The notes under the pieces: model-generated
What the model was told of the DNA's origin: nothing
Database searches by the model: none
Seen by the model: only the letters and a program-made list of their open reading frames with translations
Source: a phage
Strand: one strand, 5' to 3'
Sequence record: PZ445446.1
DNA: 64,000 nucleotides
Program-made: the position numbers and the translations under genes
Shown here: positions 1 through 64,000 of the stretch, in pieces
How positions within the stretch are numbered: the first letter of the stretch is position 1
Layout: each line of letters begins with the position of its first letter

Positions 1-1
1 T

Positions 2-316
2 GGATATACTTTGCTATCATGCGCCTGCTCAGACACCTACGTTGTGTGGACACTTATCCGGAAGGAAGAGCCTGCAGGGATCTTGGTGCCAAACCCTAAG
101 ATTATTAGTGAGGTGGATGACTATTCCCAGGACGGCCTGCCAGAAGGCTGGGAAGTATGGGAAGGTGGTGAAAACCCTGCACCAGGTAAGTGGGTAAAAT
201 ATAAACTACGTAGTGGTGCACAGTACGCTGACTACTCTGATGACCTAGACTGGAGTCATTCTTCACCAGGATCGTCTGCAAGTTCATATGATATCGTTGC
301 TTTTCAGGAAGAATAA
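2..316 (+). CDS. hypothetical protein, probably 5'-truncated at window edge
   Basis: Frame open from window start; track ORF 11..316; no motif recognised. Confidence 0.35.
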   Translation, partial: GYTLLSCACSDTYVVWTLIRKEEPAGILVPNPKIISEVDDYSQDGLPEGWEVWEGGENPAPGKWVKYKLRSGAQYADYSDDLDWSHSSPGSSASSYDIVAFQEE

Positions 317-328
317 GGAGATAGTGTT

Positions 329-811
329 ATGTCAGATTTTATGTGGAAAGTAGGTTACGCAGCTCCTGAAATGTGTGAGGCTTGCTTTGTGAAAATAGGC
401 CGCGAGGATATCGACAAAGTGATCCTTAAGTTTCGTGATGTGGCTGTGATCGGCAACCGAGTGCTTAAGCACTTAAAGAATCTGAAGCTCACTAAAAAGA
501 AATTCTTCGGGCTTTTCGAAGAGAAAGTTGATGCTTGGACCCATTGCATTCAGGAAGCTAAATCTCACTACAGTGCTATCGTTACCCCAGAACGGGTAGC
601 CAAGATGGAAGGACTCATCAACAGCACAGAGTTTGAGTGTCTGAAAGCTGCACTCGATAGTTATCCGAAATGCCTCAAGCACTTGGACAAGTATGTAGAA
701 AAGGATGGGGAAATGTATCTCACCCTGAACGCATATTATGAGATGCAAGAAATTTTAAATTTAGATTTGACATTGGTATCCACCGAGTATACAATAGGTA
801 TCCGGGTTTAA
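329..811 (+). CDS. hypothetical protein
   Basis: ORF track 160 aa; GGAG-type RBS upstream of ATG; no motif recognised. Confidence 0.55.
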   Translation: MSDFMWKVGYAAPEMCEACFVKIGREDIDKVILKFRDVAVIGNRVLKHLKNLKLTKKKFFGLFEEKVDAWTHCIQEAKSHYSAIVTPERVAKMEGLINSTEFECLKAALDSYPKCLKHLDKYVEKDGEMYLTLNAYYEMQEILNLDLTLVSTEYTIGIRV

Positions 812-817
812 CACTAG

Positions 818-845
818 GCCCTGCCCGAAAGGGTGGGGCTTTTTG
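818..845 (+). terminator. intrinsic terminator (GCCCTGCCC-GAAA-GGGTGGGGC + T-run)
   Basis: 9-bp stem with GAAA tetraloop followed by TTTTT; same sequence recurs at 10964. Confidence 0.6.
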
Positions 846-862
846 CATTAGGAGACAGCAAA

Positions 863-1627
863 TTGAAATTTATCTACAAAGAACACTACCACAAAGGTGT
901 TGTGTGGAGCCTATTTGACGGATCTGGTGGTGCAGTCATTGACTGGGCAAAAGCTGGATATCTGTGCCTGTGCTTTAACGCAAAAGGTGCTGACCACGGC
1001 AGTTATGCAGAGGTGATCACCGATCATCCAAATATTCACTATGTAGATTATTGGATTGATCCATGGTTCCCTCAGGAAACTTTCTGCATGTACCCAGCTC
1101 CGGACTTTGTTCTTGCATTTCCTCCGTGCACCCACTTAGCGGTGTCAGGTGCTGCACACTTTAAGAAGAAGCTGGCTAAGGACCCGTTGATCCAGATTAA
1201 TGCTGTAAAGGATGCTCGGGTTGCAGAAGAGTTGGGAGAGATTTACGATTGCCCGTGGCATGTAGAGAATCCTGTGGGTGTTATGTCCACACTGTGGCGC
1301 AAACCTGATTACCGTTTTCACCCTTCTGACTATGGCGGGTATTTACCGGAGGATGATGTAAACCCCTGGTTTCCTGAATTTATAGCTCCACGTGATGCCT
1401 ATCCAAAAATAACTTGCGGCTGGATAGGTAATGGATTTATAATCCCGGCCACAAAACCTGTCCCGCAAATAGTTGACGCGGTTAGCGGGTATTCCATGCA
1501 ACACGCCAAGCTGGGTGGAAAGAGTGCAAGAACGAAGATGATCCGAAGCCTCACACCACGTGGCTGGGCAAAAGCCGTATTCTTAGCAAACGAGCCTGTA
1601 GTAAGGAGCAGAATTAATGGGAAGTAA
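863..1627 (+). CDS. DNA (cytosine-5)-methyltransferase-like
   Basis: Motifs LFDGSGG (motif I-like), FPPCTHLAVSG (PC catalytic motif IV-like), HVENPVG (ENV motif VI-like), GNG near C-terminus; start moved to in-frame TTG 863 after terminator and GGAGA RBS (track start 833 lies inside hairpin). Confidence 0.55.
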   Translation: MKFIYKEHYHKGVVWSLFDGSGGAVIDWAKAGYLCLCFNAKGADHGSYAEVITDHPNIHYVDYWIDPWFPQETFCMYPAPDFVLAFPPCTHLAVSGAAHFKKKLAKDPLIQINAVKDARVAEELGEIYDCPWHVENPVGVMSTLWRKPDYRFHPSDYGGYLPEDDVNPWFPEFIAPRDAYPKITCGWIGNGFIIPATKPVPQIVDAVSGYSMQHAKLGGKSARTKMIRSLTPRGWAKAVFLANEPVVRSRINGK

Positions 1628-3695
1628 ATTTATGGCATCTGCATACAACCGTTTCGGTGAGCCAAACCCGAAAGCAACTAAGTATAAAAGTGGGGGAAGT
1701 GTGAAACGAGACTATCGTGATGAAAAAGAGGTTGAAACTGTAGAGACTGTTTTAGAAAATACTAAAATTGTCCCTGTTCCACAACAAAATATCGGTCTGA
1801 TGGCTGCACAATATTTTGGTGTGCGATCAGCATTGTCTCAAGAAGACGGTGTGACAGTTACTGCAACATATTTCCCATATTACGACCGCTACGGAAATCT
1901 GTCAGGTTTCAAAAAGCGTGACTGGACGATTCCTAAAGAGCAAAGGGGCCATTTCTCAGTTGTTGGCATAGTAAAGGCTAACTCTCAGATGTTTGGGCAA
2001 AAGCTGTGTGCATCTTCCAACAACCGTAAGCAAATTAACGTTTGTGAGGGGGAAGGTGATGTTATTGCAGCATGGCAGGCTGCATATCAGATACAAGTAA
2101 AAGGGATTCTCACCAACGCTAAAGCCCCGGCAAAGGTGAAGCAGTGGGCTAAAGAGGTCCAGGACGGGATCGATGCAGTTATCAACGGTGGTGATCTGGC
2201 AGGAAAACCCTGCCTACCTTTTGTTGGAATTAACTGTGGATGTGCAAACGCAGTAGATACTTTTGCAAACAATGAGAAGTTTATCCGTAGCTATGGAACA
2301 GTTGTGCTGGCAATGGATAACGATGCAGCTAACGAGGTAGAGAAGCAAAAACACGTCATTAAAGGTGTCGAGGCCACGCACAATATCGCAGCATTTTTGA
2401 TGGCTGATAACGTTTACCACGTAGAATACCCTGGTGAAGTAAACGACCCTGACGGTGTAAAAGATATCCGAGACATGCTGAAGGCTAAAAAGCTGGAAGA
2501 TATTGTCAACATGTTCCGGCATCCTGTTAAATATGTGCCTGATGCTGTGTCGGATTTAGAAGACTTCTCTATCGAGTCTTTGCGGAAAAAGACTTCCAAC
2601 GGGGTAGATATCAGCGCAGAGTTCCCAAAACTGCAAAAAATGCTAAAAGGCTTGCACAAAGGTACACTCGTAATGCTTACAGGCCCATCAGGTGGCGGTA
2701 AAACAACCGTAGCTAAAAAACTGGAACACTGTATTGCAAGATACCTAATGGACCCGACATGCCCGAAGGCTGATGACTATGAAGAGGATGATCGTCTATG
2801 TATGATCCATCTTGAGGAGGACCCAGAGGAAGCAATTAACTCCTTGTATGCAAACCAGTTAGGGTTTGATGTTAAAGAGTTTGTTGAAGATCCTAGCCAG
2901 TTTTTAACTGATCAAGAACACGCAGAGATTCATCAGTCATGGGCAAAAGCTGGAAAAATCAAAGTGTTCAAACATTTCGGGTCTATTCCGGTGGATGAGT
3001 TGATTACCAAGCTTAAGCAAATGGTTTGCCTGTACCATTGCCGTTATATTGTGCTGGATCACCTGTCCATGGTAATTTCAGGGCTTAATGTTAAGGATGA
3101 GCGAAAAGAACTGGACATGGCTATGACCCAACTGGCTGCGTTTTGTAAGCAGTTTAATGTGTTTATCTTGGTGATCGCTCACCTCAAACGTACAGAGATT
3201 GTGCCTCCTAAGGACAAGGATGGTAACCCGTTACCTTTCTGGTATCCTGTGCGAAAAGAGAATTTGCGAGGATCGGCTGGGCTTGAACAGTTGAGTTGGG
3301 TAGTTATAGGTGTCGAGGCCGAAGAAATGGTGGATCGTTCTCGTGGGCGTGTCCGTCTGGTAGGTCTTAAAAACCGTCCAGCAAAAACTTTAGGTATTGC
3401 TGACACTTTAGTTATGGACCCGCACACAGGTAAGTTCCATGATGCCAGTAACTGGTACTGGGACAAAGAAATGCAAATGTTTACAGACGGAGAAGGTGGG
3501 GAGGTTGTTTGGAGACCTCAGGCTATGTTTGAGGATCAGGAGCATGCAGTTGTAGAAACACCTATGGGCAAGGTTGTGGCTGATAAGGTTGTAACTCCTA
3601 CTGTTAAGCCTGTTGACACGCAGGAAGACCTCCAGTACGATGATCCGTCCTCTGACCATGTTCCTGGTTTTGAGGATGATGAAACACCTTTTTAA
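1617..3695 (+). CDS. T7 gp4-like primase-helicase (TOPRIM primase + DnaB-like helicase)
   Basis: TOPRIM-like EGEGD and AMDNDAANE motifs; Walker A GPSGGGKTT; AAGGAG RBS; acidic C-terminus ...DDETPF. Confidence 0.8.
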   Translation: MGSKFMASAYNRFGEPNPKATKYKSGGSVKRDYRDEKEVETVETVLENTKIVPVPQQNIGLMAAQYFGVRSALSQEDGVTVTATYFPYYDRYGNLSGFKKRDWTIPKEQRGHFSVVGIVKANSQMFGQKLCASSNNRKQINVCEGEGDVIAAWQAAYQIQVKGILTNAKAPAKVKQWAKEVQDGIDAVINGGDLAGKPCLPFVGINCGCANAVDTFANNEKFIRSYGTVVLAMDNDAANEVEKQKHVIKGVEATHNIAAFLMADNVYHVEYPGEVNDPDGVKDIRDMLKAKKLEDIVNMFRHPVKYVPDAVSDLEDFSIESLRKKTSNGVDISAEFPKLQKMLKGLHKGTLVMLTGPSGGGKTTVAKKLEHCIARYLMDPTCPKADDYEEDDRLCMIHLEEDPEEAINSLYANQLGFDVKEFVEDPSQFLTDQEHAEIHQSWAKAGKIKVFKHFGSIPVDELITKLKQMVCLYHCRYIVLDHLSMVISGLNVKDERKELDMAMTQLAAFCKQFNVFILVIAHLKRTEIVPPKDKDGNPLPFWYPVRKENLRGSAGLEQLSWVVIGVEAEEMVDRSRGRVRLVGLKNRPAKTLGIADTLVMDPHTGKFHDASNWYWDKEMQMFTDGEGGEVVWRPQAMFEDQEHAVVETPMGKVVADKVVTPTVKPVDTQEDLQYDDPSSDHVPGFEDDETPF

Positions 3696-3753
3696 TGTTT
3701 AACAAAGAGTGGGAGGGGTAGTACAACCGCCTCCCCTTTAAGGAGAACTGTAT

Positions 3754-6531
3754 ATGAGCATGTGGTCGTTCGATTTTGAGTCATCCGGTTTGCTGGAAGA
3801 CCCAGATCTTTATTATCACTGCGGCCTGTTTAAAGAGCTGAATAAGAACCGTTTTATGCTGTTCCTTCCTCTGAATGACCGCACACACTACTCCGAGGAG
3901 GATATAGAGAAGGCCAAGAACTTTATTCTGGCAAAGAAAACTCTTTATAAGGATTTTGAAGTTCGCATAGCAGATTTTTCGGAGTTGGAAGGTTGGCTTA
4001 CAGGAAATTCTGACTGGTCACCAACAGCTTTGAACTGCCATAACTGCTACAGTTATGACTTTATGCTGATGGAGAGATTATCCGGTATTCATTTTGATAT
4101 GTTCCGTGATCCTAAATGCATGGGGACTATCAACGACCACCAGGTTAACCTGTTTGATACGTTGGCGATGAGCAGAATCTTGTGGCCTGATCGCCCTTTA
4201 CCAAAAGGTTGTCCGGACTCTGTATTCAACCCGGTTACTAAGAAAATGCAGCCTGTTGGTCCTCACGGCCTTATGGCATGGGGCTACGCCCTTGGTAACC
4301 AGAAAGTTCAAATTGATGACTGGCGCGATCTTCCGTTGTGGAAGTATGTGGATCGTGTATTCGAGGACGTTATCATCCAGGAGCTGCTCTGGAAAGAGCT
4401 GGTAGCGGAATCAAAAGGTGTATTCTACGGCAAATCTGACATGCAGAACTTTATGTACGATCCAGCCAAAGAGAAGCCGAAAGGGTTCAAGAAAATCACC
4501 TGGAAGAACGCATTACGCCGAGGCATGCTGCAGCACTTCCTGATGGAGCTGCAGGCCCGTCAGGGTGTGTATTTCGACATAGATGGGGCTATTGCTTTAC
4601 GTGACCGTTGCGATGCGTGGATGAAAGAGATCGCTGATCGTGTTGAACCTCAACTTCCTTTAAAAGAGTTGTCAATGTCTCAGCGACCCAAGTTCCCTGA
4701 AAAGCCGTTTAACCAAGATGGGACAATCTCCAATAATGGTTGGAAATGGTTAAAAGATAAGCTTGGCTATCCTGTAGACATGAGCGCTTTAGAATTCAAA
4801 GCCCCGCCTAAGCGAGCATTTACCTCCACAGGAGATGTCAGCAAGATGGGGATAAAATGGTGCGAAGAGATGGGCTGCAAAGACCCCGACAAGATGGCTG
4901 ATTTCTTGAGAGGTTATATTAAGGGCACCTCCACACCACAACCTTTACCTAAAGAGCTGATGGATCAGGCAATAAGTGATCTGCAGCAGAAGCGAATGCC
5001 TGACTGCAAGATACCTATGAAAATCAGCAATCAGGACGACATTAAGCGATACCTGATCAGTGCTGGTTGGCTTCCGACAATGTGGAGAACTAAGGATGTA
5101 ACTAAGGACAGCAAGAAGAAAGCTCTACCTGATGCAGATGTTGATGCACGAGTATATGCATACATGGACGAGCTTTTAGAGTCAGAGTATTGTGACCTAA
5201 TTATCAACTTCTGGAACAAAACTGATGCTAAGTTTCAGACAACAGTGCACAAGTTCCGAAGCTTTCCTAACTCCGAAAGGATTAAAAAGGAAGTGTTCGG
5301 GAAAATACGCAGAAAAGCCAGGGCACTTATTACTTCTCCGCAACTGAAAGATACGTTTGGACACCTATGTCCGAATCTTGAAAAATTGAACGGAGAGATG
5401 GCTAAAGATATCGTCTTGTGGTTATCATTGCGAAACCGCAGATCGGTCCTTGATCCAATCAAGGAGGATAAGGTTGATACTGGTCTTCTTAATCACCCAC
5501 GTTTGAAGATTGACCATAAGCTTCCTGCTAAAAGCTCTGGATTAACAAACACTTCCCGACAGAAACACAGTATTTGTGCAAACATGCCTAAACCATCTCC
5601 TAAAGTGGTTATGGGTAAAGAGATGCGTAGCTTGTGGGGTGTTCCTCCTGGATATTTTGAGATCGGTATTGACGGGTCCAACTTAGAGCAGCTTATCGGG
5701 GCTTGGGGTGCCTTTGAGTTCGACAACGGCTTGTACTATGATGTTGTAAGTAACGGAGACGCACACCAAAACAATGCTGAGGCATATACAAAAGTAGCAG
5801 GCAGAGAGGTGTCTCGTAACGACGGTAAACCTATCACGTATGGGGTTATGTACGGGGCACAAAAAGATAAAGTTGCAGATATGCTGGATATCTCCCCAGA
5901 GTTGGGGCAAAGGGTGATCGATGCACTTTGGGATGCCAACCCCGGTCTTAAGGGGCGCAAAGAGGATCTGGAGAAATTCTGGGAAGCAACAGGTAAGAAG
6001 TTTATCTACTCTTTTGATGGTCATGCTATCTGGACCCGATCTAAACACTCTTTACTTAATGCATACCAACAAAATGGTGGTGCATCGCTGTGTGACTTAG
6101 TTGGGATACTCATGCACCACCAAATGGTGAAGCGTGGGTGGTACGATGAAGGTGTCCGTCGTATTATTTATTACCATGATGAGTACCAACTTCAGGTCCC
6201 TGACACACCTAAGTATAAGACTGTGTACACCTTCGACACAATTGAAGAATTGGAAGCATTTAAGGCAGAGCAGGAGGCCAAACTTCATGTGTTCGACGGT
6301 CATAAGTACAAAAAGGCACGCAAGGATGAAAACGGAAACGAAGTGGTTGACAGAGACGGAAACACGGTGTACGATCCTATCCTGAACGATGACGGAAAGC
6401 TTGAACTTATCTGGAGCCCTGTGGGTGAAATGGTGGTGCATTGCTTCTGGCAAGCTTCTAAAATGATGGGCGTTCCATTCCAGATCACAGGTGAATACTT
6501 GTGCGGTCGTAACTGGGGTGATTGTCACTAA
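3754..6531 (+). CDS. family A DNA polymerase, T7 gp5-like, with insertions
   Basis: N-terminal exo motif FDFESSG..YHCG; AWGYALG; motif B-like TYGVMYGAQ; motif C YYHDEYQ; C-terminal NWGDCH resembling T7 gp5 end; 925 aa. Confidence 0.85.
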   Translation: MSMWSFDFESSGLLEDPDLYYHCGLFKELNKNRFMLFLPLNDRTHYSEEDIEKAKNFILAKKTLYKDFEVRIADFSELEGWLTGNSDWSPTALNCHNCYSYDFMLMERLSGIHFDMFRDPKCMGTINDHQVNLFDTLAMSRILWPDRPLPKGCPDSVFNPVTKKMQPVGPHGLMAWGYALGNQKVQIDDWRDLPLWKYVDRVFEDVIIQELLWKELVAESKGVFYGKSDMQNFMYDPAKEKPKGFKKITWKNALRRGMLQHFLMELQARQGVYFDIDGAIALRDRCDAWMKEIADRVEPQLPLKELSMSQRPKFPEKPFNQDGTISNNGWKWLKDKLGYPVDMSALEFKAPPKRAFTSTGDVSKMGIKWCEEMGCKDPDKMADFLRGYIKGTSTPQPLPKELMDQAISDLQQKRMPDCKIPMKISNQDDIKRYLISAGWLPTMWRTKDVTKDSKKKALPDADVDARVYAYMDELLESEYCDLIINFWNKTDAKFQTTVHKFRSFPNSERIKKEVFGKIRRKARALITSPQLKDTFGHLCPNLEKLNGEMAKDIVLWLSLRNRRSVLDPIKEDKVDTGLLNHPRLKIDHKLPAKSSGLTNTSRQKHSICANMPKPSPKVVMGKEMRSLWGVPPGYFEIGIDGSNLEQLIGAWGAFEFDNGLYYDVVSNGDAHQNNAEAYTKVAGREVSRNDGKPITYGVMYGAQKDKVADMLDISPELGQRVIDALWDANPGLKGRKEDLEKFWEATGKKFIYSFDGHAIWTRSKHSLLNAYQQNGGASLCDLVGILMHHQMVKRGWYDEGVRRIIYYHDEYQLQVPDTPKYKTVYTFDTIEELEAFKAEQEAKLHVFDGHKYKKARKDENGNEVVDRDGNTVYDPILNDDGKLELIWSPVGEMVVHCFWQASKMMGVPFQITGEYLCGRNWGDCH

Positions 6532-6580
6532 TGTAAACTATCAGCACAGGGAGGTGCTGTTGAGCAAAGAGGAGACTTTT

Positions 6581-6865
6581 ATGGTAGTAGAGCCAACAAA
6601 AACATTTACATCCATGACCATTCCTGTTATTATGCAGGTGGAGTGTGTTCAGGTATCTCAAGTGTGGCCTGGCACCAAAATCCCAACAGGGCCTGATTTC
6701 TTTCAGGTTGGGAAAGTGTACAATGTCTGGAAGGCACCAGATTGTTACCCTTTCATTAAAGATGACCGTGGGATGCTGTGGTATCTTGGAAATGACTTGA
6801 CACTGCACCTTGGGAATGCTATTATTGCAGTATTCAGACTTAACAAGAAGGAGACCGATCAATGA
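6581..6865 (+). CDS. hypothetical protein
   Basis: Track ORF 6491..6865 trimmed to ATG 6581 with AAAGAGGAG RBS. Confidence 0.5.
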   Translation: MVVEPTKTFTSMTIPVIMQVECVQVSQVWPGTKIPTGPDFFQVGKVYNVWKAPDCYPFIKDDRGMLWYLGNDLTLHLGNAIIAVFRLNKKETDQ

Positions 6866-7089
6866 CGACTTTGGTTAAAGCTACCTTTGTAGAAGAAAAG
6901 ATGACAGACCTGTCATTCTTTAAAGAAGGAAAGACCTACGAGGTTTATTACGATAAAGCTCGTGCAAACAAAATGATTAAAGACGAGGAAGGGGTTGCCT
7001 GGTATATCTCTCACCTGGCAAACGGTGAGTATCATATCTACGGAACCACTTTGCTTGCCAAGTTTGTAGTTGTTGAAGAGGACCTATGA
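6862..7089 (+). CDS. hypothetical protein
   Basis: ORF track 75 aa; ATGA overlap with upstream stop. Confidence 0.5.
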   Translation: MTTLVKATFVEEKMTDLSFFKEGKTYEVYYDKARANKMIKDEEGVAWYISHLANGEYHIYGTTLLAKFVVVEEDL

Positions 7090-7280
7090 AAGTAAAGTAT
7101 CTTGCTGAAGGTATGAATAGGTATTTTACCCTTGGTGAAGAATATTGGCCCTTTACAAACAACGGTGATGTCTACGTGAAAGATAATTTCGGCACGCCGT
7201 GGTTTCTGCACTCTAATGGGCTGGGATACTCCATTTACTGCGGTGCAGTGAACAACACAACTCTTGCAGAGTTCGTTTAG
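7086..7280 (+). CDS. hypothetical protein
   Basis: ORF track 64 aa; overlapping stop-start. Confidence 0.45.
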   Translation: MKVKYLAEGMNRYFTLGEEYWPFTNNGDVYVKDNFGTPWFLHSNGLGYSIYCGAVNNTTLAEFV

Positions 7281-7290
7281 AGGAGGTAGG

Positions 7291-7662
7291 ATGTTAGTAA
7301 AAGGTACCCATACAGTCAAACAACGTATTGAAGTTGAGATTGATGATTGTGAGCTGAAGCATATTTTACGGTCATGCTCCAACGTTTTGCTCCTTAGTAT
7401 TCTCCAGGAGCGAGCGGAGAACGAGTTCTTAAATGCACTGGCAGGCCGCCCTGGTGATTTCTGTGTGCGTAAGCGTGGTGACAACAAGTCATGGCTGTGG
7501 GAGATAGACGCAGAATGGGATTACCATAAAAATGAGGGTATAGATGAACCTATTCGTGAATTGACGGACAACGAGGTTCAGATGTACAATGAAGTTTGTC
7601 AGTGGGCAAAAAGTCAACAAACTTATCTTGATCCTTGGTGGATGATCGAAAATAGTCGTTGA
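7291..7662 (+). CDS. hypothetical protein
   Basis: Track ORF trimmed to ATG 7291 preceded by AGGAGG. Confidence 0.5.
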   Translation: MLVKGTHTVKQRIEVEIDDCELKHILRSCSNVLLLSILQERAENEFLNALAGRPGDFCVRKRGDNKSWLWEIDAEWDYHKNEGIDEPIRELTDNEVQMYNEVCQWAKSQQTYLDPWWMIENSR

Positions 7663-7687
7663 CAGGAAGTAAGATTAGATATAAGAT
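7659..7687 (+). promoter_or_regulatory. sigma70-like promoter candidate
   Basis: TTGACA 7659-7664, 17-bp spacer, TAAGAT; upstream of ORF 7739. Confidence 0.35.
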
Positions 7688-7738
7688 GCTTCACACAAAC
7701 AGAGCGTTGATTGTTTAACACTTAAGGAGACCGCTAAG

Positions 7739-7993
7739 ATGAAAATTACTCTGAAGCCAGAATGCGTTGAAAATGACCGAGCTTTTAAAGATTGCACAAT
7801 CGGTGCAATTTATGAAGCAGAGTTTTGTGAGAACCCTTTGGTAAAAGCCCTTCTGGAAGAAGGAGCTCCTCTATCACAGGAAGAGCTTGATGAGTTGGAA
7901 AACTCAGCACAGTGCCTTACCTTTAAAGATGATGAAGGAGACTCTGTCTGGTGCACTGTTAATGAAGTAGTTTTTGTAAAACCTGAACATTAA
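7739..7993 (+). CDS. hypothetical protein (paralog of 8057..8329)
   Basis: ORF track 84 aa; AAGGAG RBS; shares KP(E/D)..E.D.AF(K/R)DCT segment with next ORF. Confidence 0.55.
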   Translation: MKITLKPECVENDRAFKDCTIGAIYEAEFCENPLVKALLEEGAPLSQEELDELENSAQCLTFKDDEGDSVWCTVNEVVFVKPEH

Positions 7994-7996
7994 TGC

Positions 7997-8025
7997 TTGA
8001 CAACAGTCATAGGGCCTACTATAAT
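7997..8025 (+). promoter_or_regulatory. sigma70-like promoter with palindrome over -10
   Basis: TTGACA 7997-8002, 17-bp spacer, TATAAT 8020-8025; inverted repeat TAGGGCC..GGCCCTA flanks -10. Confidence 0.45.
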
Positions 8026-8056
8026 GGCCCTATCAAAACGGAAGGGGACCACAGCA

Positions 8057-8329
8057 ATGACCAAACAATATCAACGAATTAAAGCCAAGGTTAAGCCAGA
8101 CTATCTGGAGAAGGACTCTGCTTTTCGGGACTGCACAGCTGACAAAGTTTACACAGGGGCCGTCCTGTTGAACGATGAACTTGAAGTAGATATTCTGGGT
8201 AAAGAGGCCACTATTAAGGACGACCAAGGCGATTATGTTTGCTGCACCACACGTGAGCTAGAAATCTTAGAATACTTCGGTGAAATCTTCACCTCTCTTG
8301 ATGATTACTTAGATGATGAGGAAGCGTGA
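8057..8329 (+). CDS. hypothetical protein (paralog of 7739..7993)
   Basis: Track ORF 7997..8329 trimmed to ATG 8057 downstream of promoter. Confidence 0.5.
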   Translation: MTKQYQRIKAKVKPDYLEKDSAFRDCTADKVYTGAVLLNDELEVDILGKEATIKDDQGDYVCCTTRELEILEYFGEIFTSLDDYLDDEEA

Positions 8330-8718
8330 TGAAAAATATTTGGGATATCGATATCTTTGAAGCCTCTAAGCTTGATGGTGCTGATGGAGTGATTATGGTG
8401 TCTGATGGCAAGGCAACACTAACTTCTGGGGATATCATCTATGCCTTGGACGAGCTGGCGCTTCTGAAATCTACCGGTAACACTTTAGAGGAGCGTCTTC
8501 AAGGCTTCGCCTTCAAAGAAGGCACAAATACCGCCATGATGTGCACCACACGGACAGTTCAAGTTGGTAACGGTGTCTATATGATCATTGCTGTGTGTCC
8601 TAAATTCAGCAACGTCAACAAAGATGATGCTGACGCTGTCAACGATGTGGTTGTTCTCTTCGTGGGTGACGCTATGGCAGATCTGATGAATGCAGGAGAA
8701 GCAGCAAATGAAGACTGA
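8326..8718 (+). CDS. hypothetical protein
   Basis: ORF track 130 aa; ATGA overlap. Confidence 0.5.
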   Translation: MMKNIWDIDIFEASKLDGADGVIMVSDGKATLTSGDIIYALDELALLKSTGNTLEERLQGFAFKEGTNTAMMCTTRTVQVGNGVYMIIAVCPKFSNVNKDDADAVNDVVVLFVGDAMADLMNAGEAANED

Positions 8719-9010
8719 AAACATCACCCCCGCAGGGTTCTTAAAAGTATACCGTGAACTGCTATATACTACAGAGGACAGTGTTCTAGAGTATCCAGAA
8801 TATCTTTTGCTGTATAAGTATCTGCAGGAGGCTGGTGAAAATCTGCCAGTTAGTGCAGAAGGTGGTCCGAACTGGATATACAGCGCATGGAGAAAGGTTG
8901 ACATTCTCCCCGACCCAGGTAAAGATATGGTAGTTTGGCAGCTTATTAACAACATCGGGATTCCAATCTTTGATGAAGCTGTTAAAATCTATTTTGAACT
9001 TGACGATTAA
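8708..9010 (+). CDS. hypothetical protein
   Basis: Track ORF trimmed to ATG 8708 after AGGAG. Confidence 0.45.
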   Translation: MKTENITPAGFLKVYRELLYTTEDSVLEYPEYLLLYKYLQEAGENLPVSAEGGPNWIYSAWRKVDILPDPGKDMVVWQLINNIGIPIFDEAVKIYFELDD

Positions 9011-9027
9011 TATCAGGAGACCTTAAG

Positions 9028-9273
9028 ATGACTGAAGTAGTTGCTCGCGCAGGACAGAAAGTACGTTGTGTTGAAGTAGGTTTTGGTGGCAAAGGGTGTC
9101 AAAACTTGACTCAAGGTAAGGAATACGCTGTTATTTCTGGTGGTGGCGACGAAAGTATTGTGTTCGAGGGCCACATCCTGGATGCTGAAAACTTTGAAAT
9201 CTTTGACGACGATGGAGATCCGATCACCTGCCTGCTGGACGGGAATTGGGGAACTTTCGAAGTGATTGGCTAA
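9028..9273 (+). CDS. hypothetical protein
   Basis: ORF track 81 aa; AGGAGA RBS. Confidence 0.5.
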   Translation: MTEVVARAGQKVRCVEVGFGGKGCQNLTQGKEYAVISGGGDESIVFEGHILDAENFEIFDDDGDPITCLLDGNWGTFEVIG

Positions 9274-9356
9274 CAAATACCTATTGTAATTTACAGAAGG
9301 GGATGCTAAAATAGTGTCTCCTTCTATGTTGTTCAAATAAAATCGGAGATTCCATA

Positions 9357-9722
9357 ATGGAACAAATGAACGATCAAGCGTCGGTTGCGATGAACGAGCA
9401 AGAACAACCTCAAGAATTTTTCTTAGGGTTAAGTAAAGATCAAGTGTCTCTTCTGCTAGTGCTTTCTTCTTTCATGGGAAGACTTCAGGAGCTCACACAA
9501 CAGCCAGAGGCTGAACAATTATTCCAAGCTTTGCGTGAAGAAGAAAAATATCGTCGTTTGGACTATGCCTTAGGTTGGGTAGCTCAACAACGAGATATGC
9601 TGATGGCCCTCTCTGGGACCACAAGTTTTGCAATGGGCCTGCTGGCTCAAGTTCAGGACAAATTAATTCAAGCAGGGTTTGCACACACGGCAAACACTAA
9701 CGAAGAACAAGGAGACAAATAA
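9357..9722 (+). CDS. hypothetical protein
   Basis: ORF track 121 aa; GGAG RBS. Confidence 0.5.
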   Translation: MEQMNDQASVAMNEQEQPQEFFLGLSKDQVSLLLVLSSFMGRLQELTQQPEAEQLFQALREEEKYRRLDYALGWVAQQRDMLMALSGTTSFAMGLLAQVQDKLIQAGFAHTANTNEEQGDK

Positions 9723-10948
9723 TGAGCGTTATTCAACAATTTGCTAACCCGATGAATCCGCGTGAAACTGTTTTACTGGCTCACGGCATGATTAAACGTG
9801 TCAGCATCAAACCTATCAAAGGTGCTGATCCTACAACAGGTATTAAAACCACTGTGTGGCAAGGTAAGAAAATTGAGTCCAGCCACACCATCTCTTTACT
9901 GATTTCTGAACTGGATTCCTCTGATAACCTGCTTCAAGGTGGTGAAGAAGTCTGGATCAGTATGGGTGATAAACTGCTTAAACCGGGTCATCAAGACTCT
10001 GTCTCTGTTAAAATTGATGACAAGTGGGAAACCGTAACACCGGGATGGATCGTAAATATCCCTTTGAAGGCAAACGAGCATAACGGTAAGACCTATTACA
10101 AAGGCTCACTGGCTAAGATGGTCAAGCTGGGGGCAGGAGAGGCTCCAGCAGCGACTCAGCAGCAAAAACAGCAACAAGGTGCACAATCACAAGGCCAGAA
10201 GCAGAAACCTCAGCAGAATGCCAATCAGGACGTTTTACGCATCTATGGTGATGTGACTCAGATTGTTGGCAACGTGGTTACTGTTAATGACCACAAGATT
10301 GGCGAAGGTGCTATGGTTGTCACTGATGAGCAGCTTAAAGACCTGGTGGTAGGTGGTCGTGTTGCAGCCATTGTTGACAAAGACACCGGAAACATTATCA
10401 GTGGTTTCAAAGCCTATCCACCTAAGTCAGAGAACGGCACCCAAGGCTCTGGTGGCAAGCGTAAATCCTCTTACGACCCTATTGGTGTGGAGACGGGACA
10501 TAGCATCAATGCGTTGCAAATCATCCTAGATCGCGGGTTTAAGGTGGACGACCCACTAAGCGTGGCTAAAACACTGCACGTAGTCACCATTGAGCTTAAG
10601 AAAGAGTATGCTCAAGCCACCAACCGAACTGAGGATGAAGTAGGTGCCAGTGTCGGTAATGCGGTGTTGAACGCTTGTCGCCGTATTGACAAGAAAACGA
10701 AAGTTGATGATTTTGCAGCGGCAATTACTGCAGAAGCAAAAGATGTCTTGACTAATCTGGCTGAGCCGTTGTACGATTGGATCAAGAACGGTGCTGGGTC
10801 AACTGACCATCAAGAACCTCAGGCTGCCAAACAGGAAGCAGCTCCACAGCAAAATACTGTAGACGCTCCTCCTGTAAATGATGAGGAAGATGACCCGATG
10901 GATCAGAATCCAGCACAGTACGCCTTTGATGATGACATCCCATTCTAA
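9722..10948 (+). CDS. putative ssDNA-binding protein with SSB-like acidic C-terminal tip
   Basis: Q/G-rich low-complexity linker followed by C-terminal DDDIPF identical to E. coli SSB tip; position in replication module. Confidence 0.45.
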   Translation: MSVIQQFANPMNPRETVLLAHGMIKRVSIKPIKGADPTTGIKTTVWQGKKIESSHTISLLISELDSSDNLLQGGEEVWISMGDKLLKPGHQDSVSVKIDDKWETVTPGWIVNIPLKANEHNGKTYYKGSLAKMVKLGAGEAPAATQQQKQQQGAQSQGQKQKPQQNANQDVLRIYGDVTQIVGNVVTVNDHKIGEGAMVVTDEQLKDLVVGGRVAAIVDKDTGNIISGFKAYPPKSENGTQGSGGKRKSSYDPIGVETGHSINALQIILDRGFKVDDPLSVAKTLHVVTIELKKEYAQATNRTEDEVGASVGNAVLNACRRIDKKTKVDDFAAAITAEAKDVLTNLAEPLYDWIKNGAGSTDHQEPQAAKQEAAPQQNTVDAPPVNDEEDDPMDQNPAQYAFDDDIPF

Positions 10949-10963
10949 CATATAGTTAACATA

Positions 10964-10991
10964 GCCCTGCCCGAAAGGGTGGGGCATTTTT
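10964..10991 (+). terminator. intrinsic terminator (same hairpin as 818..845)
   Basis: GCCCTGCCCGAAAGGGTGGGGC then ATTTTT, directly after SSB-like gene. Confidence 0.6.
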
Positions 10992-11010
10992 GTATAAGGA
11001 GATCTGAAAA

Positions 11011-11427
11011 ATGACATTAGAAGATATCATTGTTAAGCCTGAGAACTATGACCAATACAACCTGTCAACTCAATCTGTAGACCTTGGATGCGCCACGGTC
11101 AGTGCGTGGCTGGTTAACGGAAAAGAGCTGGATAAATGCTTAGAAGCTCACATGTCTATTAACAAGTTTCTGGATGAAAATACTCACTGGCTTGAGGGTG
11201 CAGGCGTATATGCTTCATGGTTGGAGAGTATGGGATTCGACTACCAATCTGAAGAGGGGTGGTGGAGCTATTTAGCTATCTGCCCAGAGACGCTGCAATG
11301 CTTCATGAAATATTCTGAAGATTTAGAGTATCGCGCTGTGGTTGACAGTGCTATTGCCCGTTATAGCCGTAAACCTTTTTCCCACGACATTAAAACTGTG
11401 GAAGAATTTGTTGAAGTTTTCTGTTGA
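11011..11427 (+). CDS. hypothetical protein
   Basis: ORF track 138 aa; AAGGAG RBS. Confidence 0.55.
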   Translation: MTLEDIIVKPENYDQYNLSTQSVDLGCATVSAWLVNGKELDKCLEAHMSINKFLDENTHWLEGAGVYASWLESMGFDYQSEEGWWSYLAICPETLQCFMKYSEDLEYRAVVDSAIARYSRKPFSHDIKTVEEFVEVFC

Positions 11428-11455
11428 CACAGGTTGAAAGGTGTGCAATTATAAC
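11424..11455 (+). promoter_or_regulatory. sigma70-like promoter candidate
   Basis: TTGACA 11424-11429 and AATTATAAC about 17-20 bp downstream. Confidence 0.35.
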
Positions 11456-11523
11456 TTCATAGAACGGGAGGACGTGATGAACGAAGAAAACTGGGATGTA
11501 TAACTAACAGGAGGCCACTGCCC

Positions 11524-11721
11524 ATGATTTATCGAATCCGTGTAAGAGAAGATGCACCAGGCTGTTACTTTGACTGGCGTGGGTGGTGGTTTCTCCACCC
11601 GATGGATGGACTCACAGATAGAATGCTGGATGCTGCCCTTTATACAGATACCGACATAGAATATAATCTCTATCTGAAGGACGGTATAGATAACGGTCTA
11701 TTTGAAGCAATTCCTGTGTAA
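11524..11721 (+). CDS. hypothetical protein
   Basis: ORF track 65 aa; AGGAGG RBS. Confidence 0.5.
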   Translation: MIYRIRVREDAPGCYFDWRGWWFLHPMDGLTDRMLDAALYTDTDIEYNLYLKDGIDNGLFEAIPV

Positions 11722-11789
11722 GAGACTGTGATAGCCATGTTTTATGATCTTCCTGTAGCACCACCACCTGTTGAACCTGGAGAACTAAG

Positions 11790-12215
11790 ATGATCTATGA
11801 AATGCCAAAACTGATTCGTGACGATGCCCAAAACGCTCACACCATTATTATGGGCAAACGCATGGATATTATTTGTCATAAAGATTTCTGGGAAGGAAGT
11901 TACTTCACAGAGTATTTTGGTAAACTGGACAATGGTCTGCTGATCCAGTTCTACACCGATGCGGAAAACAACATTCACTGGGAGTTCGAAACTGAAGATA
12001 TCCATAAACTTTTCACCTTCCTCGGTATTAAGGTTGAGGCCAAGTTTGAAGAAGGTGAGTGCGACGATTGTGGATTCTATGAGGTAACAGATTTCTACCT
12101 TCCAAGTGGTAAAAATCTCTACTACGAAAGCCACTTCGGCAACTCAAATATGCCACAGGGTTGGGATGAGTTTTTGGAAATTGCAGAAGAGGAGCTGAAA
12201 TACCGTGATTATTGA
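11790..12215 (+). CDS. hypothetical protein
   Basis: ORF track 141 aa. Confidence 0.5.
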   Translation: MIYEMPKLIRDDAQNAHTIIMGKRMDIICHKDFWEGSYFTEYFGKLDNGLLIQFYTDAENNIHWEFETEDIHKLFTFLGIKVEAKFEEGECDDCGFYEVTDFYLPSGKNLYYESHFGNSNMPQGWDEFLEIAEEELKYRDY

Positions 12216-12663
12216 TACTGTAAAGGGAGATCTAATCTCCATTTTCAAGAAAGGGTCAGGCCACATGATCCACGGTTGTAACTGCTTTCACACAATGGGT
12301 GCAGGTATAGCGAAAGATATTGCCCGTGAGTTCCCTCAAGCACTGGCAGCCGACAAAGAGACTGCTTATGGTAATCTAGACAAGCTGGGTATGTTTTCTT
12401 GTTGGGAGCATTTTGCCAAGACCAGGGTCGTATATGGAATCAACCTGTATACCCAGTTCTACCCAGGGCCCAATGCTGAATACTTCTCAATCATGAAAGG
12501 TTTTGAGCGAGTCAACGAGGTATTCAAAGGTATGTCATTGCCGTTCTACATTCCTAAAATCGGATGCGGTATTGGAGGTCTAAAGTGGGAACATGTAGAA
12601 GATGTAATTAATCTTGCAACCACAGATATTGATGTGGTTGTAGTAGAGTACAAAAAGTGTTGA
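12205..12663 (+). CDS. macro domain protein (ADP-ribose binding/processing)
   Basis: HGCNCFHTMGAGIAK signature typical of macro domains; 152 aa. Confidence 0.7.
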   Translation: MIIDTVKGDLISIFKKGSGHMIHGCNCFHTMGAGIAKDIAREFPQALAADKETAYGNLDKLGMFSCWEHFAKTRVVYGINLYTQFYPGPNAEYFSIMKGFERVNEVFKGMSLPFYIPKIGCGIGGLKWEHVEDVINLATTDIDVVVVEYKKC

Positions 12664-12914
12664 CGACCATCTTCTGAGGTGATATAGTTTCCACAACAAC
12701 TAAAAGAGGAGAGCACTGTGGAGACTAAAATCTTAATTCTTGCTGTGGTAGATACAACCGAAGGAGCTATATTCGAATCTGCAGGAGGGTATTTCTACCT
12801 ACCATACGGAAAAAGAACTTCCGAGCCAAGTAAAGATTCAATCCTCAAAGTGTTCCCGTGTGCTTTCTGGCTGGAGATTTTGGTATAAGATTGCAGATGA
12901 TTTGGGAGAGAATT

Positions 12915-13109
12915 ATGAGAAACAAGAAAGAACTTTACTCTGGTGAGTGGATCAACGATCAACAGGTGGGAGAGGTAACCTGCTTCCGATGTTTTACCAG
13001 GTACAATCTTAAAACTGCACCAAAAAGTGTTCCAAAGACTGATGGTTATTATATAAAAGAACCTCATTGCCCAAAATGTAAATGCCGATTGTACTGGAGC
13101 AATCTGTAA
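12915..13109 (+). CDS. small zinc-ribbon-like protein
   Basis: Track ORF trimmed to ATG 12915 after GGGAGAG; CFRC ... CPKCKC cysteine pairs. Confidence 0.45.
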   Translation: MRNKKELYSGEWINDQQVGEVTCFRCFTRYNLKTAPKSVPKTDGYYIKEPHCPKCKCRLYWSNL

Positions 13110-13113
13110 GAGG

Positions 13114-13141
13114 TTGACATCTGAAAACTGCAGTGTATAAT
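13114..13141 (+). promoter_or_regulatory. sigma70 consensus-like promoter
   Basis: TTGACA 13114-13119, 16-bp spacer, TATAAT 13136-13141, TG just upstream of -10. Confidence 0.55.
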
Positions 13142-13172
13142 ATACGCATAAACTAACAGAGAGCGATGTATT

Positions 13173-13364
13173 ATGGTAATTTTTAACCGGGATGGTATCA
13201 TAGTTAGACAGCACCCGTTCCTTGAATACTATCAAATTGAGCAATGGTGCTACGGGGATTGCAGTCACTCCTATGGGCAAAGTTGGGGATACCGTACAGT
13301 TTTTGAATCCACAGACCTTGACAAAGTAAGACAGAAAGTTTTAGAACTTATTAACAACAAGTGA
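13173..13364 (+). CDS. hypothetical protein
   Basis: ORF track 63 aa downstream of promoter. Confidence 0.5.
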   Translation: MVIFNRDGIIVRQHPFLEYYQIEQWCYGDCSHSYGQSWGYRTVFESTDLDKVRQKVLELINNK

Positions 13365-13371
13365 GTATGAT

Positions 13372-13704
13372 ATGGTAACATTAGAAAGACGTAAAGCTAT
13401 TGCCGCCACACTGGCAGACATCTTTTGGGATTGTAATTTAAAATCTACCCGAAATTGTGGCGCATCTGTAGATGTATTATTCCCACGGCCTACTATTGTT
13501 GCAATGGGCAACCTTCTTGATGTGGTATATGGAGCATGGGACAAGGAAGGTGGATTCTATATCTGGCAACCTGACTACGGGACTTGGAAAGAGGTTAGTG
13601 GTTCTACGGACTTCACTCCTGCAGTGGCTAAAATGGATGGCTGGAAAATCTATGTCGGTAACGACATGGAACTGAAAGGCGAAATTGTTTACTGGTTACC
13701 TTAA
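13372..13704 (+). CDS. hypothetical protein
   Basis: ORF track 110 aa. Confidence 0.5.
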   Translation: MVTLERRKAIAATLADIFWDCNLKSTRNCGASVDVLFPRPTIVAMGNLLDVVYGAWDKEGGFYIWQPDYGTWKEVSGSTDFTPAVAKMDGWKIYVGNDMELKGEIVYWLP

Positions 13705-13724
13705 GAAAGTGCAGGAGATAAAGT

Positions 13725-13970
13725 ATGAACAAAGGGTGGACATTTGTAGACGGCGTTGAAAACATGCCTCTAGGAAAGTATATTGTAGCCATGGCAGATG
13801 AGAATGGCAAGGTTGATTTCGGAGCTTGCGAGATTGTTCTTGCAGGATCTGGTGACCATGTGCACAAAACTGGGATAATTAACGGTCATTTCTACTTTGA
13901 TTACAACCCTGTTGTGGCGTATATGGCTATGCCAGAGTTAGAGCTCCCAAAGGAGGGTGCAGATGTTTAA
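13725..13970 (+). CDS. hypothetical protein
   Basis: ORF track 81 aa; GGAG RBS. Confidence 0.5.
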   Translation: MNKGWTFVDGVENMPLGKYIVAMADENGKVDFGACEIVLAGSGDHVHKTGIINGHFYFDYNPVVAYMAMPELELPKEGADV

Positions 13971-14160
13971 GCTTAAATCTGCATGGAACATCGCTGTGGG
14001 GGATGAGATCCGCATCCCAGGTGGAAAGACCATTATGAAGATATCACGTATCGAGTATGAAGGTGATCGTGTATTTCATATCTTTGCAGAAGATGGTCGA
14101 GAAATTTATATACAGGCAGGCTCTCACATCTATATCAGTAAGAAAGGGGACGACAAATGA
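13957..14160 (+). CDS. hypothetical protein
   Basis: ORF track 67 aa; overlapping start. Confidence 0.45.
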   Translation: MQMFKLKSAWNIAVGDEIRIPGGKTIMKISRIEYEGDRVFHIFAEDGREIYIQAGSHIYISKKGDDK

Positions 14161-14489
14161 CAGAGATCATCGTTTCAACTGCAGGGTATGTATTCCTGAC
14201 AATCATTGCGTTGGCTATTCTGGTGGCGGTGTATGGATTTGTTATCCTGCCTATTCTTGAGACATTTAGCTTGTGTCGGTGTTGGAGAAAAGCTTACGGA
14301 CCACAACCGTGGAAAGACTGGTTTCATTTGGTGCGTATAGCGTTCTCTTATGCCTATGATCACTCCAGCAGTGCATGCGTAACCGGGTACCATGCCTACA
14401 ACTGGAACTGGGAAGGGCTTGGGAGATGGACTGTTACAAAAACTATACCCTTACGGTTGTATAAAGGAAAGAACACACTGGGAGCCTGA
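14157..14489 (+). CDS. hypothetical membrane protein
   Basis: ORF track 110 aa; hydrophobic N-terminal segment IIALAILVAVYGFVILPIL. Confidence 0.5.
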   Translation: MTEIIVSTAGYVFLTIIALAILVAVYGFVILPILETFSLCRCWRKAYGPQPWKDWFHLVRIAFSYAYDHSSSACVTGYHAYNWNWEGLGRWTVTKTIPLRLYKGKNTLGA

Positions 14490-14797
14490 TATTTTAAGTT
14501 ATCAGATTGCCAGAGATCAGGAGGATTTCTAAAATGGATTTCCTCCTTTTGATATTTTACCTACCAGGATATTTTAAAATCCTTAGAAAATCAGAAAATG
14601 GATCGAAAACTAAAATGGATTTTTCAGAGCAGGCACGACGAGATGAACCACTCATCCTATCGTCTGCACCATATTCCAGACCACCATTACAGATTTCCCG
14701 CACATGCTCACACCCTTCTACTAGAACTTCCCCCACTTACCCTTGACCTTTTATAGTAATAATCCAACCACTACCTTGAAGTTGTGGCGCAGCTTTC

Positions 14798-14990
14798 CAA
14801 GTACTCGATCTGTTTTTCGTTTCAAAGATTGAATTTTCTGAAAATTTTTCTCGATAAATTTCTCAGTACTCGATCTGTTTTTCGTTTTCTGAATCGGATT
14901 TTCTGGAAATCGTTCCGGCTCTCGACCTGAAATTTTTGGGGACGAAATCGATTTTTCGTTTTCAGAAATGGATTTTTAAAATTTCTATAT
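14798..14990. repeat. about three imperfect tandem copies of a ~66-bp unit (iteron-like)
   Basis: AGTACTCGATCTGTTTTTCGTTT perfect at 14800-14823 and 14865-14888; degenerate third copy; AAAATGGATTT recurs nearby. Confidence 0.6.
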
Positions 14991-15117
14991 GGGAATATTT
15001 TAGTGGATACTATTTTATAGGAAATTGTTACGGAGGATAATTAGCGTGCTAATTAAATTTATTAAATGCGAGGAGTTCTCATTTAGAATTTTGAATGATA
15101 ATCATTCTCGTTTGCAG

Positions 15118-15165
15118 AATAACGGGCAGGCCCGGTGATTGTCTCCCGGCCCCTACTGCCCCGGC
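15118..15165 (+). repeat. GC-rich structured element copy A
   Basis: GGGCAGGCCCGGTGATTGTCTCCCGG...; homologous to 15255 and inverted copy at 24225. Confidence 0.5.
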
Positions 15166-15254
15166 TTGTTATTATAGTAACACACAGGACAAAGAAAGCA
15201 AGAAGTTTTTGCATAAATTTTTAGACGATAATGATAATCGTTCTCATTTCATGC

Positions 15255-15300
15255 AGCGCCCATCCCCGGTGGTTGTCTCCCCCGTCACCGGTGCCTGCCG
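15255..15300 (+). repeat. GC-rich structured element copy B
   Basis: CCCCGGTGGTTGTCTCCCCCGTCACCGGTGCCTGCCG; internal CCGGTG/CACCGG stem. Confidence 0.5.
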
Positions 15301-15353
15301 TCCTTTCGATAGGTATATTTTGCCACCTGGCGGGGCCGCTGTCAACACTTTTC

Positions 15354-15367
15354 AAAAAAAAAAAAAA
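15354..15367 (+). repeat. A14 homopolymer tract
   Basis: 14 consecutive A in non-coding region. Confidence 0.7.
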
Positions 15368-15509
15368 TTCTAACCTGATGCGCTGACCGCTGCAACCTGG
15401 CGGGGCCAGCCTGGCAGGGCCTAACTGACCAGGTAGGAGAGAATGAAGGCTTGCAAACCTGGTGGGCCTATGCTATAGGATAGGTAACAATTGAAGAGGA
15501 GGTACAAAA

Positions 15510-15646
15510 ATGGAAGGTAATATGATCCCCCTGGTTGAAAAGGCTATGGCGGGAGCGTTGGAACATAAAGAAGAGTACGAAAAAATGATGGTTAACCTGG
15601 CAGGGGCGGCGGCTGGAGAATTCTACCCAAAAAATAATTTTAACTA
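15510..15646 (+). CDS. small hypothetical protein (45 aa)
   Basis: GAGGAGG RBS 6 nt before ATG; below track cutoff; read by eye. Confidence 0.35.
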
Positions 15647-15650
15647 ATGG

Positions 15651-15679
15651 TTGACAGCTCGGACAGTTCTTGTTATTCT
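15651..15679 (+). promoter_or_regulatory. sigma70-like promoter candidate
   Basis: TTGACA 15651-15656, 17-bp spacer, TATTCT. Confidence 0.4.
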
Positions 15680-15732
15680 TATCCTCACAAGGTGAACAAC
15701 ACCACACCAATTAACAGAGAGGATAAAAAATC

Positions 15733-15930
15733 ATGAACGCCTACGGAATTAAAGTACGTCGCAACACTCGCCAGGTGGTCACCAATCAAGTGATTTGCCG
15801 GGTGGATGTAACCATCAACAACGGGCAAGGCCTTTATAAATTTCGTCGCGGTCATAGCTATACCCTGCAACAGCTTAACCGTTGCGCCCTGACAAAAGGT
15901 CAGATCAACCACTGGTTTAATAAAAAATAA
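15733..15930 (+). CDS. hypothetical protein
   Basis: ORF track 65 aa; leader GAGAGGATAAAAAATCATG. Confidence 0.55.
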   Translation: MNAYGIKVRRNTRQVVTNQVICRVDVTINNGQGLYKFRRGHSYTLQQLNRCALTKGQINHWFNKK

Positions 15931-15932
15931 TG

Positions 15933-15961
15933 TTGACATATGGTCTGACACAAAATACACT
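15933..15961 (+). promoter_or_regulatory. sigma70-like promoter candidate
   Basis: TTGACA 15933-15938, 17-bp spacer, TACACT. Confidence 0.4.
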
Positions 15962-15993
15962 GAAATCACAAAAGACACTAAGAGGATAAAATC

Positions 15994-16392
15994 ATGAAAA
16001 CCACTACCTTTAATTTTGATAATGCGGACTTTTCTTTTTCTGATGTCAAGAACTGCCGCCGTGATCGTGGATTTTACAAGGCTTATAATCTGGTGGGCCT
16101 GGACGATGACAATAATTTGCACGAAGTAGCTGAGATCCGGTATTATGCCGCCGCCAGTGGTAACACTCACTACTGCGTGTTTTGGATTCACGACAACAAG
16201 AACAATAAGTACGGTTATACTGGCGGCAAGGCGAGCGGTCACGGTTACGATAAAGCTAACGCAGCACTTGAGAGCGCATTAAATGCTATGGGGATCACTG
16301 CCGACGGCTGGATCTACGAAGAAGAGTTTTTGTCGGCACTTGCTGACCACCTGGGCTATAAAAAGCACATTGTGACATGCGCCCACGAATAA
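15994..16392 (+). CDS. hypothetical protein
   Basis: ORF track 132 aa; leader AGAGGATAAAATCATG. Confidence 0.55.
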   Translation: MKTTTFNFDNADFSFSDVKNCRRDRGFYKAYNLVGLDDDNNLHEVAEIRYYAAASGNTHYCVFWIHDNKNNKYGYTGGKASGHGYDKANAALESALNAMGITADGWIYEEEFLSALADHLGYKKHIVTCAHE

Positions 16393-16398
16393 AAATCA

Positions 16399-16427
16399 TT
16401 GACACGCTGCAAAATTTAAGTAAACTA
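16399..16427 (+). promoter_or_regulatory. sigma70-like promoter candidate
   Basis: TTGACA 16399-16404; followed by leader hairpin GGCGGGAATGTTTCCCGCC. Confidence 0.4.
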
Positions 16428-16475
16428 GACACAAAAGGCGGGAATGTTTCCCGCCAGCACAAAGGAAAAAAGATC

Positions 16476-16871
16476 ATGAATAAGAACGTACGCCGCATCA
16501 TGAACGAACTGGCAAACGATGAAAAAATTATTGACATGCATTTAGTCAACATTTGCCGCCGTTGTGTAACATATAACAACCGCGCCGCAAAAGCGCGTGA
16601 GATGAACGCAAAAGGCACCTTAAAGCCCTTTCAGGTGGTTGTAAAATCTATAACCAGTGCAGCAGGCCAGGCGCATGACCACAACAACGGGAGCACTAAT
16701 ATTGATCCGTCTTACGTAATGAAACGGATCCGGACTTGCAAGAATAAAGAGCAGGTGTATAATGTCATAGACTGGTTGGATTCTATGGGCGATGTGGTTT
16801 ACAATAGGTTTTCTGCAGCTATCGAGATCCAGCTTGACAGGTTGGACGGTAAAGTACTGAAAACTTACTAA
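16476..16871 (+). CDS. hypothetical protein
   Basis: Track ORF 16377..16871 trimmed to ATG 16476 after AAAGGAAAAAAGATC leader. Confidence 0.5.
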   Translation: MNKNVRRIMNELANDEKIIDMHLVNICRRCVTYNNRAAKAREMNAKGTLKPFQVVVKSITSAAGQAHDHNNGSTNIDPSYVMKRIRTCKNKEQVYNVIDWLDSMGDVVYNRFSAAIEIQLDRLDGKVLKTY

Positions 16872-16918
16872 GATTATTTTTAGATGGCCTTGACTTCAGG
16901 GCCATCAATAAAGTAAAC
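16872..16918 (+). promoter_or_regulatory. repeated palindromic TTGAC cassette, copy 1
   Basis: GATTATTTTTAGATGGCCTTGACTTCAGGGCCATCAATAAAGTAAAC directly after stop codon; ATGGCC/GGCCAT inverted repeat around TTGACT. Confidence 0.5.
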
Positions 16919-16951
16919 TAATCCCAGTTAAGCGAAAAAGGAGGCTTGAAG

Positions 16952-17071
16952 ATGAGCACTACACGCCAACACACAAAGGTAACGATTATCGTTTGCATCA
17001 TTGGTTACATCCTGGCGCAAATGTTGATGGGTAGCGCCAATGATTTCGCAAAATTTTTCTTAGACTTTTAA
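16952..17071 (+). CDS. small hydrophobic peptide (39 aa)
   Basis: Strong AAAAAGGAGG RBS 5 nt before ATG; hydrophobic core IIVCIIGYILAQMLM; read by eye. Confidence 0.45.
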   Translation: MSTTRQHTKVTIIVCIIGYILAQMLMGSANDFAKFFLDF

Positions 17072-17072
17072 T

Positions 17073-17100
17073 TGACAAGCTAACTTAAATCAGTATAATA
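17073..17100 (+). promoter_or_regulatory. sigma70 consensus-like promoter
   Basis: TTGACA 17073-17078, 15/16-bp spacer, TATAAT 17094-17099. Confidence 0.5.
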
Positions 17101-17151
17101 CTAAGCACATAAACGGGAAAACTTCCCAGAACACCAAAAGGAGAAAACATT

Positions 17152-17502
17152 ATGAATACTTCCATCACTATGACCGCCGAAGAAAAAGCCCTGCAGATCG
17201 CCGCTCTGAAAAAACAGATTGCAGAACTTGAAGACAAGATCGACAATTTTGAAATCGACGAAGACAAGTACGACGATAAATATGATGAATGGTTAGACGA
17301 GATCTACGGCGAAATTATGATCGGAAACATTTCTTTTCTTCCGTCGCGTATCCTCAAGGAGCTAGATCCTATCGCTTACCGCTGCGGATTTAGCGACTAC
17401 ATCGACAGCCTGGATATTGAGGACGATGAAGAATACCAGGAATTACAGACAGAGTTAGAAGAAGCAAAAGAAGAGCTTGCAGAACTGGAAGAAAACGAGT
17501 AA
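17152..17502 (+). CDS. hypothetical acidic coiled-coil protein
   Basis: ORF track 116 aa; AAAGGAGAAAACATTATG leader; very acidic. Confidence 0.55.
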   Translation: MNTSITMTAEEKALQIAALKKQIAELEDKIDNFEIDEDKYDDKYDEWLDEIYGEIMIGNISFLPSRILKELDPIAYRCGFSDYIDSLDIEDDEEYQELQTELEEAKEELAELEENE

Positions 17503-17550
17503 GATTATTTTTAGATGGCCTTGACTCCAGGGCCATCAATAAAGTAAACT
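17500..17550 (+). promoter_or_regulatory. repeated palindromic TTGAC cassette, copy 2
   Basis: Near-identical to 16872..16918; directly after stop codon. Confidence 0.5.
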
Positions 17551-17591
17551 TTATACTGTTAACACTGAACTAATGCATAGGAGTTAAAACC

Positions 17592-17837
17592 ATGGCAGCA
17601 CTAATCACCAAATATTATGCCCCTACCAACACCAAAAGCGCCCGTATCATGGTAAAAGGCTTCGGACGTAAAAAGGTGTACACCTGGGATTATGCCTTAG
17701 ACACGGAAGACAACTACACCAACGCGATGACCGATTTTATTAATGATCTGAACACGCGGATCTTGACAAATTATAAAATTACCGATATTGCCTATATAGG
17801 GGAAGGCGGGATCTGTTTTGTCGGTATCGTCAAATAA
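17592..17837 (+). CDS. hypothetical protein
   Basis: ORF track 81 aa; AGGAG RBS. Confidence 0.55.
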   Translation: MAALITKYYAPTNTKSARIMVKGFGRKKVYTWDYALDTEDNYTNAMTDFINDLNTRILTNYKITDIAYIGEGGICFVGIVK

Positions 17838-17839
17838 GC

Positions 17840-17885
17840 TGTTTTTTCGGTGGTCCTGGTAGCAGGGCCATCTATAAAGATAGTT
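17840..17885 (+). promoter_or_regulatory. variant of repeated palindromic cassette
   Basis: TTTTTTCGGTGGTCCTGGTAGCAGGGCCATCTATAAAGATAG; shares CAGGGCCATC..ATAAAG core. Confidence 0.35.
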
Positions 17886-17912
17886 TATCAATACAATGAA
17901 AGGAGAAAGTAC

Positions 17913-18266
17913 ATGATCAGCGGGGCAAGTTTTATTATTGGCGCTATTGCTACGGCTTTAATTGTAAACAAGATCCAATCTAAAAACGAAAAAGATAGCA
18001 ACGCCCTTACAGAATACCCGTTTTGGGTATTCAACGACAATGAAGACTATATTATCAAGTACAAGAATGAGAAGGGCGACCAGGTAACACCGCGACCGAT
18101 CCCGGCTTACAAGATGCAAGAAACACTATACCGCCTAAAGGCTGGAGGCGCAAAAATCGTAGACTTTTGGGGATACGATCACACAGATCAGGAAGTTATA
18201 AAGCGCCGTATCCGGGCTATTCAGGCCAATATTGAAGTTAGCAAGGGGGGAATATATGAAGATTAA
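17913..18266 (+). CDS. hypothetical protein with N-terminal TM segment
   Basis: Track ORF trimmed to ATG 17913 after AAAGGAGAAAG. Confidence 0.5.
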   Translation: MISGASFIIGAIATALIVNKIQSKNEKDSNALTEYPFWVFNDNEDYIIKYKNEKGDQVTPRPIPAYKMQETLYRLKAGGAKIVDFWGYDHTDQEVIKRRIRAIQANIEVSKGGIYED

Positions 18267-18453
18267 TTTTGAGAAGATTGTAAAGCGATCTCATGCTTCC
18301 GAAGAGCTGCCGGAACGCCGCCAGCGCAACAATAAACTGAATAAGCCAAAAAGATTTGGGAAGATCTGGCGGAATCATTATGATCGCAAATTACCGGGCC
18401 TGCTTTTGGAACGTGAACGACAGGCGGAACGATACCGCCACAAAGGCAAATAA
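18256..18453 (+). CDS. small basic protein
   Basis: Track ORF trimmed to ATG 18256 after AAGGGGGG; Arg/Lys-rich. Confidence 0.4.
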   Translation: MKINFEKIVKRSHASEELPERRQRNNKLNKPKRFGKIWRNHYDRKLPGLLLERERQAERYRHKGK

Positions 18454-18460
18454 CAACCAA

Positions 18461-18490
18461 CGCCCCGCCATTGTGCGGGGCTTTTTATTT
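18461..18490 (+). terminator. intrinsic terminator
   Basis: CCCCGCCATTGTGCGGGG hairpin then CTTTTTATTT. Confidence 0.6.
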
Positions 18491-18634
18491 CTATCCTACA
18501 AATAGCGCCCCTGGTTGGCCCTGTAAGCGCCAAAAAGGCCCCACCTATGCAATCGCCCCCCTTTAACCTGAAAACATCGCTTAGGGCCGTTTTATGGCGT
18601 TAAAAATATCATTGACAGTGATTTTATTTAAAGC

Positions 18635-18662
18635 TTGACATCTTAAACAGGTTAGCTATACT
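18635..18662 (+). promoter_or_regulatory. sigma70-like promoter candidate
   Basis: TTGACA 18635-18640, 16-bp spacer, TATACT; second TTGACA at 18612. Confidence 0.45.
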
Positions 18663-18694
18663 AACCACATCAAAGAGAGAAAGGAGTAAACGCC

Positions 18695-18943
18695 ATGCGT
18701 AAATTAAAAAATTTTGATAAAGTTGATGTTGTCCTGAATAATTTTTACTACTGCAACAACAAGGCCATTTGGTGGCGTGATAGTTCCACCGATAAAGTCA
18801 AGGCGCGCTTTCTCCAGGGGCACTGGCAAGGCCGCCCAGTGATTAAAATCATGGGGCAATTGGTAGCGTTTAAAAATTGCCGCCGTGTTGATGACGTTGA
18901 AGAGATCTTGAATATTTTACGCCACAATAATTTAAAAAAATAG
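18695..18943 (+). CDS. hypothetical protein
   Basis: ORF track 82 aa; GAGAAAGGAG leader. Confidence 0.55.
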   Translation: MRKLKNFDKVDVVLNNFYYCNNKAIWWRDSSTDKVKARFLQGHWQGRPVIKIMGQLVAFKNCRRVDDVEEILNILRHNNLKK

Positions 18944-18945
18944 TG

Positions 18946-18973
18946 TTGACAAGTAAATCTCAATAAGTATACT
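18946..18973 (+). promoter_or_regulatory. sigma70-like promoter candidate
   Basis: TTGACA 18946-18951, 16-bp spacer, TATACT; followed by leader hairpin GGCGGGAAGTTTTCCCGCC. Confidence 0.45.
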
Positions 18974-19030
18974 TAAGCACACAGGCGGGAAGTTTTCCCG
19001 CCACTAACAAAGAAAATAGGAGAAAATATC

Positions 19031-19654
19031 ATGACCACCGTTAACATTACCACAGGTTGCAATTTATCTTTCGACGTGCTGACCGATGAACAAAAAGAAA
19101 AAGCTATTGAAATGGTCCGCGAAAGAGAAGAACACAGCGGAGAGGATTTTTTCGCAGAAAGTGTAATTGAATATTATAAAGAACAAGTTTTTCCAGAGTA
19201 CGGCCTTGAAGATACCGATGTACATTGGTCCGGCTTTTGGTGTCAAGGCGATGGCGCGTCAATTAGTGCTGAAAATGTAGACTTAGAGAAATTCTTGCGT
19301 AAAGTCAAGGCCCTGACCAAGTTCCGATCAATTCGTCACTTGTTCGGAACAATGCACGATGGCGAACTATCAGCCAGTGTTGAACGCGACAAGTACAGCC
19401 ATTACAGCCATGAAAACACTGTAAGCGGATATATTGATACTACCTGGCTAGATCTGACCGCAAAACAAGAAAATAAAGTAGAAGATCTGGAAGAGCTGAT
19501 CACCGAGACGGTACGGGAGCTATCCCGCAAGGTTTATGTAGACCTGGAGGAGGCCTATCTTGAACAGTTTACTACCGAAAACCTGATCGGCCTTATTGAA
19601 GCCAATGATTGGCGGTTTGATGTGGATGAATATGGAGAAATGAGTTTTTCATAA
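19031..19654 (+). CDS. hypothetical acidic protein
   Basis: ORF track 207 aa; GGAGAAAATATCATG leader. Confidence 0.6.
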   Translation: MTTVNITTGCNLSFDVLTDEQKEKAIEMVREREEHSGEDFFAESVIEYYKEQVFPEYGLEDTDVHWSGFWCQGDGASISAENVDLEKFLRKVKALTKFRSIRHLFGTMHDGELSASVERDKYSHYSHENTVSGYIDTTWLDLTAKQENKVEDLEELITETVRELSRKVYVDLEEAYLEQFTTENLIGLIEANDWRFDVDEYGEMSFS

Positions 19655-19745
19655 ATAAAGTGTTGCAATAATCTAAAAACCTGCTATATTAAAACTTAAG
19701 GGGGAGAGATGACTTGCCCCCACACAAAACAAAGAGGAAAACATC

Positions 19746-20126
19746 ATGAAAAACACTACTAAAGCTATTGACACCGTTATGTTTAACCTGGTTACATTCC
19801 GTGAAGATATGAAAGATCTTCCACGTGAAACAGTGTGCGACCATATCGAAAACTATCGCAAACTAATCAAAGAGTTGCCTTTAAAACGTGACCAGTACGC
19901 GGCTAACGCTATGCTTAACGCCATGATCAAGAAAATGATTCAGTGCGATTTGACTTTAGCTTATGATTATGCAGGTGGTCGTTTTGCAGTATACAATCAG
20001 CCCGTGCCTGGTATGAGCACCACAGAAGAATTGCACGCGTTAAATCTAAAACAAGACGTATGGGATAACATGCCCCGCGTGGTGGTGTGGGCAGAAAGCG
20101 GAAAGATTTACGGCGATAATTTTTAA
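19746..20126 (+). CDS. hypothetical protein
   Basis: ORF track 126 aa; AAAGAGGAAAACATCATG leader after hairpin. Confidence 0.6.
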   Translation: MKNTTKAIDTVMFNLVTFREDMKDLPRETVCDHIENYRKLIKELPLKRDQYAANAMLNAMIKKMIQCDLTLAYDYAGGRFAVYNQPVPGMSTTEELHALNLKQDVWDNMPRVVVWAESGKIYGDNF

Positions 20127-20190
20127 TCAGGTAACAGGCGGCATATTTGCCGCCTTATTGTTAAACAGAACTGCAAAAGAGGTACATAGA

Positions 20191-20562
20191 ATGGAATTTA
20201 TTATTTTGGCTGTAGTAGTTGCCTTGTTCAACGCCTGGATCGCTGGCAAGATGGGTAGATCCGCTTTTCTATGGTTTGTTATATCTATTTTCCTGGGAGT
20301 GGTTGCAACTATTGTATTGGTTATCCTTGCAATTGTTGACAAGGGGAATAATAGAAAGGGTAAAGTATTTTCAGACCTGTACGACGCTCAAACGTTTGTC
20401 AACGCCTATTATAGTGATCTTCCAGTCTCCCTACGCTGCAGCCTGGCACAACAGGTTTTTGATGAGGCTAAAACCAGAGACCAAGCCCATGAGATATGTT
20501 TAACTGAGGCGGATCGCCTATTTGAGAGGAATAGAAAATATGTGGACCAGCCGTTTAAATAA
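20191..20562 (+). CDS. hypothetical membrane protein (two predicted TM helices)
   Basis: Track ORF trimmed to ATG 20191 after AAAAGAGG; hydrophobic stretches. Confidence 0.5.
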   Translation: MEFIILAVVVALFNAWIAGKMGRSAFLWFVISIFLGVVATIVLVILAIVDKGNNRKGKVFSDLYDAQTFVNAYYSDLPVSLRCSLAQQVFDEAKTRDQAHEICLTEADRLFERNRKYVDQPFK

Positions 20563-20781
20563 TGCCACGTTAATTAACCCCTTTAGTGAAGATTTGAAGC
20601 CAGCCGCCTGGCGGGATGGATTCAATAACGAAAGCTTTATTTTCAGGCCTGATCTTAAGGAATTTTATAACAATGGATCGAACAACGACAGAGATAATTT
20701 TTCTTGTAATGTGCGTGGTGATAATACTCCTGGGGGCCATTGCAAACCACGTCACTGCTAACAGGAGGAAAGGGGGAGACG

Positions 20782-20901
20782 ATGACACCCAAGGATAAGC
20801 CCCGCACCGATAAGGCGCGCCGTGTTATGGTATGGCTTGAGATCATCGCCCTTGAAATATTGTTAGGCGTAGGGATGTATTTTATCGCTGTAAGTAACTG
20901 A
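20782..20901 (+). CDS. small membrane peptide (39 aa)
   Basis: AGGAGGAAAGGGGG RBS; C-terminal hydrophobic segment; read by eye. Confidence 0.3.
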   Translation: MTPKDKPRTDKARRVMVWLEIIALEILLGVGMYFIAVSN

Positions 20902-21040
20902 TAACGGCCCCGATCCCTGGGGCCTAACTTTTCAAATTTTTTCTCCCTGAGTGTTGCAATCCGATCCAGAATATGGATAATAACAATCAACGGGGAGACA
21001 CTCCCCACCGCATAGACAAAGTTCCAAAAGGAGAAACAAA

Positions 21041-21241
21041 ATGAGCAACAATATCCGCGTTATTAACTTCAAAAAAGAAGAAAAAATTGCCGTGCTGATT
21101 GACGGTCAAGAAATCTTTAAAGGTGATTATGAAGATCATCAAACGGCGATTAGTATCACTCGCGTGATTGGTTACCATAATTTTTACCCTCAAGGCGCTG
21201 AGGCAGCAGTAAAACGAATTAAAGAGATTGTAGGCCTGTAA
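21041..21241 (+). CDS. hypothetical protein
   Basis: ORF track 66 aa; AAAAGGAGAAACAAAATG leader after hairpin. Confidence 0.55.
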   Translation: MSNNIRVINFKKEEKIAVLIDGQEIFKGDYEDHQTAISITRVIGYHNFYPQGAEAAVKRIKEIVGL

Positions 21242-21290
21242 AATTTATTTTTAGATGGCCTTGACTCCAGGGCCATCAATAAAGTAAATT
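21241..21290 (+). promoter_or_regulatory. repeated palindromic TTGAC cassette, copy 3
   Basis: AATTTATTTTTAGATGGCCTTGACTCCAGGGCCATCAATAAAGTAAAT directly after stop codon. Confidence 0.5.
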
Positions 21291-21332
21291 TAAACCCTGT
21301 TAAAATAATCAGTGCAAAAAGGAGTAATGATC

Positions 21333-21632
21333 ATGTTTATCCAGGCTAATAATCTTTATTTCTTTGATGGTCAGATCGTAGACGGCGTGGAGGTGGAAAT
21401 CACCGGGTGCCCTGGCGGTCAGGTTATGACTTTTCGGAATAATGCCTTTGATGATTCTCATATCGTTATGAGAATGGAAGTTAGTAAGCTGGATGACAAG
21501 AAAACACTTATCGACTATTCCGTCAAAGATCATCCAGACTACCACATGATCTATGGTGATTTGTGCATTGTTGACCGTGACAAGGTGGGCGGCATTGTGA
21601 TCGCTATTGTGAACGATGTTTTCTCAAACTAA
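21333..21632 (+). CDS. hypothetical protein
   Basis: Track ORF trimmed to ATG 21333, 8 nt after AAAAAGGAG. Confidence 0.5.
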   Translation: MFIQANNLYFFDGQIVDGVEVEITGCPGGQVMTFRNNAFDDSHIVMRMEVSKLDDKKTLIDYSVKDHPDYHMIYGDLCIVDRDKVGGIVIAIVNDVFSN

Positions 21633-21649
21633 TTTCAGCAGGTGATTTT

Positions 21650-22000
21650 ATGAAAGTAAAACTATATTACCTTAATGAGCTTAACCCCCTTGCCCAGGTC
21701 CGCGCCCTGGCTAATACCTTGATTTGTGAGAAATCTGTATATTGTGTTGAGCTTAACGCCATGCGTGAACGTCTCAAAGGTGGTTACTTTGACATCCATG
21801 CTGCAATCAACGGCCTGAATATGGAATTTATCCGCTTACGTAACAGCCGCCAGAATCTGGCAAGAATGGAACAAGATCCGGCCCACCTTCGTAAGCTGGT
21901 TATTGAAAATCATCTGATGTTTAATGCCGATGGTGATTATTACCATTTTCACCGCAAACGCTGGTACCGTGGCGGCAATACAGGCAAGAATGCAAAATAA
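21650..22000 (+). CDS. hypothetical protein
   Basis: ORF track 116 aa. Confidence 0.5.
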   Translation: MKVKLYYLNELNPLAQVRALANTLICEKSVYCVELNAMRERLKGGYFDIHAAINGLNMEFIRLRNSRQNLARMEQDPAHLRKLVIENHLMFNADGDYYHFHRKRWYRGGNTGKNAK

Positions 22001-22036
22001 GGCCCCAGGCAGGGCCTGCAGCGATATAATCACATA

Positions 22037-22070
22037 AAGGCTATGCGGTTGCATGGCCTTTATTATTTTA
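22037..22070 (+). terminator. intrinsic terminator candidate
   Basis: GGCTATGCGGTTGCATGGCC hairpin followed by TTTATTATTTT. Confidence 0.45.
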
Positions 22071-22201
22071 GCGTTACAGCGGCCCCAAGGCGCTTAAAAA
22101 ATTTTTAAAGAAGTACTTGCATCAAGTCCTACAATATGGATAATAGGACGTGTCAGGGGGGCGGCCCCCAATCATTAACCGGATAGATAGGAGTTAAAAT
22201 C

Positions 22202-22486
22202 ATGGCTATTGTCACCGTTGGCGATGTAGTGGAAATGGAAGCAAAATACTTAAAAGCGGGTATGCATATCCTACGGAATGATCAAGAATTGTTATTAACG
22301 ATGGTAGACTATAATCCCGGCCAGGATTATCCAAGCATCGACTACTTTTTTGAGTATGTTGATGAAGAATTGAAAGAGGATGAGGCTTATCAGGGTGAAT
22401 TCTGCAATTTCTTTTGCCCTGATGAGGTTGTAAAAGTTATCTATCAACCTGGAGTACCTTTCCCGCTGCACGCTATCAATAAATAA
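22202..22486 (+). CDS. hypothetical protein
   Basis: ORF track 94 aa; AGGAGTTAAAATCATG leader. Confidence 0.55.
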   Translation: MAIVTVGDVVEMEAKYLKAGMHILRNDQELLLTMVDYNPGQDYPSIDYFFEYVDEELKEDEAYQGEFCNFFCPDEVVKVIYQPGVPFPLHAINK

Positions 22487-22540
22487 ACCTGGTGGGGCCG
22501 AAAAGGCCCCAATTATGAAAATAAAGAGAGGTAAATCATC

Positions 22541-22774
22541 ATGATGGAACAAATTAAACGCGCTGAGTCTATTAATGGCAATGTGATCTATTTTGTCAGC
22601 AAAAACGAAAAAGGCGTACCATATGCGGCGGTAATAGTACAACCTGACGGCGATTATTGGTTTACTGTGTACGGCGCTTATTCTTTTGGGCGTCCGGTGC
22701 ATGATAGAATTTTGAAAGTAGCGAACCCTACCGGGAAAAATATTACAGCAGAAAAATTTTTTGAAAATAGTTGA
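22541..22774 (+). CDS. hypothetical protein
   Basis: ORF track 77 aa; AAAGAGAGGTAAATCATCATG leader. Confidence 0.55.
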   Translation: MMEQIKRAESINGNVIYFVSKNEKGVPYAAVIVQPDGDYWFTVYGAYSFGRPVHDRILKVANPTGKNITAEKFFENS

Positions 22775-22798
22775 CATGACCATATAAGACTGTAGAAT
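22771..22798 (+). promoter_or_regulatory. sigma70-like promoter candidate
   Basis: TTGACA 22771-22776, 16-bp spacer, TAGAAT. Confidence 0.45.
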
Positions 22799-22850
22799 AT
22801 AAATCAAAGGGGGCAACAAGCCCCACCAACCACAAAGAGGATAAAAAATC

Positions 22851-23030
22851 ATGGCTATTATTGCAAAGACTGAGATCGTAGGCTTAGATTCTATTCTCCT
22901 CGCATATGAGGAAGCTATAGAAATGTATGTGGTTTCCTATGGTGAATATATCCGTGAATATAAATCTATTGATCTGGCTTTTGAATGTTATATTCGCCAG
23001 GTTAATAAAGCGTACGATGATTATCGTTAA
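22851..23030 (+). CDS. small hypothetical protein (59 aa)
   Basis: Leader AAAGAGGATAAAAAATCATG after GGGGGCAACAAGCCCC hairpin; below track cutoff; read by eye. Confidence 0.4.
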   Translation: MAIIAKTEIVGLDSILLAYEEAIEMYVVSYGEYIREYKSIDLAFECYIRQVNKAYDDYR

Positions 23031-23120
23031 AATAGCTTGACAACAAACAACCATCTAACAAAGCATAATACATAAGGCGGTGGAATGGTCCGCCACCTGG
23101 AACAAGAAGAGGAAAACAAG

Positions 23121-23225
23121 ATGAAACAGAAATTAATTGATGCGGTGATCCTGGTTATTGCCCTGGGTATTGGCCTGATTGCAACCATGTCTAATATGAT
23201 CTTGTCTTCCAACGGTATCGGGTGA
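23121..23225 (+). CDS. small hydrophobic peptide (34 aa)
   Basis: Leader AAGAAGAGGAAAACAAGATG; sequence VILVIALGIGLIATM; read by eye. Confidence 0.35.
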   Translation: MKQKLIDAVILVIALGIGLIATMSNMILSSNGIG

Positions 23226-23234
23226 GGTTGGCAA

Positions 23235-23450
23235 ATGATCACTAACAAAACAGGCAAAACAGAATTTTTACGCAACTTACAGATCGGCAAGCCTGAGATC
23301 TGGTATTGCACTAAAACACCACGTGACGAAATGAAAGACTTCACCGCCACGCTGCAACGGGTAAAGATATCCATCACGCAGAAAAAGGCCTTATTAGTGG
23401 TGGAAGGTGAGATCCCCCAAACCGTTGTTATAGTTGGGCGTACAGCATAG
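23235..23450 (+). CDS. hypothetical protein
   Basis: ORF track 71 aa. Confidence 0.45.
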   Translation: MITNKTGKTEFLRNLQIGKPEIWYCTKTPRDEMKDFTATLQRVKISITQKKALLVVEGEIPQTVVIVGRTA

Positions 23451-23541
23451 TTTAATTTATACCGATACCCGAAAATTAACCAACAAAGCATAAACAGGCG
23501 GTTACCGCCGCCTTAAACGTAGCAGAAAGAGGATAGACACA

Positions 23542-23826
23542 ATGAAAAAGATGATCGCAGTGGTTGCCCTGGTTGTTGGACTTAATGCGCCTGTAATGGC
23601 TAAAGAGCTGGCAAAAGAGGTTAATCTAACGGATATTCATGCCGTCAATCAAATAGGGGTTACTTATCGCTTATGCCTTGCCGCTAAAACTTTTAAGGAC
23701 GGCACGACAGAGTACTACGGATTCGAGGGTATCCGGTGCGGTGAGCTTGCTCGCGACCTTAAGGAAGATCCAGACCTGGAAGATCTGCCCATAACCGTGA
23801 ACGGGAAAACTTACGTAAACCGTTAA
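23542..23826 (+). CDS. hypothetical secreted protein
   Basis: ORF track 94 aa; N-terminal signal-peptide-like MKKMIAVVALVVGLNAPVMA. Confidence 0.55.
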   Translation: MKKMIAVVALVVGLNAPVMAKELAKEVNLTDIHAVNQIGVTYRLCLAAKTFKDGTTEYYGFEGIRCGELARDLKEDPDLEDLPITVNGKTYVNR

Positions 23827-23975
23827 CCATGAGAAAGATAATTATCACCTTGGGGATTGTGGCGGGATCGCTGGCGCTCTTTCCCCTTATGGTTAGATAT
23901 GTGCTGATCAGTATTGTCCTGATAGTCAGTGATCTATTGGAAACGGTTGGCACCTTGTTTTAAAGAGCGGTAAAA

Positions 23976-24167
23976 ATGAATATCGAACAAGTTAGAAAGG
24001 TATTAGCAGTACTGCGTTATCATAATCATAGAAAGGTTATAGACGATCCTGATTATGTTGATTCAAGTCTGGAAGGGGATACACTGCAAGCCATAAGCAA
24101 CATGCAAGAATTGCTAAAGCGCATGACAGAGAAAAACCGACCGGACTACATAGGCGAAAAAATATAA
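23976..24167 (+). CDS. hypothetical protein
   Basis: ORF track 63 aa. Confidence 0.45.
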   Translation: MNIEQVRKVLAVLRYHNHRKVIDDPDYVDSSLEGDTLQAISNMQELLKRMTEKNRPDYIGEKI

Positions 24168-24185
24168 TCCTTATAAACTACAAAA

Positions 24186-24212
24186 CAGGGCTTGCAATGG
24201 TCCTGTTTTTTG
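24186..24212 (+). terminator. intrinsic terminator candidate
   Basis: ACAGG..CCTGT stem followed by TTTTTTG. Confidence 0.4.
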
Positions 24213-24224
24213 TTATACTTGTTT

Positions 24225-24273
24225 CACGGCAGGCACCTGGCGACGGGGGGAGACAATCACCGGGTGTGCCTGC
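24225..24273 (-). repeat. GC-rich structured element copy C (inverted relative to A/B)
   Basis: Reverse complement closely matches 15262..15300; contains GCAGGCAC/GTGCCTGC stem. Confidence 0.5.
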
Positions 24274-24295
24274 TATATAAAAATTATAAAAACCG

Positions 24296-24324
24296 TTGAC
24301 ATCTGCCAGGTGGTGGGGTAGCAT
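24296..24324 (+). promoter_or_regulatory. sigma70-like promoter candidate
   Basis: TTGACA 24296-24301, 17-bp spacer, TAGCAT. Confidence 0.4.
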
Positions 24325-24379
24325 TTATCTCGAAGGGGGCAAAAGCGCCCACACAACAACCGGAAGAGAGGAAAACGCC

Positions 24380-24652
24380 ATGTTAAGCTGGATTAACCAA
24401 GAAGTTGAATCACGTTTTAATGCTATTTGGGATCTCATCGAAAAAGAGGACGGAACATCAAGCCCTTATCTCAATAATCTTGAATTCCATTTCGTGGAAG
24501 CGATGAACGCAGAACATGATCACGAAGGTGGTGCGGATGAATTCGCTAAAGGATATGGCTTCAACAATGCCAACGAAATGATCGAGGCGGTTGTACTCCA
24601 GGCTGAGGAAGATTATCAATTAAAAACGCTTGAATTCTGCCGCCGTAAGTAA
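24380..24652 (+). CDS. hypothetical protein
   Basis: Track ORF 24296..24652 trimmed to ATG 24380 after GAAGAGAGGAAAACGCC leader. Confidence 0.5.
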   Translation: MLSWINQEVESRFNAIWDLIEKEDGTSSPYLNNLEFHFVEAMNAEHDHEGGADEFAKGYGFNNANEMIEAVVLQAEEDYQLKTLEFCRRK

Positions 24653-24712
24653 TAAGATAATGACACGGGCCAAAAGGCCCACTAATCAGAACCGCACAAA
24701 GAGGTAAACATC

Positions 24713-24976
24713 ATGAAACGTCTTGATCAGCTCAAATTAGTTCAATATATGGCTTATCGTGTTCTTGAAGTCCAGAAAGGTAGCAAAAAAGAGGTTTGCG
24801 AGAAAGCTTATAAGATCTTCACTCGCAAAAAAGATGACTGGATGCTGCGCCAGACTAAAAAGGCTGACATCTTGGGGTACCTGGAAGAAGAGATCCGCCT
24901 TGAAGAGCAAGAAGAGATCCGCCGTAGTGAGGCAGATTATCAGGCAGCTTGGGAAAACTGGATGAGCAACAAATAA
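24713..24976 (+). CDS. hypothetical protein
   Basis: ORF track 87 aa; AAAGAGGTAAACATCATG leader after GGGCC..GGCCC hairpin. Confidence 0.55.
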   Translation: MKRLDQLKLVQYMAYRVLEVQKGSKKEVCEKAYKIFTRKKDDWMLRQTKKADILGYLEEEIRLEEQEEIRRSEADYQAAWENWMSNK

Positions 24977-25042
24977 TACAACAAGTTACATGGTCAGGGG
25001 CAATAAAGCCCCTTGATCACATAAAAATTATGCTATCCCTGG

Positions 25043-25071
25043 TTGACAGGGATCGGCAGTTTTGCTATATT
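25043..25071 (+). promoter_or_regulatory. sigma70-like promoter with palindrome around -35
   Basis: TTGACA 25043-25048 inside CCCTGG..CAGGGA inverted repeat; 17-bp spacer; TATATT. Confidence 0.45.
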
Positions 25072-25120
25072 CTTTTTTGAAGGGAAGTTGTAAGAAAATT
25101 AACTAAGAGGTAAAAACACC

Positions 25121-25540
25121 ATGAACATTAAATCTAATAATCCGGCATATAGCTTTGATAACGCTTTTTGTCACGGTCCGGCGGCGAAAGGATTCGAAAT
25201 CGATGGTAAACTAATTATTGTCAATGTTGACGGGGAAGAGGTTGCAGTATATCCGGTGGCAGACGTAAAAAGCCGTTTACAATGCCGCATGGATGTTACC
25301 GCCTATCAGCTTGATCCGGTCCGCATAGTTGCCCTGGTCCTGGAAGAAGAAATTAAAGCCATGCACCATAGCAACAGATTTATTGGTGACGCGCAGGATA
25401 ATATGAAAGTATGCCGCCATAAAGTTAATGAAGTGCTTAAAGAGTACGGCTATAAAGATCTTATGATCAAACGTGAGGAAAAATTCCGCTACCGTAACGA
25501 CCTGGCAAATCGGATTTTTGAAATATACGAATCATTATAA
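25121..25540 (+). CDS. hypothetical protein
   Basis: ORF track 139 aa; last plus-strand gene before convergence zone. Confidence 0.55.
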   Translation: MNIKSNNPAYSFDNAFCHGPAAKGFEIDGKLIIVNVDGEEVAVYPVADVKSRLQCRMDVTAYQLDPVRIVALVLEEEIKAMHHSNRFIGDAQDNMKVCRHKVNEVLKEYGYKDLMIKREEKFRYRNDLANRIFEIYESL

Positions 25541-25560
25541 TTTTTTAACTGAATTATCAA

Positions 25561-25584
25561 GGGGCTTAGGCCCCTTTCTTTTTG
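25561..25584 (+). terminator. intrinsic terminator
   Basis: GGGGCTTAGGCCCC hairpin followed by TTTCTTTTTG. Confidence 0.6.
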
Positions 25585-26189
25585 TCTGCTCTTCTCCTAC
25601 CATAAACGGCCCTACCTGGCAAGTGGAATAATTGACTAGCCATCAATCCCACATACTGTACAAATATACATGGAAAATAACTATTGCATAATTTTTCATT
25701 GTGTGGTAGCAAGTCCATTTTTACCCGTTTTCTCTCCCAAAAGTGCACGTAATGCCGCTATTGCACAAATTTTAACCTGATGCACATCTCCAATATCTTG
25801 TCAACAACTAAAAATCTTTATAAGTCATACACTTACACAGCATCGAAAGCGTGTTCTACGCGAAAAATCGAGTATAACTATAGCCGCCAGATCTCAGAAT
25901 TCACGTACGCACGCCATTCTATAGCCTGCAAAGTATTTATTCCAACCACAGAATAACGGAATAGTCAATACCTGCATAAAATAATTATTCGTGTAAACTG
26001 CATAACATAAATCAGCTCAGGTGTCAACATTTTTCGTAAACAGTCCGAAATTATCACGATGAGCTATCATAAACAGAGAAATATTTAGTCGTCTAATGTT
26101 TACTGTACATTACTATACTGACTGGAATCATTAGATGACTAAGAGAAAGATAAGAAATAATTAATAATGTAATTATTTTACCTGTAACA

Positions 26190-26500
26190 ATAAGGCAACT
26201 ATGCAAACGAATGGCATGGCGCGACGGAGTCGCGACATAATATAAAAGCAGTAACCATCACCCCCGTGATAGTTTGTCTGCAAACTATTAATCAGATCAT
26301 AGTTGCCTTGTATTTAGTTAATCATGACATAACAAGCAAGGCAACTATAGATCTTCTAATAGTTGCCCTGCTTTTATATTATGTCATAGGAACGCCCGAA
26401 GGGGTGACCTAGTCACCTGGTATAGCCAGCGAAAGATTATTAACTTGTCGATTGTTATCTTGTTAATTGTTTTCATGCAAACGAATGGCATGGCTTATCA
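26190..26500. repeat. cluster of inverted and direct repeats in non-coding DNA
   Basis: AAGGCAACTAT at 26192 and 26338 with inverted ATAGTTGCC(T/C)T at 26299 and 26359; 20-bp direct repeat ATGCAAACGAATGGCATGGC at 26201 and 26475. Confidence 0.6.
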
Positions 26501-28060
26501 TCTATGCGTGAACAGTGAGGCATGCAATAGTAACAATTGTTATTGTATCCAGTGTGTTGAGTATGCCCAGTGTGTCACTATTATGTCATATTATGTCACA
26601 GTATGTCAGACAAGTTTTCCTCCTCTTTGTCAAGTGCTGCATGAAAAATTTACAAGCTTGTATGGTAGCATTTTTGCGGCCCTGTTTACATTCAGTGTTG
26701 TATGTATAATCCTTGTTGTGTGGGCGTTTAGACGTCTGGACGGTCAGAAGTTTGCAGGTCAATATCTAATCTATTGGCTGCTAACTATATCCCCCACAAA
26801 TAATAAGAAATATAATTGTTATGTGCGTAAACAGTAACCCATGTTATCAATCCCTGTATGTATCGCCAGTGGTGCGCATAATGGGTATTATGTTAAATTG
26901 CCCGTAATGATAACAGTTCTCACAATGATAGGTATTCTCATTCATCCACACAAAATAGGTTGCAAATGTTGTGCCACTGTGTGAACGGCCTGGCCTATTA
27001 ATTTCTCTCACTGCCTCGATATTTGAGAATTGTTATAAGAATGAGAAGTATTCCCATTCCGTCCGCCTGGCAGCACTCCAGTAGCTACCGGCTCCTGACA
27101 GGGCAGCACTCCTGTAGGTCAGGTCAAAATCGTGGTAGAATTGGGCCTGTTCAGATATTTCTGACTGACTCTTCAGATCTGTGTGGGAAAAGCCAACCTC
27201 TCCGGAGGGGCAGGGGAGGTCAATTAAAAAATTTACGTGGTGTATGAAGCGCTCTTCAGGTAAGGCATGTATTATGGGATGAAACCCTCTTCAGGCAATG
27301 ATATTTGTGGGTGTGATATTTGCTGGAAAGCCAGATATGACGGGACTCCCGGCGGGGATGGGGTAGTACAGACAGGGAAAATATGGGGATGTAGTTGGGT
27401 AAATTGATCAGACAGGTAGAGTATGGAATATGTTACAAGTATGTTAAATAGGGAGGATGAATATCTGCAGGATTTGTGTGTAAAATCAAAGACTTAAGTG
27501 GTGTTGTGGTATTTTCTATAAATAATTCAAGTTTAATAGGTAATATTTGTCTCTATCCACTTTGTGTGGTAAACAGATTCAGATGAAATTGGTTTACAAG
27601 TGTATACATAATATACAAATTAAAGATACAAGAAACCCCCCTCCCCCTTCGGCTACCATTCACCTTTTCCTCTGACTGGTACTTAAACACTTATTCAGAC
27701 TCTTCAGGTTATCACCCATATATCATATGGCAGTGACTGGTGTCCTCCGGCCCCTCTTTCGTCACCCGTCCGCTTCGCCATGCTAATGCCATAGCCAATG
27801 GTTCGGTTGTTCACTCTGTTCACTCAGGTGTATCTCCATACCCCTTCAAACCGAAGAGAACAGAAAACCCGAATTACTCGGTAAAAGAAAAGAGAAGAAC
27901 TTAATTTTATCAGGATAGGCAAGAATGTCAAGGCATGACTGCTCACTAAACAAGCAAACAGTCATGTGTGGAAGGTAAGTGATTGTGGTGGTGGGAAATT
28001 TAGTTGAAAGATGTGTTATAGGTGCGCTTCCAGCACTTTGGCCGGGCAGCTAATTGTGTG

Positions 28061-28276
28061 TCAGTCCAGCGGTTCATCCTCTACTTCACTGAAATCAATG
28101 TTCATGGTCTCCTCCCAACCATCGATCTCAGCACAAGAGTGGAGTTCTTTAGGGTTTACTCCCAAAGCCTCAGCAACAGAGTCTATATTTAACACCTCTG
28201 GCAGGTATGATTCATCGAATTCAAGGTAAATCAGGCCACGAGTGTTGTCAGCTCCACCAAATATCTCTATCTTCAT
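28061..28276 (-). CDS. small acidic protein
   Basis: ORF track 71 aa; GAGGAG RBS; starts MKIEI; D/E-rich. Confidence 0.5.
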   Translation of the reverse strand: MKIEIFGGADNTRGLIYLEFDESYLPEVLNIDSVAEALGVNPKELHSCAEIDGWEETMNIDFSEVEDEPLD

Positions 28277-28397
28277 GAAATCTCCTCTGGAAATGAGAGT
28301 GTGAACAGGGTTTTATACGTTCTAATGCACAGGAATTATACACGTTTGCCTCTTCAGGCCATGCTTTAGCATGAGGAACCTGTGTGGGCTCGGTGCT

Positions 28398-28610
28398 TCA
28401 TAGTCTACCACCTCTGAACTCTTCGTGCTCAGGCATAATAGAGAACCAGATATCTACGATGTCCTCCCACGTCAGGTCATCAGCCTCAGGATCTGTCTGG
28501 GACGAAGATGAAGAGTCCTCAGAATCTAAGTTTTCCTCTTTAACTGGCTCATCCAAGGGACATATGGTCACTCCTTCGGATGTCTCTTCAGATGCATGTG
28601 TGTTGATCAT
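28398..28610 (-). CDS. small highly acidic protein
   Basis: ORF track 70 aa; strongly D/E/S-rich. Confidence 0.45.
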   Translation of the reverse strand: MINTHASEETSEGVTICPLDEPVKEENLDSEDSSSSSQTDPEADDLTWEDIVDIWFSIMPEHEEFRGGRL

Positions 28611-28970
28611 GTTCCCCCCGTGAGTATTCCGGCAACAGCCGCTATGGAAGTAATGATCATCAGGATCACCACTAAAACTTCAGACAATGTTCTCATTGTA
28701 TATTCCATATTCTCCAAACTGTGTGTGGATACTATCACGGGAGCGGTAATGTGTCAACAGCAACGCCGCGAGGGTTTGGTTAAAATCCGAGCGTATGGTG
28801 ATTTGGGTCAAAACGGACGTGCGTTCTCGCTACGCTCGAAAGAGAGACTTGTTTGTAGAAAGCTCTTAAACGCTCTGTAACGAGATTATCTGTCCAAGGT
28901 ATGCAATCGTGCACCAGATAAAGAAAAGGACGCCACAGAGCGTCCTAGGTGTCTTAAATTTGATATTTTG

Positions 28971-29282
28971 CTATACCCATGAGGGCTTATCAAGGTTGGA
29001 GTAGCTGAAAGGTGTCAAAAGGTGACTGTCAAAATCCCTCAAACTATCCAAATCTTTTTCCTCGTCCTGACACCATCTGTGCCTACATTTATTGTTGTAG
29101 TGCATAGAATGCATAGCGTTCTGCAACTTAACAGGTACAAGTGATTCAGGAGTAGATAGTATTGTTGGGTATGCCAGAATCACCTCAAACAGTGGAAACA
29201 CATCGAAACTAAAGTCTATCTCTGCAGAGGTTGATGGCATATAGGAGTATTTAGCCGCCTTTGTAGACATAATCCACCTCAC
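28971..29282 (-). CDS. hypothetical protein
   Basis: ORF track 103 aa; start uncertain. Confidence 0.35.
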   Translation of the reverse strand: MRWIMSTKAAKYSYMPSTSAEIDFSFDVFPLFEVILAYPTILSTPESLVPVKLQNAMHSMHYNNKCRHRWCQDEEKDLDSLRDFDSHLLTPFSYSNLDKPSWV

Positions 29283-29605
29283 ACAGGTTTGATAATACCT
29301 TTACCGAATAATTCTTCGTATCTAATCTTATCCGGATCCCACTCTTGGATAATTTCGAAGACAATATCCAACCCAGGGATAATCACTTCTCCAGTGTCAA
29401 GTTTGGCAAGAACAAAACCAGAAGGCTGAATGGTTTCCCAGTTGCGCCGATTGGAATAGAAGACCTCGAAAATATCGCCGACCTTTATCTGTTGATCAAG
29501 ATGTTCAAGATTCTCTTTCATATAGACGCAGCGGATTTTTCGTGCAGGCCAGAGACCACCTGCATCACGTTCATTTAGCTCTTTTACAGTAATCGGTATA
29601 CCCAT
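29279..29605 (-). CDS. hypothetical protein
   Basis: ORF track 108 aa. Confidence 0.5.
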   Translation of the reverse strand: MGIPITVKELNERDAGGLWPARKIRCVYMKENLEHLDQQIKVGDIFEVFYSNRRNWETIQPSGFVLAKLDTGEVIIPGLDIVFEIIQEWDPDKIRYEELFGKGIIKPV

Positions 29606-29626
29606 CTCAAATCTCCTTCATAGATA

Positions 29627-29653
29627 GTAAAAAGAGGGGCCCAAGCCCCCCTC
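29627..29653 (-). terminator. intrinsic terminator candidate (minus strand)
   Basis: GAGGGGGGCTTGGGCCCCTC hairpin followed by TTTTT on minus strand. Confidence 0.45.
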
Positions 29654-29660
29654 TTTGTCA

Positions 29661-29966
29661 TTATTCTACAGAGCGTTTGAACAGAATGTCTGCCTCAGAC
29701 ATGTGCTCAACCTCTTCTTCGATTTTAGCGCGACGTTTTTCAGCCTCATAGCGAATATCGAACTCGGTAGCCACCAGAGATTTGATGAATTTAGGAGAAT
29801 ACAGGTGATCCTGCTTCTCAACGAGAATGATATCCTTAATGGCATCTTTCAGATCTTTAATCTGAAGTTGGAGTTCTACCAGTTCTTCGATTGTTTTGCG
29901 AAGGCGATCACGCTCTGCAGTGTCAGAAGGAAGAGAGGTGAACAGTTCAACTTTAGATTTAGCCAT
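29661..29966 (-). CDS. hypothetical coiled-coil protein
   Basis: ORF track 101 aa. Confidence 0.5.
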   Translation of the reverse strand: MAKSKVELFTSLPSDTAERDRLRKTIEELVELQLQIKDLKDAIKDIILVEKQDHLYSPKFIKSLVATEFDIRYEAEKRRAKIEEEVEHMSEADILFKRSVE

Positions 29967-29994
29967 AGTAAGAGTCTCCTTATGTTGTTTTAAA

Positions 29995-30312
29995 TTAACG
30001 TTCTACAAAAATACCGTTCAGTTCAATAACCAGGAATTTCTGGTCTTCACTATCGTCTCGTGCCAGCACCTCACAGACGTATCGGTCATCCCCATCATCA
30101 TCGCAGTCAAATACAAGACTGAGGACTTTATCATGGTAAACCTTCGCCACTACCGCCTCGTAAGTATTGCCGATTGTGAATCCAAGATAATCTCCGATGC
30201 ATTTGACAACAACATGGTCTCCAGCATTTAAGTCAATCTTCGTCATTACTGCGCTCCTTGGGTAATAATACTGTATGTAAAACTTTAACCAGAGATGTGA
30301 ATAACGCCCCAA
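29995..30312 (-). CDS. hypothetical protein
   Basis: ORF track 105 aa. Confidence 0.5.
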   Translation of the reverse strand: MGRYSHLWLKFYIQYYYPRSAVMTKIDLNAGDHVVVKCIGDYLGFTIGNTYEAVVAKVYHDKVLSLVFDCDDDGDDRYVCEVLARDDSEDQKFLVIELNGIFVER

Positions 30313-30401
30313 AACACACCGATAGCGCTAAAACAGACAAGGCCATCATTAAAGCTTCAGTAAAATCAGTCATTCCTCACCTCTTGTTAGTCACTGTACT
30401 A

Positions 30402-30665
30402 TCATTTATCCTTGTCGTCAAGAACTTTTTTAAATCTTTCAGGGATATCTCCCGTTCTTAGATAGTTCATGACCTCGCAAGGTTCCCACTTGAATTTCTT
30501 ACAGAGCAGGGCGGCTGAGATTGTTTCATTGCGAAAAGAAAGGATATTAATATCCCACTCTGAGAACCCCAACTTCCGAAGGGTAGCTACAGAAATCCTC
30601 ACCGCAACCCAGCAGCAAAAACATGCAACAAACGCCACTGCTACAACCCACATCAGGATGTTCAT
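30402..30665 (-). CDS. hypothetical membrane protein
   Basis: ORF track 87 aa; N-terminal TM WVVAVAFVACFCCWVAV. Confidence 0.5.
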   Translation of the reverse strand: MNILMWVVAVAFVACFCCWVAVRISVATLRKLGFSEWDINILSFRNETISAALLCKKFKWEPCEVMNYLRTGDIPERFKKVLDDKDK

Positions 30666-30754
30666 ATAAGCACCTTACTGAAATACAAGACACAGTGTTA
30701 AGGTTACTGACCAGCAAATAATTAACAGTGCCGTTGCAACCTTTGCAAGATTTA

Positions 30755-31042
30755 TCATAGTGCCTCTAAGATTTCATATCCTTCGGGTCGGAATACAAGC
30801 CACTCCGTGGCTCCGTTTGGTCGATACGCTTTATACAGAACAACCTGGTCTCGGCACATGCACATGGCTACATAGTTTTCATCCACACCTGCAGCCTGCA
30901 TTGCATCTTCTTCTCCGGCAACTGCTTTGCTTACAACTTCCTTGGTAGGCAGGTGTGCGATCAGCTCGTCACCATCATTAATTCCAAAATGGCTGAGTTC
31001 GCCGTTGGTATCTTTAATCTTAATCTTAACCAGATCTTTCAT
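30755..31042 (-). CDS. small hypothetical protein
   Basis: ORF track 95 aa; translationally coupled array. Confidence 0.5.
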   Translation of the reverse strand: MKDLVKIKIKDTNGELSHFGINDGDELIAHLPTKEVVSKAVAGEEDAMQAAGVDENYVAMCMCRDQVVLYKAYRPNGATEWLVFRPEGYEILEAL

Positions 31043-31371
31043 TAGTCTTCCCCCAGGTTCAAAGGTCCTAAGATTTCATATGCCAGATTAGAAGTTACAA
31101 GAGGGTCTTCTGCGTCTTTAGTATTATACCACCCGTGAATGACCAGAGTCCCACTTTGTTTCATGTCCAACTGGAACTCTTCTGCCGTTTCCTCATCCAG
31201 CTCCAAGATTTCCATAAGGTATTTGATGTTAGGGAGGTATGCAGCTGTTACAGTCCCCTCTACCAGACCTTCAGGCCAACCTACATCTGGATGACAAGTA
31301 GGAACCAGGTTGGTCAGCTTAATGGTGTACGCTTTTTCTGCACGAGCCTTCAGTAACGGGTCAATCTTCAT
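31042..31371 (-). CDS. small hypothetical protein
   Basis: ORF track 109 aa; overlapping start/stop. Confidence 0.5.
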   Translation of the reverse strand: MKIDPLLKARAEKAYTIKLTNLVPTCHPDVGWPEGLVEGTVTAAYLPNIKYLMEILELDEETAEEFQLDMKQSGTLVIHGWYNTKDAEDPLVTSNLAYEILGPLNLGED

Positions 31372-31721
31372 TATTCGTCCTCCTCTTCGGTACCTGCTTC
31401 CAGTAATAAGTTAAGAATATCTTCTGCACAAGGTTCATAGAACTCTTGGCCTTCATTATCGATGATTTTGTAGTCATCTCCACGAATAATCAGGGGATCA
31501 CTATCAAAATTATCGAGACCTTTAACAACGACAACACGATCGATTGCCATCATTGTAAGAACTTTATCGACATCTTCCTCTGCTACACCATACTGCAGCA
31601 GAATGTCTTTGGTAGGAGGAACAGCATCCACCACAACGCCGTTACCAAAACCTTCTGGAAGTTTAGCTAAAATATCTTCCGGAACCACATTCACATCAAA
31701 ACCGGTAATTTCTACTTTCAT
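31371..31721 (-). CDS. small acidic protein
   Basis: ORF track 116 aa; starts MKVEITG; acidic C-terminus. Confidence 0.5.
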   Translation of the reverse strand: MKVEITGFDVNVVPEDILAKLPEGFGNGVVVDAVPPTKDILLQYGVAEEDVDKVLTMMAIDRVVVVKGLDNFDSDPLIIRGDDYKIIDNEGQEFYEPCAEDILNLLLEAGTEEEDE

Positions 31722-31982
31722 TTACAGCACCTCTTCGTCAACTACTTCATAAAAATGGCCTGGGATTGCAATAGCGTTCTCACCTTCACCTACAAACACA
31801 GTTCCGTCAAGAATCAACATCATAAGAATTTCTGTAATATCCTCTTCCGGAACGTTGCCAAAACCTTTAATCAGCTCGTAGGTTGGAATATTTACCTCTA
31901 AGATGTCACCATCTTTAGAACGGAAATCAACACCGTCCTGAATCTCTGCCGTTTCAAGGTTTTTCAATTTAATCTTCATCAA
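31722..31982 (-). CDS. small hypothetical protein
   Basis: ORF track 86 aa. Confidence 0.5.
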   Translation of the reverse strand: MMKIKLKNLETAEIQDGVDFRSKDGDILEVNIPTYELIKGFGNVPEEDITEILMMLILDGTVFVGEGENAIAIPGHFYEVVDEEVL

Positions 31983-32058
31983 TCGGTCCCCTGTCTTGTT
32001 AAGATGAAGGTATTATTTCACACAGGGTTGGCGTTGTCAACACCTGTGTGCAAGAAAA

Positions 32059-32454
32059 TTACTGAAACAGTGCGGATAAATTACCTTCTGGTGGGAACTT
32101 ATCTGCCAAAAACGGTGTTAGCACAGTAGCCTTCTGAAGATCTGGGGTCCACTCGTTGTTCAGAACATCCCAGTAGTACGCAATGTTGCTGTGTGGGTGC
32201 CGCATTACGAACTTTTTCCCTTCGTAGTCATCTGAAACCTCTACAGAAGAAATAACAACAGAATCTTCAAGGGTTTCTTCATAGAAAGATCCACCTTCAA
32301 ATTTCCAACGAGATGCAAGAGCCCCTGCCTTGAACGCTGCAGATAACGGACTGTCGGCAAGAACATACATTTCTTGCACTCTGTCGCTGCGATCTTTGCT
32401 TCTTACGTTGTATACAGTATCTGAGCTATACTCAACACGGTATAGGCTTACCAT
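32059..32454 (-). CDS. hypothetical protein (paralog of 34261..34659)
   Basis: ORF track 131 aa; shared HP.S...YW.....WTP segment with paralog. Confidence 0.55.
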   Translation of the reverse strand: MVSLYRVEYSSDTVYNVRSKDRSDRVQEMYVLADSPLSAAFKAGALASRWKFEGGSFYEETLEDSVVISSVEVSDDYEGKKFVMRHPHSNIAYYWDVLNNEWTPDLQKATVLTPFLADKFPPEGNLSALFQ

Positions 32455-32786
32455 TACCGCACCTCCTCAATAACTTCCACATCTGAACCTACCACAAATG
32501 CAAAAGGACAGGTTTCATGAAAGATATCCGGATCGCCGCCAAGCTTGCTAACAATTTCTCCACCACTAATAAACACAAGCTCACCGATATTCATCAGATT
32601 GCTGAAATAGTACCCATAATGATTAAAGAATGCAGCAGGGTCAGGTAGACTAGTAGCCTCAAGCACTACATCAGTTGAGGTTACTTTCTTATCATAACCT
32701 CTCGCCTTTTGAGATGCAAGATCTGCAGAATCCTCAGGCGACCGGAGATGCACAGGAATTGTTTCACCAATAAAGCGTACTTTCAT
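32454..32786 (-). CDS. small hypothetical protein
   Basis: Track ORF 32454..32813 trimmed to internal ATG (MKVRFIG...). Confidence 0.4.
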   Translation of the reverse strand: MKVRFIGETIPVHLRSPEDSADLASQKARGYDKKVTSTDVVLEATSLPDPAAFFNHYGYYFSNLMNIGELVFISGGEIVSKLGGDPDIFHETCPFAFVVGSDVEVIEEVR

Positions 32787-32790
32787 ATTA

Positions 32791-33054
32791 TCACCCAACA
32801 ACCATAGCTTCAAAAGGGGTCATGAACGAATAAACGGCATCATCATCTGCTTCAGGGAATGCTCCCAAAGACTTCATGTCTGAGCCCTTGACAAATACAA
32901 GGTTTTGATCAAAAGCTTCTTGAGGATCAATCCGATACATATTTCGTAGAATATCGCCTACCTCCTCATCAAGAGGTGAGTATGCTGTGCACGTTTTTCC
33001 GATCAAGCTTTGAGAATCAGGGTATCCACCTGAAGTTTTAAAATAAACAATCAT
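32791..33054 (-). CDS. small hypothetical protein (distant member of MKVK family?)
   Basis: ORF track 87 aa; FVKGSD..LGA resembles LVKGKDLLAAGA of paralogs. Confidence 0.45.
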   Translation of the reverse strand: MIVYFKTSGGYPDSQSLIGKTCTAYSPLDEEVGDILRNMYRIDPQEAFDQNLVFVKGSDMKSLGAFPEADDDAVYSFMTPFEAMVVG

Positions 33055-33145
33055 ATAGTATCACCTCTGGTAAGAGATTGGGATTCCTTTCCCACAAATA
33101 ATTACAAACCTTCCTTATCGAGGAAGTATGCTAATCCAAGCAAGA

Positions 33146-33415
33146 TTATTCCTCTACAATCTCATACACATCCGGAGTTACAATCAACTCTTCTCCGTTA
33201 CCCGGTGCAACAAACACCACCATGCCTTCAGGTGTGTGCTTTTTAGCCATCTCGATAACATCTTCTCGCAGAGCTGGCTCCATCAGATCAAAACCTTCAC
33301 CCAGGGCATCACGAACCACCTTCATATAGTCAACTGGTTGTGCTTCGACAATCATACCTTCAACCAGTCCACAGTTTTTGTCTGCCAGCTCAGTTTTGAA
33401 TAATTTAATTTTCAT
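33146..33415 (-). CDS. small acidic protein
   Basis: ORF track 89 aa; starts MKIKLFK. Confidence 0.5.
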   Translation of the reverse strand: MKIKLFKTELADKNCGLVEGMIVEAQPVDYMKVVRDALGEGFDLMEPALREDVIEMAKKHTPEGMVVFVAPGNGEELIVTPDVYEIVEE

Positions 33416-33552
33416 TTAGAGGCCTCCTCAATTATTTGATATTAATAGCCGTAACCTAACACATTAACTACAACTGCGATTGCAAACATAATTTCAAAGC
33501 ATGCAATCTCTACATTTGGGACTAATTTCTTGATCACACCCATTGTAGCACC

Positions 33553-33870
33553 TCATTCTCTAAAGTCAATCTTTACTTTGCCTTTCCCCTTACCTTTCTT
33601 TCCACCGCATTTAGCCAGTTGACGTGCTGCAACATCTACCATACGGTCAGTTGCCTCGTAAGCATCACTGCCTTTAGCTTTGGCAATAACTTCTTTTCCA
33701 GAATTGTCAAAAATGAACGCCATAACTTCCTGGTGATCATTTTCAACTTTTACACTCACACGTGCATAGTTGGCAGAGGGATGCAAACGCTCCAGCTTAG
33801 ACATTTTGTGGGAAATGAAAGACACCATACCTTCAGTGATTTCTACGTTGCCAGTGATTTCAATTTGCAT
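33553..33870 (-). CDS. hpf: ribosome hibernation promoting factor / RaiA-like (HPF)
   Basis: MQIEITGNVEITEGM..KLER...V.VKVE...ARQLAK closely parallels E. coli HPF (MQLNITGNNVEITEAL...KLEQ...VLKVEK...ARQLTKHKDK); 105 aa. Confidence 0.8.
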   Translation of the reverse strand: MQIEITGNVEITEGMVSFISHKMSKLERLHPSANYARVSVKVENDHQEVMAFIFDNSGKEVIAKAKGSDAYEATDRMVDVAARQLAKCGGKKGKGKGKVKIDFRE

Positions 33871-33952
33871 AACGTGTTCCTTTTAAAGAAGAGGGAACCA
33901 AACCCTCTTTGAAAACAATGATACTAAATCTGAAGCGTTGTGTCAACAGTTT

Positions 33953-34243
33953 TTACAGATTGTTGTCGATAGTTTTTAAAATATCCACAGCAAGATCTGC
34001 CATTTTTCGAACATACTCTGCAAACTCAACAGGATCCTTGATCAAAGAATTCACAGGGTCGTACCCTAGAGCGTTCAAAATGGCTGCAGCATCTACAACC
34101 TTCTCATCATTTGCGAAGATCTCTCCATCAAACTTGTAGGTCCATTTTGAGTCAATCTTGGCAGGGAATGATTGGTCAACGCTTGTTACACCATCCTTTT
34201 TAAACGCTCCGGTGTTATCAGTGTCTAGAACTAAATCCATCAT
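33953..34243 (-). CDS. hypothetical protein
   Basis: ORF track 96 aa. Confidence 0.5.
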   Translation of the reverse strand: MMDLVLDTDNTGAFKKDGVTSVDQSFPAKIDSKWTYKFDGEIFANDEKVVDAAAILNALGYDPVNSLIKDPVEFAEYVRKMADLAVDILKTIDNNL

Positions 34244-34260
34244 GTTAGTACCTCACCGTT

Positions 34261-34659
34261 TCAGTTTAGCTTTTCTTCAACAACCCCATAGCTCGGGACA
34301 GAGTCAAGAGCTTTCTGGTTTAAAAGTGGTGTAGCAGAATCTGCAAACGGTGTCCAAGTTTTTGTTCTGGCGTTCCAGTAATGCTTCACTCTGGAATCTG
34401 GATGCACTATAACAAAAACTTTTTCACTTGTCAACACATTAATTTCTTCCACACCCCTGCTGATAATTTCTCCGTCATATCCCCCGGTCTGGTATCCTTC
34501 GTACCAGGTTCTTGCATAGGCATAGCCAGCCTGCCAGCATGCAGCCTCCTCCGAGGTGGAGACTACGTAGAAGTCTTTCTCAAATTCTGGGATACGCCCT
34601 TGCTTTACGCTCCAAGCTCCGCGAATTTTCATTGTAACTTTGAATAGTTTATTTTTCAC
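34261..34659 (-). CDS. hypothetical protein (paralog of 32059..32454)
   Basis: ORF track 132 aa; paralog alignment. Confidence 0.55.
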   Translation of the reverse strand: MKNKLFKVTMKIRGAWSVKQGRIPEFEKDFYVVSTSEEAACWQAGYAYARTWYEGYQTGGYDGEIISRGVEEINVLTSEKVFVIVHPDSRVKHYWNARTKTWTPFADSATPLLNQKALDSVPSYGVVEEKLN

Positions 34660-34671
34660 AACGGTTACCCA

Positions 34672-34926
34672 TCACAGTTCTACAATATCTGCATCTGACC
34701 CTGCCCCAAAGGCATAATAGGACTCTTCCCCGAAATAATATTCCGGTGCACCAGCAGCGATCAGGTCTGATCCCAAAATGAATACCACGTTGTGGCCTAC
34801 ATAGCTGTGATTTTGCCGCACAGGATCATCCCACGGCAACCCTTCGAAGTATACCGCAGGGACGACCTTTCCTTTCAGGAAGGATTGCCCCAAGTAGACG
34901 TTAGAATCAAGAATTTTAACCTTCAT
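34672..34926 (-). CDS. small protein, MKVKxLD paralog family
   Basis: ORF track 84 aa; MKVKILD...GKVV...DLIAAGA. Confidence 0.55.
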   Translation of the reverse strand: MKVKILDSNVYLGQSFLKGKVVPAVYFEGLPWDDPVRQNHSYVGHNVVFILGSDLIAAGAPEYYFGEESYYAFGAGSDADIVEL

Positions 34927-35143
34927 GATCGTCCTCCACTATCTCTACATCCTCACCTAGGGCAAAGTTGTAGGTCCACTGACTGTCAAAGCATTCCTGA
35001 GATGCACCAGCGGCAATAAGATCTGCCCCTTTTATTTTTAAAAGGTCAGGGTAATCTTCGTTAGGGACAGCAGTAAACACTTTCCCTACTAAAGGCTCCT
35101 GACCAATATAGAAGCTTGAATCTAAAACTTTAACTTTCATCAA
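34916..35143 (-). CDS. small protein, MKVKxLD paralog family
   Basis: ORF track 75 aa; MKVKVLD...GKVF...DLIAAGA. Confidence 0.55.
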   Translation of the reverse strand: MMKVKVLDSSFYIGQEPLVGKVFTAVPNEDYPDLLKIKGADLIAAGASQECFDSQWTYNFALGEDVEIVEDDHEG

Positions 35144-35427
35144 CGGTCTCCATCAGGTGGTTGTGGGACGTAAACACTGTTACGAATATCGTCCGCAGTA
35201 TAGTAATAAGTGTCTCCAACCCTATCTCTGGCTGCAATGTACTCTGCTATACCAATAAGTGCCATTGATTTGGTGGCGTATCTTCCCCACTCGTTAGCTC
35301 CCCAGTAGAATTTAGACCAGTAGGGAATAATACCGAACAAATATACCTTTTGACGAACTTCCCAGTAAGTGCCTTTTCCGACAAGTTTAAACTCTACTTC
35401 ACTACTGTTAATCTTTTTCATTATCAA
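35140..35427 (-). CDS. hypothetical protein
   Basis: ORF track 95 aa; ATGA overlap. Confidence 0.5.
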   Translation of the reverse strand: MIMKKINSSEVEFKLVGKGTYWEVRQKVYLFGIIPYWSKFYWGANEWGRYATKSMALIGIAEYIAARDRVGDTYYYTADDIRNSVYVPQPPDGDR

Positions 35428-35720
35428 TCTCCCTCTACCGTGGTCGGATTGTCAGTAAGAAATTGAGCATTGGCTGGAGGCACGCCTGACATTTTCCACA
35501 CAACCATAAGTTTGTAACCAGGAACTCTATTAAGTGCAGATCGAGTAGAGTTTGTGCACGTATACTTTCGCTTTCCAAACCCGTTCTCCATCATAATCCA
35601 GTACCCAGTATCTTTGTCACCAGGTATCGGTAGACCACCTTCATCAACCCACTGAATGGACCACGGCACGATGGCTACAGCTTTATATTTAAACTTTTTA
35701 AACCACTCAAAAAGTTTCAT
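35424..35720 (-). CDS. hypothetical protein
   Basis: ORF track 98 aa. Confidence 0.5.
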   Translation of the reverse strand: MKLFEWFKKFKYKAVAIVPWSIQWVDEGGLPIPGDKDTGYWIMMENGFGKRKYTCTNSTRSALNRVPGYKLMVVWKMSGVPPANAQFLTDNPTTVEGD

Positions 35721-35815
35721 AATTCAGCCTCGCATAGACATAATCACTATAAACAGGCAAACAATGAATCCGAATGCCACGCCACCCATAAACGTTAATA
35801 TTGATGCAATCATAG

Positions 35816-36001
35816 TCAATCAGCCTCGCTTGGCAACTCTTCTACCTTAACATGCCGAAAAGTGTTACCGTAATGGTTGATCCATGACATCAGCTCGCTT
35901 TCTTGCTCTTCCTCTGGGATGAACTCTCGAATGCTGACAAGTTTTAAGAAAACCCAATCACAATCTGCACCCATTCTACCAGACAGGCAATAGTGCTTCA
36001 T
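35816..36001 (-). CDS. small hypothetical protein
   Basis: Track ORF 35816..36079 trimmed to internal ATG to avoid overlap. Confidence 0.35.
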   Translation of the reverse strand: MKHYCLSGRMGADCDWVFLKLVSIREFIPEEEQESELMSWINHYGNTFRHVKVEELPSEAD

Positions 36002-36020
36002 AAAAACCCCCCCACCTGGT

Positions 36021-36215
36021 TTAGAATATTGCTTCTTCCATTGCACCTGAGAGCAACAAAGAGGTGATCTGGCTAACATTCATCTCAGACTCTACTTCCT
36101 CCCCTTTGAAAGGTTCGCGGCAGAATAGGACTGTTTCAGGACTTTTACTTCGAACAGTATAATACAAATCATTCAATGTGTTGTAGTAATAAGTGTTAAA
36201 ACGTAAGTTTTTCAT
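36021..36215 (-). CDS. small hypothetical protein
   Basis: ORF track 64 aa. Confidence 0.4.
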   Translation of the reverse strand: MKNLRFNTYYYNTLNDLYYTVRSKSPETVLFCREPFKGEEVESEMNVSQITSLLLSGAMEEAIF

Positions 36216-36499
36216 TTTCTAGTCCCCTTCTTAGATTTTTGTGTAGAAACGCTTTCTGCAATACGAGACAAACGTTCTTCTGAAGCCTTGCCTATTCCAG
36301 GTTTTTTGAGTGGGTTATCTTTATGACCACAATCCAATTGGATATTGGATACCTCTCCAACCTTGTAAGTCAATTCTAGCAAAAGGTTGTCGTCCTTGTC
36401 AAATGTTCTTACGATAAATTTTTTATCGTTCTCCTGAACTTCGTATCGGGTACCCGCAGTATACAGCATGGTGCCATCCGCATAGGATATCCAGATCAT
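36212..36499 (-). CDS. hypothetical protein
   Basis: ORF track 95 aa; ATGA overlap. Confidence 0.5.
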   Translation of the reverse strand: MIWISYADGTMLYTAGTRYEVQENDKKFIVRTFDKDDNLLLELTYKVGEVSNIQLDCGHKDNPLKKPGIGKASEERLSRIAESVSTQKSKKGTRK

Positions 36500-36843
36500 T
36501 GAACCTCCTTCTGCTGCAACAGCATTAACTCTTTGTTGGAGATTTTTACTGCTGTTTTTATTGTTCCATCTTCACGAAACCACGACCAGAACTCTACAGT
36601 GTCCCCACTGTCAAGCAAAGCATACCCGTGGTAGAAGTCTTTGTCCTTAGACAGTTTCTCATCTATGTCTGCATCGACACATTCGTGATCCATAGCATTT
36701 TGCCTGAATGCATCGGTTATACCAATGCACGCCTTGCTCTCAAGACTGGTATATCCGATATCTTTTAATTCAGTTTCCCAAGTCCAGTACCCTATAAAAG
36801 CTAAAACAGCTACCCACATTAATAACGTTTTAATCTTTGGCAT
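36496..36843 (-). CDS. hypothetical secreted/membrane protein
   Basis: ORF track 115 aa; N-terminal hydrophobic LLMWVAVLAFIGYW. Confidence 0.5.
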   Translation of the reverse strand: MPKIKTLLMWVAVLAFIGYWTWETELKDIGYTSLESKACIGITDAFRQNAMDHECVDADIDEKLSKDKDFYHGYALLDSGDTVEFWSWFREDGTIKTAVKISNKELMLLQQKEVQ

Positions 36844-36905
36844 TCTCTCTACCTCTTTCTTAGTTTATTTCACTATGGCACATCCTTTGTGCCATATCTC
36901 AACCA

Positions 36906-37367
36906 CTACTTAAATAGTAGTCCAAAATAGTGCAAAATTAACAGAAGTTGAACTACACCTAGTGCAACGGCGAGTATGTTAATCTTAGAATCGAAAAACT
37001 TCTTAACTTTTACTCTAAAAGGTTCCTTAATGTCCTTTACGATCCTATTTATAGATGATTTCATATCCCTGATTACCATCCTAAACATTAGAGACGGATC
37101 TTCCTTCTCTGTAATAGAATCGAAAACATACTCTCTTCGGTCATAAGGACCTCCAGATCTGCGTATTAACCTCTCCACAGAGACCTCGTACGACACACCT
37201 GTAACGTAATCATCTATGATAAGTAGTGACGGGTCTTTATCGTCCAAGGGTATTAAAGTTATCTTTCCAGATTTTGTTAAAATTTCTCCTTTTTCAAGCA
37301 AGGTGTACCAATGCTCTCTACCAAGATTGTTGAGGCACGTTTTTACATATTTAACAAACATCGTCAC
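36906..37367 (-). CDS. hypothetical protein with C-terminal TM anchor
   Basis: ORF track 153 aa; C-terminal ILAVALGVVQLLLILHYFGLLF. Confidence 0.5.
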   Translation of the reverse strand: MTMFVKYVKTCLNNLGREHWYTLLEKGEILTKSGKITLIPLDDKDPSLLIIDDYVTGVSYEVSVERLIRRSGGPYDRREYVFDSITEKEDPSLMFRMVIRDMKSSINRIVKDIKEPFRVKVKKFFDSKINILAVALGVVQLLLILHYFGLLFK

Positions 37368-37567
37368 CCCTCATCGCACGTCTGATATAACCACTCTATG
37401 AAATCTTGATACCATTCGCCCTCTGAGCGCTCCGTAGGCCAATAATCTTCACCCTCTCGTGCATTAAAATCTGAGTATTCAACTTTCCACTCCTTTACCA
37501 GCTCGTGGAGAAGGTTTTCAGCCTGCTCTAAAGATTTATTTTTTGCCATTGCTGTCTCCTTTTTCAA
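37364..37567 (-). CDS. small hypothetical protein
   Basis: ORF track 67 aa; ATGA overlap. Confidence 0.45.
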   Translation of the reverse strand: MKKETAMAKNKSLEQAENLLHELVKEWKVEYSDFNAREGEDYWPTERSEGEWYQDFIEWLYQTCDEG

Positions 37568-37768
37568 GATAGTTATACATCAGAACTGCACCACCTAAGA
37601 TGGCTACCAGTAACAATATCCCAGATAGCATCTCAATAAACATGGCTTGAAACACTGGAAGGTCTCCCTAAATTAACGCACCATTTTAAATACATGCTCT
37701 TTTCCCATAAAGGTGCCTGGCTAAGATCTGCGTAGAACGCAATCTCTTTAAGAACAGTATAGATAGTT

Positions 37769-37996
37769 TTAGGTGCGGTCTCCATCCCTACTCTCCTTCC
37801 TGATATTCTTGTAGTAATCAACTAGGCACATTATTACGATGAAGATAACAACAGGCCAAAAAGGTGCAGCAGTGATGATGGTGATAAAATCATCAAACTT
37901 CACCCTTCGTCTGGACACGATGCATACACCTGTCAAGAATACCGCTGTTATAACGGACATTACCAGGTAACCTATTAGCACAACATTTATACTCAT
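37769..37996 (-). CDS. small membrane protein (two TM segments)
   Basis: ORF track 75 aa; two hydrophobic stretches. Confidence 0.5.
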   Translation of the reverse strand: MSINVVLIGYLVMSVITAVFLTGVCIVSRRRVKFDDFITIITAAPFWPVVIFIVIMCLVDYYKNIRKESRDGDRT

Positions 37997-38026
37997 TGGT
38001 CCTCCCTTTGTAGGTTAAATTGTATA

Positions 38027-38560
38027 CTACAAATGGTCGCTGAGGGTGTCAAGAAAATTATCCCGTTCTTTCTCAGAGTTTTCATGTGTGTAGCTGAAAA
38101 ACATATCGAGAATAACCTTATTGATATATTCCAGCTCCTCTGTGTTCAGATGCTTAGCAGGATCTACAATGACATCCCAAATATCATACAGACCACACTC
38201 ATGATACCCATAACGCCACTCAATTGTCAAGCTGAGCGGCAAATCTTTACCTTCACAAACAACCTTCCATCTACATATGTTGGTATCTGGTCGTACCTGT
38301 GCACGGTAAACCTGCACAAAATCCAATTTGAATTTGAGGTACTCGTCATACAATTTAAGCACAAAGCTCTCGATTTGTGGAGACACTTTTGCAGCAAACT
38401 GTGCGTATTTGTACTTGCACTGGATGATCTTTCTACGTTTTGCAGTTAAATTTTTTGCCGCCAGTTGTTCTTCAGTGTATCTCCACCTACGATCAACAAA
38501 CGCAACAGGGTCTTTGTCCCCATAGAGGTCTTCCCAGTTAATCAGAAGCATACCTGTCAC
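38027..38560 (-). CDS. hypothetical protein
   Basis: ORF track 177 aa. Confidence 0.55.
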   Translation of the reverse strand: MTGMLLINWEDLYGDKDPVAFVDRRWRYTEEQLAAKNLTAKRRKIIQCKYKYAQFAAKVSPQIESFVLKLYDEYLKFKLDFVQVYRAQVRPDTNICRWKVVCEGKDLPLSLTIEWRYGYHECGLYDIWDVIVDPAKHLNTEELEYINKVILDMFFSYTHENSEKERDNFLDTLSDHL

Positions 38561-38790
38561 TCCTCCACAACTTCAAGGCCTTTACCGCCTCGCTCTGGCA
38601 GATTACTTAAAGATAGGTAATACATATAATCAGGAGAGATCCTGCCAGACTCTGCACCTGCAGCTAGTAAATCCTTCCCTTTAACCAGGACAACATTCTC
38701 GTTTGCAGATAGCCGTTTTGCTTCCACAATTTTACCAACACAGTCAACCAAGGAAGGGTACCCTAAATCTGTAAGAAATTTAACTTTCAT
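38557..38790 (-). CDS. small protein, MKVKxLD paralog family
   Basis: ORF track 77 aa; MKVKFLTD...GKIV...DLLAAGA. Confidence 0.55.
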   Translation of the reverse strand: MKVKFLTDLGYPSLVDCVGKIVEAKRLSANENVVLVKGKDLLAAGAESGRISPDYMYYLSLSNLPERGGKGLEVVEE

Positions 38791-38827
38791 GCTACCTCCT
38801 ACCTACCGTCCCTGGTAAGATAAATTA

Positions 38828-39226
38828 TTACTGAACAGAGCGCGGTGCTGGGAAGGATAACTCTTCTAAAGAGAAGATTTCATTTCCTACCACCCAAGTT
38901 GCTGGGTCATCTGGATCAACAGGTTGGATAATCATTACCTCATCCGCCTCGCACACACGTTTCCCACCCATAGTAGCGTCAGCCACTAACATACGCGGCT
39001 CTTCAGAAATGCACAGGTAGCCACCTCGGCCCACTGTTCCTTCCACGGGATCCTGCCCTTTGACCACAATGAATACCTTCTCTCCTGTGGCGATATTACT
39101 TTTCACACTAACAGTTTGACCAACTTTAGATGTACCGATCTTGGTGGCTTCAAACATTAAATCCCGAATTACTGTTGCATAGTTGCCGGACACTTTCTTA
39201 CCTTCTTTAGTAATCTCAATCTTCAT
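38828..39226 (-). CDS. hypothetical protein
   Basis: ORF track 132 aa; starts MKIEIT. Confidence 0.5.
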   Translation of the reverse strand: MKIEITKEGKKVSGNYATVIRDLMFEATKIGTSKVGQTVSVKSNIATGEKVFIVVKGQDPVEGTVGRGGYLCISEEPRMLVADATMGGKRVCEADEVMIIQPVDPDDPATWVVGNEIFSLEELSFPAPRSVQ

Positions 39227-39495
39227 AATCTAGGCTCCTTAAATGAATCTATGTAATCAATTAAATCCCAAGCATCCCTATGACCTGTCAGAGGGTATAC
39301 TTCTCCAAGAGGGATCATAGCAATAAGTCTATCAAAAACCCAATCTGGACGCAACATTTTATGGTGATACTCCCACTCACCTTCTACAGACTTTTTCTGA
39401 GTGATCAGGATCTCTGTGTAGTGTTTCGCCTGTCTTGAGTAGATTGAGAATGACTTGTACATAAATGGCCCCCTCTTGTTGAAAACAAAATACAC
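39223..39495 (-). CDS. hypothetical protein
   Basis: ORF track 90 aa. Confidence 0.5.
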   Translation of the reverse strand: MYFVFNKRGPFMYKSFSIYSRQAKHYTEILITQKKSVEGEWEYHHKMLRPDWVFDRLIAMIPLGEVYPLTGHRDAWDLIDYIDSFKEPRL

Positions 39496-39497
39496 TA

Positions 39498-39782
39498 CTA
39501 CCAGGTCACTGTCAAGTAGGCAACTGTGTTATTTTTCTCCGGAGAGATGCCAACAACATCCACCTGCAGACCTCCTGCCCTCAAATCCCCAACAATGTGT
39601 GGGAAGTAGTCTGAGAGGTGTGATGGGAGATTTATCGAAAATCCACATCCCAGAAAGCCTGCTAACGCTTTATTTTGTATCTCCCCAACAATCGCATCAT
39701 AAATAGAGTTAAGCTCGTCAGGAAGCGTTACAGGACGTTTTAGCGCTAACTGGTGCAACTTGTCCTTAGCACTCATTTTCAT
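39498..39782 (-). CDS. hypothetical protein
   Basis: Track ORF 39498..39851 trimmed to internal ATG that forms ATGA overlap with upstream stop. Confidence 0.4.
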   Translation of the reverse strand: MKMSAKDKLHQLALKRPVTLPDELNSIYDAIVGEIQNKALAGFLGCGFSINLPSHLSDYFPHIVGDLRAGGLQVDVVGISPEKNNTVAYLTVTW

Positions 39783-40312
39783 TTCAAGTCTGCCTCTGGT
39801 GGTGCCAACCACATAAATGGCGGCAAGTCTAGACGGTTTTTCTTGTCCCATACAAAATATGCATATGCCTGCCCATCCGTTCTACCATTAGATTGGAATG
39901 ACGGACGCTTAGATATTGTGATCACAGTGGTAGGTGCATTATCAAGCCACCATTCAAATCTGGCCTTGCTTTCCAGAAAATTAAGACGCAAAAGCATAAT
40001 AACTACGTCGGCATCTTTCAACGCCTTGTCCACAAACTCACGAGCCAGGCTGTACGGCGGGTTGGTGATAATACAGTCAACATGGTTGTATTCTGTATTC
40101 AGATAGTCAACACCTTCTTGGATTTCTCCCCATGCAGATCCTAACGGCATACGGGAGTAGAACACACCTGAGGCACTATTCCTGCAAGGCTCTAAGTAGG
40201 TCCAGTCTTCTGGGAACGGAATAAGGTCATACAGCCCTTCTGCACACCACTCCGGTGTCACATACTCATCGTAGGCGTTACGTTGTTCATCAGGTTTTCT
40301 AGCACAAGTCAT
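39779..40312 (-). CDS. putative small N6-adenine/N4-cytosine-type methyltransferase
   Basis: DCIITNPPY motif IV-like (NPPY); 177 aa. Confidence 0.45.
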   Translation of the reverse strand: MTCARKPDEQRNAYDEYVTPEWCAEGLYDLIPFPEDWTYLEPCRNSASGVFYSRMPLGSAWGEIQEGVDYLNTEYNHVDCIITNPPYSLAREFVDKALKDADVVIMLLRLNFLESKARFEWWLDNAPTTVITISKRPSFQSNGRTDGQAYAYFVWDKKNRLDLPPFMWLAPPEADLK

Positions 40313-40363
40313 GCAAATCTCCAGATCATAAAAGCCCTCCGAAGAGGGCTTTAGAATTAATGT

Positions 40364-41413
40364 TTAAGCTTCTTCGACAATTCCTGCACCCAGGATTTTT
40401 TCATTGAGCTCTTTTGCTGTTTTAATAATATTGTCCACAAGACGCTTGCGAGTCTTATCTTTCACCTTAACCTCTTCACCGCCGTTCAGAGTAGTCTTCA
40501 ATTGAGACAGAATATCCTGAAGTTCAACGACAGAGAATCTCTGCAGATCTTCTGAAGTAATCTCACCCAGGGCAATTCGGACGGTCTCGCCACTTTCCAT
40601 CTGCAGATTCAGGAACACAGTGTGAACATCACCTTTCGAACCACCCGCTTTTGCAGATTCAACAGCATGAACTAACTCATCTAAAGATGTGCACTGATGA
40701 ATCTCCGGAAGACCTGCTTCACCTAACACGCCTTCTTCATCACCTTTTGCCAGAAGCTTTTTCGGTTTTTGTCCGTTCTGGATGCGTTGTATGTTGCCTT
40801 CATCCAGAATAATAGCTCCAGTGCGTGCTGCCAACTCTTCTCCGTCCAACCACACTTCGCCACCAGCTGTGATGGATGCGATCTCATCTTCTGTCAGCAC
40901 CCCACCGTAGTATTTTTCGATCAGGTGTTCAAAACGTTTTTTCCAGTAGCTGACCTGAGTATTCATGTTAACACCGTTACCATAAGTGCCACCTTGATAG
41001 TAGTGGAACATAAATTCTGTGTCCGGAGCCACAGTACGTTCTTTGCAACCAAGCCATAAGATTGTTCCAGCAGAGCAGCACATCCCTTCAGCATGTGCAA
41101 CAACGCTTGCCTGAGACTCGCGGAATGCCTGCAGATAGGCCATTGCAATGTGCACGCAACCACCAGGGCTATTGATGATCACACGAATGCTTTCTTCCGG
41201 CTGAGCCATACGGATCGTCTGCAGACGAGACATATGATCCTGCAGGTCCTCCAAATCGTCGATATAAAGAACGTGGTCAACAACAGGTGTTGGGTAGCTG
41301 TATGTTTCCATGATACCGCCCGGCATACCAAACATTTTATTACTCATAGGTTCGAAACCGTTCTGTTTTTCTTTCATGCCGTGTACCATGGTGCTGCGAG
41401 GTGTTAAATTCAT
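40364..41413 (-). CDS. ClpP-like (S14 family) serine peptidase with C-terminal extension
   Basis: INSPGGCV, GMCCSAGT (Ser site-like) and FMFHYYQGG (His site-like) in ClpP-like order and spacing; 349 aa. Confidence 0.55.
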   Translation of the reverse strand: MNLTPRSTMVHGMKEKQNGFEPMSNKMFGMPGGIMETYSYPTPVVDHVLYIDDLEDLQDHMSRLQTIRMAQPEESIRVIINSPGGCVHIAMAYLQAFRESQASVVAHAEGMCCSAGTILWLGCKERTVAPDTEFMFHYYQGGTYGNGVNMNTQVSYWKKRFEHLIEKYYGGVLTEDEIASITAGGEVWLDGEELAARTGAIILDEGNIQRIQNGQKPKKLLAKGDEEGVLGEAGLPEIHQCTSLDELVHAVESAKAGGSKGDVHTVFLNLQMESGETVRIALGEITSEDLQRFSVVELQDILSQLKTTLNGGEEVKVKDKTRKRLVDNIIKTAKELNEKILGAGIVEEA

Positions 41414-41473
41414 GAGAAATCCTTAATATTGGAAGTTGAAAGCTATTTATTTAAACCTGATTCACATTTACCT

Positions 41474-41785
41474 TTATTTAGCAATCACTATGGAGTACTT
41501 ACGATTGTCAGAAGCATCACAACTCAATGATTGCCAATCTACCACATACCACGTATCATTGTCAACAATTACTTTATCGCCTGTTCTGTAGCAAGTGCTG
41601 CTTTCAATAATTCGAGACTCGATAAAGAATCTGTGTCGGCGCTCACGTAGCAACGCTAAGTTGATTATATTACCACCGCTGTCCTTGATCCACACATTCT
41701 TGGATCCCTTATTTGCCAAAATTGTCTCGCCGTTATAGACAAACAGGCAGTATATTTTATTCAGTTTCTCTTGTATTGTAGCCAT
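41474..41785 (-). CDS. hypothetical protein
   Basis: ORF track 103 aa. Confidence 0.5.
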   Translation of the reverse strand: MATIQEKLNKIYCLFVYNGETILANKGSKNVWIKDSGGNIINLALLRERRHRFFIESRIIESSTCYRTGDKVIVDNDTWYVVDWQSLSCDASDNRKYSIVIAK

Positions 41786-41886
41786 ACTGTCCTTCTCTCT
41801 GTTTTGTCCGATAATAATATCTAAAGCTTACCTATTTGTCAACAACTGTTTTAGATATTTAAGGGTGGAATAACCACCCTTCTGTA

Positions 41887-42675
41887 TTACTCGGAAACAG
41901 GGGTCCAAATATGATTTGCACGATCCTCAATAAGATTGAGTGCGATCTGACGACCCAACCCAGAACGAACGACATCGTCTGGACTATCAAAGCTGATCAT
42001 TCCAACCTCAGGATCTGGATGACGAGTAAAGAAATCCGTCACCCATGCAAGGCCAGATTTACCAGGGATGTCACGTTGGCTATTATCACCCATAATTACA
42101 AGGGTGGCTTGATCAGAGATCCTTGTGATAATTGACAACATTTCTTCAGGGTTAGTTTGCTGTGCCTCGTCAATCAGGACAAAGCATCGCTCATCGAAAC
42201 TACGACCACGAATGCTTTCAACTTCACAAATCTCGATACGGCTGTTCTGACCGTCTCCCAGCATTGCGGCAAAAGCACCTTTGCCAACACGACGACAAAT
42301 CGTGTCCATCATGCTTCGAAGATAGGGCCACAGTTTCTGCATTGCATTTCCAGGTTTAAATCCTGAAGTCTTTCCTGTCTGAACGTAAGGACGTGCAACA
42401 ATAATCTTATCAATCTCGTTCTTACGCAGAAGATCACCTGCATATGCAGATGCCATGAATGTCTTACCGGATCCAAACACACCGTTTACAATAATAATCT
42501 TACGTGACCCTAGATAATCAAGATACTTTTGCTGCTTCTTATTCATTGGTCGGAGAGCTGGAGCGGTGTGCTCTCTTTCGTCAGCAAATTTCTCAGCAGC
42601 CTTACGCAGGCGATCAGATTTGCGAGCCTCTCTAGCTTCATCACGCATGCGTTTTGTTTCTTTAGCTCGACCCAT
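41887..42675 (-). CDS. phoH: PhoH-like ATPase
   Basis: Walker A GVFGSGKTF; Walker B-like VLIDEAQ; size and motif spacing typical of phage PhoH. Confidence 0.7.
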   Translation of the reverse strand: MGRAKETKRMRDEAREARKSDRLRKAAEKFADEREHTAPALRPMNKKQQKYLDYLGSRKIIIVNGVFGSGKTFMASAYAGDLLRKNEIDKIIVARPYVQTGKTSGFKPGNAMQKLWPYLRSMMDTICRRVGKGAFAAMLGDGQNSRIEICEVESIRGRSFDERCFVLIDEAQQTNPEEMLSIITRISDQATLVIMGDNSQRDIPGKSGLAWVTDFFTRHPDPEVGMISFDSPDDVVRSGLGRQIALNLIEDRANHIWTPVSE

Positions 42676-42713
42676 GTTGGGACTCCTTTCAGATTGAGAT
42701 GTGCCAAGTACTT

Positions 42714-43064
42714 TTACTGCAACAGTTTTTCAATAGCCGCTTCCATGCTGCTTGCAACAGCCTGAACTCGGATATTCATCTCTTCTTGGTGGATCAGCTC
42801 CTTAAGCTCTTTAATGGTAAATTCTTTAGAGAAACCTTCCACCATAATCTTGTGCAAGGCTTCTTGCGTGTCTACTTGCAAGAACTTTTCCAGTTTGTTG
42901 GCAGAGGCTTCTAAATCAGCCCGAATACGAGGGTCATCTGTGCGATTCAGCATTAGGCGTAAGCCATCAAGATTAGTAGAAATAGCATCTGCATGTTGAG
43001 TAACTAACCGTGGCAAAATGAGATCTACAAACTTATTAGCCAAATCGATACGTTCTTGTGTCAC
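42714..43064 (-). CDS. hypothetical protein
   Basis: ORF track 116 aa; apparent GTG start overlapping upstream stop. Confidence 0.45.
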   Translation of the reverse strand: MTQERIDLANKFVDLILPRLVTQHADAISTNLDGLRLMLNRTDDPRIRADLEASANKLEKFLQVDTQEALHKIMVEGFSKEFTIKELKELIHQEEMNIRVQAVASSMEAAIEKLLQ

Positions 43065-43174
43065 TGTTGCACCCCCTCTTCATCTTCATGATGTTTCTTT
43101 TCACGCTTGTGTTTTTTCTTAAGCTCAAGCGCAATCTCTTTCTTGTACGCCTTCTTCAAGGCTTTTTTAGCCAT
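43061..43174 (-). CDS. small lysine-rich protein (37 aa)
   Basis: GAGGAGGT RBS; MAKKALKKAYKKEIALELKKKHKREKK...; stop overlaps next start; read by eye. Confidence 0.35.
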   Translation of the reverse strand: MAKKALKKAYKKEIALELKKKHKREKKHHEDEEGVQQ

Positions 43175-43236
43175 TTGGCACCTCCTCTGCTTTCATTACG
43201 GCAATTATAACCAACTCAACAAAGCTTTGTCAACAA

Positions 43237-43710
43237 CTAGTCTACCTGAACCCAACCGCCTGATACTTTTTTAAACATTCTTTGGTTATCACTGCCTCGG
43301 AACGGTTTCTTGGTTGGTAAATCTTTTACATACTTACCGTCAATGATGATATCAGCCAGTTTAAGAACATCACTAGAGATATGGTCAAATGTGAACCCAG
43401 TATATACAAGAATAGTTTTCTTGTCACCAAATTTTTCCTTAATTTTCTCCATCAGGCTAATAATATCTGGCTCATTATAGTATGCTAAGGGTTCTCCACC
43501 CAGTAGAGAGATACCGCACACAGACGGGTTATCTAAATCTGACAAGATTTTTTGCAAGTCTTCTTCAGTGAACTTCCTCCCCTTATCTTTTGACCAAAAT
43601 GCCTGATTAAAGCAACCAGGGCAAGCGTGTGGGCACCCAGATACCCACAAGGCAGTTCTAATACCTGGTCCTTCGGTGTAAGATATTTCTGTGTATCCAG
43701 CAATGTTCAT
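43237..43710 (-). CDS. nrdG: anaerobic ribonucleotide reductase activating protein (radical SAM)
   Basis: CPHACPGC (CxxxCxxC) cluster near N-terminus; immediately downstream of nrdD. Confidence 0.75.
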   Translation of the reverse strand: MNIAGYTEISYTEGPGIRTALWVSGCPHACPGCFNQAFWSKDKGRKFTEEDLQKILSDLDNPSVCGISLLGGEPLAYYNEPDIISLMEKIKEKFGDKKTILVYTGFTFDHISSDVLKLADIIIDGKYVKDLPTKKPFRGSDNQRMFKKVSGGWVQVD

Positions 43711-43823
43711 AGATACTCCGCATCACATTTAGGGCAATGCCAAATAAAATCGTCTAGTGCCTTGCACCAACGAAGATTACAACTACAGCCGCACTTGCAA
43801 ATTTTATAAATACCTGATGACAT
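43707..43823 (-). CDS. small Cys-rich zinc-ribbon-like protein (38 aa)
   Basis: AGGAGGT RBS 5 nt before ATG; CKCGCSC...WC...CPKC; ATGA overlap with nrdG start; read by eye. Confidence 0.45.
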   Translation of the reverse strand: MSSGIYKICKCGCSCNLRWCKALDDFIWHCPKCDAEYL

Positions 43824-43886
43824 ACTGCACCTCCTAGCTCACTGTGTGTCAATAATATGCCACATCCTTGTGGCTTTTGTCAAGAA

Positions 43887-46010
43887 TCAGCAACCACAAC
43901 TTCCGTAGTGCTTAACTCGCTCGATAACTTCCGCTTGCTTACCTTTATTGTAAGGACGGGAGTTAGGACTGGAAAGGTATCCAGACACACGTCGAATTAC
44001 ACTGATCGTTCCCTCTTCATGGTTTCCACACTCTGGGCATACAAAGCCTTTAGCTGTTGCACTGAACTCACCAGAGAAACCACACTTGAGACATTTATCC
44101 ACAGGCTGGTTAATACCAAAATACATAATGTGTTTATACCCGAAGTCAACAAGAGCCTCTAAAGCATCCAGGTTGTTTTTCAGGTTAGGTGTTTCTACGT
44201 ATCCGATGTTGCCACCAGAGGAGATCATAGCAAAACCTTCCTCATACTCCCACTTATCAAAAGGAGAGCTATTTATCCATACTGGCTGATGGAAACTGTT
44301 GGTGAGATATTCATGCTCGTGCTTCAACACTTCCGGATATTCACGATCCAGACAGGTTGCAGCTTTATAGCATAGACTCTCAGAAGGAGTGCCGTACAAG
44401 CTAAATGCTAGTCTACTTTCCTTCTTGTATCGCTCACAAGCATCTCTCATGTGCTGAAGGATTCCAAGAGCTAAAGCCTTGTCACCCTCTCTGCCCAAAA
44501 TCTGACAGGTTTCATACACACCGATATACCCAATACTGATGGAAGCGTACCCGTCATAGAAGAGTTTATCAATACTCTCTTCAGGATCCAGGCGAGCAAG
44601 AGCGCCTTCACACCACATGATGGGGTTCTGCCCTGCCTTTGTTCCTTTTAGACGATTAACCCTTACAAGGTGAGCCTCGTATGCAAGATCCAAGTATTCG
44701 TCAAGAACTGCAAAGAAATCAACACCTTCCGTCTTGGCTTTTGCCGCAATCATTGGCAGGTTAAGGCTAACAACGCCTAAGTTAAATCTGCCAAGGTATT
44801 TCTCCTCGCCTGTTTCCAAGTCATTGTATTTGCTAAGAAAACTCCTGCAACCCATGCTAGTTACTTTGCCATCTGTCGAGCCTGTCACTTTTCTATTTAG
44901 TGGTACAGATACGAAGTCAGGATAGATACGTTCTGCACAGCATTCCAGAGCTAATCGTTTCAAATCATAGTTAGGATCCCCAGGGTTCATGTTGACACCC
45001 TCTTCCAGGAAGAACAGCACTTTAGGGAACACAGGTGTGATACGTTCTTCACCAAGACCCATTTTGTGGACTTTCAGGTAGTTTTTGGTAATCATTCTAC
45101 CAAAGACCGAGGTATCCAGTCCTAAACTCAATGTGATGAATGGAGTTTGCCCGTTGACAGAAGTTAACGTGTTGATTTGATAGAGCAAAGTCTGCATGCT
45201 GTCAAATACGTCTTTATCTGTCATTTGCATTGCAACAGTTTCAGCATCCGGCAACCAATGTTCCTGGCAAAATTTAAGGTTCTTCTCATAGGTTGCTTCA
45301 GCATACTGTGCCAGATAATGATCAATATGGCTCATAGTCTGACCACCATATTGAGCACTAGCTACCGCACTAGAGATTTGGCTAAGGATTGTTGTTGCAA
45401 CCCCTATTGACTTCGGCTTGCTGACATGGGCGTTACCAATGTTGAATCCGTTTTCCAACATATCTGGATAATTTACCAAACAACAGTTTGTTAACGGACT
45501 GATCAAGTAGTCAAGATCATGCACATGGATGAATCCTTTATTGTGCTCTTCGGAGACACGGTCTGGCAGGATCTGTGTTGATGCAAGGTGTTTGCTAAGA
45601 ATACCTGCAAGCAGGTCGCGATGAGTGTGTACATGATTAGTAGGCTTATTTGCGTTTTCTTTTGTAAATTCATCACAAGTTCGATCCAAGAAGCCACTAA
45701 TATCTGCAAGCAGTTTTCCACCTGCCTCTCTGTTATTATCTCTTGTCTGTCTATACTGGATGTATTCTCTGGCTGCACATTTTAAACCCATATCCATAAG
45801 AGCATCTTCAACAAGGATATGGATATTTTTTACAGAGATCGTGCACTGGTCGGTTGGTAGATTGTTAGCAACAACTTCATTAACCGCGCAGGCGATCCGG
45901 TAAGCTTCTTCTTCAGTATGTCCAGACTCAAGTAAGGCGGACTCTGCCGCCTTGATCACCTTAATTCCGTTATAGAACTCTTCTCTACCGTCCCGTTTTA
46001 CAACTTTCAC
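43887..46010 (-). CDS. nrdD: anaerobic ribonucleoside-triphosphate reductase
   Basis: N-terminal ATP-cone-like; C-terminal CLKCG...CPECG zinc site and glycyl radical-like RVSGY; 707 aa. Confidence 0.8.
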   Translation of the reverse strand: MKVVKRDGREEFYNGIKVIKAAESALLESGHTEEEAYRIACAVNEVVANNLPTDQCTISVKNIHILVEDALMDMGLKCAAREYIQYRQTRDNNREAGGKLLADISGFLDRTCDEFTKENANKPTNHVHTHRDLLAGILSKHLASTQILPDRVSEEHNKGFIHVHDLDYLISPLTNCCLVNYPDMLENGFNIGNAHVSKPKSIGVATTILSQISSAVASAQYGGQTMSHIDHYLAQYAEATYEKNLKFCQEHWLPDAETVAMQMTDKDVFDSMQTLLYQINTLTSVNGQTPFITLSLGLDTSVFGRMITKNYLKVHKMGLGEERITPVFPKVLFFLEEGVNMNPGDPNYDLKRLALECCAERIYPDFVSVPLNRKVTGSTDGKVTSMGCRSFLSKYNDLETGEEKYLGRFNLGVVSLNLPMIAAKAKTEGVDFFAVLDEYLDLAYEAHLVRVNRLKGTKAGQNPIMWCEGALARLDPEESIDKLFYDGYASISIGYIGVYETCQILGREGDKALALGILQHMRDACERYKKESRLAFSLYGTPSESLCYKAATCLDREYPEVLKHEHEYLTNSFHQPVWINSSPFDKWEYEEGFAMISSGGNIGYVETPNLKNNLDALEALVDFGYKHIMYFGINQPVDKCLKCGFSGEFSATAKGFVCPECGNHEEGTISVIRRVSGYLSSPNSRPYNKGKQAEVIERVKHYGSCGC

Positions 46011-46285
46011 TTTTTCTCTCCAAAACCATTCTTAACAAAAGAGATGAAATCGTCGGCACCGCCTATATGGACACTGTCAAGATCGCTTTCTAAGAAGATC
46101 TGCGGCAACGTTCTGGGGACAATTGGACTGCACTTCTCAATAAGCTCTTCTTTTGTGTAGCCCTCGCCAAGTGTCTTATATACAAAAGGCAGACCTTTGC
46201 TGATTGCAAATTCTTTTGCTCTGACACAATGTGGGCAGTTATCCTTACCGTAAATGATGATGAAAAAAGATTTTTCGCAGCTCAT
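46007..46285 (-). CDS. glutaredoxin-like redoxin
   Basis: CPHC active site, TLPQIF and GGADD motifs; adjacent to nrd genes. Confidence 0.75.
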   Translation of the reverse strand: MSCEKSFFIIIYGKDNCPHCVRAKEFAISKGLPFVYKTLGEGYTKEELIEKCSPIVPRTLPQIFLESDLDSVHIGGADDFISFVKNGFGEKK

Positions 46286-46288
46286 ATA

Positions 46289-47377
46289 TTAAAACTCCCA
46301 AATTTCTTCTTCAGCGTCGTTAACAGTTGTGTTGACGCGGTAGTCAGTGTTCGACATTTCTTGGTTCGCCGTCTGTTGTAATGAAGGTTTCATCCACACC
46401 TGCATAAACGGTAGCGGGTCCTTTGTTGGCGGCACAAAGTCTTTGTCGATGTCGTAGTAATCATAAATCGGTGAGCAGTTATAGTCAACCCACTCTTTAA
46501 GCAACGGTGAGTTAAGACCTATAATCGCTCTTCCTTCGCTGAAAATATAGTCACTCCAACCGTACTCTTTGGTTCGTACTTCATCAAGAATCTCTTTTAA
46601 CTCCCCCTTTATCTCAAGGAAGCTTTTCTCCCATGCGGGATCATTAAGCAAGATATCAATGATGGCAAAATCACCTTTCGAATGTAGCATTTCGTCAAGC
46701 ATGATTTTTTGAACAAGCTGCGCCACCTGAACAAAGATACCCTGTTCAGCTACTGCGAAAGTGCATGCAAAACTTGCAATAAACTCAATACTTTCCAGAG
46801 CTAAAAGCGCAAAAAGCGCTCTAAGAATGCATTTCCGCACAATATCTTCTTCAACACTAGAAGGATCCAGGCGGTATTTTGCACCAATAACCTCAAGCTC
46901 TTGCATGTATTTGACAATAACGCCGGATCTGCTCAGAACGTTTTGGTTTTCCTGAATCTCTTCTATAATCTCACGGGCATTGGGGAGGCATTGTCTAACA
47001 ATCTCTGAGTAAGTTAGTGCGTGAAGAACTTCAATCTCTGACTGTTTCATCAATAGAGTGAAAAGCTCACTATTAGTGATGAATGGTGAAAAGAGGCAGA
47101 TGATCGATCTTGCCGCAACGCTATCAGCCTCCCATTGCCACATCAAGGTCTGCACCATCACGTCATAAGTTGACTTTGAGCATGTTACAAAATCTGAAAT
47201 AGATTGCGACAAATCCACTTCATCCTCTGCCCAATCTTGCTCTTTTTGTTTTTTGTATAGTTCAAACAGTTGTGGATATTTTTTGTTGATAGAGTCGTAC
47301 ATACCCATTTGCTGTCCCAGAAACAGCGGATAGTCACCAGTTTTATGAGCGGTGTTCTCAGCATTAAATACAGCCAT
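46289..47377 (-). CDS. nrdB: ribonucleotide reductase beta subunit
   Basis: Two E-x-x-H iron-ligand motifs (EVLHA, DEMLHS); track ORF trimmed to ATG at 47377 with AGAGGTAG RBS. Confidence 0.75.
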   Translation of the reverse strand: MAVFNAENTAHKTGDYPLFLGQQMGMYDSINKKYPQLFELYKKQKEQDWAEDEVDLSQSISDFVTCSKSTYDVMVQTLMWQWEADSVAARSIICLFSPFITNSELFTLLMKQSEIEVLHALTYSEIVRQCLPNAREIIEEIQENQNVLSRSGVIVKYMQELEVIGAKYRLDPSSVEEDIVRKCILRALFALLALESIEFIASFACTFAVAEQGIFVQVAQLVQKIMLDEMLHSKGDFAIIDILLNDPAWEKSFLEIKGELKEILDEVRTKEYGWSDYIFSEGRAIIGLNSPLLKEWVDYNCSPIYDYYDIDKDFVPPTKDPLPFMQVWMKPSLQQTANQEMSNTDYRVNTTVNDAEEEIWEF

Positions 47378-47393
47378 TATTCTACCTCTAAAA

Positions 47394-47407
47394 TGGGGCC
47401 GAAGCCC
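47394..47407 (-). promoter_or_regulatory. intergenic hairpin between nrdA and nrdB
   Basis: GGGGCTTCGGCCCC (minus strand) followed by ATTTTA. Confidence 0.3.
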
Positions 47408-47415
47408 CTTTAAAA

Positions 47416-49731
47416 TTATAGTGCACAGCTTTCGCAATACGGATCTTCAACTGAACTATCTGCAATCAAAGGATAGTTCTTTCTGGTTTCATCTTCAGCC
47501 TGTTTCTTGGCATGAAGTTCCTCTGCCAAGGAGTCACCAGCACCAACCCTAGAGTTTAAATAATACCATGTCTTCATCCCGAATTTAGTGGCACGGATAA
47601 GGTACCCTAACTGCTCCTTCATTGAAATTTTACCATCTTTCAACTTGGTGTAGTCTATGTATAAATCCGCGCTGATTGCCTGACCTGTGAATTTTTGAAT
47701 CACGGCATACATATCGATCATGTCGTTAGTATCAACGTCCCAAGCCGAGGTGTAATACTCTTTCAACTCATCATAGTCAGGAACGATAAACAGCACCTGC
47801 CCTTGTGGCGACTTTTTAAAGATAATGTGCTCACGGACAGGATAAACCCCGTTAGTGGTGTTTGTTGCCAGCGAAGAGCTTTCATTAGGCATATATGCTT
47901 CAAGAACGCTATTACGTAGCCCACCATTCTCAATGATTTCTTTACGTAACCCTTCCCAATCCTGTTTAAGAGAAGGATCTTTCACCACGCTATCGACCTC
48001 TTTGTTATAGGTGTCGATTGGTAACCAACCTTCTGGATATTTTGTTTTATGCATCCACTCGCAGACACCACGCTCTTTTGCCAACCGTAAACTTGCCTTA
48101 TGCAAGCTGTAGCTGTGAAGTTCTGCAAGATCGTGAACGAGCTGTTTACTTTCAGGAGACCCGTAAGTAACCTTGTGGCTGGCAATAAAATGTGCAACAT
48201 TGGTAAGGCCAACCCCGATGGATCTGCGTTTTTTAACTGTGCTTTCCATATTTTCATACGGATATGTCATGATTTCTATAACATTGTCAATCATAAGCAC
48301 CGTATAGTATGCAACATCCTCATACTCCTCTGGAGTAACCCTCCCAGCTACAAGAGATGACAGGAAGCACAATGCAACCTCTCCATCATCAGCATCGTGC
48401 TTGAAGATATTACGCATATCTGAATAGCCTTTTGTCGGGAGGGCTATTTCTGCACACAGGTTGCTTGAATAGATCACATCTTTAAAAGGTGTATGTCTAT
48501 TCATCTCATCTGTCCAGTATACGTACAGCCTTCCCACCTCAGTGCGCTGCGTGATCAGTTCAACAGCAAGATCTCTAGCTCGGATCCATGTTTTAGGAAT
48601 ACTGTCATCTTTAGCAATACGATCAACCTCTGCATCAAACTCCTCCATAGACATGGTGAAGATACCCTCATGCAGTTGAGGCGCGTGCTTATAAGAAACA
48701 AGCATCCAATCTAAATTCTTAGCCACACGGTTGATAAACGACCTATTAATACCGATGGAGTAGTCCATGGTGTTGATTCTTTTTGAAGCAACAGTCATAG
48801 GGTTTCTCAAACGGATTAGCTCATCAATCTGCGGGTCCAGTGCAAGGAATGATACTGTTGCAGAACCACCACGTGATTGTTGTCTGTTCTCCTTAACCCC
48901 AGCATCAATACCTCGATAATATGGAATCTTACCCATATGTTTAATAGTGTTACCACGAACACCATCGCCTGCAGATCTTGAGGATAAGTAGTAGCCGATA
49001 CCTGCTTGATTAACCGTCATTGTGTACGCAACTTCACGTGCCACACCAATAGATTTTGCTGTATCGTCAGCTTTTATTACACAACAAGATGCATACCCTG
49101 TCTTACCTGTGCGCAGCCCGTTTAAGTACGGTGTCGGGGCATTGATCTTTAAGTCGGACAGATAAGTGTATAATTTTACAACATCGTTGATACGACGTTC
49201 TTTCGGCATATTCTTCATGACAGCCATTGCTATCCCCATAAACATCATCTGGGGAGATTCAAACAAGGTGTCTTTAAGAGTATCCTTGATCCCATATTTG
49301 TCGCGAAACTGTTTAAGGACTGCATAGCCATAACCGAGATCTTTACTGTGGTCAATAACAGCGTCTAAAGTGTTTAGCTCGGTAAAGCTATAGCCCATAT
49401 CCTCCCAATACCCTTTCTCAACCATGGTATTGTAAAATGATGGTAAGGAAGGGATCTTTGTAAACCCTCCAAAAGCCTCTTTATAGATCTGACCAATAAG
49501 AACACGACCAGCCATACGGGAATGTGCTTCGTCTTTACGGCTAACACAAGAGTCTATAATAGCTTGGTTAACTTCTTTGGTTGTACATCCATCATACAAC
49601 CGCTTGTAGGCATCCAGTGCAATATGTGACCAATTGCCGTTACCGTCGTCACCGAAAATAGCTGCCTTATTTAAACGTTCTGGATCGAATGCCACTTCAC
49701 ATCCGTTGCTTTTAATTACCTTGGTGATCAA
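47416..49731 (-). CDS. nrdA: ribonucleotide reductase alpha subunit (class I)
   Basis: N-terminal ATP-cone-like; SSNLCAEI active-site motif; C-terminal CESCAL cysteine pair; 771 aa. Confidence 0.85.
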   Translation of the reverse strand: MITKVIKSNGCEVAFDPERLNKAAIFGDDGNGNWSHIALDAYKRLYDGCTTKEVNQAIIDSCVSRKDEAHSRMAGRVLIGQIYKEAFGGFTKIPSLPSFYNTMVEKGYWEDMGYSFTELNTLDAVIDHSKDLGYGYAVLKQFRDKYGIKDTLKDTLFESPQMMFMGIAMAVMKNMPKERRINDVVKLYTYLSDLKINAPTPYLNGLRTGKTGYASCCVIKADDTAKSIGVAREVAYTMTVNQAGIGYYLSSRSAGDGVRGNTIKHMGKIPYYRGIDAGVKENRQQSRGGSATVSFLALDPQIDELIRLRNPMTVASKRINTMDYSIGINRSFINRVAKNLDWMLVSYKHAPQLHEGIFTMSMEEFDAEVDRIAKDDSIPKTWIRARDLAVELITQRTEVGRLYVYWTDEMNRHTPFKDVIYSSNLCAEIALPTKGYSDMRNIFKHDADDGEVALCFLSSLVAGRVTPEEYEDVAYYTVLMIDNVIEIMTYPYENMESTVKKRRSIGVGLTNVAHFIASHKVTYGSPESKQLVHDLAELHSYSLHKASLRLAKERGVCEWMHKTKYPEGWLPIDTYNKEVDSVVKDPSLKQDWEGLRKEIIENGGLRNSVLEAYMPNESSSLATNTTNGVYPVREHIIFKKSPQGQVLFIVPDYDELKEYYTSAWDVDTNDMIDMYAVIQKFTGQAISADLYIDYTKLKDGKISMKEQLGYLIRATKFGMKTWYYLNSRVGAGDSLAEELHAKKQAEDETRKNYPLIADSSVEDPYCESCAL

Positions 49732-50036
49732 TTTGCTTCCTCCACTTCATTAACGTATTTATCAAGGCAGGTATCAGTATCTTGCTGGATAAAGGTATCC
49801 TCTTCTACAGAGATATTTATAATTTTACCTGTATACTCGTCATAATAAACATCATCATACATTTTAATATCGTTTGTCAGGCCGTTGAACCAAAGCCAAC
49901 CAACATACTCTGCCCGACTTGCAAAACCAAGATCCTTCCACTTGGAGTTATGACTCATCTTCACCACCTTAGCTTTCAATACCGAATAATTTTTCCAGGC
50001 GATGCAGATCTTCAAAATTGAAAGGTTCATCAACAA
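49728..50036 (-). CDS. hypothetical protein
   Basis: ORF track 102 aa; start uncertain. Confidence 0.4.
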   Translation of the reverse strand: MLMNLSILKICIAWKNYSVLKAKVVKMSHNSKWKDLGFASRAEYVGWLWFNGLTNDIKMYDDVYYDEYTGKIINISVEEDTFIQQDTDTCLDKYVNEVEEAN

Positions 50037-50469
50037 TATGAATATCTTCAGCCTTTTCAGATTGTTTTGTATACTTTCTTACATTAACACGATCCTCTAC
50101 AGGGATATCATACGGAAGATCTTGAACAAGCATTGCCTCACCGGGTGCTTTATCTACATCTAAAATATCTACACCGTTATACATTTGCGGGTATCTAAAG
50201 TCTGCACGCATGACACCAGCAAATACATCTGCCTTTCGATAATGTGTTGGCTTATTTTTGCATCGAACGTTTTTTCCACGAAGAACATCAATACTTTTTA
50301 AATCAAACCCTACGGCAAAGAGTGCAGCTCGGAGACCGTTTCGTGTGCGAACGTTAAACCCGGGAACGGTAGATAGGAAATCCAAAGTAACTGAAATAAA
50401 TGTCTTTTTAGGAATCATAACATTACTCATATCTGTCTCCATTTCTGGCTCACTAACAAAGTGAGCCAT
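49969..50469 (-). CDS. hypothetical protein
   Basis: ORF track 166 aa. Confidence 0.5.
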   Translation of the reverse strand: MAHFVSEPEMETDMSNVMIPKKTFISVTLDFLSTVPGFNVRTRNGLRAALFAVGFDLKSIDVLRGKNVRCKNKPTHYRKADVFAGVMRADFRYPQMYNGVDILDVDKAPGEAMLVQDLPYDIPVEDRVNVRKYTKQSEKAEDIHIVDEPFNFEDLHRLEKLFGIES

Positions 50470-50528
50470 TATTATAGATTATCTGATACTATTAGTCAAC
50501 ACAAAAGTTACCTATCGCTGTGATAGGA

Positions 50529-51512
50529 TTAACCTTTCACGAAGTGGTTATTAAGCAGTTGTCTGTGCTGAACCCACCCACAAAAGTTGGCAGACCAGAA
50601 TTTACCATCACGGTCTTGATGGGTTACACCTTCCTGCCAAGTACTGATGTCTTGTGTGATTTCACATGAAGACAGGTAGTAGTTTAAACGTTCCATTGCG
50701 TTATCGTGATCCATAGGTGTTGCCTGGTGCTCGTAAGGGCTTGCATGAATACGATCCCCACCAATCAATTTTTTAGCCACACTGTCTGCCTTTTCAAACG
50801 TGCTGTCAATATTTCGATAAGATACTTGTGCACAGCAACTAGCACTGATAGACAGAGCTTCTTTAGTATCGAGAATGCAGAGCTTTCCTTCTGTGTCACG
50901 CACAGCGTAGTTAAACTCTCCGTCCAAATAAACGTGCTCTACATATGGGGTGTGCCATTGACCCGGTTTAAGGATTTCAGGAGTGCTATTCCCAAGAGCC
51001 TCCCACATACAATTAGCCAACATCTGAATCGTAGGATCCGCATCGTGCCAGCAACGGAGGTGGAAAAAATTGTTCCACTCGGTGCTTGTTACAACTGTTT
51101 TCATGCGCTGAAAAGGCTCCACTAAGCGGTTACATACTTGCTTATGGTAACCAGCAAGTGCGAACTTCTCTGCATGCCAAGCGGCGTTTTTTGCAGCCTC
51201 TTTCCAAAACTCTTCAGGAGTTAGCTCCATGTCAGTGTACTCTACACGGATCTTTTGATCGTGTTCCCCACCATCCTCCATTCCTCGCTTATTTACACCG
51301 AAGCGAACTGGCATTGCCGGATTCTCCACAATCTGCTGCAGCATCTTGCCGACAGGCACTGCACGGGAAGACATGGCGTTTCGGCTGAATACTCGATGCG
51401 TCATAAGCTCTGAGTGAATAATTCGAGGATACTCTAGCTCAAAAGTGGTGATGCGCTTACCTTTCTCGGAAATGCTGTCAGCAATGATCTTTGCAGTGCA
51501 CAGTTTTAGCAT
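50529..51512 (-). CDS. thyX: putative flavin-dependent thymidylate synthase (ThyX-like)
   Basis: THRVFSRNAMSSR fits ThyX signature (R/T)HRxxSxxxxSxR; nucleotide-metabolism context. Confidence 0.5.
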   Translation of the reverse strand: MLKLCTAKIIADSISEKGKRITTFELEYPRIIHSELMTHRVFSRNAMSSRAVPVGKMLQQIVENPAMPVRFGVNKRGMEDGGEHDQKIRVEYTDMELTPEEFWKEAAKNAAWHAEKFALAGYHKQVCNRLVEPFQRMKTVVTSTEWNNFFHLRCWHDADPTIQMLANCMWEALGNSTPEILKPGQWHTPYVEHVYLDGEFNYAVRDTEGKLCILDTKEALSISASCCAQVSYRNIDSTFEKADSVAKKLIGGDRIHASPYEHQATPMDHDNAMERLNYYLSSCEITQDISTWQEGVTHQDRDGKFWSANFCGWVQHRQLLNNHFVKG

Positions 51513-51712
51513 TATTTAGCTCTCCTTGTTTTAATTTTGGAAATTTCGTCTGGGTTTATATTGGCCTTAAATGCAAGGTATCTGTTAAACATATCAGAGC
51601 ACATATCTTGGGTGATCCTGGAGGCATACACTAGCTTACCTCCTAGATCATACACCTCTAGCCAGTCACCATATCTGACTACAGGATCGCCACCTTTAGA
51701 ACATCTGACCAT
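51512..51712 (-). CDS. small hypothetical protein
   Basis: ORF track 66 aa. Confidence 0.45.
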   Translation of the reverse strand: MVRCSKGGDPVVRYGDWLEVYDLGGKLVYASRITQDMCSDMFNRYLAFKANINPDEISKIKTRRAK

Positions 51713-51713
51713 T

Positions 51714-52307
51714 TCAAATACCTTCTAAAAATTTTCCTATTTTATACCAGCTATTAGCGGTATAGTCAACACTGACCTTTAACTCCTCGAATTGCTCATA
51801 AGGCGTATCTTTTAGGATTTTAATAACTTCAGGTCGTGAAGCGAATTGGTTCAGGTATTCATGCCTGTCGTCAATTATAACATCTACAGCCACATTCCCT
51901 TTGAAATGTGTGGCGTAGAAGCCGTGGCCCTGGGTGTGGTCGTCCAGATCCATAAAATCACTGGTCCAACGCTTTAAGAACCTTGATTTAGATGCAAGGT
52001 GACCTTTCTTGCATACCGAGATAAATGCAAGCTTGTGACCACGAGCCACCAAATCTTTCATAACCTCAACAGCCCCATCTTCAGGCTTAAGAAAGTCGTA
52101 GAGGAATGGGTCACTCCAGAAATCAAAAGGCCCTATGATGTTTTCTTTGGGGCGATCAGGCCAATACTTTGACAGATCGTAATACATCAGTCCATTAGAA
52201 GGTTTAGCGACTGTCTTACTGGCTGGACCATACAAACGCTCCAACCACTCCCACCATGCTGTTCCTGAATCTACCAGTGTCAAATCTACATCAATTCCGA
52301 TTAACAT
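51714..52307 (-). CDS. HAD-superfamily hydrolase (putative nucleotidase)
   Basis: N-terminal IDVDLT (DxDxT) motif. Confidence 0.5.
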   Translation of the reverse strand: MLIGIDVDLTLVDSGTAWWEWLERLYGPASKTVAKPSNGLMYYDLSKYWPDRPKENIIGPFDFWSDPFLYDFLKPEDGAVEVMKDLVARGHKLAFISVCKKGHLASKSRFLKRWTSDFMDLDDHTQGHGFYATHFKGNVAVDVIIDDRHEYLNQFASRPEVIKILKDTPYEQFEELKVSVDYTANSWYKIGKFLEGI

Positions 52308-52918
52308 TCTTCTTGGGCCTCTTTAGCATCAATATACTTGCACACAATCTCCGATGCACACTCCCAAGGTGCACCTTCAGGGTTTACAACATCAAACTCA
52401 ACCCCTTTTATTCCGTTCTTTTCCAGACTTAGATAGGTTCTGGAATCATTTCCCCAGTCATATCCTACACGGTGAATACGGAACAACAACAGATCTCCAC
52501 CTGTGCTGTATGCGTACTCGCTAAGGCATGCCAGCTCCTCTTTGAATCCCCCATCGGAGTAAACAATAACCCCTTTACCTTCAGGGAAATCTTTCTTCAA
52601 AGATGCGACTGCGGCTTTACCGAAAGCATCTTCACCAAAGATAGGTTTAATCAGATTTTCACTACAATGGATCATCCATTCTCGCGGAGAAACATGCTTG
52701 CCGTCTATCATTAAGAAAGGGCAAGGCTCTTCTTTGTAGTGGCGGTCATAAAGTGCATTCCAGAGTTGAGGAGTTACACCAGCTGCCTTAATTGCCACAC
52801 TGAAGAGCATCTCCTTAACCTCACGGTGGTGTGAGTTAGGAATAGCTTCCAACAAGAGATCTGCAATGTGATCCTTACCACTGCTGGGTGGGGCGTTAAG
52901 AACAATAATATCCATCAA
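52301..52918 (-). CDS. putative deoxynucleoside monophosphate kinase (T4 gp1-like)
   Basis: N-terminal LNAPPSSGKDHIADL resembles T4 gp1 P-loop region. Confidence 0.4.
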   Translation of the reverse strand: MMDIIVLNAPPSSGKDHIADLLLEAIPNSHHREVKEMLFSVAIKAAGVTPQLWNALYDRHYKEEPCPFLMIDGKHVSPREWMIHCSENLIKPIFGEDAFGKAAVASLKKDFPEGKGVIVYSDGGFKEELACLSEYAYSTGGDLLLFRIHRVGYDWGNDSRTYLSLEKNGIKGVEFDVVNPEGAPWECASEIVCKYIDAKEAQEEC

Positions 52919-53118
52919 AAACCTCCATGGTATTCTTCAACTGCATCAATAATACTTTTACACTTATCTACCAGCTCGTTAGCCACTACAGCGTCGTCTT
53001 CCCAAACAGCCTCCTCAATCTGATCAAGCAATGATCGCATCTTACTCATCATTTCTGGGATAAAGTTTTCTGAAAAGCTGTCTGGAATTGTTAACTCTAG
53101 TGTCATTTCGGTCTCCAA
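52915..53118 (-). CDS. small acidic protein
   Basis: ORF track 67 aa. Confidence 0.45.
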   Translation of the reverse strand: METEMTLELTIPDSFSENFIPEMMSKMRSLLDQIEEAVWEDDAVVANELVDKCKSIIDAVEEYHGGF

Positions 53119-53133
53119 TCATACTATGCGTTA

Positions 53134-53592
53134 TTAGAAGTTTGTTTTTACACGTCCCTTTTCATCAACCTCGTTGTTAGCTAAAAGCGTTACAAAGTCT
53201 GTGAAACGGACATGAAGAACTCTTTTCTTATCAAGGTATCCTAAAGCCACCCCTGAGAAATTTAGCATCAAAGGGGCTAAAGAAGCTCTGGCACTGAAAT
53301 GCTGTTGTTCTACCCTTCCAACACCCTTAGTGTAGGATGGGTTAAGATTGTAAGTTCTGAATCCCAGTTTTGTTGGAGCTTTAGAATTAAAAACGACTTT
53401 ATAGCGTTTCTTACTCAACTTATGCTCCAGGATAAGCATTCCCTTATCACCTTTGATAAGTTGAAAATCTGTAAAGTGCTCTTTTAAGACGAAAGGTAGT
53501 GCCAGTCCCATCGCCTGTCCTCTTTGTACCGCTGTCTCACCAAAAGCTTTTGCATCAGTAAGTTCTTTGGTCAAGTCTATGCTTTTGATCAT
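53134..53592 (-). CDS. hypothetical protein
   Basis: ORF track 152 aa. Confidence 0.5.
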   Translation of the reverse strand: MIKSIDLTKELTDAKAFGETAVQRGQAMGLALPFVLKEHFTDFQLIKGDKGMLILEHKLSKKRYKVVFNSKAPTKLGFRTYNLNPSYTKGVGRVEQQHFSARASLAPLMLNFSGVALGYLDKKRVLHVRFTDFVTLLANNEVDEKGRVKTNF

Positions 53593-54403
53593 ACCTGGTC
53601 TCCAAAATGTATTGTAGTTCTTTCTTACCTATACTCTTCATTCCAGCAGTCTTACCTGCTTCTTCTTGAAAAGAAGAATAGCATTCAGCAAACACTCTGT
53701 CAACACCGTTAACTAAAGATTTTATGAAATATGTTGATTCTTCAGATTTTGGGTCATCATCCCCCAATACTTTTCCAGCATTATACCCAACACGTCTTAC
53801 ACAGAAGTCGTAGTCATCTGGTGTGCTAAAAGAAAATAACTTATTCTCTCCAATCTCTACAGGATCCCTATTGCACGCCTTTTTCTCCCAAATTTGGAAA
53901 ACACATGGCACGTCATAAGGTTTGCCATTAAGTAAAAACGAATTCTTAGGGCACCTTTCGCTGTAGACAAGGTGCATCGACATGTCCAGTTTGTTTGCAA
54001 AAAATATTTTTTCAAATGTCCGTGGCAAGATGAAGGCTATAGCCCCTCCAAGCTCTAGCAATGATGCACAATGGTTAAAGAATTTGCAAGCTAAGGATGA
54101 ATTCTTGCCAAATGGTGGGTTACCTATGAAGACATCTGCCTTGGGATGCACCTCCAAGAAGTTTGCCTGAATGCACGGTGTTGGTCCTTCAAATTCAGGA
54201 TCTGGTACTAAATCGTACGACAGTATCTCTGAAAATAGTTTTGAAAAAGAACCCCTTCCAGCAGAAGGCTCAACGTATGCACAATTCCCATACTTATCTT
54301 TTACTTTACCAACAAGATATTCTGCATACTCAGGGTTTGTGTAGTATTTGTCGTTGGACTCTTTCTTGCTCAAAGTGCCTCCAAAAGGAAAAGGGAGGCG
54401 CAA
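53555..54403 (-). CDS. N6-adenine-type methyltransferase (DNA or RNA target not resolved)
   Basis: SAM-binding-like VEPSAGRGSF then FIGNPPFG motif IV. Confidence 0.6.
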   Translation of the reverse strand: MRLPFPFGGTLSKKESNDKYYTNPEYAEYLVGKVKDKYGNCAYVEPSAGRGSFSKLFSEILSYDLVPDPEFEGPTPCIQANFLEVHPKADVFIGNPPFGKNSSLACKFFNHCASLLELGGAIAFILPRTFEKIFFANKLDMSMHLVYSERCPKNSFLLNGKPYDVPCVFQIWEKKACNRDPVEIGENKLFSFSTPDDYDFCVRRVGYNAGKVLGDDDPKSEESTYFIKSLVNGVDRVFAECYSSFQEEAGKTAGMKSIGKKELQYILETRYDQKHRLDQRTY

Positions 54404-54418
54404 GCCTCCCTATAATTG

Positions 54419-55402
54419 TTAGATTATCTGAATCAGGGTATTTTTCATTTCTTCTCTGGTGCGGATGTTGTTACGGTCACGAACAACAGATCCACAACCT
54501 TCGCAGCGGTATGTTTTAAATGCACTCAGTTGAGTATACGCCAAAGCTTCTTCCTCGTGAAGGTGTTCTCCACCACAGCGTGGGCAACGAACTTTTGGCT
54601 CCTCATCCTGGTAGTACAATGACATGTTGGGGTGCTGCTTAGCAAACGGGCGAGCCAGCAAATACAGGCCTTCCAGAGATAGGATATCGCCAACATTGTA
54701 CTCCCGCATCTGTTTAAACGCCTCAAGATCACCGTGAACACACTTGATCCACATTTCAAATGTGTGGTCAATCAGTTTCTGTCGGGCAAGTTGGAAGTAT
54801 TTGCATGCATACTCCAAAGTGTTTGCATTCAAACGGAATGCCTTCTTGATCATTTTAAGGGTGTCAACCTCTTTGTAGGGGCTTGTTGGAGGCAATCCGT
54901 GAAATGCAAATCGTTGGTTGGCCCACCCACAGTCAAAACCTGAATTGTGGGCTACTGCGACATCACATTTATCCAGATAATACCACAAATCCTGAATCAA
55001 TTCGAGATCATTGTGAATATCCTCATCCCACATTTTGTAATCAGGAAGAGCGCAGTCAACCACACTAGGACTGTCTAACCACTTACCTGCGAAAGTTAGC
55101 ATGTAGGGCATAATTTCAATACCGCAGGTTTGAATGTTGGTCTTATAGTGCCCAAAGAACCAGCCGTTTGTTGGAGATGTCTCTGTATCATACACCCAAA
55201 CTTTAGCACCTTTGTGCTCTTCAAGGAAGCGCTCCGTTGCTTCTCCTACAATCTCTGACATATTCTCTTGTGCACGTTTAAGCTGTAGTCGGATCCAGCT
55301 CTCACGTGACTCACGGCCTAAAAATTCACGAGCAATTTGTCTATTAGTGTATCCCTGTTGCTTTAGTGTTAAAATTTGCTCAAGAGTTAACTTTGTCATC
55401 AT
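54419..55402 (-). CDS. DEDDy-type 3'-5' exonuclease with N-terminal HTH-like region and C-terminal zinc ribbon
   Basis: VYDTETS (Exo I), AHNSGFD (Exo II), YNVGD (Exo III-like); CPRCGG...CEGCG. Confidence 0.5.
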   Translation of the reverse strand: MMTKLTLEQILTLKQQGYTNRQIAREFLGRESRESWIRLQLKRAQENMSEIVGEATERFLEEHKGAKVWVYDTETSPTNGWFFGHYKTNIQTCGIEIMPYMLTFAGKWLDSPSVVDCALPDYKMWDEDIHNDLELIQDLWYYLDKCDVAVAHNSGFDCGWANQRFAFHGLPPTSPYKEVDTLKMIKKAFRLNANTLEYACKYFQLARQKLIDHTFEMWIKCVHGDLEAFKQMREYNVGDILSLEGLYLLARPFAKQHPNMSLYYQDEEPKVRCPRCGGEHLHEEEALAYTQLSAFKTYRCEGCGSVVRDRNNIRTREEMKNTLIQII

Positions 55403-55414
55403 CGTTAAGATTCC

Positions 55415-55636
55415 TTAGTAAAACTGAAGAATGTCTTTTAAAGCGAAGTCACGATATTCGCCCTTGTCTACATCGAAGGCACGCATCAACCACTGCTCTT
55501 CTTTATGATACTCTGTAGAGCCAAACCATAAATTAGGCTCAGTAACGCAGCGATCTGCAACAACACCTTTCCAGTTACGGTATTTCATCCTGATCAGGAC
55601 TGAGTCGCAAGGATTGAATACCTTTTTCATCCCCAT
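55415..55636 (-). CDS. small hypothetical protein
   Basis: ORF track 73 aa. Confidence 0.4.
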   Translation of the reverse strand: MGMKKVFNPCDSVLIRMKYRNWKGVVADRCVTEPNLWFGSTEYHKEEQWLMRAFDVDKGEYRDFALKDILQFY

Positions 55637-56180
55637 AGAAATCTCTCTCCTCAGTTTTCTTTATAAACTCCTGCATGTAGGACTCAATAGCCTCATGCTT
55701 GGTGCACTCTGGATTAATGACAAGATTGAGATCTGATTCTGCTCGTGCAATGATCGTAGCTTTAGAGCATCTCCTCAAGAACTTTGTCATATCATCTCTG
55801 TAGTTTTTGTGGAGCGGGAAGTCGCTGTAGTCTTTCTCCAAATAGTCAGCCATCCGGCGCAACGCCTCTGATAAACTGCAATCTGTATACTCGTTACAGT
55901 ATTTCATCCAGTATTTAAGCACATACCCCTCAAAGGTATTAGTGCATTGTGACAAAACACCCCTGCAACGACCAGTCAGATGGTCATGATCCAAACAAGG
56001 CTTACGAAGTGGCTCGCACAAGATCGGATCAAGACCATCCTGCTCCTCTGACAATTCTTTTCGAAAGTTGGCTATGTCCTTAGAATCTTTTAACCACCCG
56101 TTATGAACGGGGGCTTTGACAGCTTTCTTTCTTATTTTACGCTTTGCGATAATCCCTCCAGATGCGCCCTGCCTATCCAA
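55575..56180 (-). CDS. endonuclease VII-like protein
   Basis: CLDHDHLTGRCRGVLSQCTN resembles T4 endo VII HLDHDH...RGLLCNLCN motif. Confidence 0.5.
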   Translation of the reverse strand: MDRQGASGGIIAKRKIRKKAVKAPVHNGWLKDSKDIANFRKELSEEQDGLDPILCEPLRKPCLDHDHLTGRCRGVLSQCTNTFEGYVLKYWMKYCNEYTDCSLSEALRRMADYLEKDYSDFPLHKNYRDDMTKFLRRCSKATIIARAESDLNLVINPECTKHEAIESYMQEFIKKTEERDFYGDEKGIQSLRLSPDQDEIP

Positions 56181-56761
56181 TAAGCATCTGCGAGATCGGC
56201 CTTACCTTGTACCAAATTGATCCCATCTAGGAACCCAGGTTCAGATACTTCGCAGGCCTTAACCATCAACTTTTTATCCATCGTAACAGGTTTCTTCACA
56301 GTATGCTCTTTACCTGTCTTTTTGTCAAGCTTTTTCTTCTCCTCGAAAGCAAGTTCCTCAGGAAGATGACTACGAGCAAACTTTTTGGCAGTTGTTGGTG
56401 TCACTGTGTGGACCTTAAACAGGCCGTCATTTTCACAATCAGCTAAGGCATCCCAAAGCATAACTTCAAGACCGTAAAACAACCCAGCCAGTTCACGTGT
56501 GGCATCCCCGCGTGATCCAAAGGAAAGCCCTTCCATAACTACAGTGTCAACGCCGTGCGTGTGGATATAATATCTGACCTGTTTGCAGATCCAGTCAATA
56601 CGCTCAGCAGCTGTTGCAAAAGAAACCGTCCCTGGTTTCTTCTCTTTTGCAGATGAGCTTTGAGTTCGTAACACAACCTTATGAACAGGCTTTCCATCGT
56701 CCCATACAACGCAAGCTGTGTGTGTCAACGACTGGTCTATGGATAATAGACGCTCTCTCAT
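56132..56761 (-). CDS. RuvC-like Holliday junction resolvase
   Basis: LLSIDQS (N-terminal Asp motif), VVMEG (Glu), ADLADAYWIG (DAxDAxxI-like C-terminal motif). Confidence 0.5.
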   Translation of the reverse strand: MRERLLSIDQSLTHTACVVWDDGKPVHKVVLRTQSSSAKEKKPGTVSFATAAERIDWICKQVRYYIHTHGVDTVVMEGLSFGSRGDATRELAGLFYGLEVMLWDALADCENDGLFKVHTVTPTTAKKFARSHLPEELAFEEKKKLDKKTGKEHTVKKPVTMDKKLMVKACEVSEPGFLDGINLVQGKADLADAYWIGRAHLEGLSQSVK

Positions 56762-57093
56762 GCTTCCTCATCCTCCTCTCCTTCATCAGGAGCATAAGCC
56801 TTATCTTTGAACAATACGAGAGAGCAAAGCTTAACATCTGTTTCCACACTGGTGAACATGCATAACCGCTCGCCCTCAATCAGCTCACAATCCTCTTTTA
56901 AAACAGCAGACCATACACGGTCATCTGCGTAATCATCCGTGTACAGGATGTATGAAATGGTGTCATCTTCATACAACCGCCACATACCTGTGGCAACAAC
57001 GAATGTATTTTTTGTTTTAAGTGTCCCTGTTGTGTGATCATCCTCAAAAACAGCTTCCATAATTGCGTTATCTACAGAATTTTTAGTCATCAA
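56758..57093 (-). CDS. hypothetical protein
   Basis: ORF track 111 aa; ATGA overlap. Confidence 0.5.
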   Translation of the reverse strand: MMTKNSVDNAIMEAVFEDDHTTGTLKTKNTFVVATGMWRLYEDDTISYILYTDDYADDRVWSAVLKEDCELIEGERLCMFTSVETDVKLCSLVLFKDKAYAPDEGEEDEEA

Positions 57094-58229
57094 ATTGCTC
57101 CAACATTTCTAAGAACGTTAACAAGTTTTGTTTGATCATTGAATGTTCGCTTCATATACAAACAGTCAAAAATTATACTCATCCATTGACCTACGGAAAT
57201 TCTACGATCAATACCATTGAAGTCAGTATACTTAACAACACCTTTCGGGAACCACTTCTTGTACTGATCAATAATAGCCACCCACATCTCCTTTGGAGTG
57301 CTGCACTGAGACAGTAGGTAGAATGCTGAGGCATCTCCGAACTTACCCTTACCGATAAGTCCTTGATACGGCTTGATGTTGTCAGCAGAGTCACCACACA
57401 GCATTTGGTATCCGAAGAACAGCATTCCGTAACCACCAACCTCTCCATTAGGCTTCATGAAGATGTCCCCCATACCGTTATCGATCAGCATAGGGGTTTC
57501 CCTTACAAAATCTCCCTTATCGTTTCGCATGGGATCGAACACAAGCCCCGGTAGTGTTCTTTGGTCCTTATCAATAGAGATAATAAACTTGTTGAACTTA
57601 CCTGTTTTTTGGTAGTGGTTCCAACCTTCAAATTGCTGGATAGCTAACCAGTCATCAGCCTCGATACCGTTGATCACTTGAGCATTATACTGCTTTTGGA
57701 GATACTGTCTTGCATCTCCAAGCAGCAGTGGTCGAAGAGTATTGTTACGGTTGGCTTTGTATCTTTCCGGCATTGGAAGATCTAGTCTGAAGTTACCTGT
57801 GCCTCCCAACACCCCGACACATCGCTCTTCCGGAATACCAAGATAGTTAAGAACTGCATTTGCCTTACATTTTATTGTGTGCAAGCAGTTCTCTACAGGG
57901 TCAGGTGTTTGGATATCCAAGACATCAAAATCTTCACGTGTCCACGGAATAAACTCCTTACCAGACTTTTTACATGCGGCTTCACGGTTGGTATTCTCAG
58001 CTTTTAGCCAACCACCAACGGTGTTCTTCTGCCGCCCCCAGAACTCTGTTCGTGTTTTAAACATCTTCTTACGTCCGGAGGCTTTGTGTGTTACCTCAAT
58101 TGTCCTTTTTTCACAACTTGCTGCAGCTTGATATGCAACCTGATCGAAGTCATAATAAACTATAGCGTCAGGTTCAAGAAGATCAGCCAGACAATCTATG
58201 GACTCAATAAGTGGATATTCTCTACTCAA
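57090..58229 (-). CDS. 5'-3' exonuclease / flap endonuclease (FEN family)
   Basis: YKANR, EADDWLA, SIDKDQ and GDSADNI..GKGKFGDASA (H3TH-like) motifs. Confidence 0.65.
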   Translation of the reverse strand: MSREYPLIESIDCLADLLEPDAIVYYDFDQVAYQAAASCEKRTIEVTHKASGRKKMFKTRTEFWGRQKNTVGGWLKAENTNREAACKKSGKEFIPWTREDFDVLDIQTPDPVENCLHTIKCKANAVLNYLGIPEERCVGVLGGTGNFRLDLPMPERYKANRNNTLRPLLLGDARQYLQKQYNAQVINGIEADDWLAIQQFEGWNHYQKTGKFNKFIISIDKDQRTLPGLVFDPMRNDKGDFVRETPMLIDNGMGDIFMKPNGEVGGYGMLFFGYQMLCGDSADNIKPYQGLIGKGKFGDASAFYLLSQCSTPKEMWVAIIDQYKKWFPKGVVKYTDFNGIDRRISVGQWMSIIFDCLYMKRTFNDQTKLVNVLRNVGAI

Positions 58230-58530
58230 AGACCCTCCTGTTAGTTATTCTGCAAGATGGTTGGATGCTGTAATGGAATGCATCATCACTCTCTGCAATA
58301 AGTGACTCAACATCCCAATACTTTTCAAAAAGGAACGGATTAGACCCCCAGTGGTGGGTTATTTTCATCAAGGAGTCTGGTATCATATAACCACAGATCT
58401 TAATTACATCGCCAGGTTGAATTGTGTTTTCATGAAGGTTGCTTGCCTTCTTCAGAATCATACCTTTATGATTCTCGTTTGCATACAACTGGACAATATC
58501 TTTATCTTCAACAATAAAAATTTTAAGCAT
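58222..58530 (-). CDS. hypothetical protein
   Basis: ORF track 102 aa. Confidence 0.5.
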   Translation of the reverse strand: MLKIFIVEDKDIVQLYANENHKGMILKKASNLHENTIQPGDVIKICGYMIPDSLMKITHHWGSNPFLFEKYWDVESLIAESDDAFHYSIQPSCRITNRRVFE

Positions 58531-58589
58531 ACCTAGTTCTCCTAGTTTATAGATATCTGACCGATAATATCAGATTAATAACACTTTTG

Positions 58590-58883
58590 TCAAGACTTTT
58601 TAGTCTTTCTTGGAGAGCTTTTTGTTGATCTTTTCCTTTTGTGGTAGATTCCAAGTGCAGCGTTTTCTTGGGCGCACGTTTTAACAGTTCTCAGACAAGA
58701 GCTTTCAGCTTTAGGCAGGTTTAACTCCCACCAACCAAGCCAGTAAAGTTCTGATTCAGACAACTGCTCAGATTCAGCCTTCCGATACAAGGCTTGCATA
58801 CCTCTGATGATATCGTCCAGAGGTGTATCGAATACAAAAGCTGTCTTATCGAATTTCTCTTTTACAGATCTCTTAGCCATCAA
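58590..58883 (-). CDS. hypothetical basic protein
   Basis: ORF track 97 aa. Confidence 0.45.
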   Translation of the reverse strand: MMAKRSVKEKFDKTAFVFDTPLDDIIRGMQALYRKAESEQLSESELYWLGWWELNLPKAESSCLRTVKTCAQENAALGIYHKRKRSTKSSPRKTKKS

Positions 58884-59337
58884 GGTAACCCTCTATCCAC
58901 GAAAAGTCAGTCTTCCACTCTGGAACTTTACTAAGCTCACGCCACTCTGCAAAGCAGTCTCGGTAATACGCCTCTGCCATACCTTTGGTGATCTTATTCA
59001 CCTTAGCCAACTGATTAACTGCCTGAGCATACTTTCCACGAATATTTGCTAACCCAGGATGCACCGATGTGTGACAATCTGGGCACAACGCTATCAGTCC
59101 GACAAGCCGGATCACTCCCTCTTCGAAAGTGTAAAGTTCATGACACTCCACTGGGTGTTTGCTGCCTTTACCGCCACACACCTCACAAGTGTAGTTGGCT
59201 TCTCTATAGCACTTCTTGCGGATCTTATCCCACTCACTCTTCTTCACAGCGTTTCGGAGGTTATTATACCAAGCTGTTTCTGGGATCAGTTGCACAATAA
59301 GCCTGCGTTCAGACTTCATTAAACGTCCGTCTTCCAC
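58873..59337 (-). CDS. zinc-binding protein, possibly HNH-like
   Basis: CEVCGG...ECHE...CPDCH cysteine/histidine pattern. Confidence 0.35.
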   Translation of the reverse strand: MEDGRLMKSERRLIVQLIPETAWYNNLRNAVKKSEWDKIRKKCYREANYTCEVCGGKGSKHPVECHELYTFEEGVIRLVGLIALCPDCHTSVHPGLANIRGKYAQAVNQLAKVNKITKGMAEAYYRDCFAEWRELSKVPEWKTDFSWIEGYLDG

Positions 59338-59346
59338 GTATCCCCC

Positions 59347-59553
59347 TTATTCAAAGAAATGGGTGCGAGGGCAGGAACCTGCCTCGCCTTGTTTCACAAG
59401 CTCGTAGAGCTCACCTTGGCTTGTCTCATAAAGGCAAATACGTTTACCATTGTCCCGATACACATCGACAAGATACGCTGTTTCACCTGCAAACACGACA
59501 CCACAGGCCAGACATGCTGCCATGAACAAAATTGCCAACAGAAAATCTTTCAT
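59347..59553 (-). CDS. small putative lipoprotein
   Basis: Signal-peptide-like LLAILFMAACLACG with lipobox-like Cys; directly downstream of endolysin. Confidence 0.4.
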   Translation of the reverse strand: MKDFLLAILFMAACLACGVVFAGETAYLVDVYRDNGKRICLYETSQGELYELVKQGEAGSCPRTHFFE

Positions 59554-59616
59554 GGTTAAACCCTCCTGAACATCTTATGAGGTAACAATACCACGTCCGT
59601 GTGGTCATGTCAATGA

Positions 59617-60087
59617 TCAATCCAGGACAACGCCGCCTGCCTTTTTAAACACCTCGATCAACTTCTCGATCTTCTGTTCATGCTGACCATATCCAGCACC
59701 AGGTAACGAAGCCCAGCGGCTGCGGCATTTATAGATGGCCTGATGAATACGCCCTTCATCAATGTCGGCGAGAGCCTTGCACTCACGGATCAGTTGCAAC
59801 GCAATCTTGTCCTGACTGGCAGGGCCAAAATCTGGTAATCCTAACTGTTTCATGTAGTGTTTAGCAAACTTCTCCAAAACCTGGTAACGACCAGCAGCGG
59901 AGGAGGTAAGTTTAGCATTTAGCTTAACGTAAACACCAGGATGCTTGCTATAATCGCTGAACAGCTTGCCGCCGACTATGACATCGTACCCCCGATCCTT
60001 AGTAGGTTGTCTACCATTATCTGTGCCTTCCGAATATGCGATCATATCCAAGAAAGCTTTTCGTTGAACATTTTTATCAAGTTTCAT
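59617..60087 (-). CDS. lambda R-like endolysin (lytic transglycosylase)
   Basis: QRKAFLDMIAYSEGTDNGRQ...GYDVIVGG...AGRYQ...WASLPGAGYGQ nearly collinear with lambda R. Confidence 0.9.
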   Translation of the reverse strand: MKLDKNVQRKAFLDMIAYSEGTDNGRQPTKDRGYDVIVGGKLFSDYSKHPGVYVKLNAKLTSSAAGRYQVLEKFAKHYMKQLGLPDFGPASQDKIALQLIRECKALADIDEGRIHQAIYKCRSRWASLPGAGYGQHEQKIEKLIEVFKKAGGVVLD

Positions 60088-60211
60088 TTTTCATACTCTC
60101 CAGTTTACTCATAACTAACCAGATCAACAACACTGCATAGTGTGGTTATGTAGGTGCCAATTGAAAAACCATCATTCAATTGGCTACCGTTACCTACTAG
60201 ACCCTCCTACA

Positions 60212-61495
60212 TCATTCCAGAACCTCCCAAGTATCTGGGTTAACATTTCGGACGCAGATACCGACAGGGAATTGGTAGTTGTTGTCTTCTGTCCTTGCTT
60301 GATATTTGAAGGTGACAAACTTGCCGATCATTTCCTGCATCCTGTCATAGCTACGCTCCTCGTGCGTGCCTTTCATCTTCATTTTAACAACAACACCCTC
60401 CTTGTCAACACAGATAAGAACACCTTCATCATTCTTATCTTTCTCAACGTCAATAACTTTCACCTCTGCGTCGTTGAACTTTTTCCATTTCAATGCTTCA
60501 GATGTTCGCTGACCATACTCATACTTACCACAGAAGTTACGCATAATGGTACCTTCATATCCTTCAGACATAAATATACCAACAGACTCTTCGCACCGAT
60601 CAACTGTATATGCAAGCTCTGCATCAACAACCTTAATATGATCAAGCATCAAAGAAGAAATAGCACCATTTGCCTCCATAAGATCCTTACAGCGCCCAGA
60701 CTCTGTTTCAGGATCCCACCACACCTTATCGCTAGGGATATCGAAAATATGATACTCTAAGTCGTAGCTGCAGTACCCTCCGTAACGCAAATCATCACGA
60801 ACAGGCTCAACATCAACAGGAATGTCCATCTTGTTGAAGTTTTTGTATGTTGCTAAACCTGCCTTAATCGCAGCCTGACGTCGTTTTTTATCTGCCTTGT
60901 AGTCTTTATCGATCTCGGCCTGAATTTCTTCCTGTGTGCGCCATCGTTTAGCAAGAGAAACTATTTTCTGCAGAGGCAGACCATGAATATAGAGCTCTCC
61001 GTCGAGCTGTTTAATCCCAGTGGTGAGGTGGAAAGAGCGAAGTTGCTCCAGAAGCTTTCCTTGAATAGGGTAGGACTTATTACCACGGGAAATAAATTTG
61101 GGCTCACCATTCTGGAAAACAACAAGTAGACGAAGGCCATCTAACTTACGCAAGATCCAGCAAGGTAATTTAAGAGCCTTGCCACGCTTCAGGTAGTCAT
61201 GCACCAGCATGGGTAAAAGGTCAACACCCTGCTCGCAATCTTCCATATTCTCAACATACCCCAGACGGACTTGTTTTTCCCACTTGCTAATAGCCTCAAG
61301 CTCGGCCTGTTGCTCAGCGGTAGTCTCGTTGGTACGACCTACGTTCTTAGGCGTGCATACCGTCTCTTTGTATTGCAGTTTACCATCAAGCTTGCCAAAC
61401 TCTACGATAACCTTATCACCATCCGTGAATACTTTCCACTGTTGGTAGCTGCCATCTTTGTTCAGTGCGTACAGTGTTGTTTTGATCTGATGCAT
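60212..61495 (-). CDS. ATP-dependent DNA ligase
   Basis: Nucleotidyltransferase motif I RKLDGLR, motif III LDGELY, motif IV EGTIMR, motif V LKWKK. Confidence 0.65.
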   Translation of the reverse strand: MHQIKTTLYALNKDGSYQQWKVFTDGDKVIVEFGKLDGKLQYKETVCTPKNVGRTNETTAEQQAELEAISKWEKQVRLGYVENMEDCEQGVDLLPMLVHDYLKRGKALKLPCWILRKLDGLRLLVVFQNGEPKFISRGNKSYPIQGKLLEQLRSFHLTTGIKQLDGELYIHGLPLQKIVSLAKRWRTQEEIQAEIDKDYKADKKRRQAAIKAGLATYKNFNKMDIPVDVEPVRDDLRYGGYCSYDLEYHIFDIPSDKVWWDPETESGRCKDLMEANGAISSLMLDHIKVVDAELAYTVDRCEESVGIFMSEGYEGTIMRNFCGKYEYGQRTSEALKWKKFNDAEVKVIDVEKDKNDEGVLICVDKEGVVVKMKMKGTHEERSYDRMQEMIGKFVTFKYQARTEDNNYQFPVGICVRNVNPDTWEVLE

Positions 61496-61764
61496 TACTC
61501 GGCCTCTTCCTTAAAAATGTTAAACATCTCTTCTTTACTCATTACCAACCAGTCTCCCATAAAGTCAACTAACCAATCTCCCTGGTACAAGACCAGGTTA
61601 CCAAACGGCTCGACAAGCTCACACATGCGACGAAGATCTCTGGTACGAACAGGTGACGATGTAAACACACCTGTATCAATCCACCGTTGCAGATCAGATA
61701 CTGATGAAGAGCTTCCGTCAAACTGGTGTGCTTCTACAGGTTTAGCAAGATTAAATAACGGCAC
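61495..61764 (-). CDS. hypothetical protein
   Basis: ORF track 89 aa; overlaps ligase start. Confidence 0.45.
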   Translation of the reverse strand: MPLFNLAKPVEAHQFDGSSSSVSDLQRWIDTGVFTSSPVRTRDLRRMCELVEPFGNLVLYQGDWLVDFMGDWLVMSKEEMFNIFKEEAE

Positions 61765-62089
61765 TGCAGTCCTCCTTATCTAATAGGTCTTTTATCGGGT
61801 AAACAAGCAGGTGTGGATCGTAATAATTTATAGTTTTATTCTGCCACACTATGAACTTAATTACAACTAAATTTACCACATCTTTATCTCCATGTAGTCC
61901 AACACACAGATTTGTCCATATTTTGTGGTTGAATACTTTGCTGTCGATGTAGATCTTAGTGTCAAACTTATCCTCTATCCTGCCTATGAGTTTAACCAAC
62001 TCTTTCATCTGATCCCCAAACACAGCATCGTTTTCAAGATCTCTAGAGTGCTTGTACATAACTATCTTCCTCACTTGCATACTTTCCAC
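61751..62089 (-). CDS. hypothetical protein
   Basis: ORF track 112 aa. Confidence 0.5.
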   Translation of the reverse strand: MESMQVRKIVMYKHSRDLENDAVFGDQMKELVKLIGRIEDKFDTKIYIDSKVFNHKIWTNLCVGLHGDKDVVNLVVIKFIVWQNKTINYYDPHLLVYPIKDLLDKEDCSAVI

Positions 62090-62122
62090 AACAAGTAAAG
62101 CCGGGTAATCCCGGCTATGTTG

Positions 62123-62836
62123 TTAAATATACTCTGTTACATCCTTGAAGCTCGAAGGCTTCATGATCTTACCTTTGCTGTCAAGGAATATGATAACTTT
62201 ATTACCGTTGTAGAATTCTTCCTTAGCAACAAAACCTTCATATCGACCATCAAAGCGTCGCTCAAGATCTTTAATCTCCAACTCGATGAGTTGTTCAGCA
62301 GGCATATCTGCACTGGCACCGTGTGAATACTGTAGATGGTTGACCCGTGCAAACTTGCTGTCATTCGATTTGAGAACCTTACGCATCATCCCGCACACAT
62401 CGCCGCGAAGCTGGAACAGCAAAGCTGTTGACAACTCTGCTAAGCGGTAAGCGGACGCTTTTTGCTTAGAGGTGTTTTTCGCAGCGATCAGTGTATCATA
62501 GAACTCACCGATCTTGAACTTAAGACCCTGTGGATTATCAAACAGGTTTGACCACTTTTCGTGATTATCATTAACAAGATAAGCGGCATAACTTGTGACA
62601 ACGTGAAGATCGCAGGCCTCTTTTAGCAGGTGATCTCCGCCATCACCTTTCTCCAGCTCTTCCAAAACTTCATTGAACTCTTCCTCAATGAAGCTAAGCT
62701 GTAATTCGAATGGTGTGTATGATTTTTTCACTTTAGCTGCCACACGGTTCCAGTTTTCCACCCAGTTGGCAGACCAAAGGTAGTTTTCAGGTTGGGACAG
62801 TTTTTCCAGGTTGTCAATTAATTTGGTATTCAGCAT
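62123..62836 (-). CDS. hypothetical protein with MazG-like NTP pyrophosphohydrolase-type N-terminal motif
   Basis: IEEEFNEVLEELEKGD..D acidic E-x-x-E cluster resembling MazG-like metal site; rest unassigned. Confidence 0.35.
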   Translation of the reverse strand: MLNTKLIDNLEKLSQPENYLWSANWVENWNRVAAKVKKSYTPFELQLSFIEEEFNEVLEELEKGDGGDHLLKEACDLHVVTSYAAYLVNDNHEKWSNLFDNPQGLKFKIGEFYDTLIAAKNTSKQKASAYRLAELSTALLFQLRGDVCGMMRKVLKSNDSKFARVNHLQYSHGASADMPAEQLIELEIKDLERRFDGRYEGFVAKEEFYNGNKVIIFLDSKGKIMKPSSFKDVTEYI

Positions 62837-62849
62837 TAAAGGTCTCCTT

Positions 62850-63611
62850 TTAAAGTTCCATAAAGTTTTCTACGGTCTCAATGAATGTTTTATCAGAGAA
62901 AGCATCAACCGCCCCGTTAAACCAAACTGGGATGCCGCGATCCTCATATTGGTAAATATCACTACGTGAAATACCATTCTCCCCTAGCTGCTGTGAGTCG
63001 TATTTGTTAACGATCAGCAGTTTGGTTCCCTTATTGCAGGCAGGGAATAGCTCCCAGTTAAAATTGATAACTGTGTTGGAACACCCTACAAGGATAACCA
63101 TATCATTACTCGTAAGAGAAGTCAACAGGTCATACATGTCTGTATACTTCGGAGCTACTTCTCCGAAGAACACCACATTAGGTTTAACCCAGGTATACTT
63201 TCCTGCATCTACCTCAGAGTATCCAATGTCCTTAATGACGTCACTTCCTTCATCGTCCTCATAGACTATTTCTGGCAAATACCCGTGAACATGTAAAATA
63301 TCTTCATGTTTTACACCAGCACGCTCCAGCAAATCATCTACATTGGTGGTAAGGTTGATCACACGACCAGACCAGCGGGAATACCACTCAGCGATCCGAA
63401 GATGTGCAAGGTTAGGCTCAACACCGCCTAGAGCTACACGACGTGCATTGTAAAAGTCATGCACCTTGTAGTAGTTCTTGGCAAAGGTGTGGATGTTGCA
63501 CACCTCATCGATGCTGAAATTCTCCCACATTGCAGTGCTACCAGATCGGAAAGTGGGAATACCAGATTCAGCGCTCAAACCAGCACCGGAGATAATAATC
63601 AGTCGTCGCAT
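62850..63611 (-). CDS. Sir2-family (sirtuin-like) protein
   Basis: GAGLSAESGIPTFR NAD-binding signature, TTNVDDL, catalytic-like HVHG; no obvious Zn-binding Cys tetrad. Confidence 0.75.
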   Translation of the reverse strand: MRRLIIISGAGLSAESGIPTFRSGSTAMWENFSIDEVCNIHTFAKNYYKVHDFYNARRVALGGVEPNLAHLRIAEWYSRWSGRVINLTTNVDDLLERAGVKHEDILHVHGYLPEIVYEDDEGSDVIKDIGYSEVDAGKYTWVKPNVVFFGEVAPKYTDMYDLLTSLTSNDMVILVGCSNTVINFNWELFPACNKGTKLLIVNKYDSQQLGENGISRSDIYQYEDRGIPVWFNGAVDAFSDKTFIETVENFMEL

Positions 63612-63619
63612 AAGTGTCC

Positions 63620-63970
63620 TCAGTAGATGTTTTGTTTAATCTCTATTCCAAACTTTTTAAACGAGTCAGCTGCAAGCATGAATTTACGAGCCGCTGATGG
63701 GTTAGAAGTATGCACGAAAATCTTCACGTTGTCAACTACAGGGGGCTTACCAAATACAAATTTTTCCTCCAACATAGATAGGCAATCGTACCCTTCGAAC
63801 ACCTCTCCAAGGTCGTTGTCCATGTGCCACTCAGAAACGCGTCTGTAGAGCTTTCCCCTATCGTTAATAAAATCTATAAACTCGGAGGAATTCTTTAGCC
63901 AAATAGCGTCTGGGAGCCCATAATTTGACGGATCTCTCAAGTCATCCAGCCACACAATCAACTTCTTCAT
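63620..63970 (-). CDS. hypothetical protein
   Basis: ORF track 116 aa. Confidence 0.5.
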   Translation of the reverse strand: MKKLIVWLDDLRDPSNYGLPDAIWLKNSSEFIDFINDRGKLYRRVSEWHMDNDLGEVFEGYDCLSMLEEKFVFGKPPVVDNVKIFVHTSNPSAARKFMLAADSFKKFGIEIKQNIY

Positions 63971-64000
63971 TGCATATAGTTCTCGTTGTGGAAATAGTAA

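Follow-up and report, generated by a model that had tools for sequence, protein, structure and literature searches.

We tentatively propose that the three GC-rich repeats of this phage are paralogues of a conserved non-coding early-transcription module, present in rV5-like and phAPEC8/phi92-like phages, whose hairpin leaders would be gated by host Fur; this is the reading we prefer, at a confidence that falls somewhat short of even. The two loci that carry them are kept in synteny across genera and each copy stands beside a conserved promoter footprint. The combination of a promoter, a hairpin of ~50 nt and the usual Fur sites suggests that these phages read the iron status of their host.

The element and its conservation

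The window, by which we mean the whole 64-kb stretch of DNA analysed, is by sequence that of an rV5-like Vequintavirus, being ~99% identical to Vequintavirus genomes. In the orientation used by the original prediction, we place the repeat at 15118–15167 (plus), 15252–15304 (plus) and 24224–24277 (minus). The transcripts discussed here would read GGAGACAAnCACC, which is on the opposite strand from the one quoted there, and the strands in the following list are those of the predicted transcripts.

14791–14976, no strand: three tandem repeats of 65–74 bp, GTACTCGATCTGTTTTTCGTTTT, with GATC sites (repeat families D3 and D8)
15091–15109, no strand: Fur-box-like palindrome 1, TTGAATGATAATCATTCTC, 15/19, the second-best match to the Fur consensus in the 64 kb
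15118–15167, minus strand: copy 1 (type A) of the GC-rich hairpin element, found by core match and by profile (15117–15148, E = 7e-10), and folding
15167, minus strand: A at which the predicted RNA from P_rev1, reading ...GGGAGACAAUCACC..., would start
15174–15201, minus strand: P_rev1, predicted sigma70-type promoter, the best-promoter pick in nearly all lineages and apparent in alignment A2
15227–15245, no strand: Fur-box-like palindrome 2, GATAATGATAATCGTTCTC, 17/19, the sole site of the window within three mismatches
15252–15304, minus strand: copy 2 (type B-like) of the hairpin element, type-B profile E = 5.6e-9
15317–15345, minus strand: P_rev2, predicted sigma70-type promoter TTGACA-17-CAAAAT with TG extension, reading into copy 2; reported by the promoter scan and kept in rV5 and L087
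24182–24219, plus strand: predicted terminator hairpin (24182–24209) of the upstream plus-strand operon, overlapped by P_rev3 (scan)
24192–24219, plus strand: P_rev3, predicted promoter TTGCAA-16-(TGT)TATACT, reading into copy 3 (scan)
24224–24277, plus strand: copy 3 (type B) of the hairpin element, profile E = 8.8e-17

The core GGTGATTGTCTCCC is exact at 15134–15147 (plus) and 24248–24261 (minus) and has one mismatch at 15268–15281 (plus). When up to two mismatches were allowed, the window gave four matches against 0.38 expected, a number reached in 0 of 100 shuffles; the additional match at 20993 (two mismatches) lies outside the repeat family and is not part of the three-site profile result. 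The profile, made from 19 element copies out of nine or more phage lineages, found only the three sites (E = 7e-10, 8e-9 and 1.6e-4; next match E = 0.42). The claim of three GC-rich copies with a common core, two of them direct and one inverted and together bracketing the small-gene block, is therefore correct, and there is no fourth copy in the 64 kb. The repeat finder pairs 15119–15147 with 24248–24276 (29 nt, 86% complementary) and 15247–15283 with 24246–24282 (37 nt, 76% complementary). Copies 2 and 3 have ~41 nt in common (~36/41, read from the sequence), namely CCCGGTGrTTGTCTCCCCC(C)GTCrCC(A)GGTGCCTGCCGT. In copy 1 the similarity is confined to the 5' ~30 nt, the 3' half being different, so that the predicted length of ~45 bp is slightly generous for it. 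Copies 1 and 2 stand in tandem with a 134-nt spacing.

Phage records that contain the copy-1 locus number 264, those with the copy-3 locus 217, and each set covers several genera. Both loci, 9–10.6 kb apart (~9.4 kb in ukendt, 10.6 kb in CR8) and in the same relative orientation, are present in Vequintavirus, Certrevirus, Seunavirus, Phapecoctavirus and Justusliebigvirus, and Mydovirus keeps the copy-1 locus too; the module thus spans two subfamilies, Vequintavirinae and Stephanstirmvirinae, with at least six genera between them, and the conservation in related phages that had been named as a check is there. Copy 2 is specific to Vequintavirus, and at its place the other genera have a different conserved block of ~100 nt. 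No E. coli homologue of the element was found, Rfam gave no gathering-level match anywhere in the 64 kb, and with an E-value threshold it gave only chance-level matches, located elsewhere, in the window region and eight related loci. The searchable literature yielded no description of the element.

Predicted promoters upstream of the hairpins

Every copy lies 6–16 nt downstream of a sigma70-type promoter predicted on the strand reading GGAGACAAnCACC. The automatic pick of the best promoter fell on the same place upstream of GGAGAC, with a 16–18-nt spacing, in 23 of 25 instances, and in the other two the same promoter is visible by eye. The scan independently reports the reverse-strand promoters both in the window and in CR8, where the equivalent of P_rev1 is TTGCAA-17-TATATT and the homologue of P_rev2 is TTGACG-17-CATAAT, while the TGTTAYNCT of P_rev3 is kept together with its −35 in ukendt, KKP_3264, CR8, POP15, EspYZU15, L141 and L138. 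P_rev1 combines a −35 TTGCTT (15201–15196), a 16-nt spacer and an extended −10 TGT-TACTAT (15182–15174). In A2, the cross-genus alignment of the copy-1 locus, the sole invariant bases of the promoter stretch are the −35 TTG (15199–15201), the T1, A2 and T6 of the −10 TAnnnT (15178–15179 and 15174) and the predicted start A; the spacer has diverged and is unalignable between genera. Column 15167 is invariant and 15168 is at least 90% conserved, which gives CA at the expected start. Conserved hexamers 16–18 nt apart with a drifting spacer, the signature of a sigma70 promoter, are found upstream of each copy. With conserved hexamers just upstream and a conserved start base, the repeat most probably forms the hairpin at the 5' end of an early transcript. 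The original prediction had overlooked both this promoter on the opposite strand and the Fur-box-like operators on the other side of the element.

For copy 3, the predicted 5' leader in the sense of gene transcription is ACGGCAGGCACCUGGCGACGGGGGGAGACAAUCACCGGGUGUGCCUGC, and it is followed by the annotated promoter P168 (24296–24324; rV5 annotation) and by the next gene (ATG 24381). Modules 1 and 2 would give leftward RNAs with no obvious gene to express. The repeats at 14791–14976 lie downstream of these predicted transcripts, and at this position each genus has its own kind of repeat, those of phiTE, ukendt and W70 being lineage-specific.

Fur-box-like sites

Against the 19-bp Fur consensus GATAATGATAATCATTATC and the 7-1-7 palindrome TGATAATnATTATCA, the two best matches of the window adjoin copies 1 and 2, with four and two mismatches, respectively, and both agree with the Fur-box consensus. 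Only 0.01 sites within three mismatches would be expected in the window, and the one found, palindrome 2, matches on both strands; in its core it comes near to the Fur box that precedes E. coli ryhB. The core of palindrome 1, TGA.AAT.ATTCTC, is invariant in 11 phages. Both palindromes coincide with possible forward promoters: palindrome 1 doubles as the spacer of TTGAAT(15091)-18-CAGAAT(15115–15120), and palindrome 2 overlaps the −10 of TTGCAT-18-GATAAT (−35 at 15209–15214, −10 at 15233–15238). These predicted promoters are weak: they fall below the scan threshold, and their −35 hexamers either match at 3/6 or lack conservation in 4 of the 11 lineages.

Of the 18 related loci that we examined, 15 have a cluster of Fur-like sites next to the element, 37–45 nt from the core at every copy-1 locus and ~45–55 nt from it at copy 3 in the two Certrevirus loci; the Certrevirus copy 3 has a 30-nt insert between the Fur box and the element. 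Copy 3 of ukendt, KKP_3264 and L141 has no such site at the threshold, and the two boxes at copy 3 of EspYZU15 are visible by eye only. A canonical Fur box is absent from copy 3 in Vequintavirus and phAPEC8-like phages; in other genera copy 3 carries Fur-like boxes. Certrevirus and phAPEC8-like phages have up to four Fur-like boxes in tandem. Protein binding, one of the functions suggested originally, is likely at these flanking boxes and conjectural at the GC-rich core itself. The boxes would lie at +45 to +140 of the predicted RNAs, which is an unusual position for repression.

Folding and covariation

Each copy folds (for copy 3, z = −2.6 on the plus and −3.8 on the minus strand), and 82.8% of the cells are paired against 31–48% for slid-partner controls, so that the earlier suggestion of a structured RNA is plausible, but the covariation is not significant: the two pairs observed to change on both sides were reached by 69 of 500 shuffles and the covariation score by 51 of 500, with a sample of ~6 independent lineages and a structure model derived from the very sequences that were scored. 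The outer helix shows one A-U to G-C exchange, and KKP_3264 and EspYZU15 have uncompensated outer-helix changes. On the GGUG strand 4 of 7 sequence variants have a fully paired inner helix, against 0 of 7 on the other strand, while two changes in the type-A outer helix favour the reverse strand and offset this forward-strand wobble argument. The wobble pairs lean slightly toward the opposite of the GGAGACAAnCACC strand read from the promoters, so that the Fur-box side may give rise to an antisense RNA. An intrinsic terminator was considered and rejected: the elements are unflagged on either strand, and their tails (UAUUCUG, UAUAUAAAAA and CUUGUUAUUAU) have no U tract.

Proposed mechanism and alternatives

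The module that we propose would have three parts: a sigma70-type early promoter, the −35 and spacer of which overlap a terminator-like hairpin; a GC-rich imperfect hairpin of ~50 nt, beginning no more than ~10 nt from the transcription start and carrying GGAGACAAnCACC in its apical region; and, usually, between one and four Fur-box palindromes that begin ~45–65 nt downstream. Modules 1 and 2 would fire leftward (minus strand) into the lineage-specific repeat region, and module 3 rightward (plus strand), providing a leader ahead of the next early operon. The hairpin would form the 5' end of early RNAs and host Fur on the adjacent boxes would gate these RNAs, either because bound Fur blocks elongation or, as we favour, because Fur represses a weak promoter that lies within the Fur box and faces the first one; the transcript of this convergent promoter (the GGUGAUUGUCUCC strand) would be antisense to the leader. 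At low iron, antisense RNA and promoter collision would then lower the level of leader-bearing transcripts. The Vequintavirus copy 3 would have lost its own Fur box, and antisense RNA could be supplied in trans by copy 2, the type-B duplicate that follows the best Fur box.

In IS10 (RNA-IN/RNA-OUT) and ColE1 (RNA II/RNA I), cis-antisense RNAs are made from promoters that face each other and overlap at their 5' ends. As in these systems, two promoters would converge here on a GC-rich hairpin of ~50 nt, so that the two RNAs would have complementary 5' ends; one of them would run toward the repeat region or a gene, the other acting as a short regulator. In contrast to them, just one promoter of the pair has good support in our case, there is no homology, and the input would be a host metal-sensing repressor instead of copy number or Dam methylation. 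It is possible, although doubtful, that strictly lytic phages of enterobacteria, from two subfamilies, have coupled the onset of their transcription to Fur by such a sense/antisense switch or titrate Fur with multi-copy boxes. If so, early gene expression, or else transcription into a repeat-rich region that may be an origin, would be adjusted to the iron status of the host, and in the case of titration the boxes would derepress host iron uptake to the benefit of the phage.

The hairpin may also be a cis-acting leader only, with no antisense partner, that stabilises the RNAs, modifies RNA polymerase (put-like antitermination) or attenuates. In that case the Fur-like boxes would have a role of their own, one example being a decoy: present on many phage genome copies, they would titrate Fur and derepress the iron uptake of the host. 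The promoter footprint does place the hairpin at +1 to ~+50, the small-gene block is full of hairpin- and terminator-like repeats (D1 family) for a polymerase to pass, and the tandem boxes of Certrevirus and phAPEC8-like phages would suit a decoy. We nevertheless consider this leader-only reading unlikely, as the element is found on only 3 of many early promoters, no gene lies in the direction in which modules 1 and 2 point, and the hairpin has no U tract after it. The put sites of HK022 (putL/putR; two stems, ~70 nt) and the nut sites of lambda (nutL/nutR; boxA and boxB) are promoter-proximal leader RNAs of phage early operons. Our element resembles them as a short structured RNA element present two or three times per genome in different orientations, and it lies just downstream of a predicted early sigma70 promoter; it differs in having neither their architecture nor their sequence and in that two of its three copies point away from genes. 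An identification as a put or nut site was rejected, a single bipartite hairpin being predicted with no two-stem put fold and no boxA (CGCTCTTA-like) plus boxB. The nearby CTTTACA repeats lie upstream of the promoter, outside the RNA.

The strand preferred by the inner-helix wobble pattern and the Fur boxes directly upstream of copies 1 and 2 on that strand invite another reading, which we hold to be improbable, namely that the copies are Fur-regulated trans-acting small RNAs (GGUGAUUGUCUCC). Copies 1 and 2 would be a tandem pair, spaced by 134 nt and each with its own box, as Pseudomonas PrrF1/PrrF2, and copy 3 a third gene; at low iron mRNAs of the host or the phage would be targeted by the exposed loop UUGUCUCC through pairing with GGAGACAA, a sequence like a ribosome-binding site. 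Some features are shared with ryhB and prrF1–prrF2: in both a 19-bp Fur-box palindrome adjoins a short non-coding structured sequence, the tandem arrangement with individual boxes is that of prrF, and the box closely resembles the sequence upstream of ryhB. However, the element has no similarity to RyhB or any Rfam family, it is carried by a strictly lytic phage instead of the host chromosome, and the best-supported promoter is on the opposite strand, so that the Fur boxes fall downstream of the start; this strongly conserved promoter would be left unexplained, while the forward promoters are weak or not conserved. The rho-independent 3' terminator expected of an Hfq-type sRNA is also missing. 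The terminator scan gave no terminator-like site after copies 1 and 2 on the plus strand, and only copy 3 is followed, on its own strand, by an A/U-rich stretch and a bidirectional hairpin (24209–24182) with UUUU, the Certrevirus counterpart of which has no U tract on the sRNA strand. Besides the copies themselves, the window contains no complementary target.

The core is conserved more than the helices, which would be expected if the repeats acted as DNA and some protein of phage or host recognised both the core (GGTGnTTGTCTCC, a near-palindrome GGnGA-N3-TCnCC) and CCAGGTGCC. Replication might then originate at the left locus, with the leftward promoters activating or priming it, and the hairpins would act as cruciforms or as signals for single-strand initiation. 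Next to module 1, every genus has iteron-like repeats with GATC that are lineage-specific, and the early-promoter spacers of this phage carry CCAGGTGG, which resembles the 3' part of the element. On the other hand, DnaA boxes are absent nearby, the Vequintavirus copy 3 has no adjoining repeats, and the wobble-compatible changes would stay unexplained. Published analysis shows that the skew switches only where the direction of transcription changes (PMC3606486), and the 2.6-kb non-coding region at 25.6–28.1 kb with its many repeats is a better candidate for the origin. Taken together, this makes a DNA-level role quite improbable.

Finally, remnants of a mobile element or of a rearrangement boundary, to which an inverted pair 9.1 kb apart around the small-gene cassette might point, are already contradicted and have next to no probability, given that loci, spacing and orientation are the same in two subfamilies, that promoter hexamers and Fur boxes within the units are conserved and not decaying, and that transposase, integrase (as originally stated) and target-site duplications are lacking, with none of such genes annotated in the rV5 locus.

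Returning to the element itself, ToxI-like antitoxin repeats were also considered. The phiTE escape locus, with its ToxI-like 36-nt tandem repeats (pseudo-ToxI), is at 106,714–106,772 (PMC3475682), and this identity was rejected, since the element of phiTE is at ~39.6 kb, away from that locus, and is not tandemly repeated. Judged from the sequence, the element is non-coding. The hypothetical protein 'ORF 198' of rV5 (DQ832317) has the same coordinates as copies 1 and 2 (L001 2295–2573, window 15095–15373), and it is most likely an annotation artefact, because there is no Pfam match over the element region, the open frames across the element vary in length and frame from genus to genus, and the conserved columns are those of promoter hexamers and palindromes, not of codons.

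Results

The GC-rich repeat of this rV5-like Vequintavirus phage belongs to a genuine and ancient non-coding module with a putative regulatory role. The anatomy of the module, with a predicted sigma70 promoter, a hairpin of ~50 nt at the start of the predicted RNA and, usually, Fur-like operators (boxes for the host iron repressor Fur), is well supported by comparison of sequences between lineages. The following features of the window and of the Certrevirus phage CR8 are referred to below.

15118–15167, + strand: copy 1 of the repeat (type A)
15252–15304, + strand: copy 2 (type-B-like)
24224–24277, − strand: copy 3 (type B)
15345–15317, − strand: predicted promoter TTGACA-17-CAAAAT (consensus scan)
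24192–24219, + strand: predicted promoter TTGCAA-16-TATACT with TG (consensus scan)
CR8, − strand: predicted promoters TTGACG-17-CATAAT and TTGCAA-17-TATATT (consensus scan)
CR8, + strand: predicted promoter TTGACT-18-TATCCT (consensus scan)

The three copies of the original prediction were all recovered, with the 14-mer core at 15134 (+), 15268 (+, one mismatch) and 24248–24261 (−), where 0.38 core matches with two or fewer mismatches are expected by chance in the window. A profile of 19 copies from many lineages recovers all three (E = 7e-10, 8e-9 and 1.6e-4) and no other site in the window below E = 0.4. Their mutual similarity held in part: as close paralogues, copies 2 and 3 have ~41 nt in common, GGTGCCTGCCGT included, whereas the similarity of copy 1 to them is confined to the 5′ ~30 nt (GAATAACGGGCA...CCGGTGATTGTCTCC), its 3′ half being different.

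Predicted promoters facing the repeats

Twenty-five instances were anchored on GGAGAC, the reverse complement of the originally described core, and the best sigma70 match was sought in the 80 nt upstream. The pick fell at one position, with a spacing of 16–18 nt, in 23 of them, and in the other two the same promoter is present by eye. The strongest promoter evidence comes from the copy-1 alignment of 11 phages, in which the invariant columns from the element to the conserved block beyond it (15199–15201, 15178–15179, 15174 and 15167) correspond on the − strand to the TTG of a −35, to T1, A2 and T6 of a −10 (TAnnnT) and to an A seven bases past the −10. The base directly before this A is a C in at least 90% of sequences, and the 16–17-nt spacer is unalignable across genera, a footprint such as would be expected of a working promoter. 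The predicted RNA would therefore begin, at its 5′ end, with the hairpin. At copy 3 and at copy 1 of CR8 a terminator-like hairpin overlaps the −35 and the spacer, so that each module would begin a fresh transcript. In the rV5 genome paper only + strand (rightward) promoters were predicted here and the element is unmentioned (PMC3606486). A sigma54 promoter (TGGCAC...TGCA, type B) was rejected, the spacing being 2 nt too short by eye and the motif absent in Vequintavirus.

Several minor observations concern the promoters of this region. In early promoters of this group (24296–24324, 15317–15345, 15450–15480 and ~1855–1885 of the related sequence L123) a GC-rich spacer with CCAGGTGG or CCTGG (Dcm site) sits between TTGAC(A/G) and the −10, and resembles CCAGGTGCC in the type-B 3′ half. 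Tandem CTTTACAnnTCTTTACAAA, which may be a UP-like element or a factor-binding site, lies directly upstream of several early-promoter −35s in either orientation (related sequences L125, 1312–1345; L128, ~1612–1645; L135, ~855–880; L133, ~648–668). The 51-nt intergenic repeats of the D1 family (16869–16919, 17500–17550, 17835–17885 and 21240–21290) carry a GC hairpin, GATGGCC..GGGCCATC, with TTGACT in the loop and TAAACT 18 nt further on; they look like promoters with a palindromic spacer, similar to the terminator/promoter composite before copy 3. A run of 14 A at 15353–15367, between the copy-2 − strand promoter and the next rightward promoters, is shorter and interrupted in rV5, and the homopolymer is therefore length-variable.

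Structure and coding potential

The predicted fold of every copy has two helices, outer and inner, and the conserved core occupies the apical loop and its surroundings; in the type-B alignment 82.8% of cells are paired as against 31–48% in slid controls. The structured RNA considered originally is plausible from its folding, while its covariation is weak: two pairs are changed on both sides, a number equalled in 69 of 500 shuffles. The outer helix has one clean A-U to G-C exchange, and uncompensated changes occur in KKP_3264 and EspYZU15. No Rfam family was matched at gathering or permissive thresholds.

GenBank records annotate the region as a hypothetical protein (rV5 ORF 198, 15095–15373) lying over hairpins and Fur boxes, where neither a Pfam match nor a conserved frame was found. 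Downstream of the module in phage W70, a − strand "gene", W70_22 (1172–1411 of the related sequence L130), is annotated over iterons; it is an open frame across them and not credible as a gene. Both are most likely annotation artefacts propagated through many genomes, and the present finding corrects such ORF 198-type annotations. The stretch after GGGAGA has no conserved start codon, and a small ORF or leader peptide there was discarded.

Fur boxes

The site at 15227–15245 matches the Fur consensus at 17 of 19 positions and is the only one in the window with three or fewer mismatches (both strands match; 0.01 expected); the second best, at 15091–15109, matches at 15 of 19. Both lie 37–45 nt from the cores. 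Of 18 related loci examined, 15 have Fur-like sites (five or fewer mismatches) grouped next to the element; Certrevirus and phAPEC8-like phages carry as many as four of them in tandem. Copy 3 has Fur boxes in Certrevirus by scan and two in the Seunavirus phage EspYZU15 by eye only, none in Vequintavirus, and another palindrome, TGATAR-N7-CTATCA, in phAPEC8-like phages. In an Aeromonas phage (Plateaulakevirus) the promoter and Fur boxes are retained and the leader is a different one. The sequence upstream of E. coli ryhB, used for comparison, is nearly identical to the phage box, and we infer that Fur would bind these sites. Weak candidate promoters lie inside the boxes (TTGAAT-18-CAGAAT at copy 1, TTGCAT-18-GATAAT at copy 2).

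Discussion

We favour a scheme in which the modules produce early RNAs under Fur-gated control. In each unit a terminator/promoter would be followed by the 5′ hairpin and then by the Fur boxes, with transcription running leftward from units 1 and 2, toward lineage-specific tandem repeats, and rightward from unit 3, ahead of the annotated rV5 promoter P168 and the next genes. Gating might operate via a convergent Fur-repressed promoter making antisense RNA or via a Fur roadblock. The Vequintavirus-specific copy 2 could supply a trans-acting antisense, which fits, on evolutionary grounds, because it is type-B and stands behind the best Fur box while the copy 3 box has been lost.

One alternative to a Fur-gated leader is a trans-acting sRNA made from the forward strand. 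Folding energy is about equal for both strands and does not discriminate between them. The inner helix is fully paired in four of seven variants on the GGUG strand, where variation is absorbed via G-U pairs, and in none of seven on the other; the type-A outer helix carries two changes that fit the non-GGUG strand better. Taken together, these patterns hint that both strands may be transcribed. Another alternative is a leader acting only in cis, with the Fur boxes as decoys.

If Fur-gated control is true, a conserved non-coding module that ties host Fur operators to a 5′ leader hairpin and sigma70 early promoters would be a clear example of a virulent phage sensing a nutrient signal of its host. 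In the gut, and likewise during infection, iron is a limiting nutrient, and collections for therapy and biocontrol make wide use of rV5-like and phAPEC8-like phages. The literature searched contained no match to the motif strings and no description of Fur boxes or small RNAs in Vequintavirinae.

A further reading makes the GC-rich copies DNA-level or origin sites. The tandem repeats left of unit 1 are lineage-specific (window 14791–14976; GGGTCTCGATCG in phiTE; GAAAAACCTCTCAAGTTC in W70). Those of the window, three tandem 65–74-bp repeats with GATC (GTACTCGATCTGTTTTTCGTTTT) directly left of module 1, have other repeats at the same place in other genera and look iteron-like; no DnaA boxes were found near the repeats. 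A possible origin or packaging region is seen at 25560–28100, 2.6 kb devoid of credible genes between convergent units, the "non-coding" box of the rV5 paper (PMC3606486). It contains TGTCATATTA ×3.5 (26573–26608), ATAGTTGCC ×3 (~26290–26370), TGCAAACGAATGGCATGGC (26203 and 26477) and four weaker Fur-like palindromes (26908–26940 and 27024–27058), followed by a GC-rich direct repeat GGCAGCACTCC(A/T)GTAG (27068–27118).

A mobile-element scar is the weakest reading, and the rearrangement-boundary remnant considered originally is likewise not supported: a recent rearrangement scar is excluded because the spacing of the two loci (~9.4 kb in ukendt, 10.6 kb in CR8) and their relative orientation, the same as in the window, are kept in other genera. 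Loci were read in Certrevirus (CR8, phiTE, KaOmega, POP15), Seunavirus (GAP31, KE22, EspYZU15), Mydovirus (KB57), Avunavirus (18-1-2), Phapecoctavirus (ukendt), Justusliebigvirus (KKP_3264), unclassified Vequintavirinae (W70) and several uncultivated contigs. Matching phage records number 264 for the copy-1 locus and 217 for the copy-3 locus, and the surroundings of both are 93–99.8% identical to Escherichia phages of Vequintavirus (rV5, MaxBurger, WalterGehring and others). In rV5 numbering the finding runs from ORF 198 to P168, within the stretch of small early genes that forms a long rightward unit (PMC3606486).

Wider scans added little. With the 15-mer CGGTGRTTGTCTCCC, only three of 120 IMG/VR loci (L058, L077 and L087) were relevant, nearly all the rest being chance matches inside a prophage gene or otherwise unrelated. 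The type-B pattern gave seven true relatives among 108 metagenome loci, with hardly any added diversity. CCGGTGNTTGTCTCCSSS gave scattered matches at chance level in unrelated taxa among 185,579 bacterial genomes (596 Gb), and BLAST against 5,426 complete E. coli genomes a single chance-level hit (E = 3).

At the place of copy 2, other genera have "element 2", a very conserved stretch of ~100 nt, ACTACCGGCGATCCACCTTCCGACC...GTTAGCCCCGCCTTTTCGCCGTGGGGTGGCGT, almost invariant across genera.

L125, 1340–1465: element 2
L123, 1350–1470: element 2
L124, L126–L130 and L132: equivalents of element 2

A conserved predicted promoter on the − strand lies upstream of it, a core-like GGTGGCGTCTCC sits inside it, and its hairpin has a loop that varies and one G-C pair exchanged for A-U. 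It has no Rfam hit and is a candidate unannotated RNA, so that with the repeat element these genomes hold at least two unannotated structured RNA candidates. A link to the pseudo-ToxI of phiTE was rejected, since the locus differs. Finally, some 17 GenBank records named "Campylobacter phage" (MG0656xx, host C. jejuni) are 95–100% identical to this E. coli Vequintavirus region and are probably mislabelled or contaminant assemblies.

Follow-up and report, generated by a model that had tools for sequence, protein, structure and literature searches.

The closest described counterparts of the elements reported here are the promoter-early stem-loops (PeSLs) of the T4-like phages RB49/phi1, PST, and nt-1 (Arbiol et al., 2010, PMC2839356; Comeau et al., 2014, PMC4122927), which were originally interpreted as attenuators or terminators (PMC2839356). 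Among cellular genes, ompA and papA mRNAs are stabilised by 5′ stem-loops (Emory, Bouvet and Belasco, 1992; reviewed in PMC3997798), and RNase E cleavage is much slower when the 5′ end is base-paired (PMC3997798). In T4, Srd stimulates the action of RNase E on host mRNA (PMC4980113), and rV5 gp11 is reported to be a probable Srd homologue (PMC3606486).

The DNA analysed here (the window, 64,000 nucleotides of PZ445446.1) belongs to a Vequintavirus, an rV5-like coliphage with E. coli as host, and has 96.6 % identity to phage WalterGehring. It contains a block of about 10 kb with 29 genes, encoding on average 89 aa, and with 22 % intergenic DNA; none of the 20 block proteins scanned reached the Pfam cut-off. 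The block is best read as the hyperplastic early region of this phage, whose roughly 29 ORFan genes are very small and in many cases organised as self-contained expression cassettes. The description of the block as GC-richer, made in the original prediction, is wrong: its GC content is 0.424, while the upstream flank has 0.442, the downstream flank 0.429, and the window as a whole 0.430. In composition, only the A>T skew is raised in the block (0.132 versus 0.057).

Many promoters stand in series within the block. On the + strand between 15.4 and 25.6 kb there are 30 sigma70-like sites matching at least 9 of 12 positions, compared with 12.4±3.1 in dinucleotide shuffles and seven on the − strand. 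The sigma70 promoters are those already listed for rV5 as P164–P195A (Kropinski et al., 2013, PMC3606486, Table S4), although the rV5 paper makes no mention of leader hairpins. The predicted repeated module of promoter and hairpin is real: eight distinct hairpins at or below −8 kcal/mol start 5–17 nt past a −10 on the + strand of the same interval, against 0.82±0.97 (maximum 5) in shuffles, and such a hairpin accompanies nine of the 19 gene-proximal promoters but 8.8 % of random anchors (binomial P 1.3e-5). Elsewhere in the window, a comparable hairpin is present at only three of 18 strong promoters, so the mRNAs of this phage do not generally require one.

In these class A cassettes, an AT-rich upstream element (mean 81 % AT, block 57 %) is followed by a sigma70 promoter, a G/C-rich stem-loop, an A/C-rich open spacer, a strong Shine-Dalgarno sequence, and the ATG, 20–34 nt beyond the stem-loop (table below). 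The claim of a shared modular leader that coding does not explain holds, as does that of a conserved leader end, ACAAAGAGGAnAAnATCATG, which is a real repeat family (families D2 and D3). Among the genes put forward originally, those starting at 19031, 19746, 21041, 22202, 22851, 24380, and 24713 fit the architecture, and two deviate. The unit at 23121 carries the hairpin, but in this phage 21 nt separate its −35 from its −10, a distance that is 17 nt in SophiaRose and isim; in JLBYU08, C>T and G>A changes complete its stem. The gene at 18695 is without a leader hairpin, and the inverted repeat there, which overlaps the −10, lacks conservation among relatives. Fitting units beyond those listed are found at 16476 and, weakly, at 17152.

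Promoter, hairpin, and terminator elements of the block (window positions; promoters given as −35, spacer in nt, −10)
Feature	Position	Strand	Promoter	−10 to hairpin (nt)	Hairpin (position; kcal/mol)	ATG	Leader z	Remarks
Class A	16399–16478	+	TTGACA-16-TAAACT (16399–16426)	10	GGCGGGAAtgtTTCCCGCC (16437–16455; −13.1)	16476	−3.3	131 aa ORFan; A-rich leader with Shine-Dalgarno; rV5 P194
Class A, weak	17072–17154	+	TTGACA-16-TATAAT (12/12)	15	GGGAAaacTTCCC (17115–17127; −4)	17152	−1.7	Hairpin invariant in 11 relatives
Class A	18946–19033	+	TTGACA-16-TATACT	10	GGCGGGAAgttTTCCCGCC (18984–19002)	19031	−3.6	207 aa; rV5 P185
Class A	19663–19748	+	TTGCAA-16-TATATT (TG-extended)	9	GGGGGAGAGATGACTTGCCCCC (19700–19721)	19746	−3.3	
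Class A	20954–21043	+	TTGCAA-16-GATAAT	10	GGGGAGacaCTCCCC (20992–21006)	21041	−3.1	
Class A	22117–22204	+	TTGCAT-16-GATAAT	11	GGGGGgcggCCCCC (22156–22169)	22202	−0.1 only (whole leader)	
Class A	22771–22853	+	TTGACA-16-TAGAAT	10–11	GGGGCaacaaGCCCC (22810–22824)	22851	−2.8	
Class A-like	23037–23123	+	TTGACA (23037–23042), CATAAT (23064–23069)		GGCGGTGGaatgGTCCGCCACC (23076–23097)	23121	−2.1	
Class A	24296–24382	+	TTGACA-17-TAGCAT	10	GGGGGCaaaaGCGCCC (24335–24350; one mismatch)	24380	−1.6	rV5 P168
Class A, weak promoter	24630–24715	+	TTGAAT-17-TAAGAT (8/12)	8	GGGCCaaaaGGCCC (24667–24680)	24713	−2.8	
Hairpin	23496–23544	+	No recognisable −35		AGGCGGttaccgCCGCCT (23496–23513)	23542		28 nt before ATG; looks like class A unit without promoter
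Class B copy 1	16869–16919	+	TTGACT, TAAACT		GATGGCCTTGacttCAGGGCCATC (16883–16906; −17.8)	16952		TAA stop and T-rich run precede hairpin; −35 partly inside loop of 10-bp hairpin
Class B copy 2	17500–17550	+				17592		98 % identity to copy 1
Class B copy 3, degenerate	17835–17885	+	−35 lost		GGTGGTCCTGgtagCAGGGCCATC	17913		Hairpin kept with G-U pairs
Class B copy 4	21240–21290	+				21333		90 %
Composite terminator/promoter	24182–24219	+	TTGCAA-16-TATACT		AAAACAGGGCttgcaatgGTCCTGTTTT			−35 in loop; T run after hairpin
Terminator-like hairpin, T run	18462–18481	+						Intrinsic type; closes sub-unit
Terminator-like hairpin, T run	20136–20155							
Terminator-like hairpin, T run	20906–20924							
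Terminator-like hairpin, T run	22034–22063							
Terminator-like hairpin, T run	25559–25576							
Promoter without leader hairpin	15651–15679	+	TTGACA-17-TATTCT					
Promoter without leader hairpin	15451–15479							
Promoter without leader hairpin	15933–15961							
Promoter without leader hairpin	18635–18662							
Promoter without leader hairpin	25043–25071							

The position of the hairpin had been expected to be conserved relative to the start codon, which proved to be the wrong anchor. Across 49 distinct hairpins from this phage, 11 relatives, phi92, and phAPEC8, the gap to the ATG varies from 13 to 34 nt, whereas the hairpin begins 9–11 nt after the −10 in 44 and at exactly 10 nt in 27. 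It is the −10 hexamer that anchors the hairpin. Nor are class A hairpins terminators: at least five T in the next 8 nt were found for none of 47, the mean being 0.74. Of the nine strong hairpins of the window (−8 kcal/mol or below), eight have a loop of 3–5 nt; the ninth, 22 nt overall, combines an internally bulged stem with an apical loop of 4 nt. The minimum free energy fold places a 5′-proximal hairpin in all ten leaders and leaves the remainder largely unpaired, with a weak downstream helix of 2–4 bp in three, and the fold z is at or below −2 in seven. A makes up 61 % and C 24 % of the spacer that links hairpin to Shine-Dalgarno; the latter is 0.66–0.84 unpaired, whether the hairpin is present or not.

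The reading that we favour, with moderate confidence, is that these are PeSL-like cassettes in which a 5′-terminal stem-loop would stabilise short, monocistronic early mRNAs, and in which the repeats serve gene shuffling. If transcription starts about 7 nt past the −10, the class A stem-loop would begin at about +3 to +5 and would therefore make up the 5′ end of the mRNA predicted for its gene. Its most likely role there would be to shield the message from decay that depends on the 5′ end (RppH, RNase E), while the open leader would keep translation initiation efficient. Stabilisation of the 5′ end, suggested in the original prediction, is thus also ranked first here, as a putative function, on the basis of the hairpin about 10 nt past the −10, the lack of a U tract, and the open Shine-Dalgarno. 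A weak sense-strand bias also favours it, the + strand folding better in 30 cases versus 15 (P 0.04), although the sequences are not independent. Against it, predicted 5′ tails of 2–5 nt could still admit RppH, stems change almost neutrally among orthologues, and strong promoters outside the block mostly lack such a hairpin. In addition, part of the constant spacing could be due to shared descent of duplicated cassettes, most clearly for the near-identical phi92-type modules.

A second type of cassette, class B, is a 51-nt repeat (family D1) with a 10-bp hairpin around the −35, located right after the stop codon of the upstream gene. Such an arrangement favours the reading of the stem-loops, class A included, as attenuators or terminators that protect each cassette against upstream read-through, leaving its own promoter to set expression; one copy retains its hairpin despite the lost −35, the promoters of the block are in series, and in RB49/phi1 a single PeSL stem-loop before lacZ cut expression as much as rrnB T1 (PMC2839356). 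Class A hairpins are, however, 3′ of their own start sites and would attenuate the transcripts of their own genes too, they are without U tracts, and the block has separate canonical terminators with T runs, matching rV5 terminators t184, t181, t177, and t164. A role of the stem-loops as attenuators or terminators is unlikely.

Comparison with relatives shows the shuffling of cassettes by way of these modules: being repeated, they also act as substrates for homologous recombination, through which cassettes are inserted, deleted, or swapped, as proposed for the PeSLs of T4-like phages. Breakpoints of gene gain, loss, or replacement are at 16919/17491, 17554/17843, 22776, 23105–23136, 24169/24208, 24681–24716, and 24983/25553, all within modules. 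Class B copy 1 is a deletion end-point in ECP32, and copy 2 is a recombination partner in ECP32 and 241Ecol014PP. The −35 of the 22851 unit is a replacement breakpoint, homology to FV3 and 241Ecol014PP stopping at 22776; the composite element at 24182 is an insertion point in four relatives, and insertions in relatives are flanked by duplicates of the leader of the 24713 unit (24681 to 24716). Cassettes inserted in relatives carry phi92-type modules.

Given this clustering, the inverted repeats might act as DNA with no role in RNA, either as sites for a protein (an operator or a recombination factor) or as structural hot-spots for cassette exchange. Loops are flipped to the reverse complement between relatives (GTT/AAC, TGT/ACA, GACGT/ACGTC), in 11 of 11 for the 19031 unit (GTT versus AAC), which is the mark of DNA hairpin or template-switch events; the class B palindrome surrounds the −35 in the manner of an operator, and AATRG is common to many phi92-type loops. 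Recombination needs no strict spacing from the −10, however, and the stems vary widely, with ten different outermost 5-mers among 32 hairpins, which speaks against a single protein with sequence specificity. The sense strand also tolerates G-U pairs (15 versus 5). An explanation at the level of DNA alone is improbable.

It is more doubtful still that the hairpins are functionless hitch-hikers, left over from a single ancestral cassette that duplication and recombination have spread. Stems do change at a nearly neutral rate among orthologues (0.065 versus 0.078 at third codon positions), the phage has no such hairpin at most of its other strong promoters, and phi92-type modules are near-identical copies. 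Yet a stable hairpin is kept in every orthologue even though indels are frequent in loops and G-runs, and the 9–11 nt spacing is held although stems, and the sequences from −10 to hairpin, are unrelated among window cassettes. For example, stems and loops of the 19746 unit differ in relatives but a hairpin of −11 to −14 kcal/mol is always kept, and the ten sequence variants of the 22202 unit across the window and relatives are all G-run/C-run hairpins. The most conserved element of the cassette among orthologues is the −35. The architecture also persists across two subfamilies, with promoter, hairpin, and leader found in phi92 and phAPEC8 (Stephanstirmvirinae).

Least probable of all is that the hairpin is the target of a phage RNA-binding regulator that would jointly silence or raise the early cassettes (a translational repressor, boxB/N-type antiterminator, or nuclease guide), for although the module is common to many genes of one temporal class, as suggested in the original prediction, and some stems are boxB-sized (e.g. 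GGGGC-AACAA-GCCCC), the mostly 3–5 nt loop is the most variable part of the cassette (diversity 0.21), no boxA-like companion motif was seen, and no candidate regulator was identified.

In phAPEC8 (GenBank JX561091), the hairpin of the phi92/phAPEC8 type, GTAGGGCGGCAATGGTGCCG, is a 20-mer annotated as a 'PHIRE promoter', a putative promoter. This 20-mer folds as a hairpin directly 3′ of a complete host-type promoter, and is therefore more likely to be a transcribed leader element than a promoter.

The match to PeSLs (PMC2839356), the class B repeat, and the role of the modules as shuffling breakpoints were not part of the original prediction. Common to both systems are an AT-rich upstream region, a consensus sigma70 promoter with an adjacent stable G-run/C-run stem-loop, an A/C-rich leader with a Shine-Dalgarno, a small ORFan downstream, dense repetition in a hyperplastic region, and motifs containing the indel and replacement breakpoints of close relatives. 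The lineage differs, being Vequintavirus (and Stephanstirmvirinae) rather than T4-like. So does the geometry: in the RB49 sequence, the stem-loop is mostly between −35 and −10 or around the −10, whereas here its dominant position is past the −10, inside the transcript and without a U tract, to which the terminator function proposed for PeSLs is a poor fit; only the class B repeat shares the RB49 geometry. As in the ompA and papA stabilisers, a stable hairpin at or a few nt from the 5′ end precedes an unstructured, ribosome-accessible leader, but here the 5′ position is predicted from promoter spacing alone, stabilisation is a presumed effect, and the element is not confined to a single cellular untranslated region but multiplied over about ten phage genes. 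The class A and class B modules are best read as PeSL-like cassettes for early expression and shuffling, which closely resemble those already described and are not fundamentally new.

On the + strand, the block between 15.4 and 25.6 kb contains 30 sigma70-like sites scoring at least 9/12, several of them 11-12/12, compared with 7 on the - strand and 12.4±3.1 in dinucleotide shuffles. Eight distinct hairpins of -8 kcal/mol or stronger start 5-17 nt past a -10 hexamer (shuffles 0.82±0.97, maximum 5). At the gene-proximal promoters, a hairpin of at least this strength was found in 9 of 19 cases (-8 to -13 kcal/mol, class A), against 8.8 % of random anchors (binomial P 1.3e-5). The repeated modules of promoter, hairpin and leader that were originally predicted here are therefore non-random, although three details of the prediction were wrong. 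The block is not GC-richer than its surroundings (GC 0.424, vs 0.442 upstream, 0.429 downstream, and 0.430 overall) and stands out in A>T skew only. The start at 18695, listed as a unit, has no leader hairpin; the inverted repeat there (GGTTAGctataCTAACC) overlaps the -10 and is regarded as chance, not being conserved in rV5, CarlMeissner, 241Ecol014PP, or phita32. At 23121 the hairpin is present, but the -35 and -10 are 21 nt apart in this phage (17 nt in SophiaRose and isim) and the promoter has probably been weakened. Folding of ten leaders gave a 5′-proximal hairpin followed by largely unpaired sequence in all ten (z <= -2 in 7 out of 10), with an extra weak 2-4-bp helix in three. The conserved leader end ACAAAGAGGAnAAnATCATG does form a repeat family (D2 and D3).

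Features of the promoter-hairpin-leader block and of corresponding regions in related phages. Class A, promoter followed by a leader hairpin; class B, repeat with a hairpin enclosing the -35. L numbers denote the comparison stretches.
Feature	Location	Strand	Remarks
Class A units	ATG 16476, 19031, 19746, 21041, 22202, 22851, 23121, 24380, 24713	+	Promoter and hairpin
Weak class A unit	ATG 17152	+	
Class B 51-nt repeat (family D1), four copies	16869, 17500, 17835, 21240	+	
Composite terminator/promoter hairpin	24182-24219		TTGCAA in loop, then T run, TATACT
Canonical terminator-like sites	18462, 20136, 20906, 22034, 25559		Match rV5 predicted terminators
Flipped loops	18992-18994, 16445-16447, 19706-19715		Compared with L001-L013; stems the same
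PHIRE 'promoters' of phAPEC8, hairpin 20-mers	L014 556-575, 937-956, 1787-1806, 3202-3221		Immediately downstream of complete host-type promoters
phi92-type cassettes in relatives	L007 8395-8475; L011 9907-9990; L009 ~9302-9356; L013 ~13381-13447		

The class A hairpin has its position relative to the promoter. Among 49 distinct hairpins after strong promoters, pooled from this phage, 11 Vequintavirus relatives, phi92, and phAPEC8, the hairpin starts 9-11 nt past the -10 hexamer in 44, and exactly 10 nt past it in 27. The distance to the ATG ranges from 13 to 34 nt; the hairpin is thus not anchored to the start codon, and the tight spacing is to the -10. Transcription from sigma70 promoters starts approximately 7 nt after the -10, therefore the stem is predicted to begin at about +3 to +5 of the transcript, behind a 5′ tail of 2-5 nt. 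The 20 nt upstream of ten -35 hexamers are 81 % AT, against 57 % for the block. Between hairpin and Shine-Dalgarno, the spacer is 61 % A, 24 % C, 7 % G, and 8 % T, and the Shine-Dalgarno/start region is 0.66-0.84 unpaired with or without the hairpin. The 8 nt 3′ of the hairpin contain a mean of 0.74 T, with five or more in none of 47, so that class A hairpins do not qualify as sense-strand intrinsic terminators; true terminator-like sites are present elsewhere in the block. There were no matches in the window to Rfam at the gathering threshold or with ARAGORN. RNAalifold found no consensus structure in 31 modules aligned with MAFFT; the stems differ in length and register, which makes this alignment non-structural, and it was replaced by per-sequence folding and an arm-permutation count, which is partly circular in that the hairpins were chosen by folding.

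By megablast, 232 phage records match 15500-25600, the best being Escherichia phage WalterGehring (Vequintavirus; 96.6 % identity over 100 %), followed by rV5 and its relatives. Twenty-three of the 232 are named 'Campylobacter phage' (MG0656xx), the few listed being unannotated and ~94-95 % identical to this E. coli phage region; these host labels look doubtful. Following the WalterGehring annotation, a + strand DNA polymerase region leads into small hypothetical genes, then ~2.5 kb without annotation, then - strand genes, placing the block at the distal end of the + strand unit. Twenty-nine ORFs with a mean of 89 aa lie in the block, 22 % of which is intergenic; none of 20 block proteins scanned reached the Pfam curated cut-off, with three weak sub-threshold matches only. 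The ~2.5 kb without annotated genes (25600-28000) separate convergent + and - strand units, and a 'non-coding' box of this kind is marked in the rV5 paper (PMC3606486). Genome termini may lie at this stretch, since the records of isim, EdH4, ECP2303, and C2 begin within 0.2-2 kb of it. Just upstream of the block, gene-poor 14750-15450 contains tandem degenerate repeats of ~65-74 nt at 14800-14976 (AGTACTCGATCTGTTTTTCGTTT...).

The same architecture, more uniform and with one unit per small gene, is present in phi92 (Justusliebigvirus) and phAPEC8 (Phapecoctavirus), where TTGACA-16/17-TAnnnT is followed by gTATCACATA, GGGCGGCAATAGTGCCGC, an A/C-rich leader, Shine-Dalgarno, and ATG. In the phAPEC8 GenBank record, the 20-mer GTAGGGCGGCAATGGTGCCG is labelled "putative promoter determined with PHIRE", directly downstream of a "host dependent promoter". 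From their sequence context, these PHIRE promoters are probably misannotated transcribed leader hairpins, and the database annotation would thereby be corrected. Modules of the phi92/phAPEC8 type (TAAGAT GTATCACRTA GGGCGGCAATRGTGCCGC) also occur in cassettes inserted or swapped in Vequintavirus relatives, which points to cassette exchange between Vequintavirinae and Stephanstirmvirinae. A narrow IMG/VR pattern (promoter plus GGCGGG-N7-CCCGCC) returned only 10 loci, mostly rV5/phi92-like, together with a 98-kb contig that carries two modules; so small a number says little about how the element is distributed.

By analogy with known 5′ stabilisers, a stabilising function of the class A hairpin is plausible. 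The hairpin would form the 5′ terminus of the mRNA of each cassette and would protect that mRNA from 5′-end-dependent decay. RNase E is far slower on base-paired 5′ ends, and 5′ stem-loops stabilise the ompA and papA mRNAs (PMC3997798); judging by its spacing from the -10, the class A hairpin is predicted to lie a few nucleotides from the 5′ end. However, the predicted 2-5-nt tails may still admit RppH, such a hairpin follows only 3 of 18 other strong promoters of the window, and the constant spacing could be partly inherited from duplicated cassettes. More speculative is a link to Srd. Since rV5 gp11 is reported as a probable T4 Srd homologue (PMC3606486) and the activity of RNase E on host mRNA is stimulated by T4 Srd (PMC4980113), a shield at the 5′ end might spare the phage messages. 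In its most extended form, this reading would make the stem-loop ~10 nt past the -10, which recurs at dozens of early promoters in two large-coliphage subfamilies (Vequintavirinae and Stephanstirmvirinae), a dedicated 'self' mark of phage mRNA: short immediate-early transcripts would carry a structural cap at the 5′ end that exempts them from host 5′-end-dependent decay, perhaps phage-stimulated through the Srd homologue; because the element travels with each gene cassette, newly acquired genes would be expressed and protected at once. This complete version is considered unlikely.

Comparison of 11 relatives gave a diversity of 0.012 in the -35 hexamer, the lowest value, 0.038 in the -10 hexamer, 0.065 in stems, 0.21 in loops, the highest value, 0.015 at codon positions 1-2, and 0.078 at codon position 3. 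Stem diversity is near that of codon position 3, thus stem sequence is not strongly conserved. A stable hairpin is nevertheless found at the same place in every orthologue, often with another stem, loop, or G-run length, and changes in JLBYU08 complete the 23121 stem. The + strand folds better in 30 cases vs 15 (strand-neutral comparison, P 0.04, of sequences that are not independent), a weak sense-strand preference. Loops have been flipped to their reverse complement among relatives, GTT/AAC at 19031, TGT/ACA at 16476, and GACGT/ACGTC at 19746, and these repeated flips show that the palindromes behave as mutational hot-spots in the DNA itself; inversion of a loop between constant stems is a template-switch or cruciform-type mutational signature.

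The homology breaks against the 11 relatives, with junction sequences read directly, map to the modules. The two genes that separate class B copies 1 and 2 are missing from ECP32, where a single hybrid repeat is left, and 241Ecol014PP is without the gene that separates copies 2 and 3. In FV3 and 241Ecol014PP, homology extends to the -35 (22776) of the promoter before ATG 22851 and is followed by a phi92-type module and another gene; in both, the last gene, which lies between two GGGGC...GCCCC hairpins (24983/25553), is missing as well. Duplicated leader/Shine-Dalgarno/start segments (23105-23136, 24681-24716) border the insertions of SophiaRose, JLBYU08, isim, rV5, and Mangalyan, and four relatives have an insertion at the terminator/promoter hairpin (24182-24209). 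A purely DNA-level role, as a protein site or recombination hot-spot, is compatible with these loop flips and breakpoints, but leaves the stem diversity and the strict distance from the -10 unexplained. It is also possible that the hairpins are pure hitch-hikers, although this sits poorly with a hairpin being kept in all orthologues.

The original proposal for promoter-early stem-loops (PeSLs), that the stem-loop is an attenuator or terminator, fits class A poorly, as the hairpin lies inside the transcript of the gene itself and no U tract follows it, yet the proposal suits class B and the composite site at 24182. In class B, the stop codon of the preceding gene is followed by a T-rich run, a 10-bp hairpin of -17.8 kcal/mol with part of the -35 (TTGACT) in its loop, and the -10. 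The stem is invariant across relatives, with variation in the loop only; the copy at 17835 has lost its -35 and kept the hairpin with G-U pairs. The terminator-like sites split the block into small units. Outside the block, a promoter-like TTGACA-17-TACAAT (767-795) has within ~20 nt downstream a very strong hairpin, GGCCCTGCCCGAAAGGGTGGGGC, with a T run (region 767-846; -18 to -21 kcal/mol), of which there is a second copy at 10964-10985 (region 10929-10990); the two are the rV5 predicted terminators t213 and t232. A terminator straight after a promoter, as at 767-846, suggests an attenuator or very short transcript. It is unlikely that a dedicated RNA-binding regulator reads the hairpins, since no other part varies as much as the loops, and lambdoid nut sites (boxA plus boxB) were rejected, the variable loops being mostly 3-5 nt, with an internal bulge in one stem and no shared boxA-like companion motif seen.

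An imperfect palindrome of ~50 nt occurs separately in three copies, at 15119-15147 (-), 15247-15283 (-), and 24228-24282 (+), sharing the invariant core GGGAGACAAYCACCGGG (0 expected by chance). Each is just 3′ of a sigma70-like promoter of the same sense and none contains an ORF; the RNA folds at -20 to -27 kcal/mol (z = -1.7 to -3.4), without an Rfam match. The core is present in 1-3 copies in 11/11 Vequintavirus relatives and absent from the phi92 and phAPEC8 stretches examined. The element may represent a small RNA or a binding site for a protein.

If the class A hairpins do stabilise 5′ ends, each small early gene would be autonomous, and the cassette would be a natural portable expression part, composed of promoter, 5′ stabilising hairpin, open leader, and Shine-Dalgarno. 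Such a repeated part would also explain the reshuffling of early host-takeover and anti-defence gene sets between phages, even across subfamilies.

The sigma70 promoters of the block are already in Table S4 for rV5, in which the hairpins are unmentioned (PMC3606486). In the openly accessible literature, neither a study of Vequintavirus by transcription-start mapping or RNA-seq nor a description of leader hairpins in rV5- or phi92-like phages was found. Among described classes, the PeSL of T4-like phages comes closest, with an AT-rich region, sigma70 promoter, G/C stem-loop, Shine-Dalgarno, and ORFan; PeSLs are concentrated in hyperplastic regions, where they mediate the shuffling of modules, and their description includes termination or attenuation by the stem-loop in a reporter assay and the formation of mini-circles (PMC2839356, PMC4122927). 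Here too there are sigma70 consensus promoters, AT-rich upstream sequence, and stable adjacent stem-loops, often poly-G/poly-C, in a hyperplastic region of small ORFans with Shine-Dalgarno sequences, and the end-points of indels and replacements lie in the motifs. According to the rV5 record, ORF167 is similar to an RB49 protein, a possible direct tie of the cassettes to the RB49 PeSLs; in tblastn with the window homologue (gene 24380), RB49 was not recovered among the best 40 of 147 records, and first-word tallies do not resolve it. In the RB49 sequence, stem-loops are mostly between the -35 and -10 (TTGACAGGGGATC...GATCCCCTATAAT) or around the -10, with a hairpin after the promoter at ORF207 only, whereas here the four class B copies enclose the -35 and the approximately ten class A hairpins are 9-11 nt past the -10, beyond the expected start. 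Cassette logic and shuffling are therefore shared with the RB49 PeSLs, while the lineage, the dominant hairpin position, and the inferred role of the hairpin differ. PeSLs have been described from T4-like myoviruses, whereas the present phage is a Vequintavirus and the same modules are also found in Stephanstirmvirinae. No new kind of system is revealed; the PeSL concept is extended beyond the T4-like phages, and the feature itself is real, has good support, and occurs widely among these phages; it is best classed as a variant of the PeSL-type cassette already known.

Follow-up and report, generated by a model that had tools for sequence, protein, structure and literature searches.

Terminal repeats of 458/459 bp have been published for phages of the genus Vequintavirus (PMC7471380, PMC6563267). 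For one of these phages, Gotham, the authors reported a terminal repeat and a single sequence at which packaging starts in every virion, in contrast to permuted phages, which are without any region of twofold coverage (PMC7471380). A longer direct terminal repeat (DTR) of 514 bp was assigned to the Klebsiella phage KPP-1 (Mydovirus, Vequintavirinae) through twofold coverage and PhageTerm (PMC9862379). The rV5 paper drew a grey 'non-coding' box without ORFs between converging transcription units and left it unexplained (PMC3606486). The papers on EdH4, HdK5 and Gotham give the repeat length only, with no tie to this box, and the flanking arrays, hairpin cluster, motifs and promoter considered below are undescribed there (PMC6563267, PMC7471380). 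Literature searches on Vequintavirinae turned up no paper dealing explicitly with the non-coding zone or its junction. Among other phages with short terminal repeats, T3 has host-polymerase promoters (A0-A3 and phiOL) after its repeat, and at the concatemer junction of both T7 and T3 packaging is started by pausing of RNA polymerase (PMC3276506).

The zone analyzed here (positions 25541-28060; 2.52 kb) belongs to a window of 64,000 nucleotides, the whole stretch of phage DNA examined (record PZ445446.1), and sits between convergent gene blocks. The plus-strand block finishes with the gene at 25121-25540 and an intrinsic terminator (Table 1) that is also annotated in Murica and EdH4, and the last gene of the minus-strand block lies at 28061-28276. 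The zone is matched at 90-97% identity by 121 phage records, nearly all of them Vequintavirus, which identifies the phage as an rV5-like coliphage of this genus. We take it to be a myovirus of ~137 kb.

A probable terminal repeat in the middle of the zone

The original prediction offered a terminus as one of several explanations for this zone, and published repeats of close relatives strongly support it, since a 459-bp DTR maps mid-zone (Table 1; PMC7471380, PMC6563267). The repeat itself had been missed because it is present as a single copy in the circularly assembled sequence. In the Gotham record, a 459-bp repeat_region is annotated at both ends; the Gotham and EdH4 records both start at the base corresponding to window 27067 and end at that of 26609, and within each record the two 459-bp ends are exactly identical. 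The repeat occupies record positions 1-459 in HdK5, EdH4, ECP2309, Pr121LW, bov11CS3, and bov25_3, with two copies in HdK5 and ECP2309, and at least six further records (HdK5, ECP2309, Pr121LW, bov10K2, bov11CS3, and bov25_3) are cut exactly at one or other edge position. As a point against this reading, most GenBank records are linearized somewhere other than at the zone. In the genomes compared and the records listed, the repeat measures 457-460 bp, at 91-99% identity. The published DTRs of EdH4, HdK5, and Gotham correspond to this sequence: the window is 96-97% identical to them over 459 bp, and the outermost 10 bases at each edge agree fully. The repeat edges in the window, starting GACAAGTTTT at 26609 and ending CCGTCCGCC at 27067, match the record ends except for one substitution at the 11th base. 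Both edges are invariant among 15 genomes, and GTCCGYCTRGCA has its sole exact match in the window at 27061.

Comparison with KPP-1 extends this correspondence beyond the genus. Both edges of the independently mapped KPP-1 DTR fall, base for base, on the edges in the window: the left-edge box is alignable in KPP-1 (AACACAATTCTCTCTCCTTGTCAAG), with the PhageTerm edge at the homologous base, as well as in L010, a member of a divergent clade (L010, L023, and L025), and the 3' end of the KPP-1 repeat (...GCTGTCCGTC) is the base homologous to the right edge. KPP-1 further resembles the window in that its convergent junction is gene-free and has putative cut sites homologous on the left and the right, the CCTCTTCAGG motif, and, next to the DTR, a long inverted repeat with perfect pairing, as well as an A+T-rich stretch. 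By contrast, nucleotide similarity between the two is patchy (best 75% over 53 nt), the KPP-1 counterpart of the right flank is shorter (~335 bp), and a tblastx comparison of the flanks with KPP-1 returned no flanking genes in common.

Taken together, we consider it probable (roughly 85%) that the zone is the physical-end region, i.e., the concatemer junction, of a short-DTR phage, with termini transferred from relatives whose repeats show 92-97% identity to that of the window. The left-edge box is a candidate terminase recognition/cleavage signal. We also infer a packaging site, as had been suggested, since conservation of both cut sites extends to more than one genus. The core finding, a terminal repeat, is ordinary and already known from the reports on close relatives. 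What it provides is an account of the 'non-coding' box of 2.5 kb, for which >100 Vequintavirus records since 2013 have given either no explanation or a set of spurious tiny CDS. Recognizing the repeat, which is usually collapsed and in CM1 duplicated, would help to make annotation and the reporting of genome length consistent, and would allow the packaging mode, hence the transduction risk, to be judged. Correct ends are also needed to reboot or engineer therapeutic-candidate phages from synthetic DNA.

Architecture of the two flanks

The left flank begins with an A+T-rich spacer (Table 1) that is 86-98% conserved; the ORFs within it are unconserved and without codon-position bias. The same low GC content extends across 25500-26500, and in L010 and KPP-1 equivalent stretches rich in A+T likewise adjoin the hairpin cluster. 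This spacer could be a DNA-unwinding region. In the adjacent cluster, inverted repeats AAGGCAACTAT/ATAGTTGCCTT had been predicted at four positions, and three of them are exact, at 26192 (plus), 26299 (minus), and 26338 (plus), while the copy at 26359 (minus) has one mismatch (AGGGCAACTAT). Allowing up to one mismatch, the window contains 8 matches against 1.45 expected, a count reached in 0 of 100 shuffles. The cluster also includes an inverted repeat with perfectly matching 18-bp arms (26234-26251 / 26368-26385), which had been overlooked, and terminator-like hairpins on the plus (26334-26373, followed by TTTTATATT) and minus (26274-26253) strands; a terminator is annotated at this cluster in Murica. 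Its predicted fold (26180-26395) reaches -78.4 kcal/mol (z = -8.7), and the sequence of the outer stem differs among three clades with complementarity remaining perfect.

Table 1 Features in and around the gene-free zone, in window coordinates
Feature	Position	Strand	Characteristics
Intrinsic terminator closing the plus-strand block	25559-25577	+	7-bp G+C-rich stem, then T-run
A+T-rich gene-free spacer	25590-26184		GC 0.35-0.37; right-end side of virion DNA
Nested inverted-repeat (hairpin/cruciform) cluster	26185-26390		Four AAGGCAACTAT copies and 18-bp inverted repeat
ATGCAAACGAATGGCATGGC, copy 1	26201-26220	+	Pair brackets hairpin cluster
ATGCAAACGAATGGCATGGC, copy 2	26475-26494	+	Conserved in 15/15 genomes
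Hypervariable short-repeat array	26495-26608	+	GTRAACAGT-type and TATGTCA-type units; abuts left edge of DTR
459-bp direct terminal repeat of virion DNA	26609-27067		Single copy here (circularized assembly)
Left-edge box GACAAGTTTTCCTCCTCTTTGTCAAG	26609-26634	+	Putative cut between 26608 and 26609; invariant in 15 genomes
Right-edge box GATATTTG...GTCCGCC	27018-27067	+	Putative cut between 27067 and 27068
Variable unit GGCAGCACTCCWGTAG	27069-27117	+	Two copies; immediately outside right edge
Conserved motif island	27160-27375	+	CTCTTCAG at 27169, 27252, 27287; GATATTTG at 27300, 27315; ACGGGACTCC
Most conserved block of the zone	27600-27950	-	97-100% in 15 genomes; CTCTTCAGG at 27700
Hairpin CCGAGTAATTCGG, then U-rich run	27869-27881	-	~20-45 nt downstream of predicted start
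Predicted sigma-70-type promoter, TTGACA-16-TGaTAAAAT	27904-27931	-	11/12 matches plus TG; points at DTR
Strong hairpin	27935-27968	-	Between last minus-strand gene and promoter; -19.1 kcal/mol, z = -6.0
Outlying CTCTTCAGG copy	28350-28358	+	Intergenic, between first two minus-strand genes

The 20-bp direct repeat ATGCAAACGAATGGCATGGC, reported at 26201 and 26475, is exact, and L010 has an equivalent pair bracketing its own hairpin cluster. Of 14 genomes compared, 13 have the cluster in invariant form; in the remaining one, FV3, a deletion (26221-26494 in window coordinates) runs precisely between the two direct-repeat copies. Because the whole cluster is absent from FV3, either it is dispensable or the deletion in the FV3 record arose during cloning or assembly. 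Between the second copy and the DTR lies a short-repeat array whose identity falls to 0.60-0.74 with many indels; among 15 genomes, it varies from 113 to 220 bp and comprises 1-8 GTRAAY units plus TGTCA units. Its terminal part consists of TGTCATATTA in 3.5 copies with a 10-bp period ending at 26608 (TRF). The TATGTCA repeats noted earlier are not enriched in the window as a whole (11 copies, 10.4 expected by chance), but 5 copies cluster in 26325-26608 and the 3.5 copies at 10-bp period finish exactly at the base before the repeat. Nowhere else in the zone are variation and indels as frequent as in the segments just outside the two DTR edges.

On the right, the variable segment carries a 16-nt unit that in relatives is found as one copy or replaced by a different insert (identity 0.64-0.74, with indels). 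Beyond it, the motif island is 75-80% conserved in the divergent clade, and CCTCTTCAGG and CTTCAGAT.TGTGTG occur in KPP-1 too; the island is probably noncoding, protein-binding DNA. The 9-mer CTCTTCAGG, said to occur five times on the plus strand, is exact at 27252, 27287, 27700, and 28350, with the copy at 27169 instead reading CTCTTCAGA. It is found 6 times in the window against 0.36 expected, and its count, like that of AAGGCAACTAT/ATAGTTGCCTT, exceeds every shuffle (0/100 each). The shorter CTCTTCAG (8-mer) has 11 copies against 2.4 expected, of which 6, all on the plus strand, fall within 27169-28591. We rejected CTCTTCAG as a genome-wide promoter element, the copies outside the zone being intragenic and their spacing to a -10 inconsistent. 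The TCTGACTG...GACTCTTCAG unit does occur twice, at 27160 and 27672.

The block at 27600-27950 includes a tandem pair of TGTTCACTC at 27808-27825 (GTGAACAG on the minus strand). Between clades, it shows block-wise conservation with indels, and the proteins of its ORFs are unconserved. A metagenome scan for the GTTCAC.CTGTTCACTCAG box yielded 30 matches, 19 of which were similar in pattern alone, as chance would predict for a collection of this size, and the 11 relatives added one intermediate sequence only (L051).

Proposed roles of the junction in packaging, replication, and transcription

In the mechanism we propose, virion DNA would be linear with fixed ends, starting at 26609 and ending at 27067 in window orientation so that 459 bp stand at both ends, whereas the repeat would occur once in replicating concatemers and circularized assemblies. 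On each side, ~1 kb of gene-free DNA would separate it from the distal ends of the two converging transcription units. Terminase would recognize the edge boxes GACAAG...TTGTCAAG and GATATTTG...GTCCGCC and cut at ...TGTCA^GACAAG... and ...GTCCGCC^TGGCAG..., giving exact linearization bases for such genomes, and the repeat would be duplicated during packaging, as in T7. The arrays, hairpin cluster, CTCTTCAG/GATATTTG motifs, and promoter may act as accessory cis-elements in end processing and/or replication initiation, roles suggested by their position, conservation, and analogy to known systems. With cut sites and flank architecture conserved across genera of the Vequintavirinae, the junction offers a set of cis-elements for studying short-repeat formation in large myoviruses.

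Several traits of the T7/T3 junction recur here: a short fixed terminal repeat with short-repeat arrays outside it (variable in the present case), a strong inverted repeat located some hundreds of bp in from the right end, and a host-type promoter close to the left end. Arrays adjoin the DTR on both sides, the left one reaching 26608 and the right one consisting of one or two copies of the 16-nt unit. For the T7/T3 junction, short-repeat arrays (SRL/SRR) and a hairpin intermediate for repeat duplication were reportedly described by Dunn & Studier in 1983 and by Chung, Nardone & Hinkle in 1990. The zone differs from T7/T3 in its repeat, ~three times longer, in its flanks of ~1 kb each, and in its flanking genes, which are transcribed towards the ends rather than away from them; sequence similarity to T7 is nil. 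We know of no phage RNA polymerase for this myovirus. It is a speculative and somewhat unlikely extension that the ~1-kb flanks are active machinery, not spacer, and follow a T7-like logic in a myovirus dependent on host RNA polymerase. In this scenario, the promoter at 27931-27904, including its hairpins and CU-rich leader, would act jointly with the 97-100% conserved block with CTCTTCAG/GTGAACAG and the left hairpin cluster to duplicate the repeat and/or prime replication at the genome ends.

Promoter-dependent origins are known from phages such as T4 (oriF/oriG), T7 (the secondary origins phiOL/phiOR), and lambda (the oop/ori region), and the zone resembles them, by analogy, in combining a strong, conserved, gene-less promoter with nearby A+T-rich DNA and repeats. 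A replication origin, instead of or alongside the termini, is a possible if doubtful reading: an A+T-rich unwinding region (25950-26180) would adjoin hairpins and repeated, putative protein-binding sites, and the gene-less promoter would give a primer or activating transcript. Consistent with this are the low GC content of 25500-26500, the hairpin cluster bracketed by direct repeats, the concentration of GTRAACAG (7 of 9 window copies in 26036-28308), and three perfect DnaA boxes TGTGGATAA in the repeat-equivalent of the divergent clade (L010 7845-7886). The A+T-rich stretch beside direct and inverted repeats is, however, an anatomy unspecific to origins, and the zone differs from promoter-dependent origins in the distance of its promoter to the repeat (~830 bp) and to the A+T-rich stretch (~1.7 kb). 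DnaA boxes (TTWTNCACA) are not clustered, with 6 in the window against 8.35 expected and one in the zone, FV3 is without the hairpin cluster, and there is no adjacent initiator gene. The rV5 authors noted a skew change at the zone (PMC3606486), but it coincides with the switch of transcription direction.

The promoter itself has no gene downstream. Most sequences of the divergent clade carry TTGCAA-17-TG(c/a)TATAAT at the same place, one variant being without the TG. The hairpin that follows it is a candidate terminator or attenuator of the predicted very short CU-rich transcript, and its stem is replaced in the divergent clade by CCAGAA...TTCTGG; upstream, the counterpart of the strong hairpin is another sequence that still folds (-11.6 kcal/mol, z = -4.4). 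This transcript might be a genuine phage small RNA. We nevertheless regard it as unlikely that the zone is explained as an ncRNA locus, expressing either a ~40-nt CU-rich RNA from the promoter to the hairpin and U-run at 27881-27860 or a longer, structured one that covers 27600-27900 or the hairpin cluster. Retention of the promoter in a clade just ~75% identical points towards such an RNA, as do the kept pairing of the first hairpin despite its different sequence, the two-clade alignment, in which both partners differ at 5 of 23 predicted pairs and still pair, the 97-100% conservation of the 27600-27950 block, and the stable fold of the cluster (z = -8.7). With two clades only, however, each 'compensation' amounts to a single event, in promiscuously pairing pyrimidine/purine-rich sequence, and inverted repeats would fold just as well in DNA. 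A 299-nt minus-strand RNA folds no better than z = -0.87, and 75-nt leaders give z = -1.2 and -0.5. Of the scans proposed in the original prediction, ARAGORN identified no tRNA or tmRNA gene in the whole window, and Rfam 15 covariance models gave no matches at E <= 1 in 24000-30000.

Unlikely alternatives: headful packaging and coding capacity

End signals are blunted by some library preparations. We give very little credence to a headful (pac) start region in a circularly permuted genome, with the apparent repeat an assembly or annotation convention: PhageTerm did class the bov phages as 'circular permutated' and BpE1AUH as 'headful' (PMC8407724, PMC13211470), but record ends were placed at the same two bases by several independent groups, the Gotham authors describe a uniform packaging start in all virions (PMC7471380), and the homologous edges in KPP-1 come with twofold coverage and a T7-type PhageTerm result (PMC9862379).

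Missed small protein-coding genes are similarly improbable, and the earlier statement that the ~2.5 kb hold no convincing ORF stands, as zone ORFs are neither conserved nor biased at the third codon position. CDS are annotated here in PMBT16, MiataMamis, CM1, Murica, WM, and other GenBank records, some with 2-15 tiny ones, but inconsistently among records; examples are ORFs at 26475-26837 (120 aa, 'membrane protein'), 26841-26984 (47 aa, hydrophobic), and 27267-27407 (46 aa, Cys-rich). Substitutions at codon positions 1/2/3 number 9/14/78 and 11/5/58 in the flanking genes, and this third-position excess is absent from the zone ORFs, which are mostly broken in relatives. A partial exception is the ORF at 26841-26984, intact in 13 of 14 genomes with 21/25/49 substitutions by codon position; an ORF of KPP-1 agrees with it at 9 of 21 residues. 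Against its being a gene, it is without a ribosome-binding site, has ATG-TAA in L010, and diverges completely from the KPP-1 ORF past residue 21. The longest zone ORF (26445/26475-26837; 120-130 aa) runs through the hypervariable array and stays open in 1 of 14 genomes, and none of the eight longest zone ORFs scored above threshold with Pfam or PHROG.

Among individual candidates, the Cys-rich ORF first appeared coding from some synonymous codon changes relative to L010; it was rejected on the basis of a 1-nt insertion that breaks the frame in all divergent-clade sequences, and it is intact in 1 of 14 genomes. An ORF at 27704-27823 (minus strand, 39 aa) was rejected with only its first 7 codons conserved between clades. 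The 'structural protein' APCEc02_065 is likewise an unconserved ORF, and the corresponding paper is without mass-spectrometry evidence for it. In the navn record, a 36-bp 'repeat_region' is annotated inside the terminal repeat.

A probable terminal repeat between converging gene blocks

The stretch 25590-28360, described in the original prediction as a repeat-rich zone without genes, is a real feature. Over most of its length it matched 121 phage records (90-97% identity), of which almost all belong to Vequintavirus (rV5-like coliphages). Plus-strand genes extend up to 25540 on the left and minus-strand genes start from 28061 on the right, so that two transcription units converge on the zone (25541-28060), with their distal ends on either side of it. 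In the rV5 paper this part of the genome appears as a grey box, 'labeled non-coding [that] contained no ORFs', for which no explanation was offered; the authors expected bidirectional terminators in the box, found none, and saw the skew change at these coordinates (PMC3606486). Some 18-19 GenBank records (MG0656xx, e.g. MG065646.1, matching 25590-28360) are named 'Campylobacter phage', host C. jejuni, and share 94-96% identity with this coliphage genus throughout the zone; these are probably mislabelled or contaminant assemblies.

Similarity searches revealed that several relatives' records begin or end inside the zone. Those of the Vequintavirus phages Gotham and EdH4 both start at 27067, running leftwards, and both end at 26609; in each, the same 459 bp stand at both ends without a difference, and a 459-bp repeat_region is annotated at either end of the Gotham record. 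Their terminal bases, GACAAGTTTT... and ...CCGTCCGCC, are identical in the window at 26609 and 27067. The bov10K2 record has 27067 as its first and 27068 as its last position, and so was opened at the same cut and keeps a single copy of the repeat. In a search with the 459 bp alone, the repeat occupied positions 1-459 of the records of HdK5, EdH4, ECP2309, Pr121LW, bov11CS3, and bov25_3. On these mapped record ends and the agreeing literature, the centre of the zone is best read as a direct terminal repeat (DTR), with ends known from close relatives and present singly in the window because the assembly was circularised through it. A terminus was the first interpretation originally listed, and it is borne out by close relatives, whose ends are fixed at 26609 and 27067.

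Across 15 Vequintavirus genomes aligned over 25000-28700, the repeat was 91-99% identical, and its length was 457-460 bp both in these genomes and in the full-length matches listed from a wider search. The block 27600-27950 was 97-100% identical, equal to or above the flanking genes. The least conserved and most indel-rich segments, 26400-26600 and 27050-27150, lie directly outside the two edges of the repeat.

Repeats, hairpins, and a predicted promoter in the flanks

Features of the zone around the terminal repeat (window coordinates)
Feature	Position	Strand	Characteristics
A+T-rich stretch	left of repeat, right-end side of virion DNA		GC about 0.35; then nested inverted-repeat cluster
Nested inverted-repeat cluster	26185-26390		flanked on both sides by 20-bp direct repeat copies
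20-bp direct repeat	26201-26220, 26475-26494		
Terminator-like hairpin in cluster	26274-26253	-	predicted
Terminator-like hairpin in cluster	26334-26373	+	plus TTTTATATT; terminator annotated in Murica record
Short-repeat array	left of repeat		imperfect ~10-16-nt units, GTRAACAGT-type then TGTCA-type
Direct terminal repeat	26609-27067		459 bp; predicted cuts at 26608^26609 and 27067^27068
Unit GGCAGCRCTCCWGTAG	right of repeat		twice in window; once, twice or other insert across aligned genomes
Motif island	27160-27375		right of repeat, left-end side of virion DNA; CTCTTCAG three times, GATATTTG twice
Sigma-70 promoter	27931-27904	-	predicted; TTGACA-16-TGaTAAAAT, 11/12 matches

All the repeats originally listed are present in the zone, with small corrections. 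The inverted-repeat copies of AAGGCAACTAT were recovered, the fourth with one mismatch; four of the five claimed copies of CTCTTCAGG are exact 9-mers in the zone, but that at 27169 is actually CTCTTCAGA; and the 20-bp direct repeat is an exact match. The window holds six copies of CTCTTCAGG (0.36 expected) and 11 of the 8-mer CTCTTCAG (2.4 expected), with six plus-strand copies of the latter in 27169-28591. Five TATGTCA repeats do cluster in 26325-26608, but the window total of 11, against 10.4 by chance, is no excess. A 10-bp-period array of 3.5 units terminates at 26608, and an 18-bp perfect inverted repeat (26234-26251 / 26368-26385) had been overlooked. TGTGTGG occurs 23 times in the window (9.0 expected), eight of them (seven on the plus strand) within 25700-28728, where several copies shortly follow a copy of CTCTTCAG.

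The left array varies from 113 to 220 bp and from 1 to 8 GTRAAY units across the 15 Vequintavirus genomes, always ending in ...TGTCA^G. The inverted-repeat cluster has a folding energy of -78.4 kcal/mol, compared with -42.5 for shuffled sequences (z = -8.7). Its long outer stem reads GACATAATATAAAAGCAG in the window, GACATAATAACGCTGAG in L010 (a divergent metagenomic relative), and AGCGACACAATAACACGGGAG in the Klebsiella phage KPP-1, each perfectly complementary to its own partner; it is the pairing that is conserved, not the sequence. Together, the two hairpins of the cluster could supply the bidirectional termination expected by the rV5 authors. FV3 (JQ031132) has a precise 274-bp deletion between the 20-bp repeats (equivalent to 26221-26494) that removes the whole cluster, which is therefore not essential unless this older record carries a deletion artefact; natural slippage or a cloning or assembly artefact of the palindrome could account for the deletion.

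To the right, the motif island is 75-80% conserved in the divergent clade and partly so in KPP-1. The predicted promoter is directed at the repeat without a downstream gene; the divergent clade keeps it at the same place with other bases (TTGCAA-17-TGcTATAAT), and the hairpins before and after it retain their pairing there despite changed sequences. In L010, an HNH endonuclease gene (8716-9486; PF13392, E = 1.6e-18) interrupts the gene-free zone between the two conserved islands, which shows where the zone tolerates insertions; another relative, L045, has the island spacing of the window, and the insertion is therefore probably absent from it.

An origin of replication, which may coexist with termini, would fit the A+T-rich stretch, the repeats, and the gene-less promoter, as well as three perfect DnaA boxes (TGTGGATAA) found within 50 bp in L010 (7839-7886), inside the divergent clade's terminal-repeat equivalent; however, the window has no DnaA-box cluster and no counterpart of the L010 boxes. 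A small-RNA locus is a tentative possibility. The CU-rich leader of the promoter runs for about 20-45 nt before it meets a hairpin and U-run; it showed no unusual overall fold stability, and a 299-nt minus-strand RNA gave a fold z of -0.87.

Coding capacity of the zone

GenBank records annotate from 0 to about 15 CDS in the zone, mutually inconsistent, and missed genes are an unlikely explanation for it. The claim of no convincing ORF held: no zone ORF has third-position bias and most are interrupted in relatives, and the flanking genes display the expected third-position excess (substitutions by codon position 9/14/78 and 11/5/58). Searches of Pfam, PHROG, tRNA, and Rfam models returned no family matches in the zone. 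Among the candidates judged non-coding are a 120-aa ORF (26475-26837; annotated in some records, once as 'putative membrane protein') that crosses the hypervariable array and stays open in 1 of 14 genomes; a 46-aa Cys-rich ORF (27267-27407) with its frame broken in the divergent clade though the nucleotides are conserved; a mostly intact 47-aa ORF (26841-26984) that lacks a ribosome-binding site, reads ATG-TAA in L010, and has no relation to a KPP-1 ORF past 21 residues; and the 44-aa 'structural protein' APCEc02_065 (L021 3122-3256), not conserved and without mass-spectrometry support in its paper. Bordering the zone, a 139-aa gene (25121-25540) without a Pfam match is accessory, missing in 8 of 14 compared Vequintavirus genomes. 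Two minus-strand ORFs, 22295-22852 (185 aa) and 23027-23491 (154 aa), lie within the otherwise plus-strand block, neither with a Pfam match.

Cut sites across genera and a proposed T7-like junction

In KPP-1 (Mydovirus, same subfamily), a 514-bp DTR was mapped to 116,316-116,829 by twofold coverage and PhageTerm, and packaging is of the T7 type (PMC9862379). Its repeat lies in a ~1.8-kb junction of converging gene blocks in which only two very small CDS are annotated. The flanking genes are unrelated to those of the window, yet the repeats align, in reverse orientation, the KPP-1 DTR starting with AACACAATTCTCTCTCCTTGTCAAG and ending with ...GCTGTCCGTC, and that of the window starting with GACAAGTTTTCCTCCTCTTTGTCAAG and ending with ...CCGTCCGCC. 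Two independent end determinations on only patchily similar sequences thus coincide on homologous bases at both edges, which argues for sequence-specific cutting at conserved sites. Both edge boxes, the conserved sequences at the DTR edges, are also kept in the third, divergent metagenomic clade (L010, L023, L025, and others). A headful pac site, in line with two papers giving PhageTerm results of 'circular permutated' or 'headful' (PMC8407724, PMC13211470), is unlikely: ends that agree to the exact base across several groups and two genera carry more weight than those results.

For a terminal repeat with fixed ends, the terminase would recognise the edge boxes on concatemers and cut at both edges, and the repeat would be duplicated during packaging in T7 fashion. 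The zone resembles the T7/T3 concatemer junction in its short repeat, adjoining short-repeat arrays, an inverted repeat within the right end, and one or more host-type promoters at the left end. Dunn and Studier in 1983 and Chung and colleagues in 1990 reportedly described the SRL/SRR arrays and hairpin intermediate of T7/T3. In T3/T7, the terminal repeat is followed by promoters A0-A3 and phiOL, and maturation begins with a pause of RNA polymerase at the concatemer junction (PMC3276506). Unlike T7, this is a 137-kb myovirus with flanks of ~1 kb, flanking genes that read towards the ends, and no sequence similarity. It is also not known to have a phage RNA polymerase. Given such large differences, we suggest a junction that works like the T7 type, not membership of the T7 family. 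It is possible, though rather unlikely, that the flanks duplicate the ends or prime replication by a mechanism that depends on transcription or on hairpins.

The core of this account was already published for the genus in scattered form, as the 'non-coding' box in 2013 (PMC3606486) and 458/459-bp repeats in 2019-2020 (PMC6563267, PMC7471380). The present analysis links the box to the repeat, gives the exact cut sites and shows that they are conserved across genera. It also adds the hypervariable arrays that adjoin the repeat on either side, the hairpin cluster with its co-varying stem, and the conserved predicted promoter directed at the repeat.

Shigella phage CM1 (MK962749) has two left-edge boxes and a ~560-bp duplication including the terminal repeat, equivalent to window 26544-27067, and I29 looks much the same. 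The duplication may be genuine, or it may have arisen when the repeat was assembled. The Danish wastewater records navn (4301-4336), naswa, nomo, magaca, and pangalan carry an annotated 'repeat_region' of 36 bp within the terminal repeat, at about window 26890-26925, which may mark an assembly overlap.
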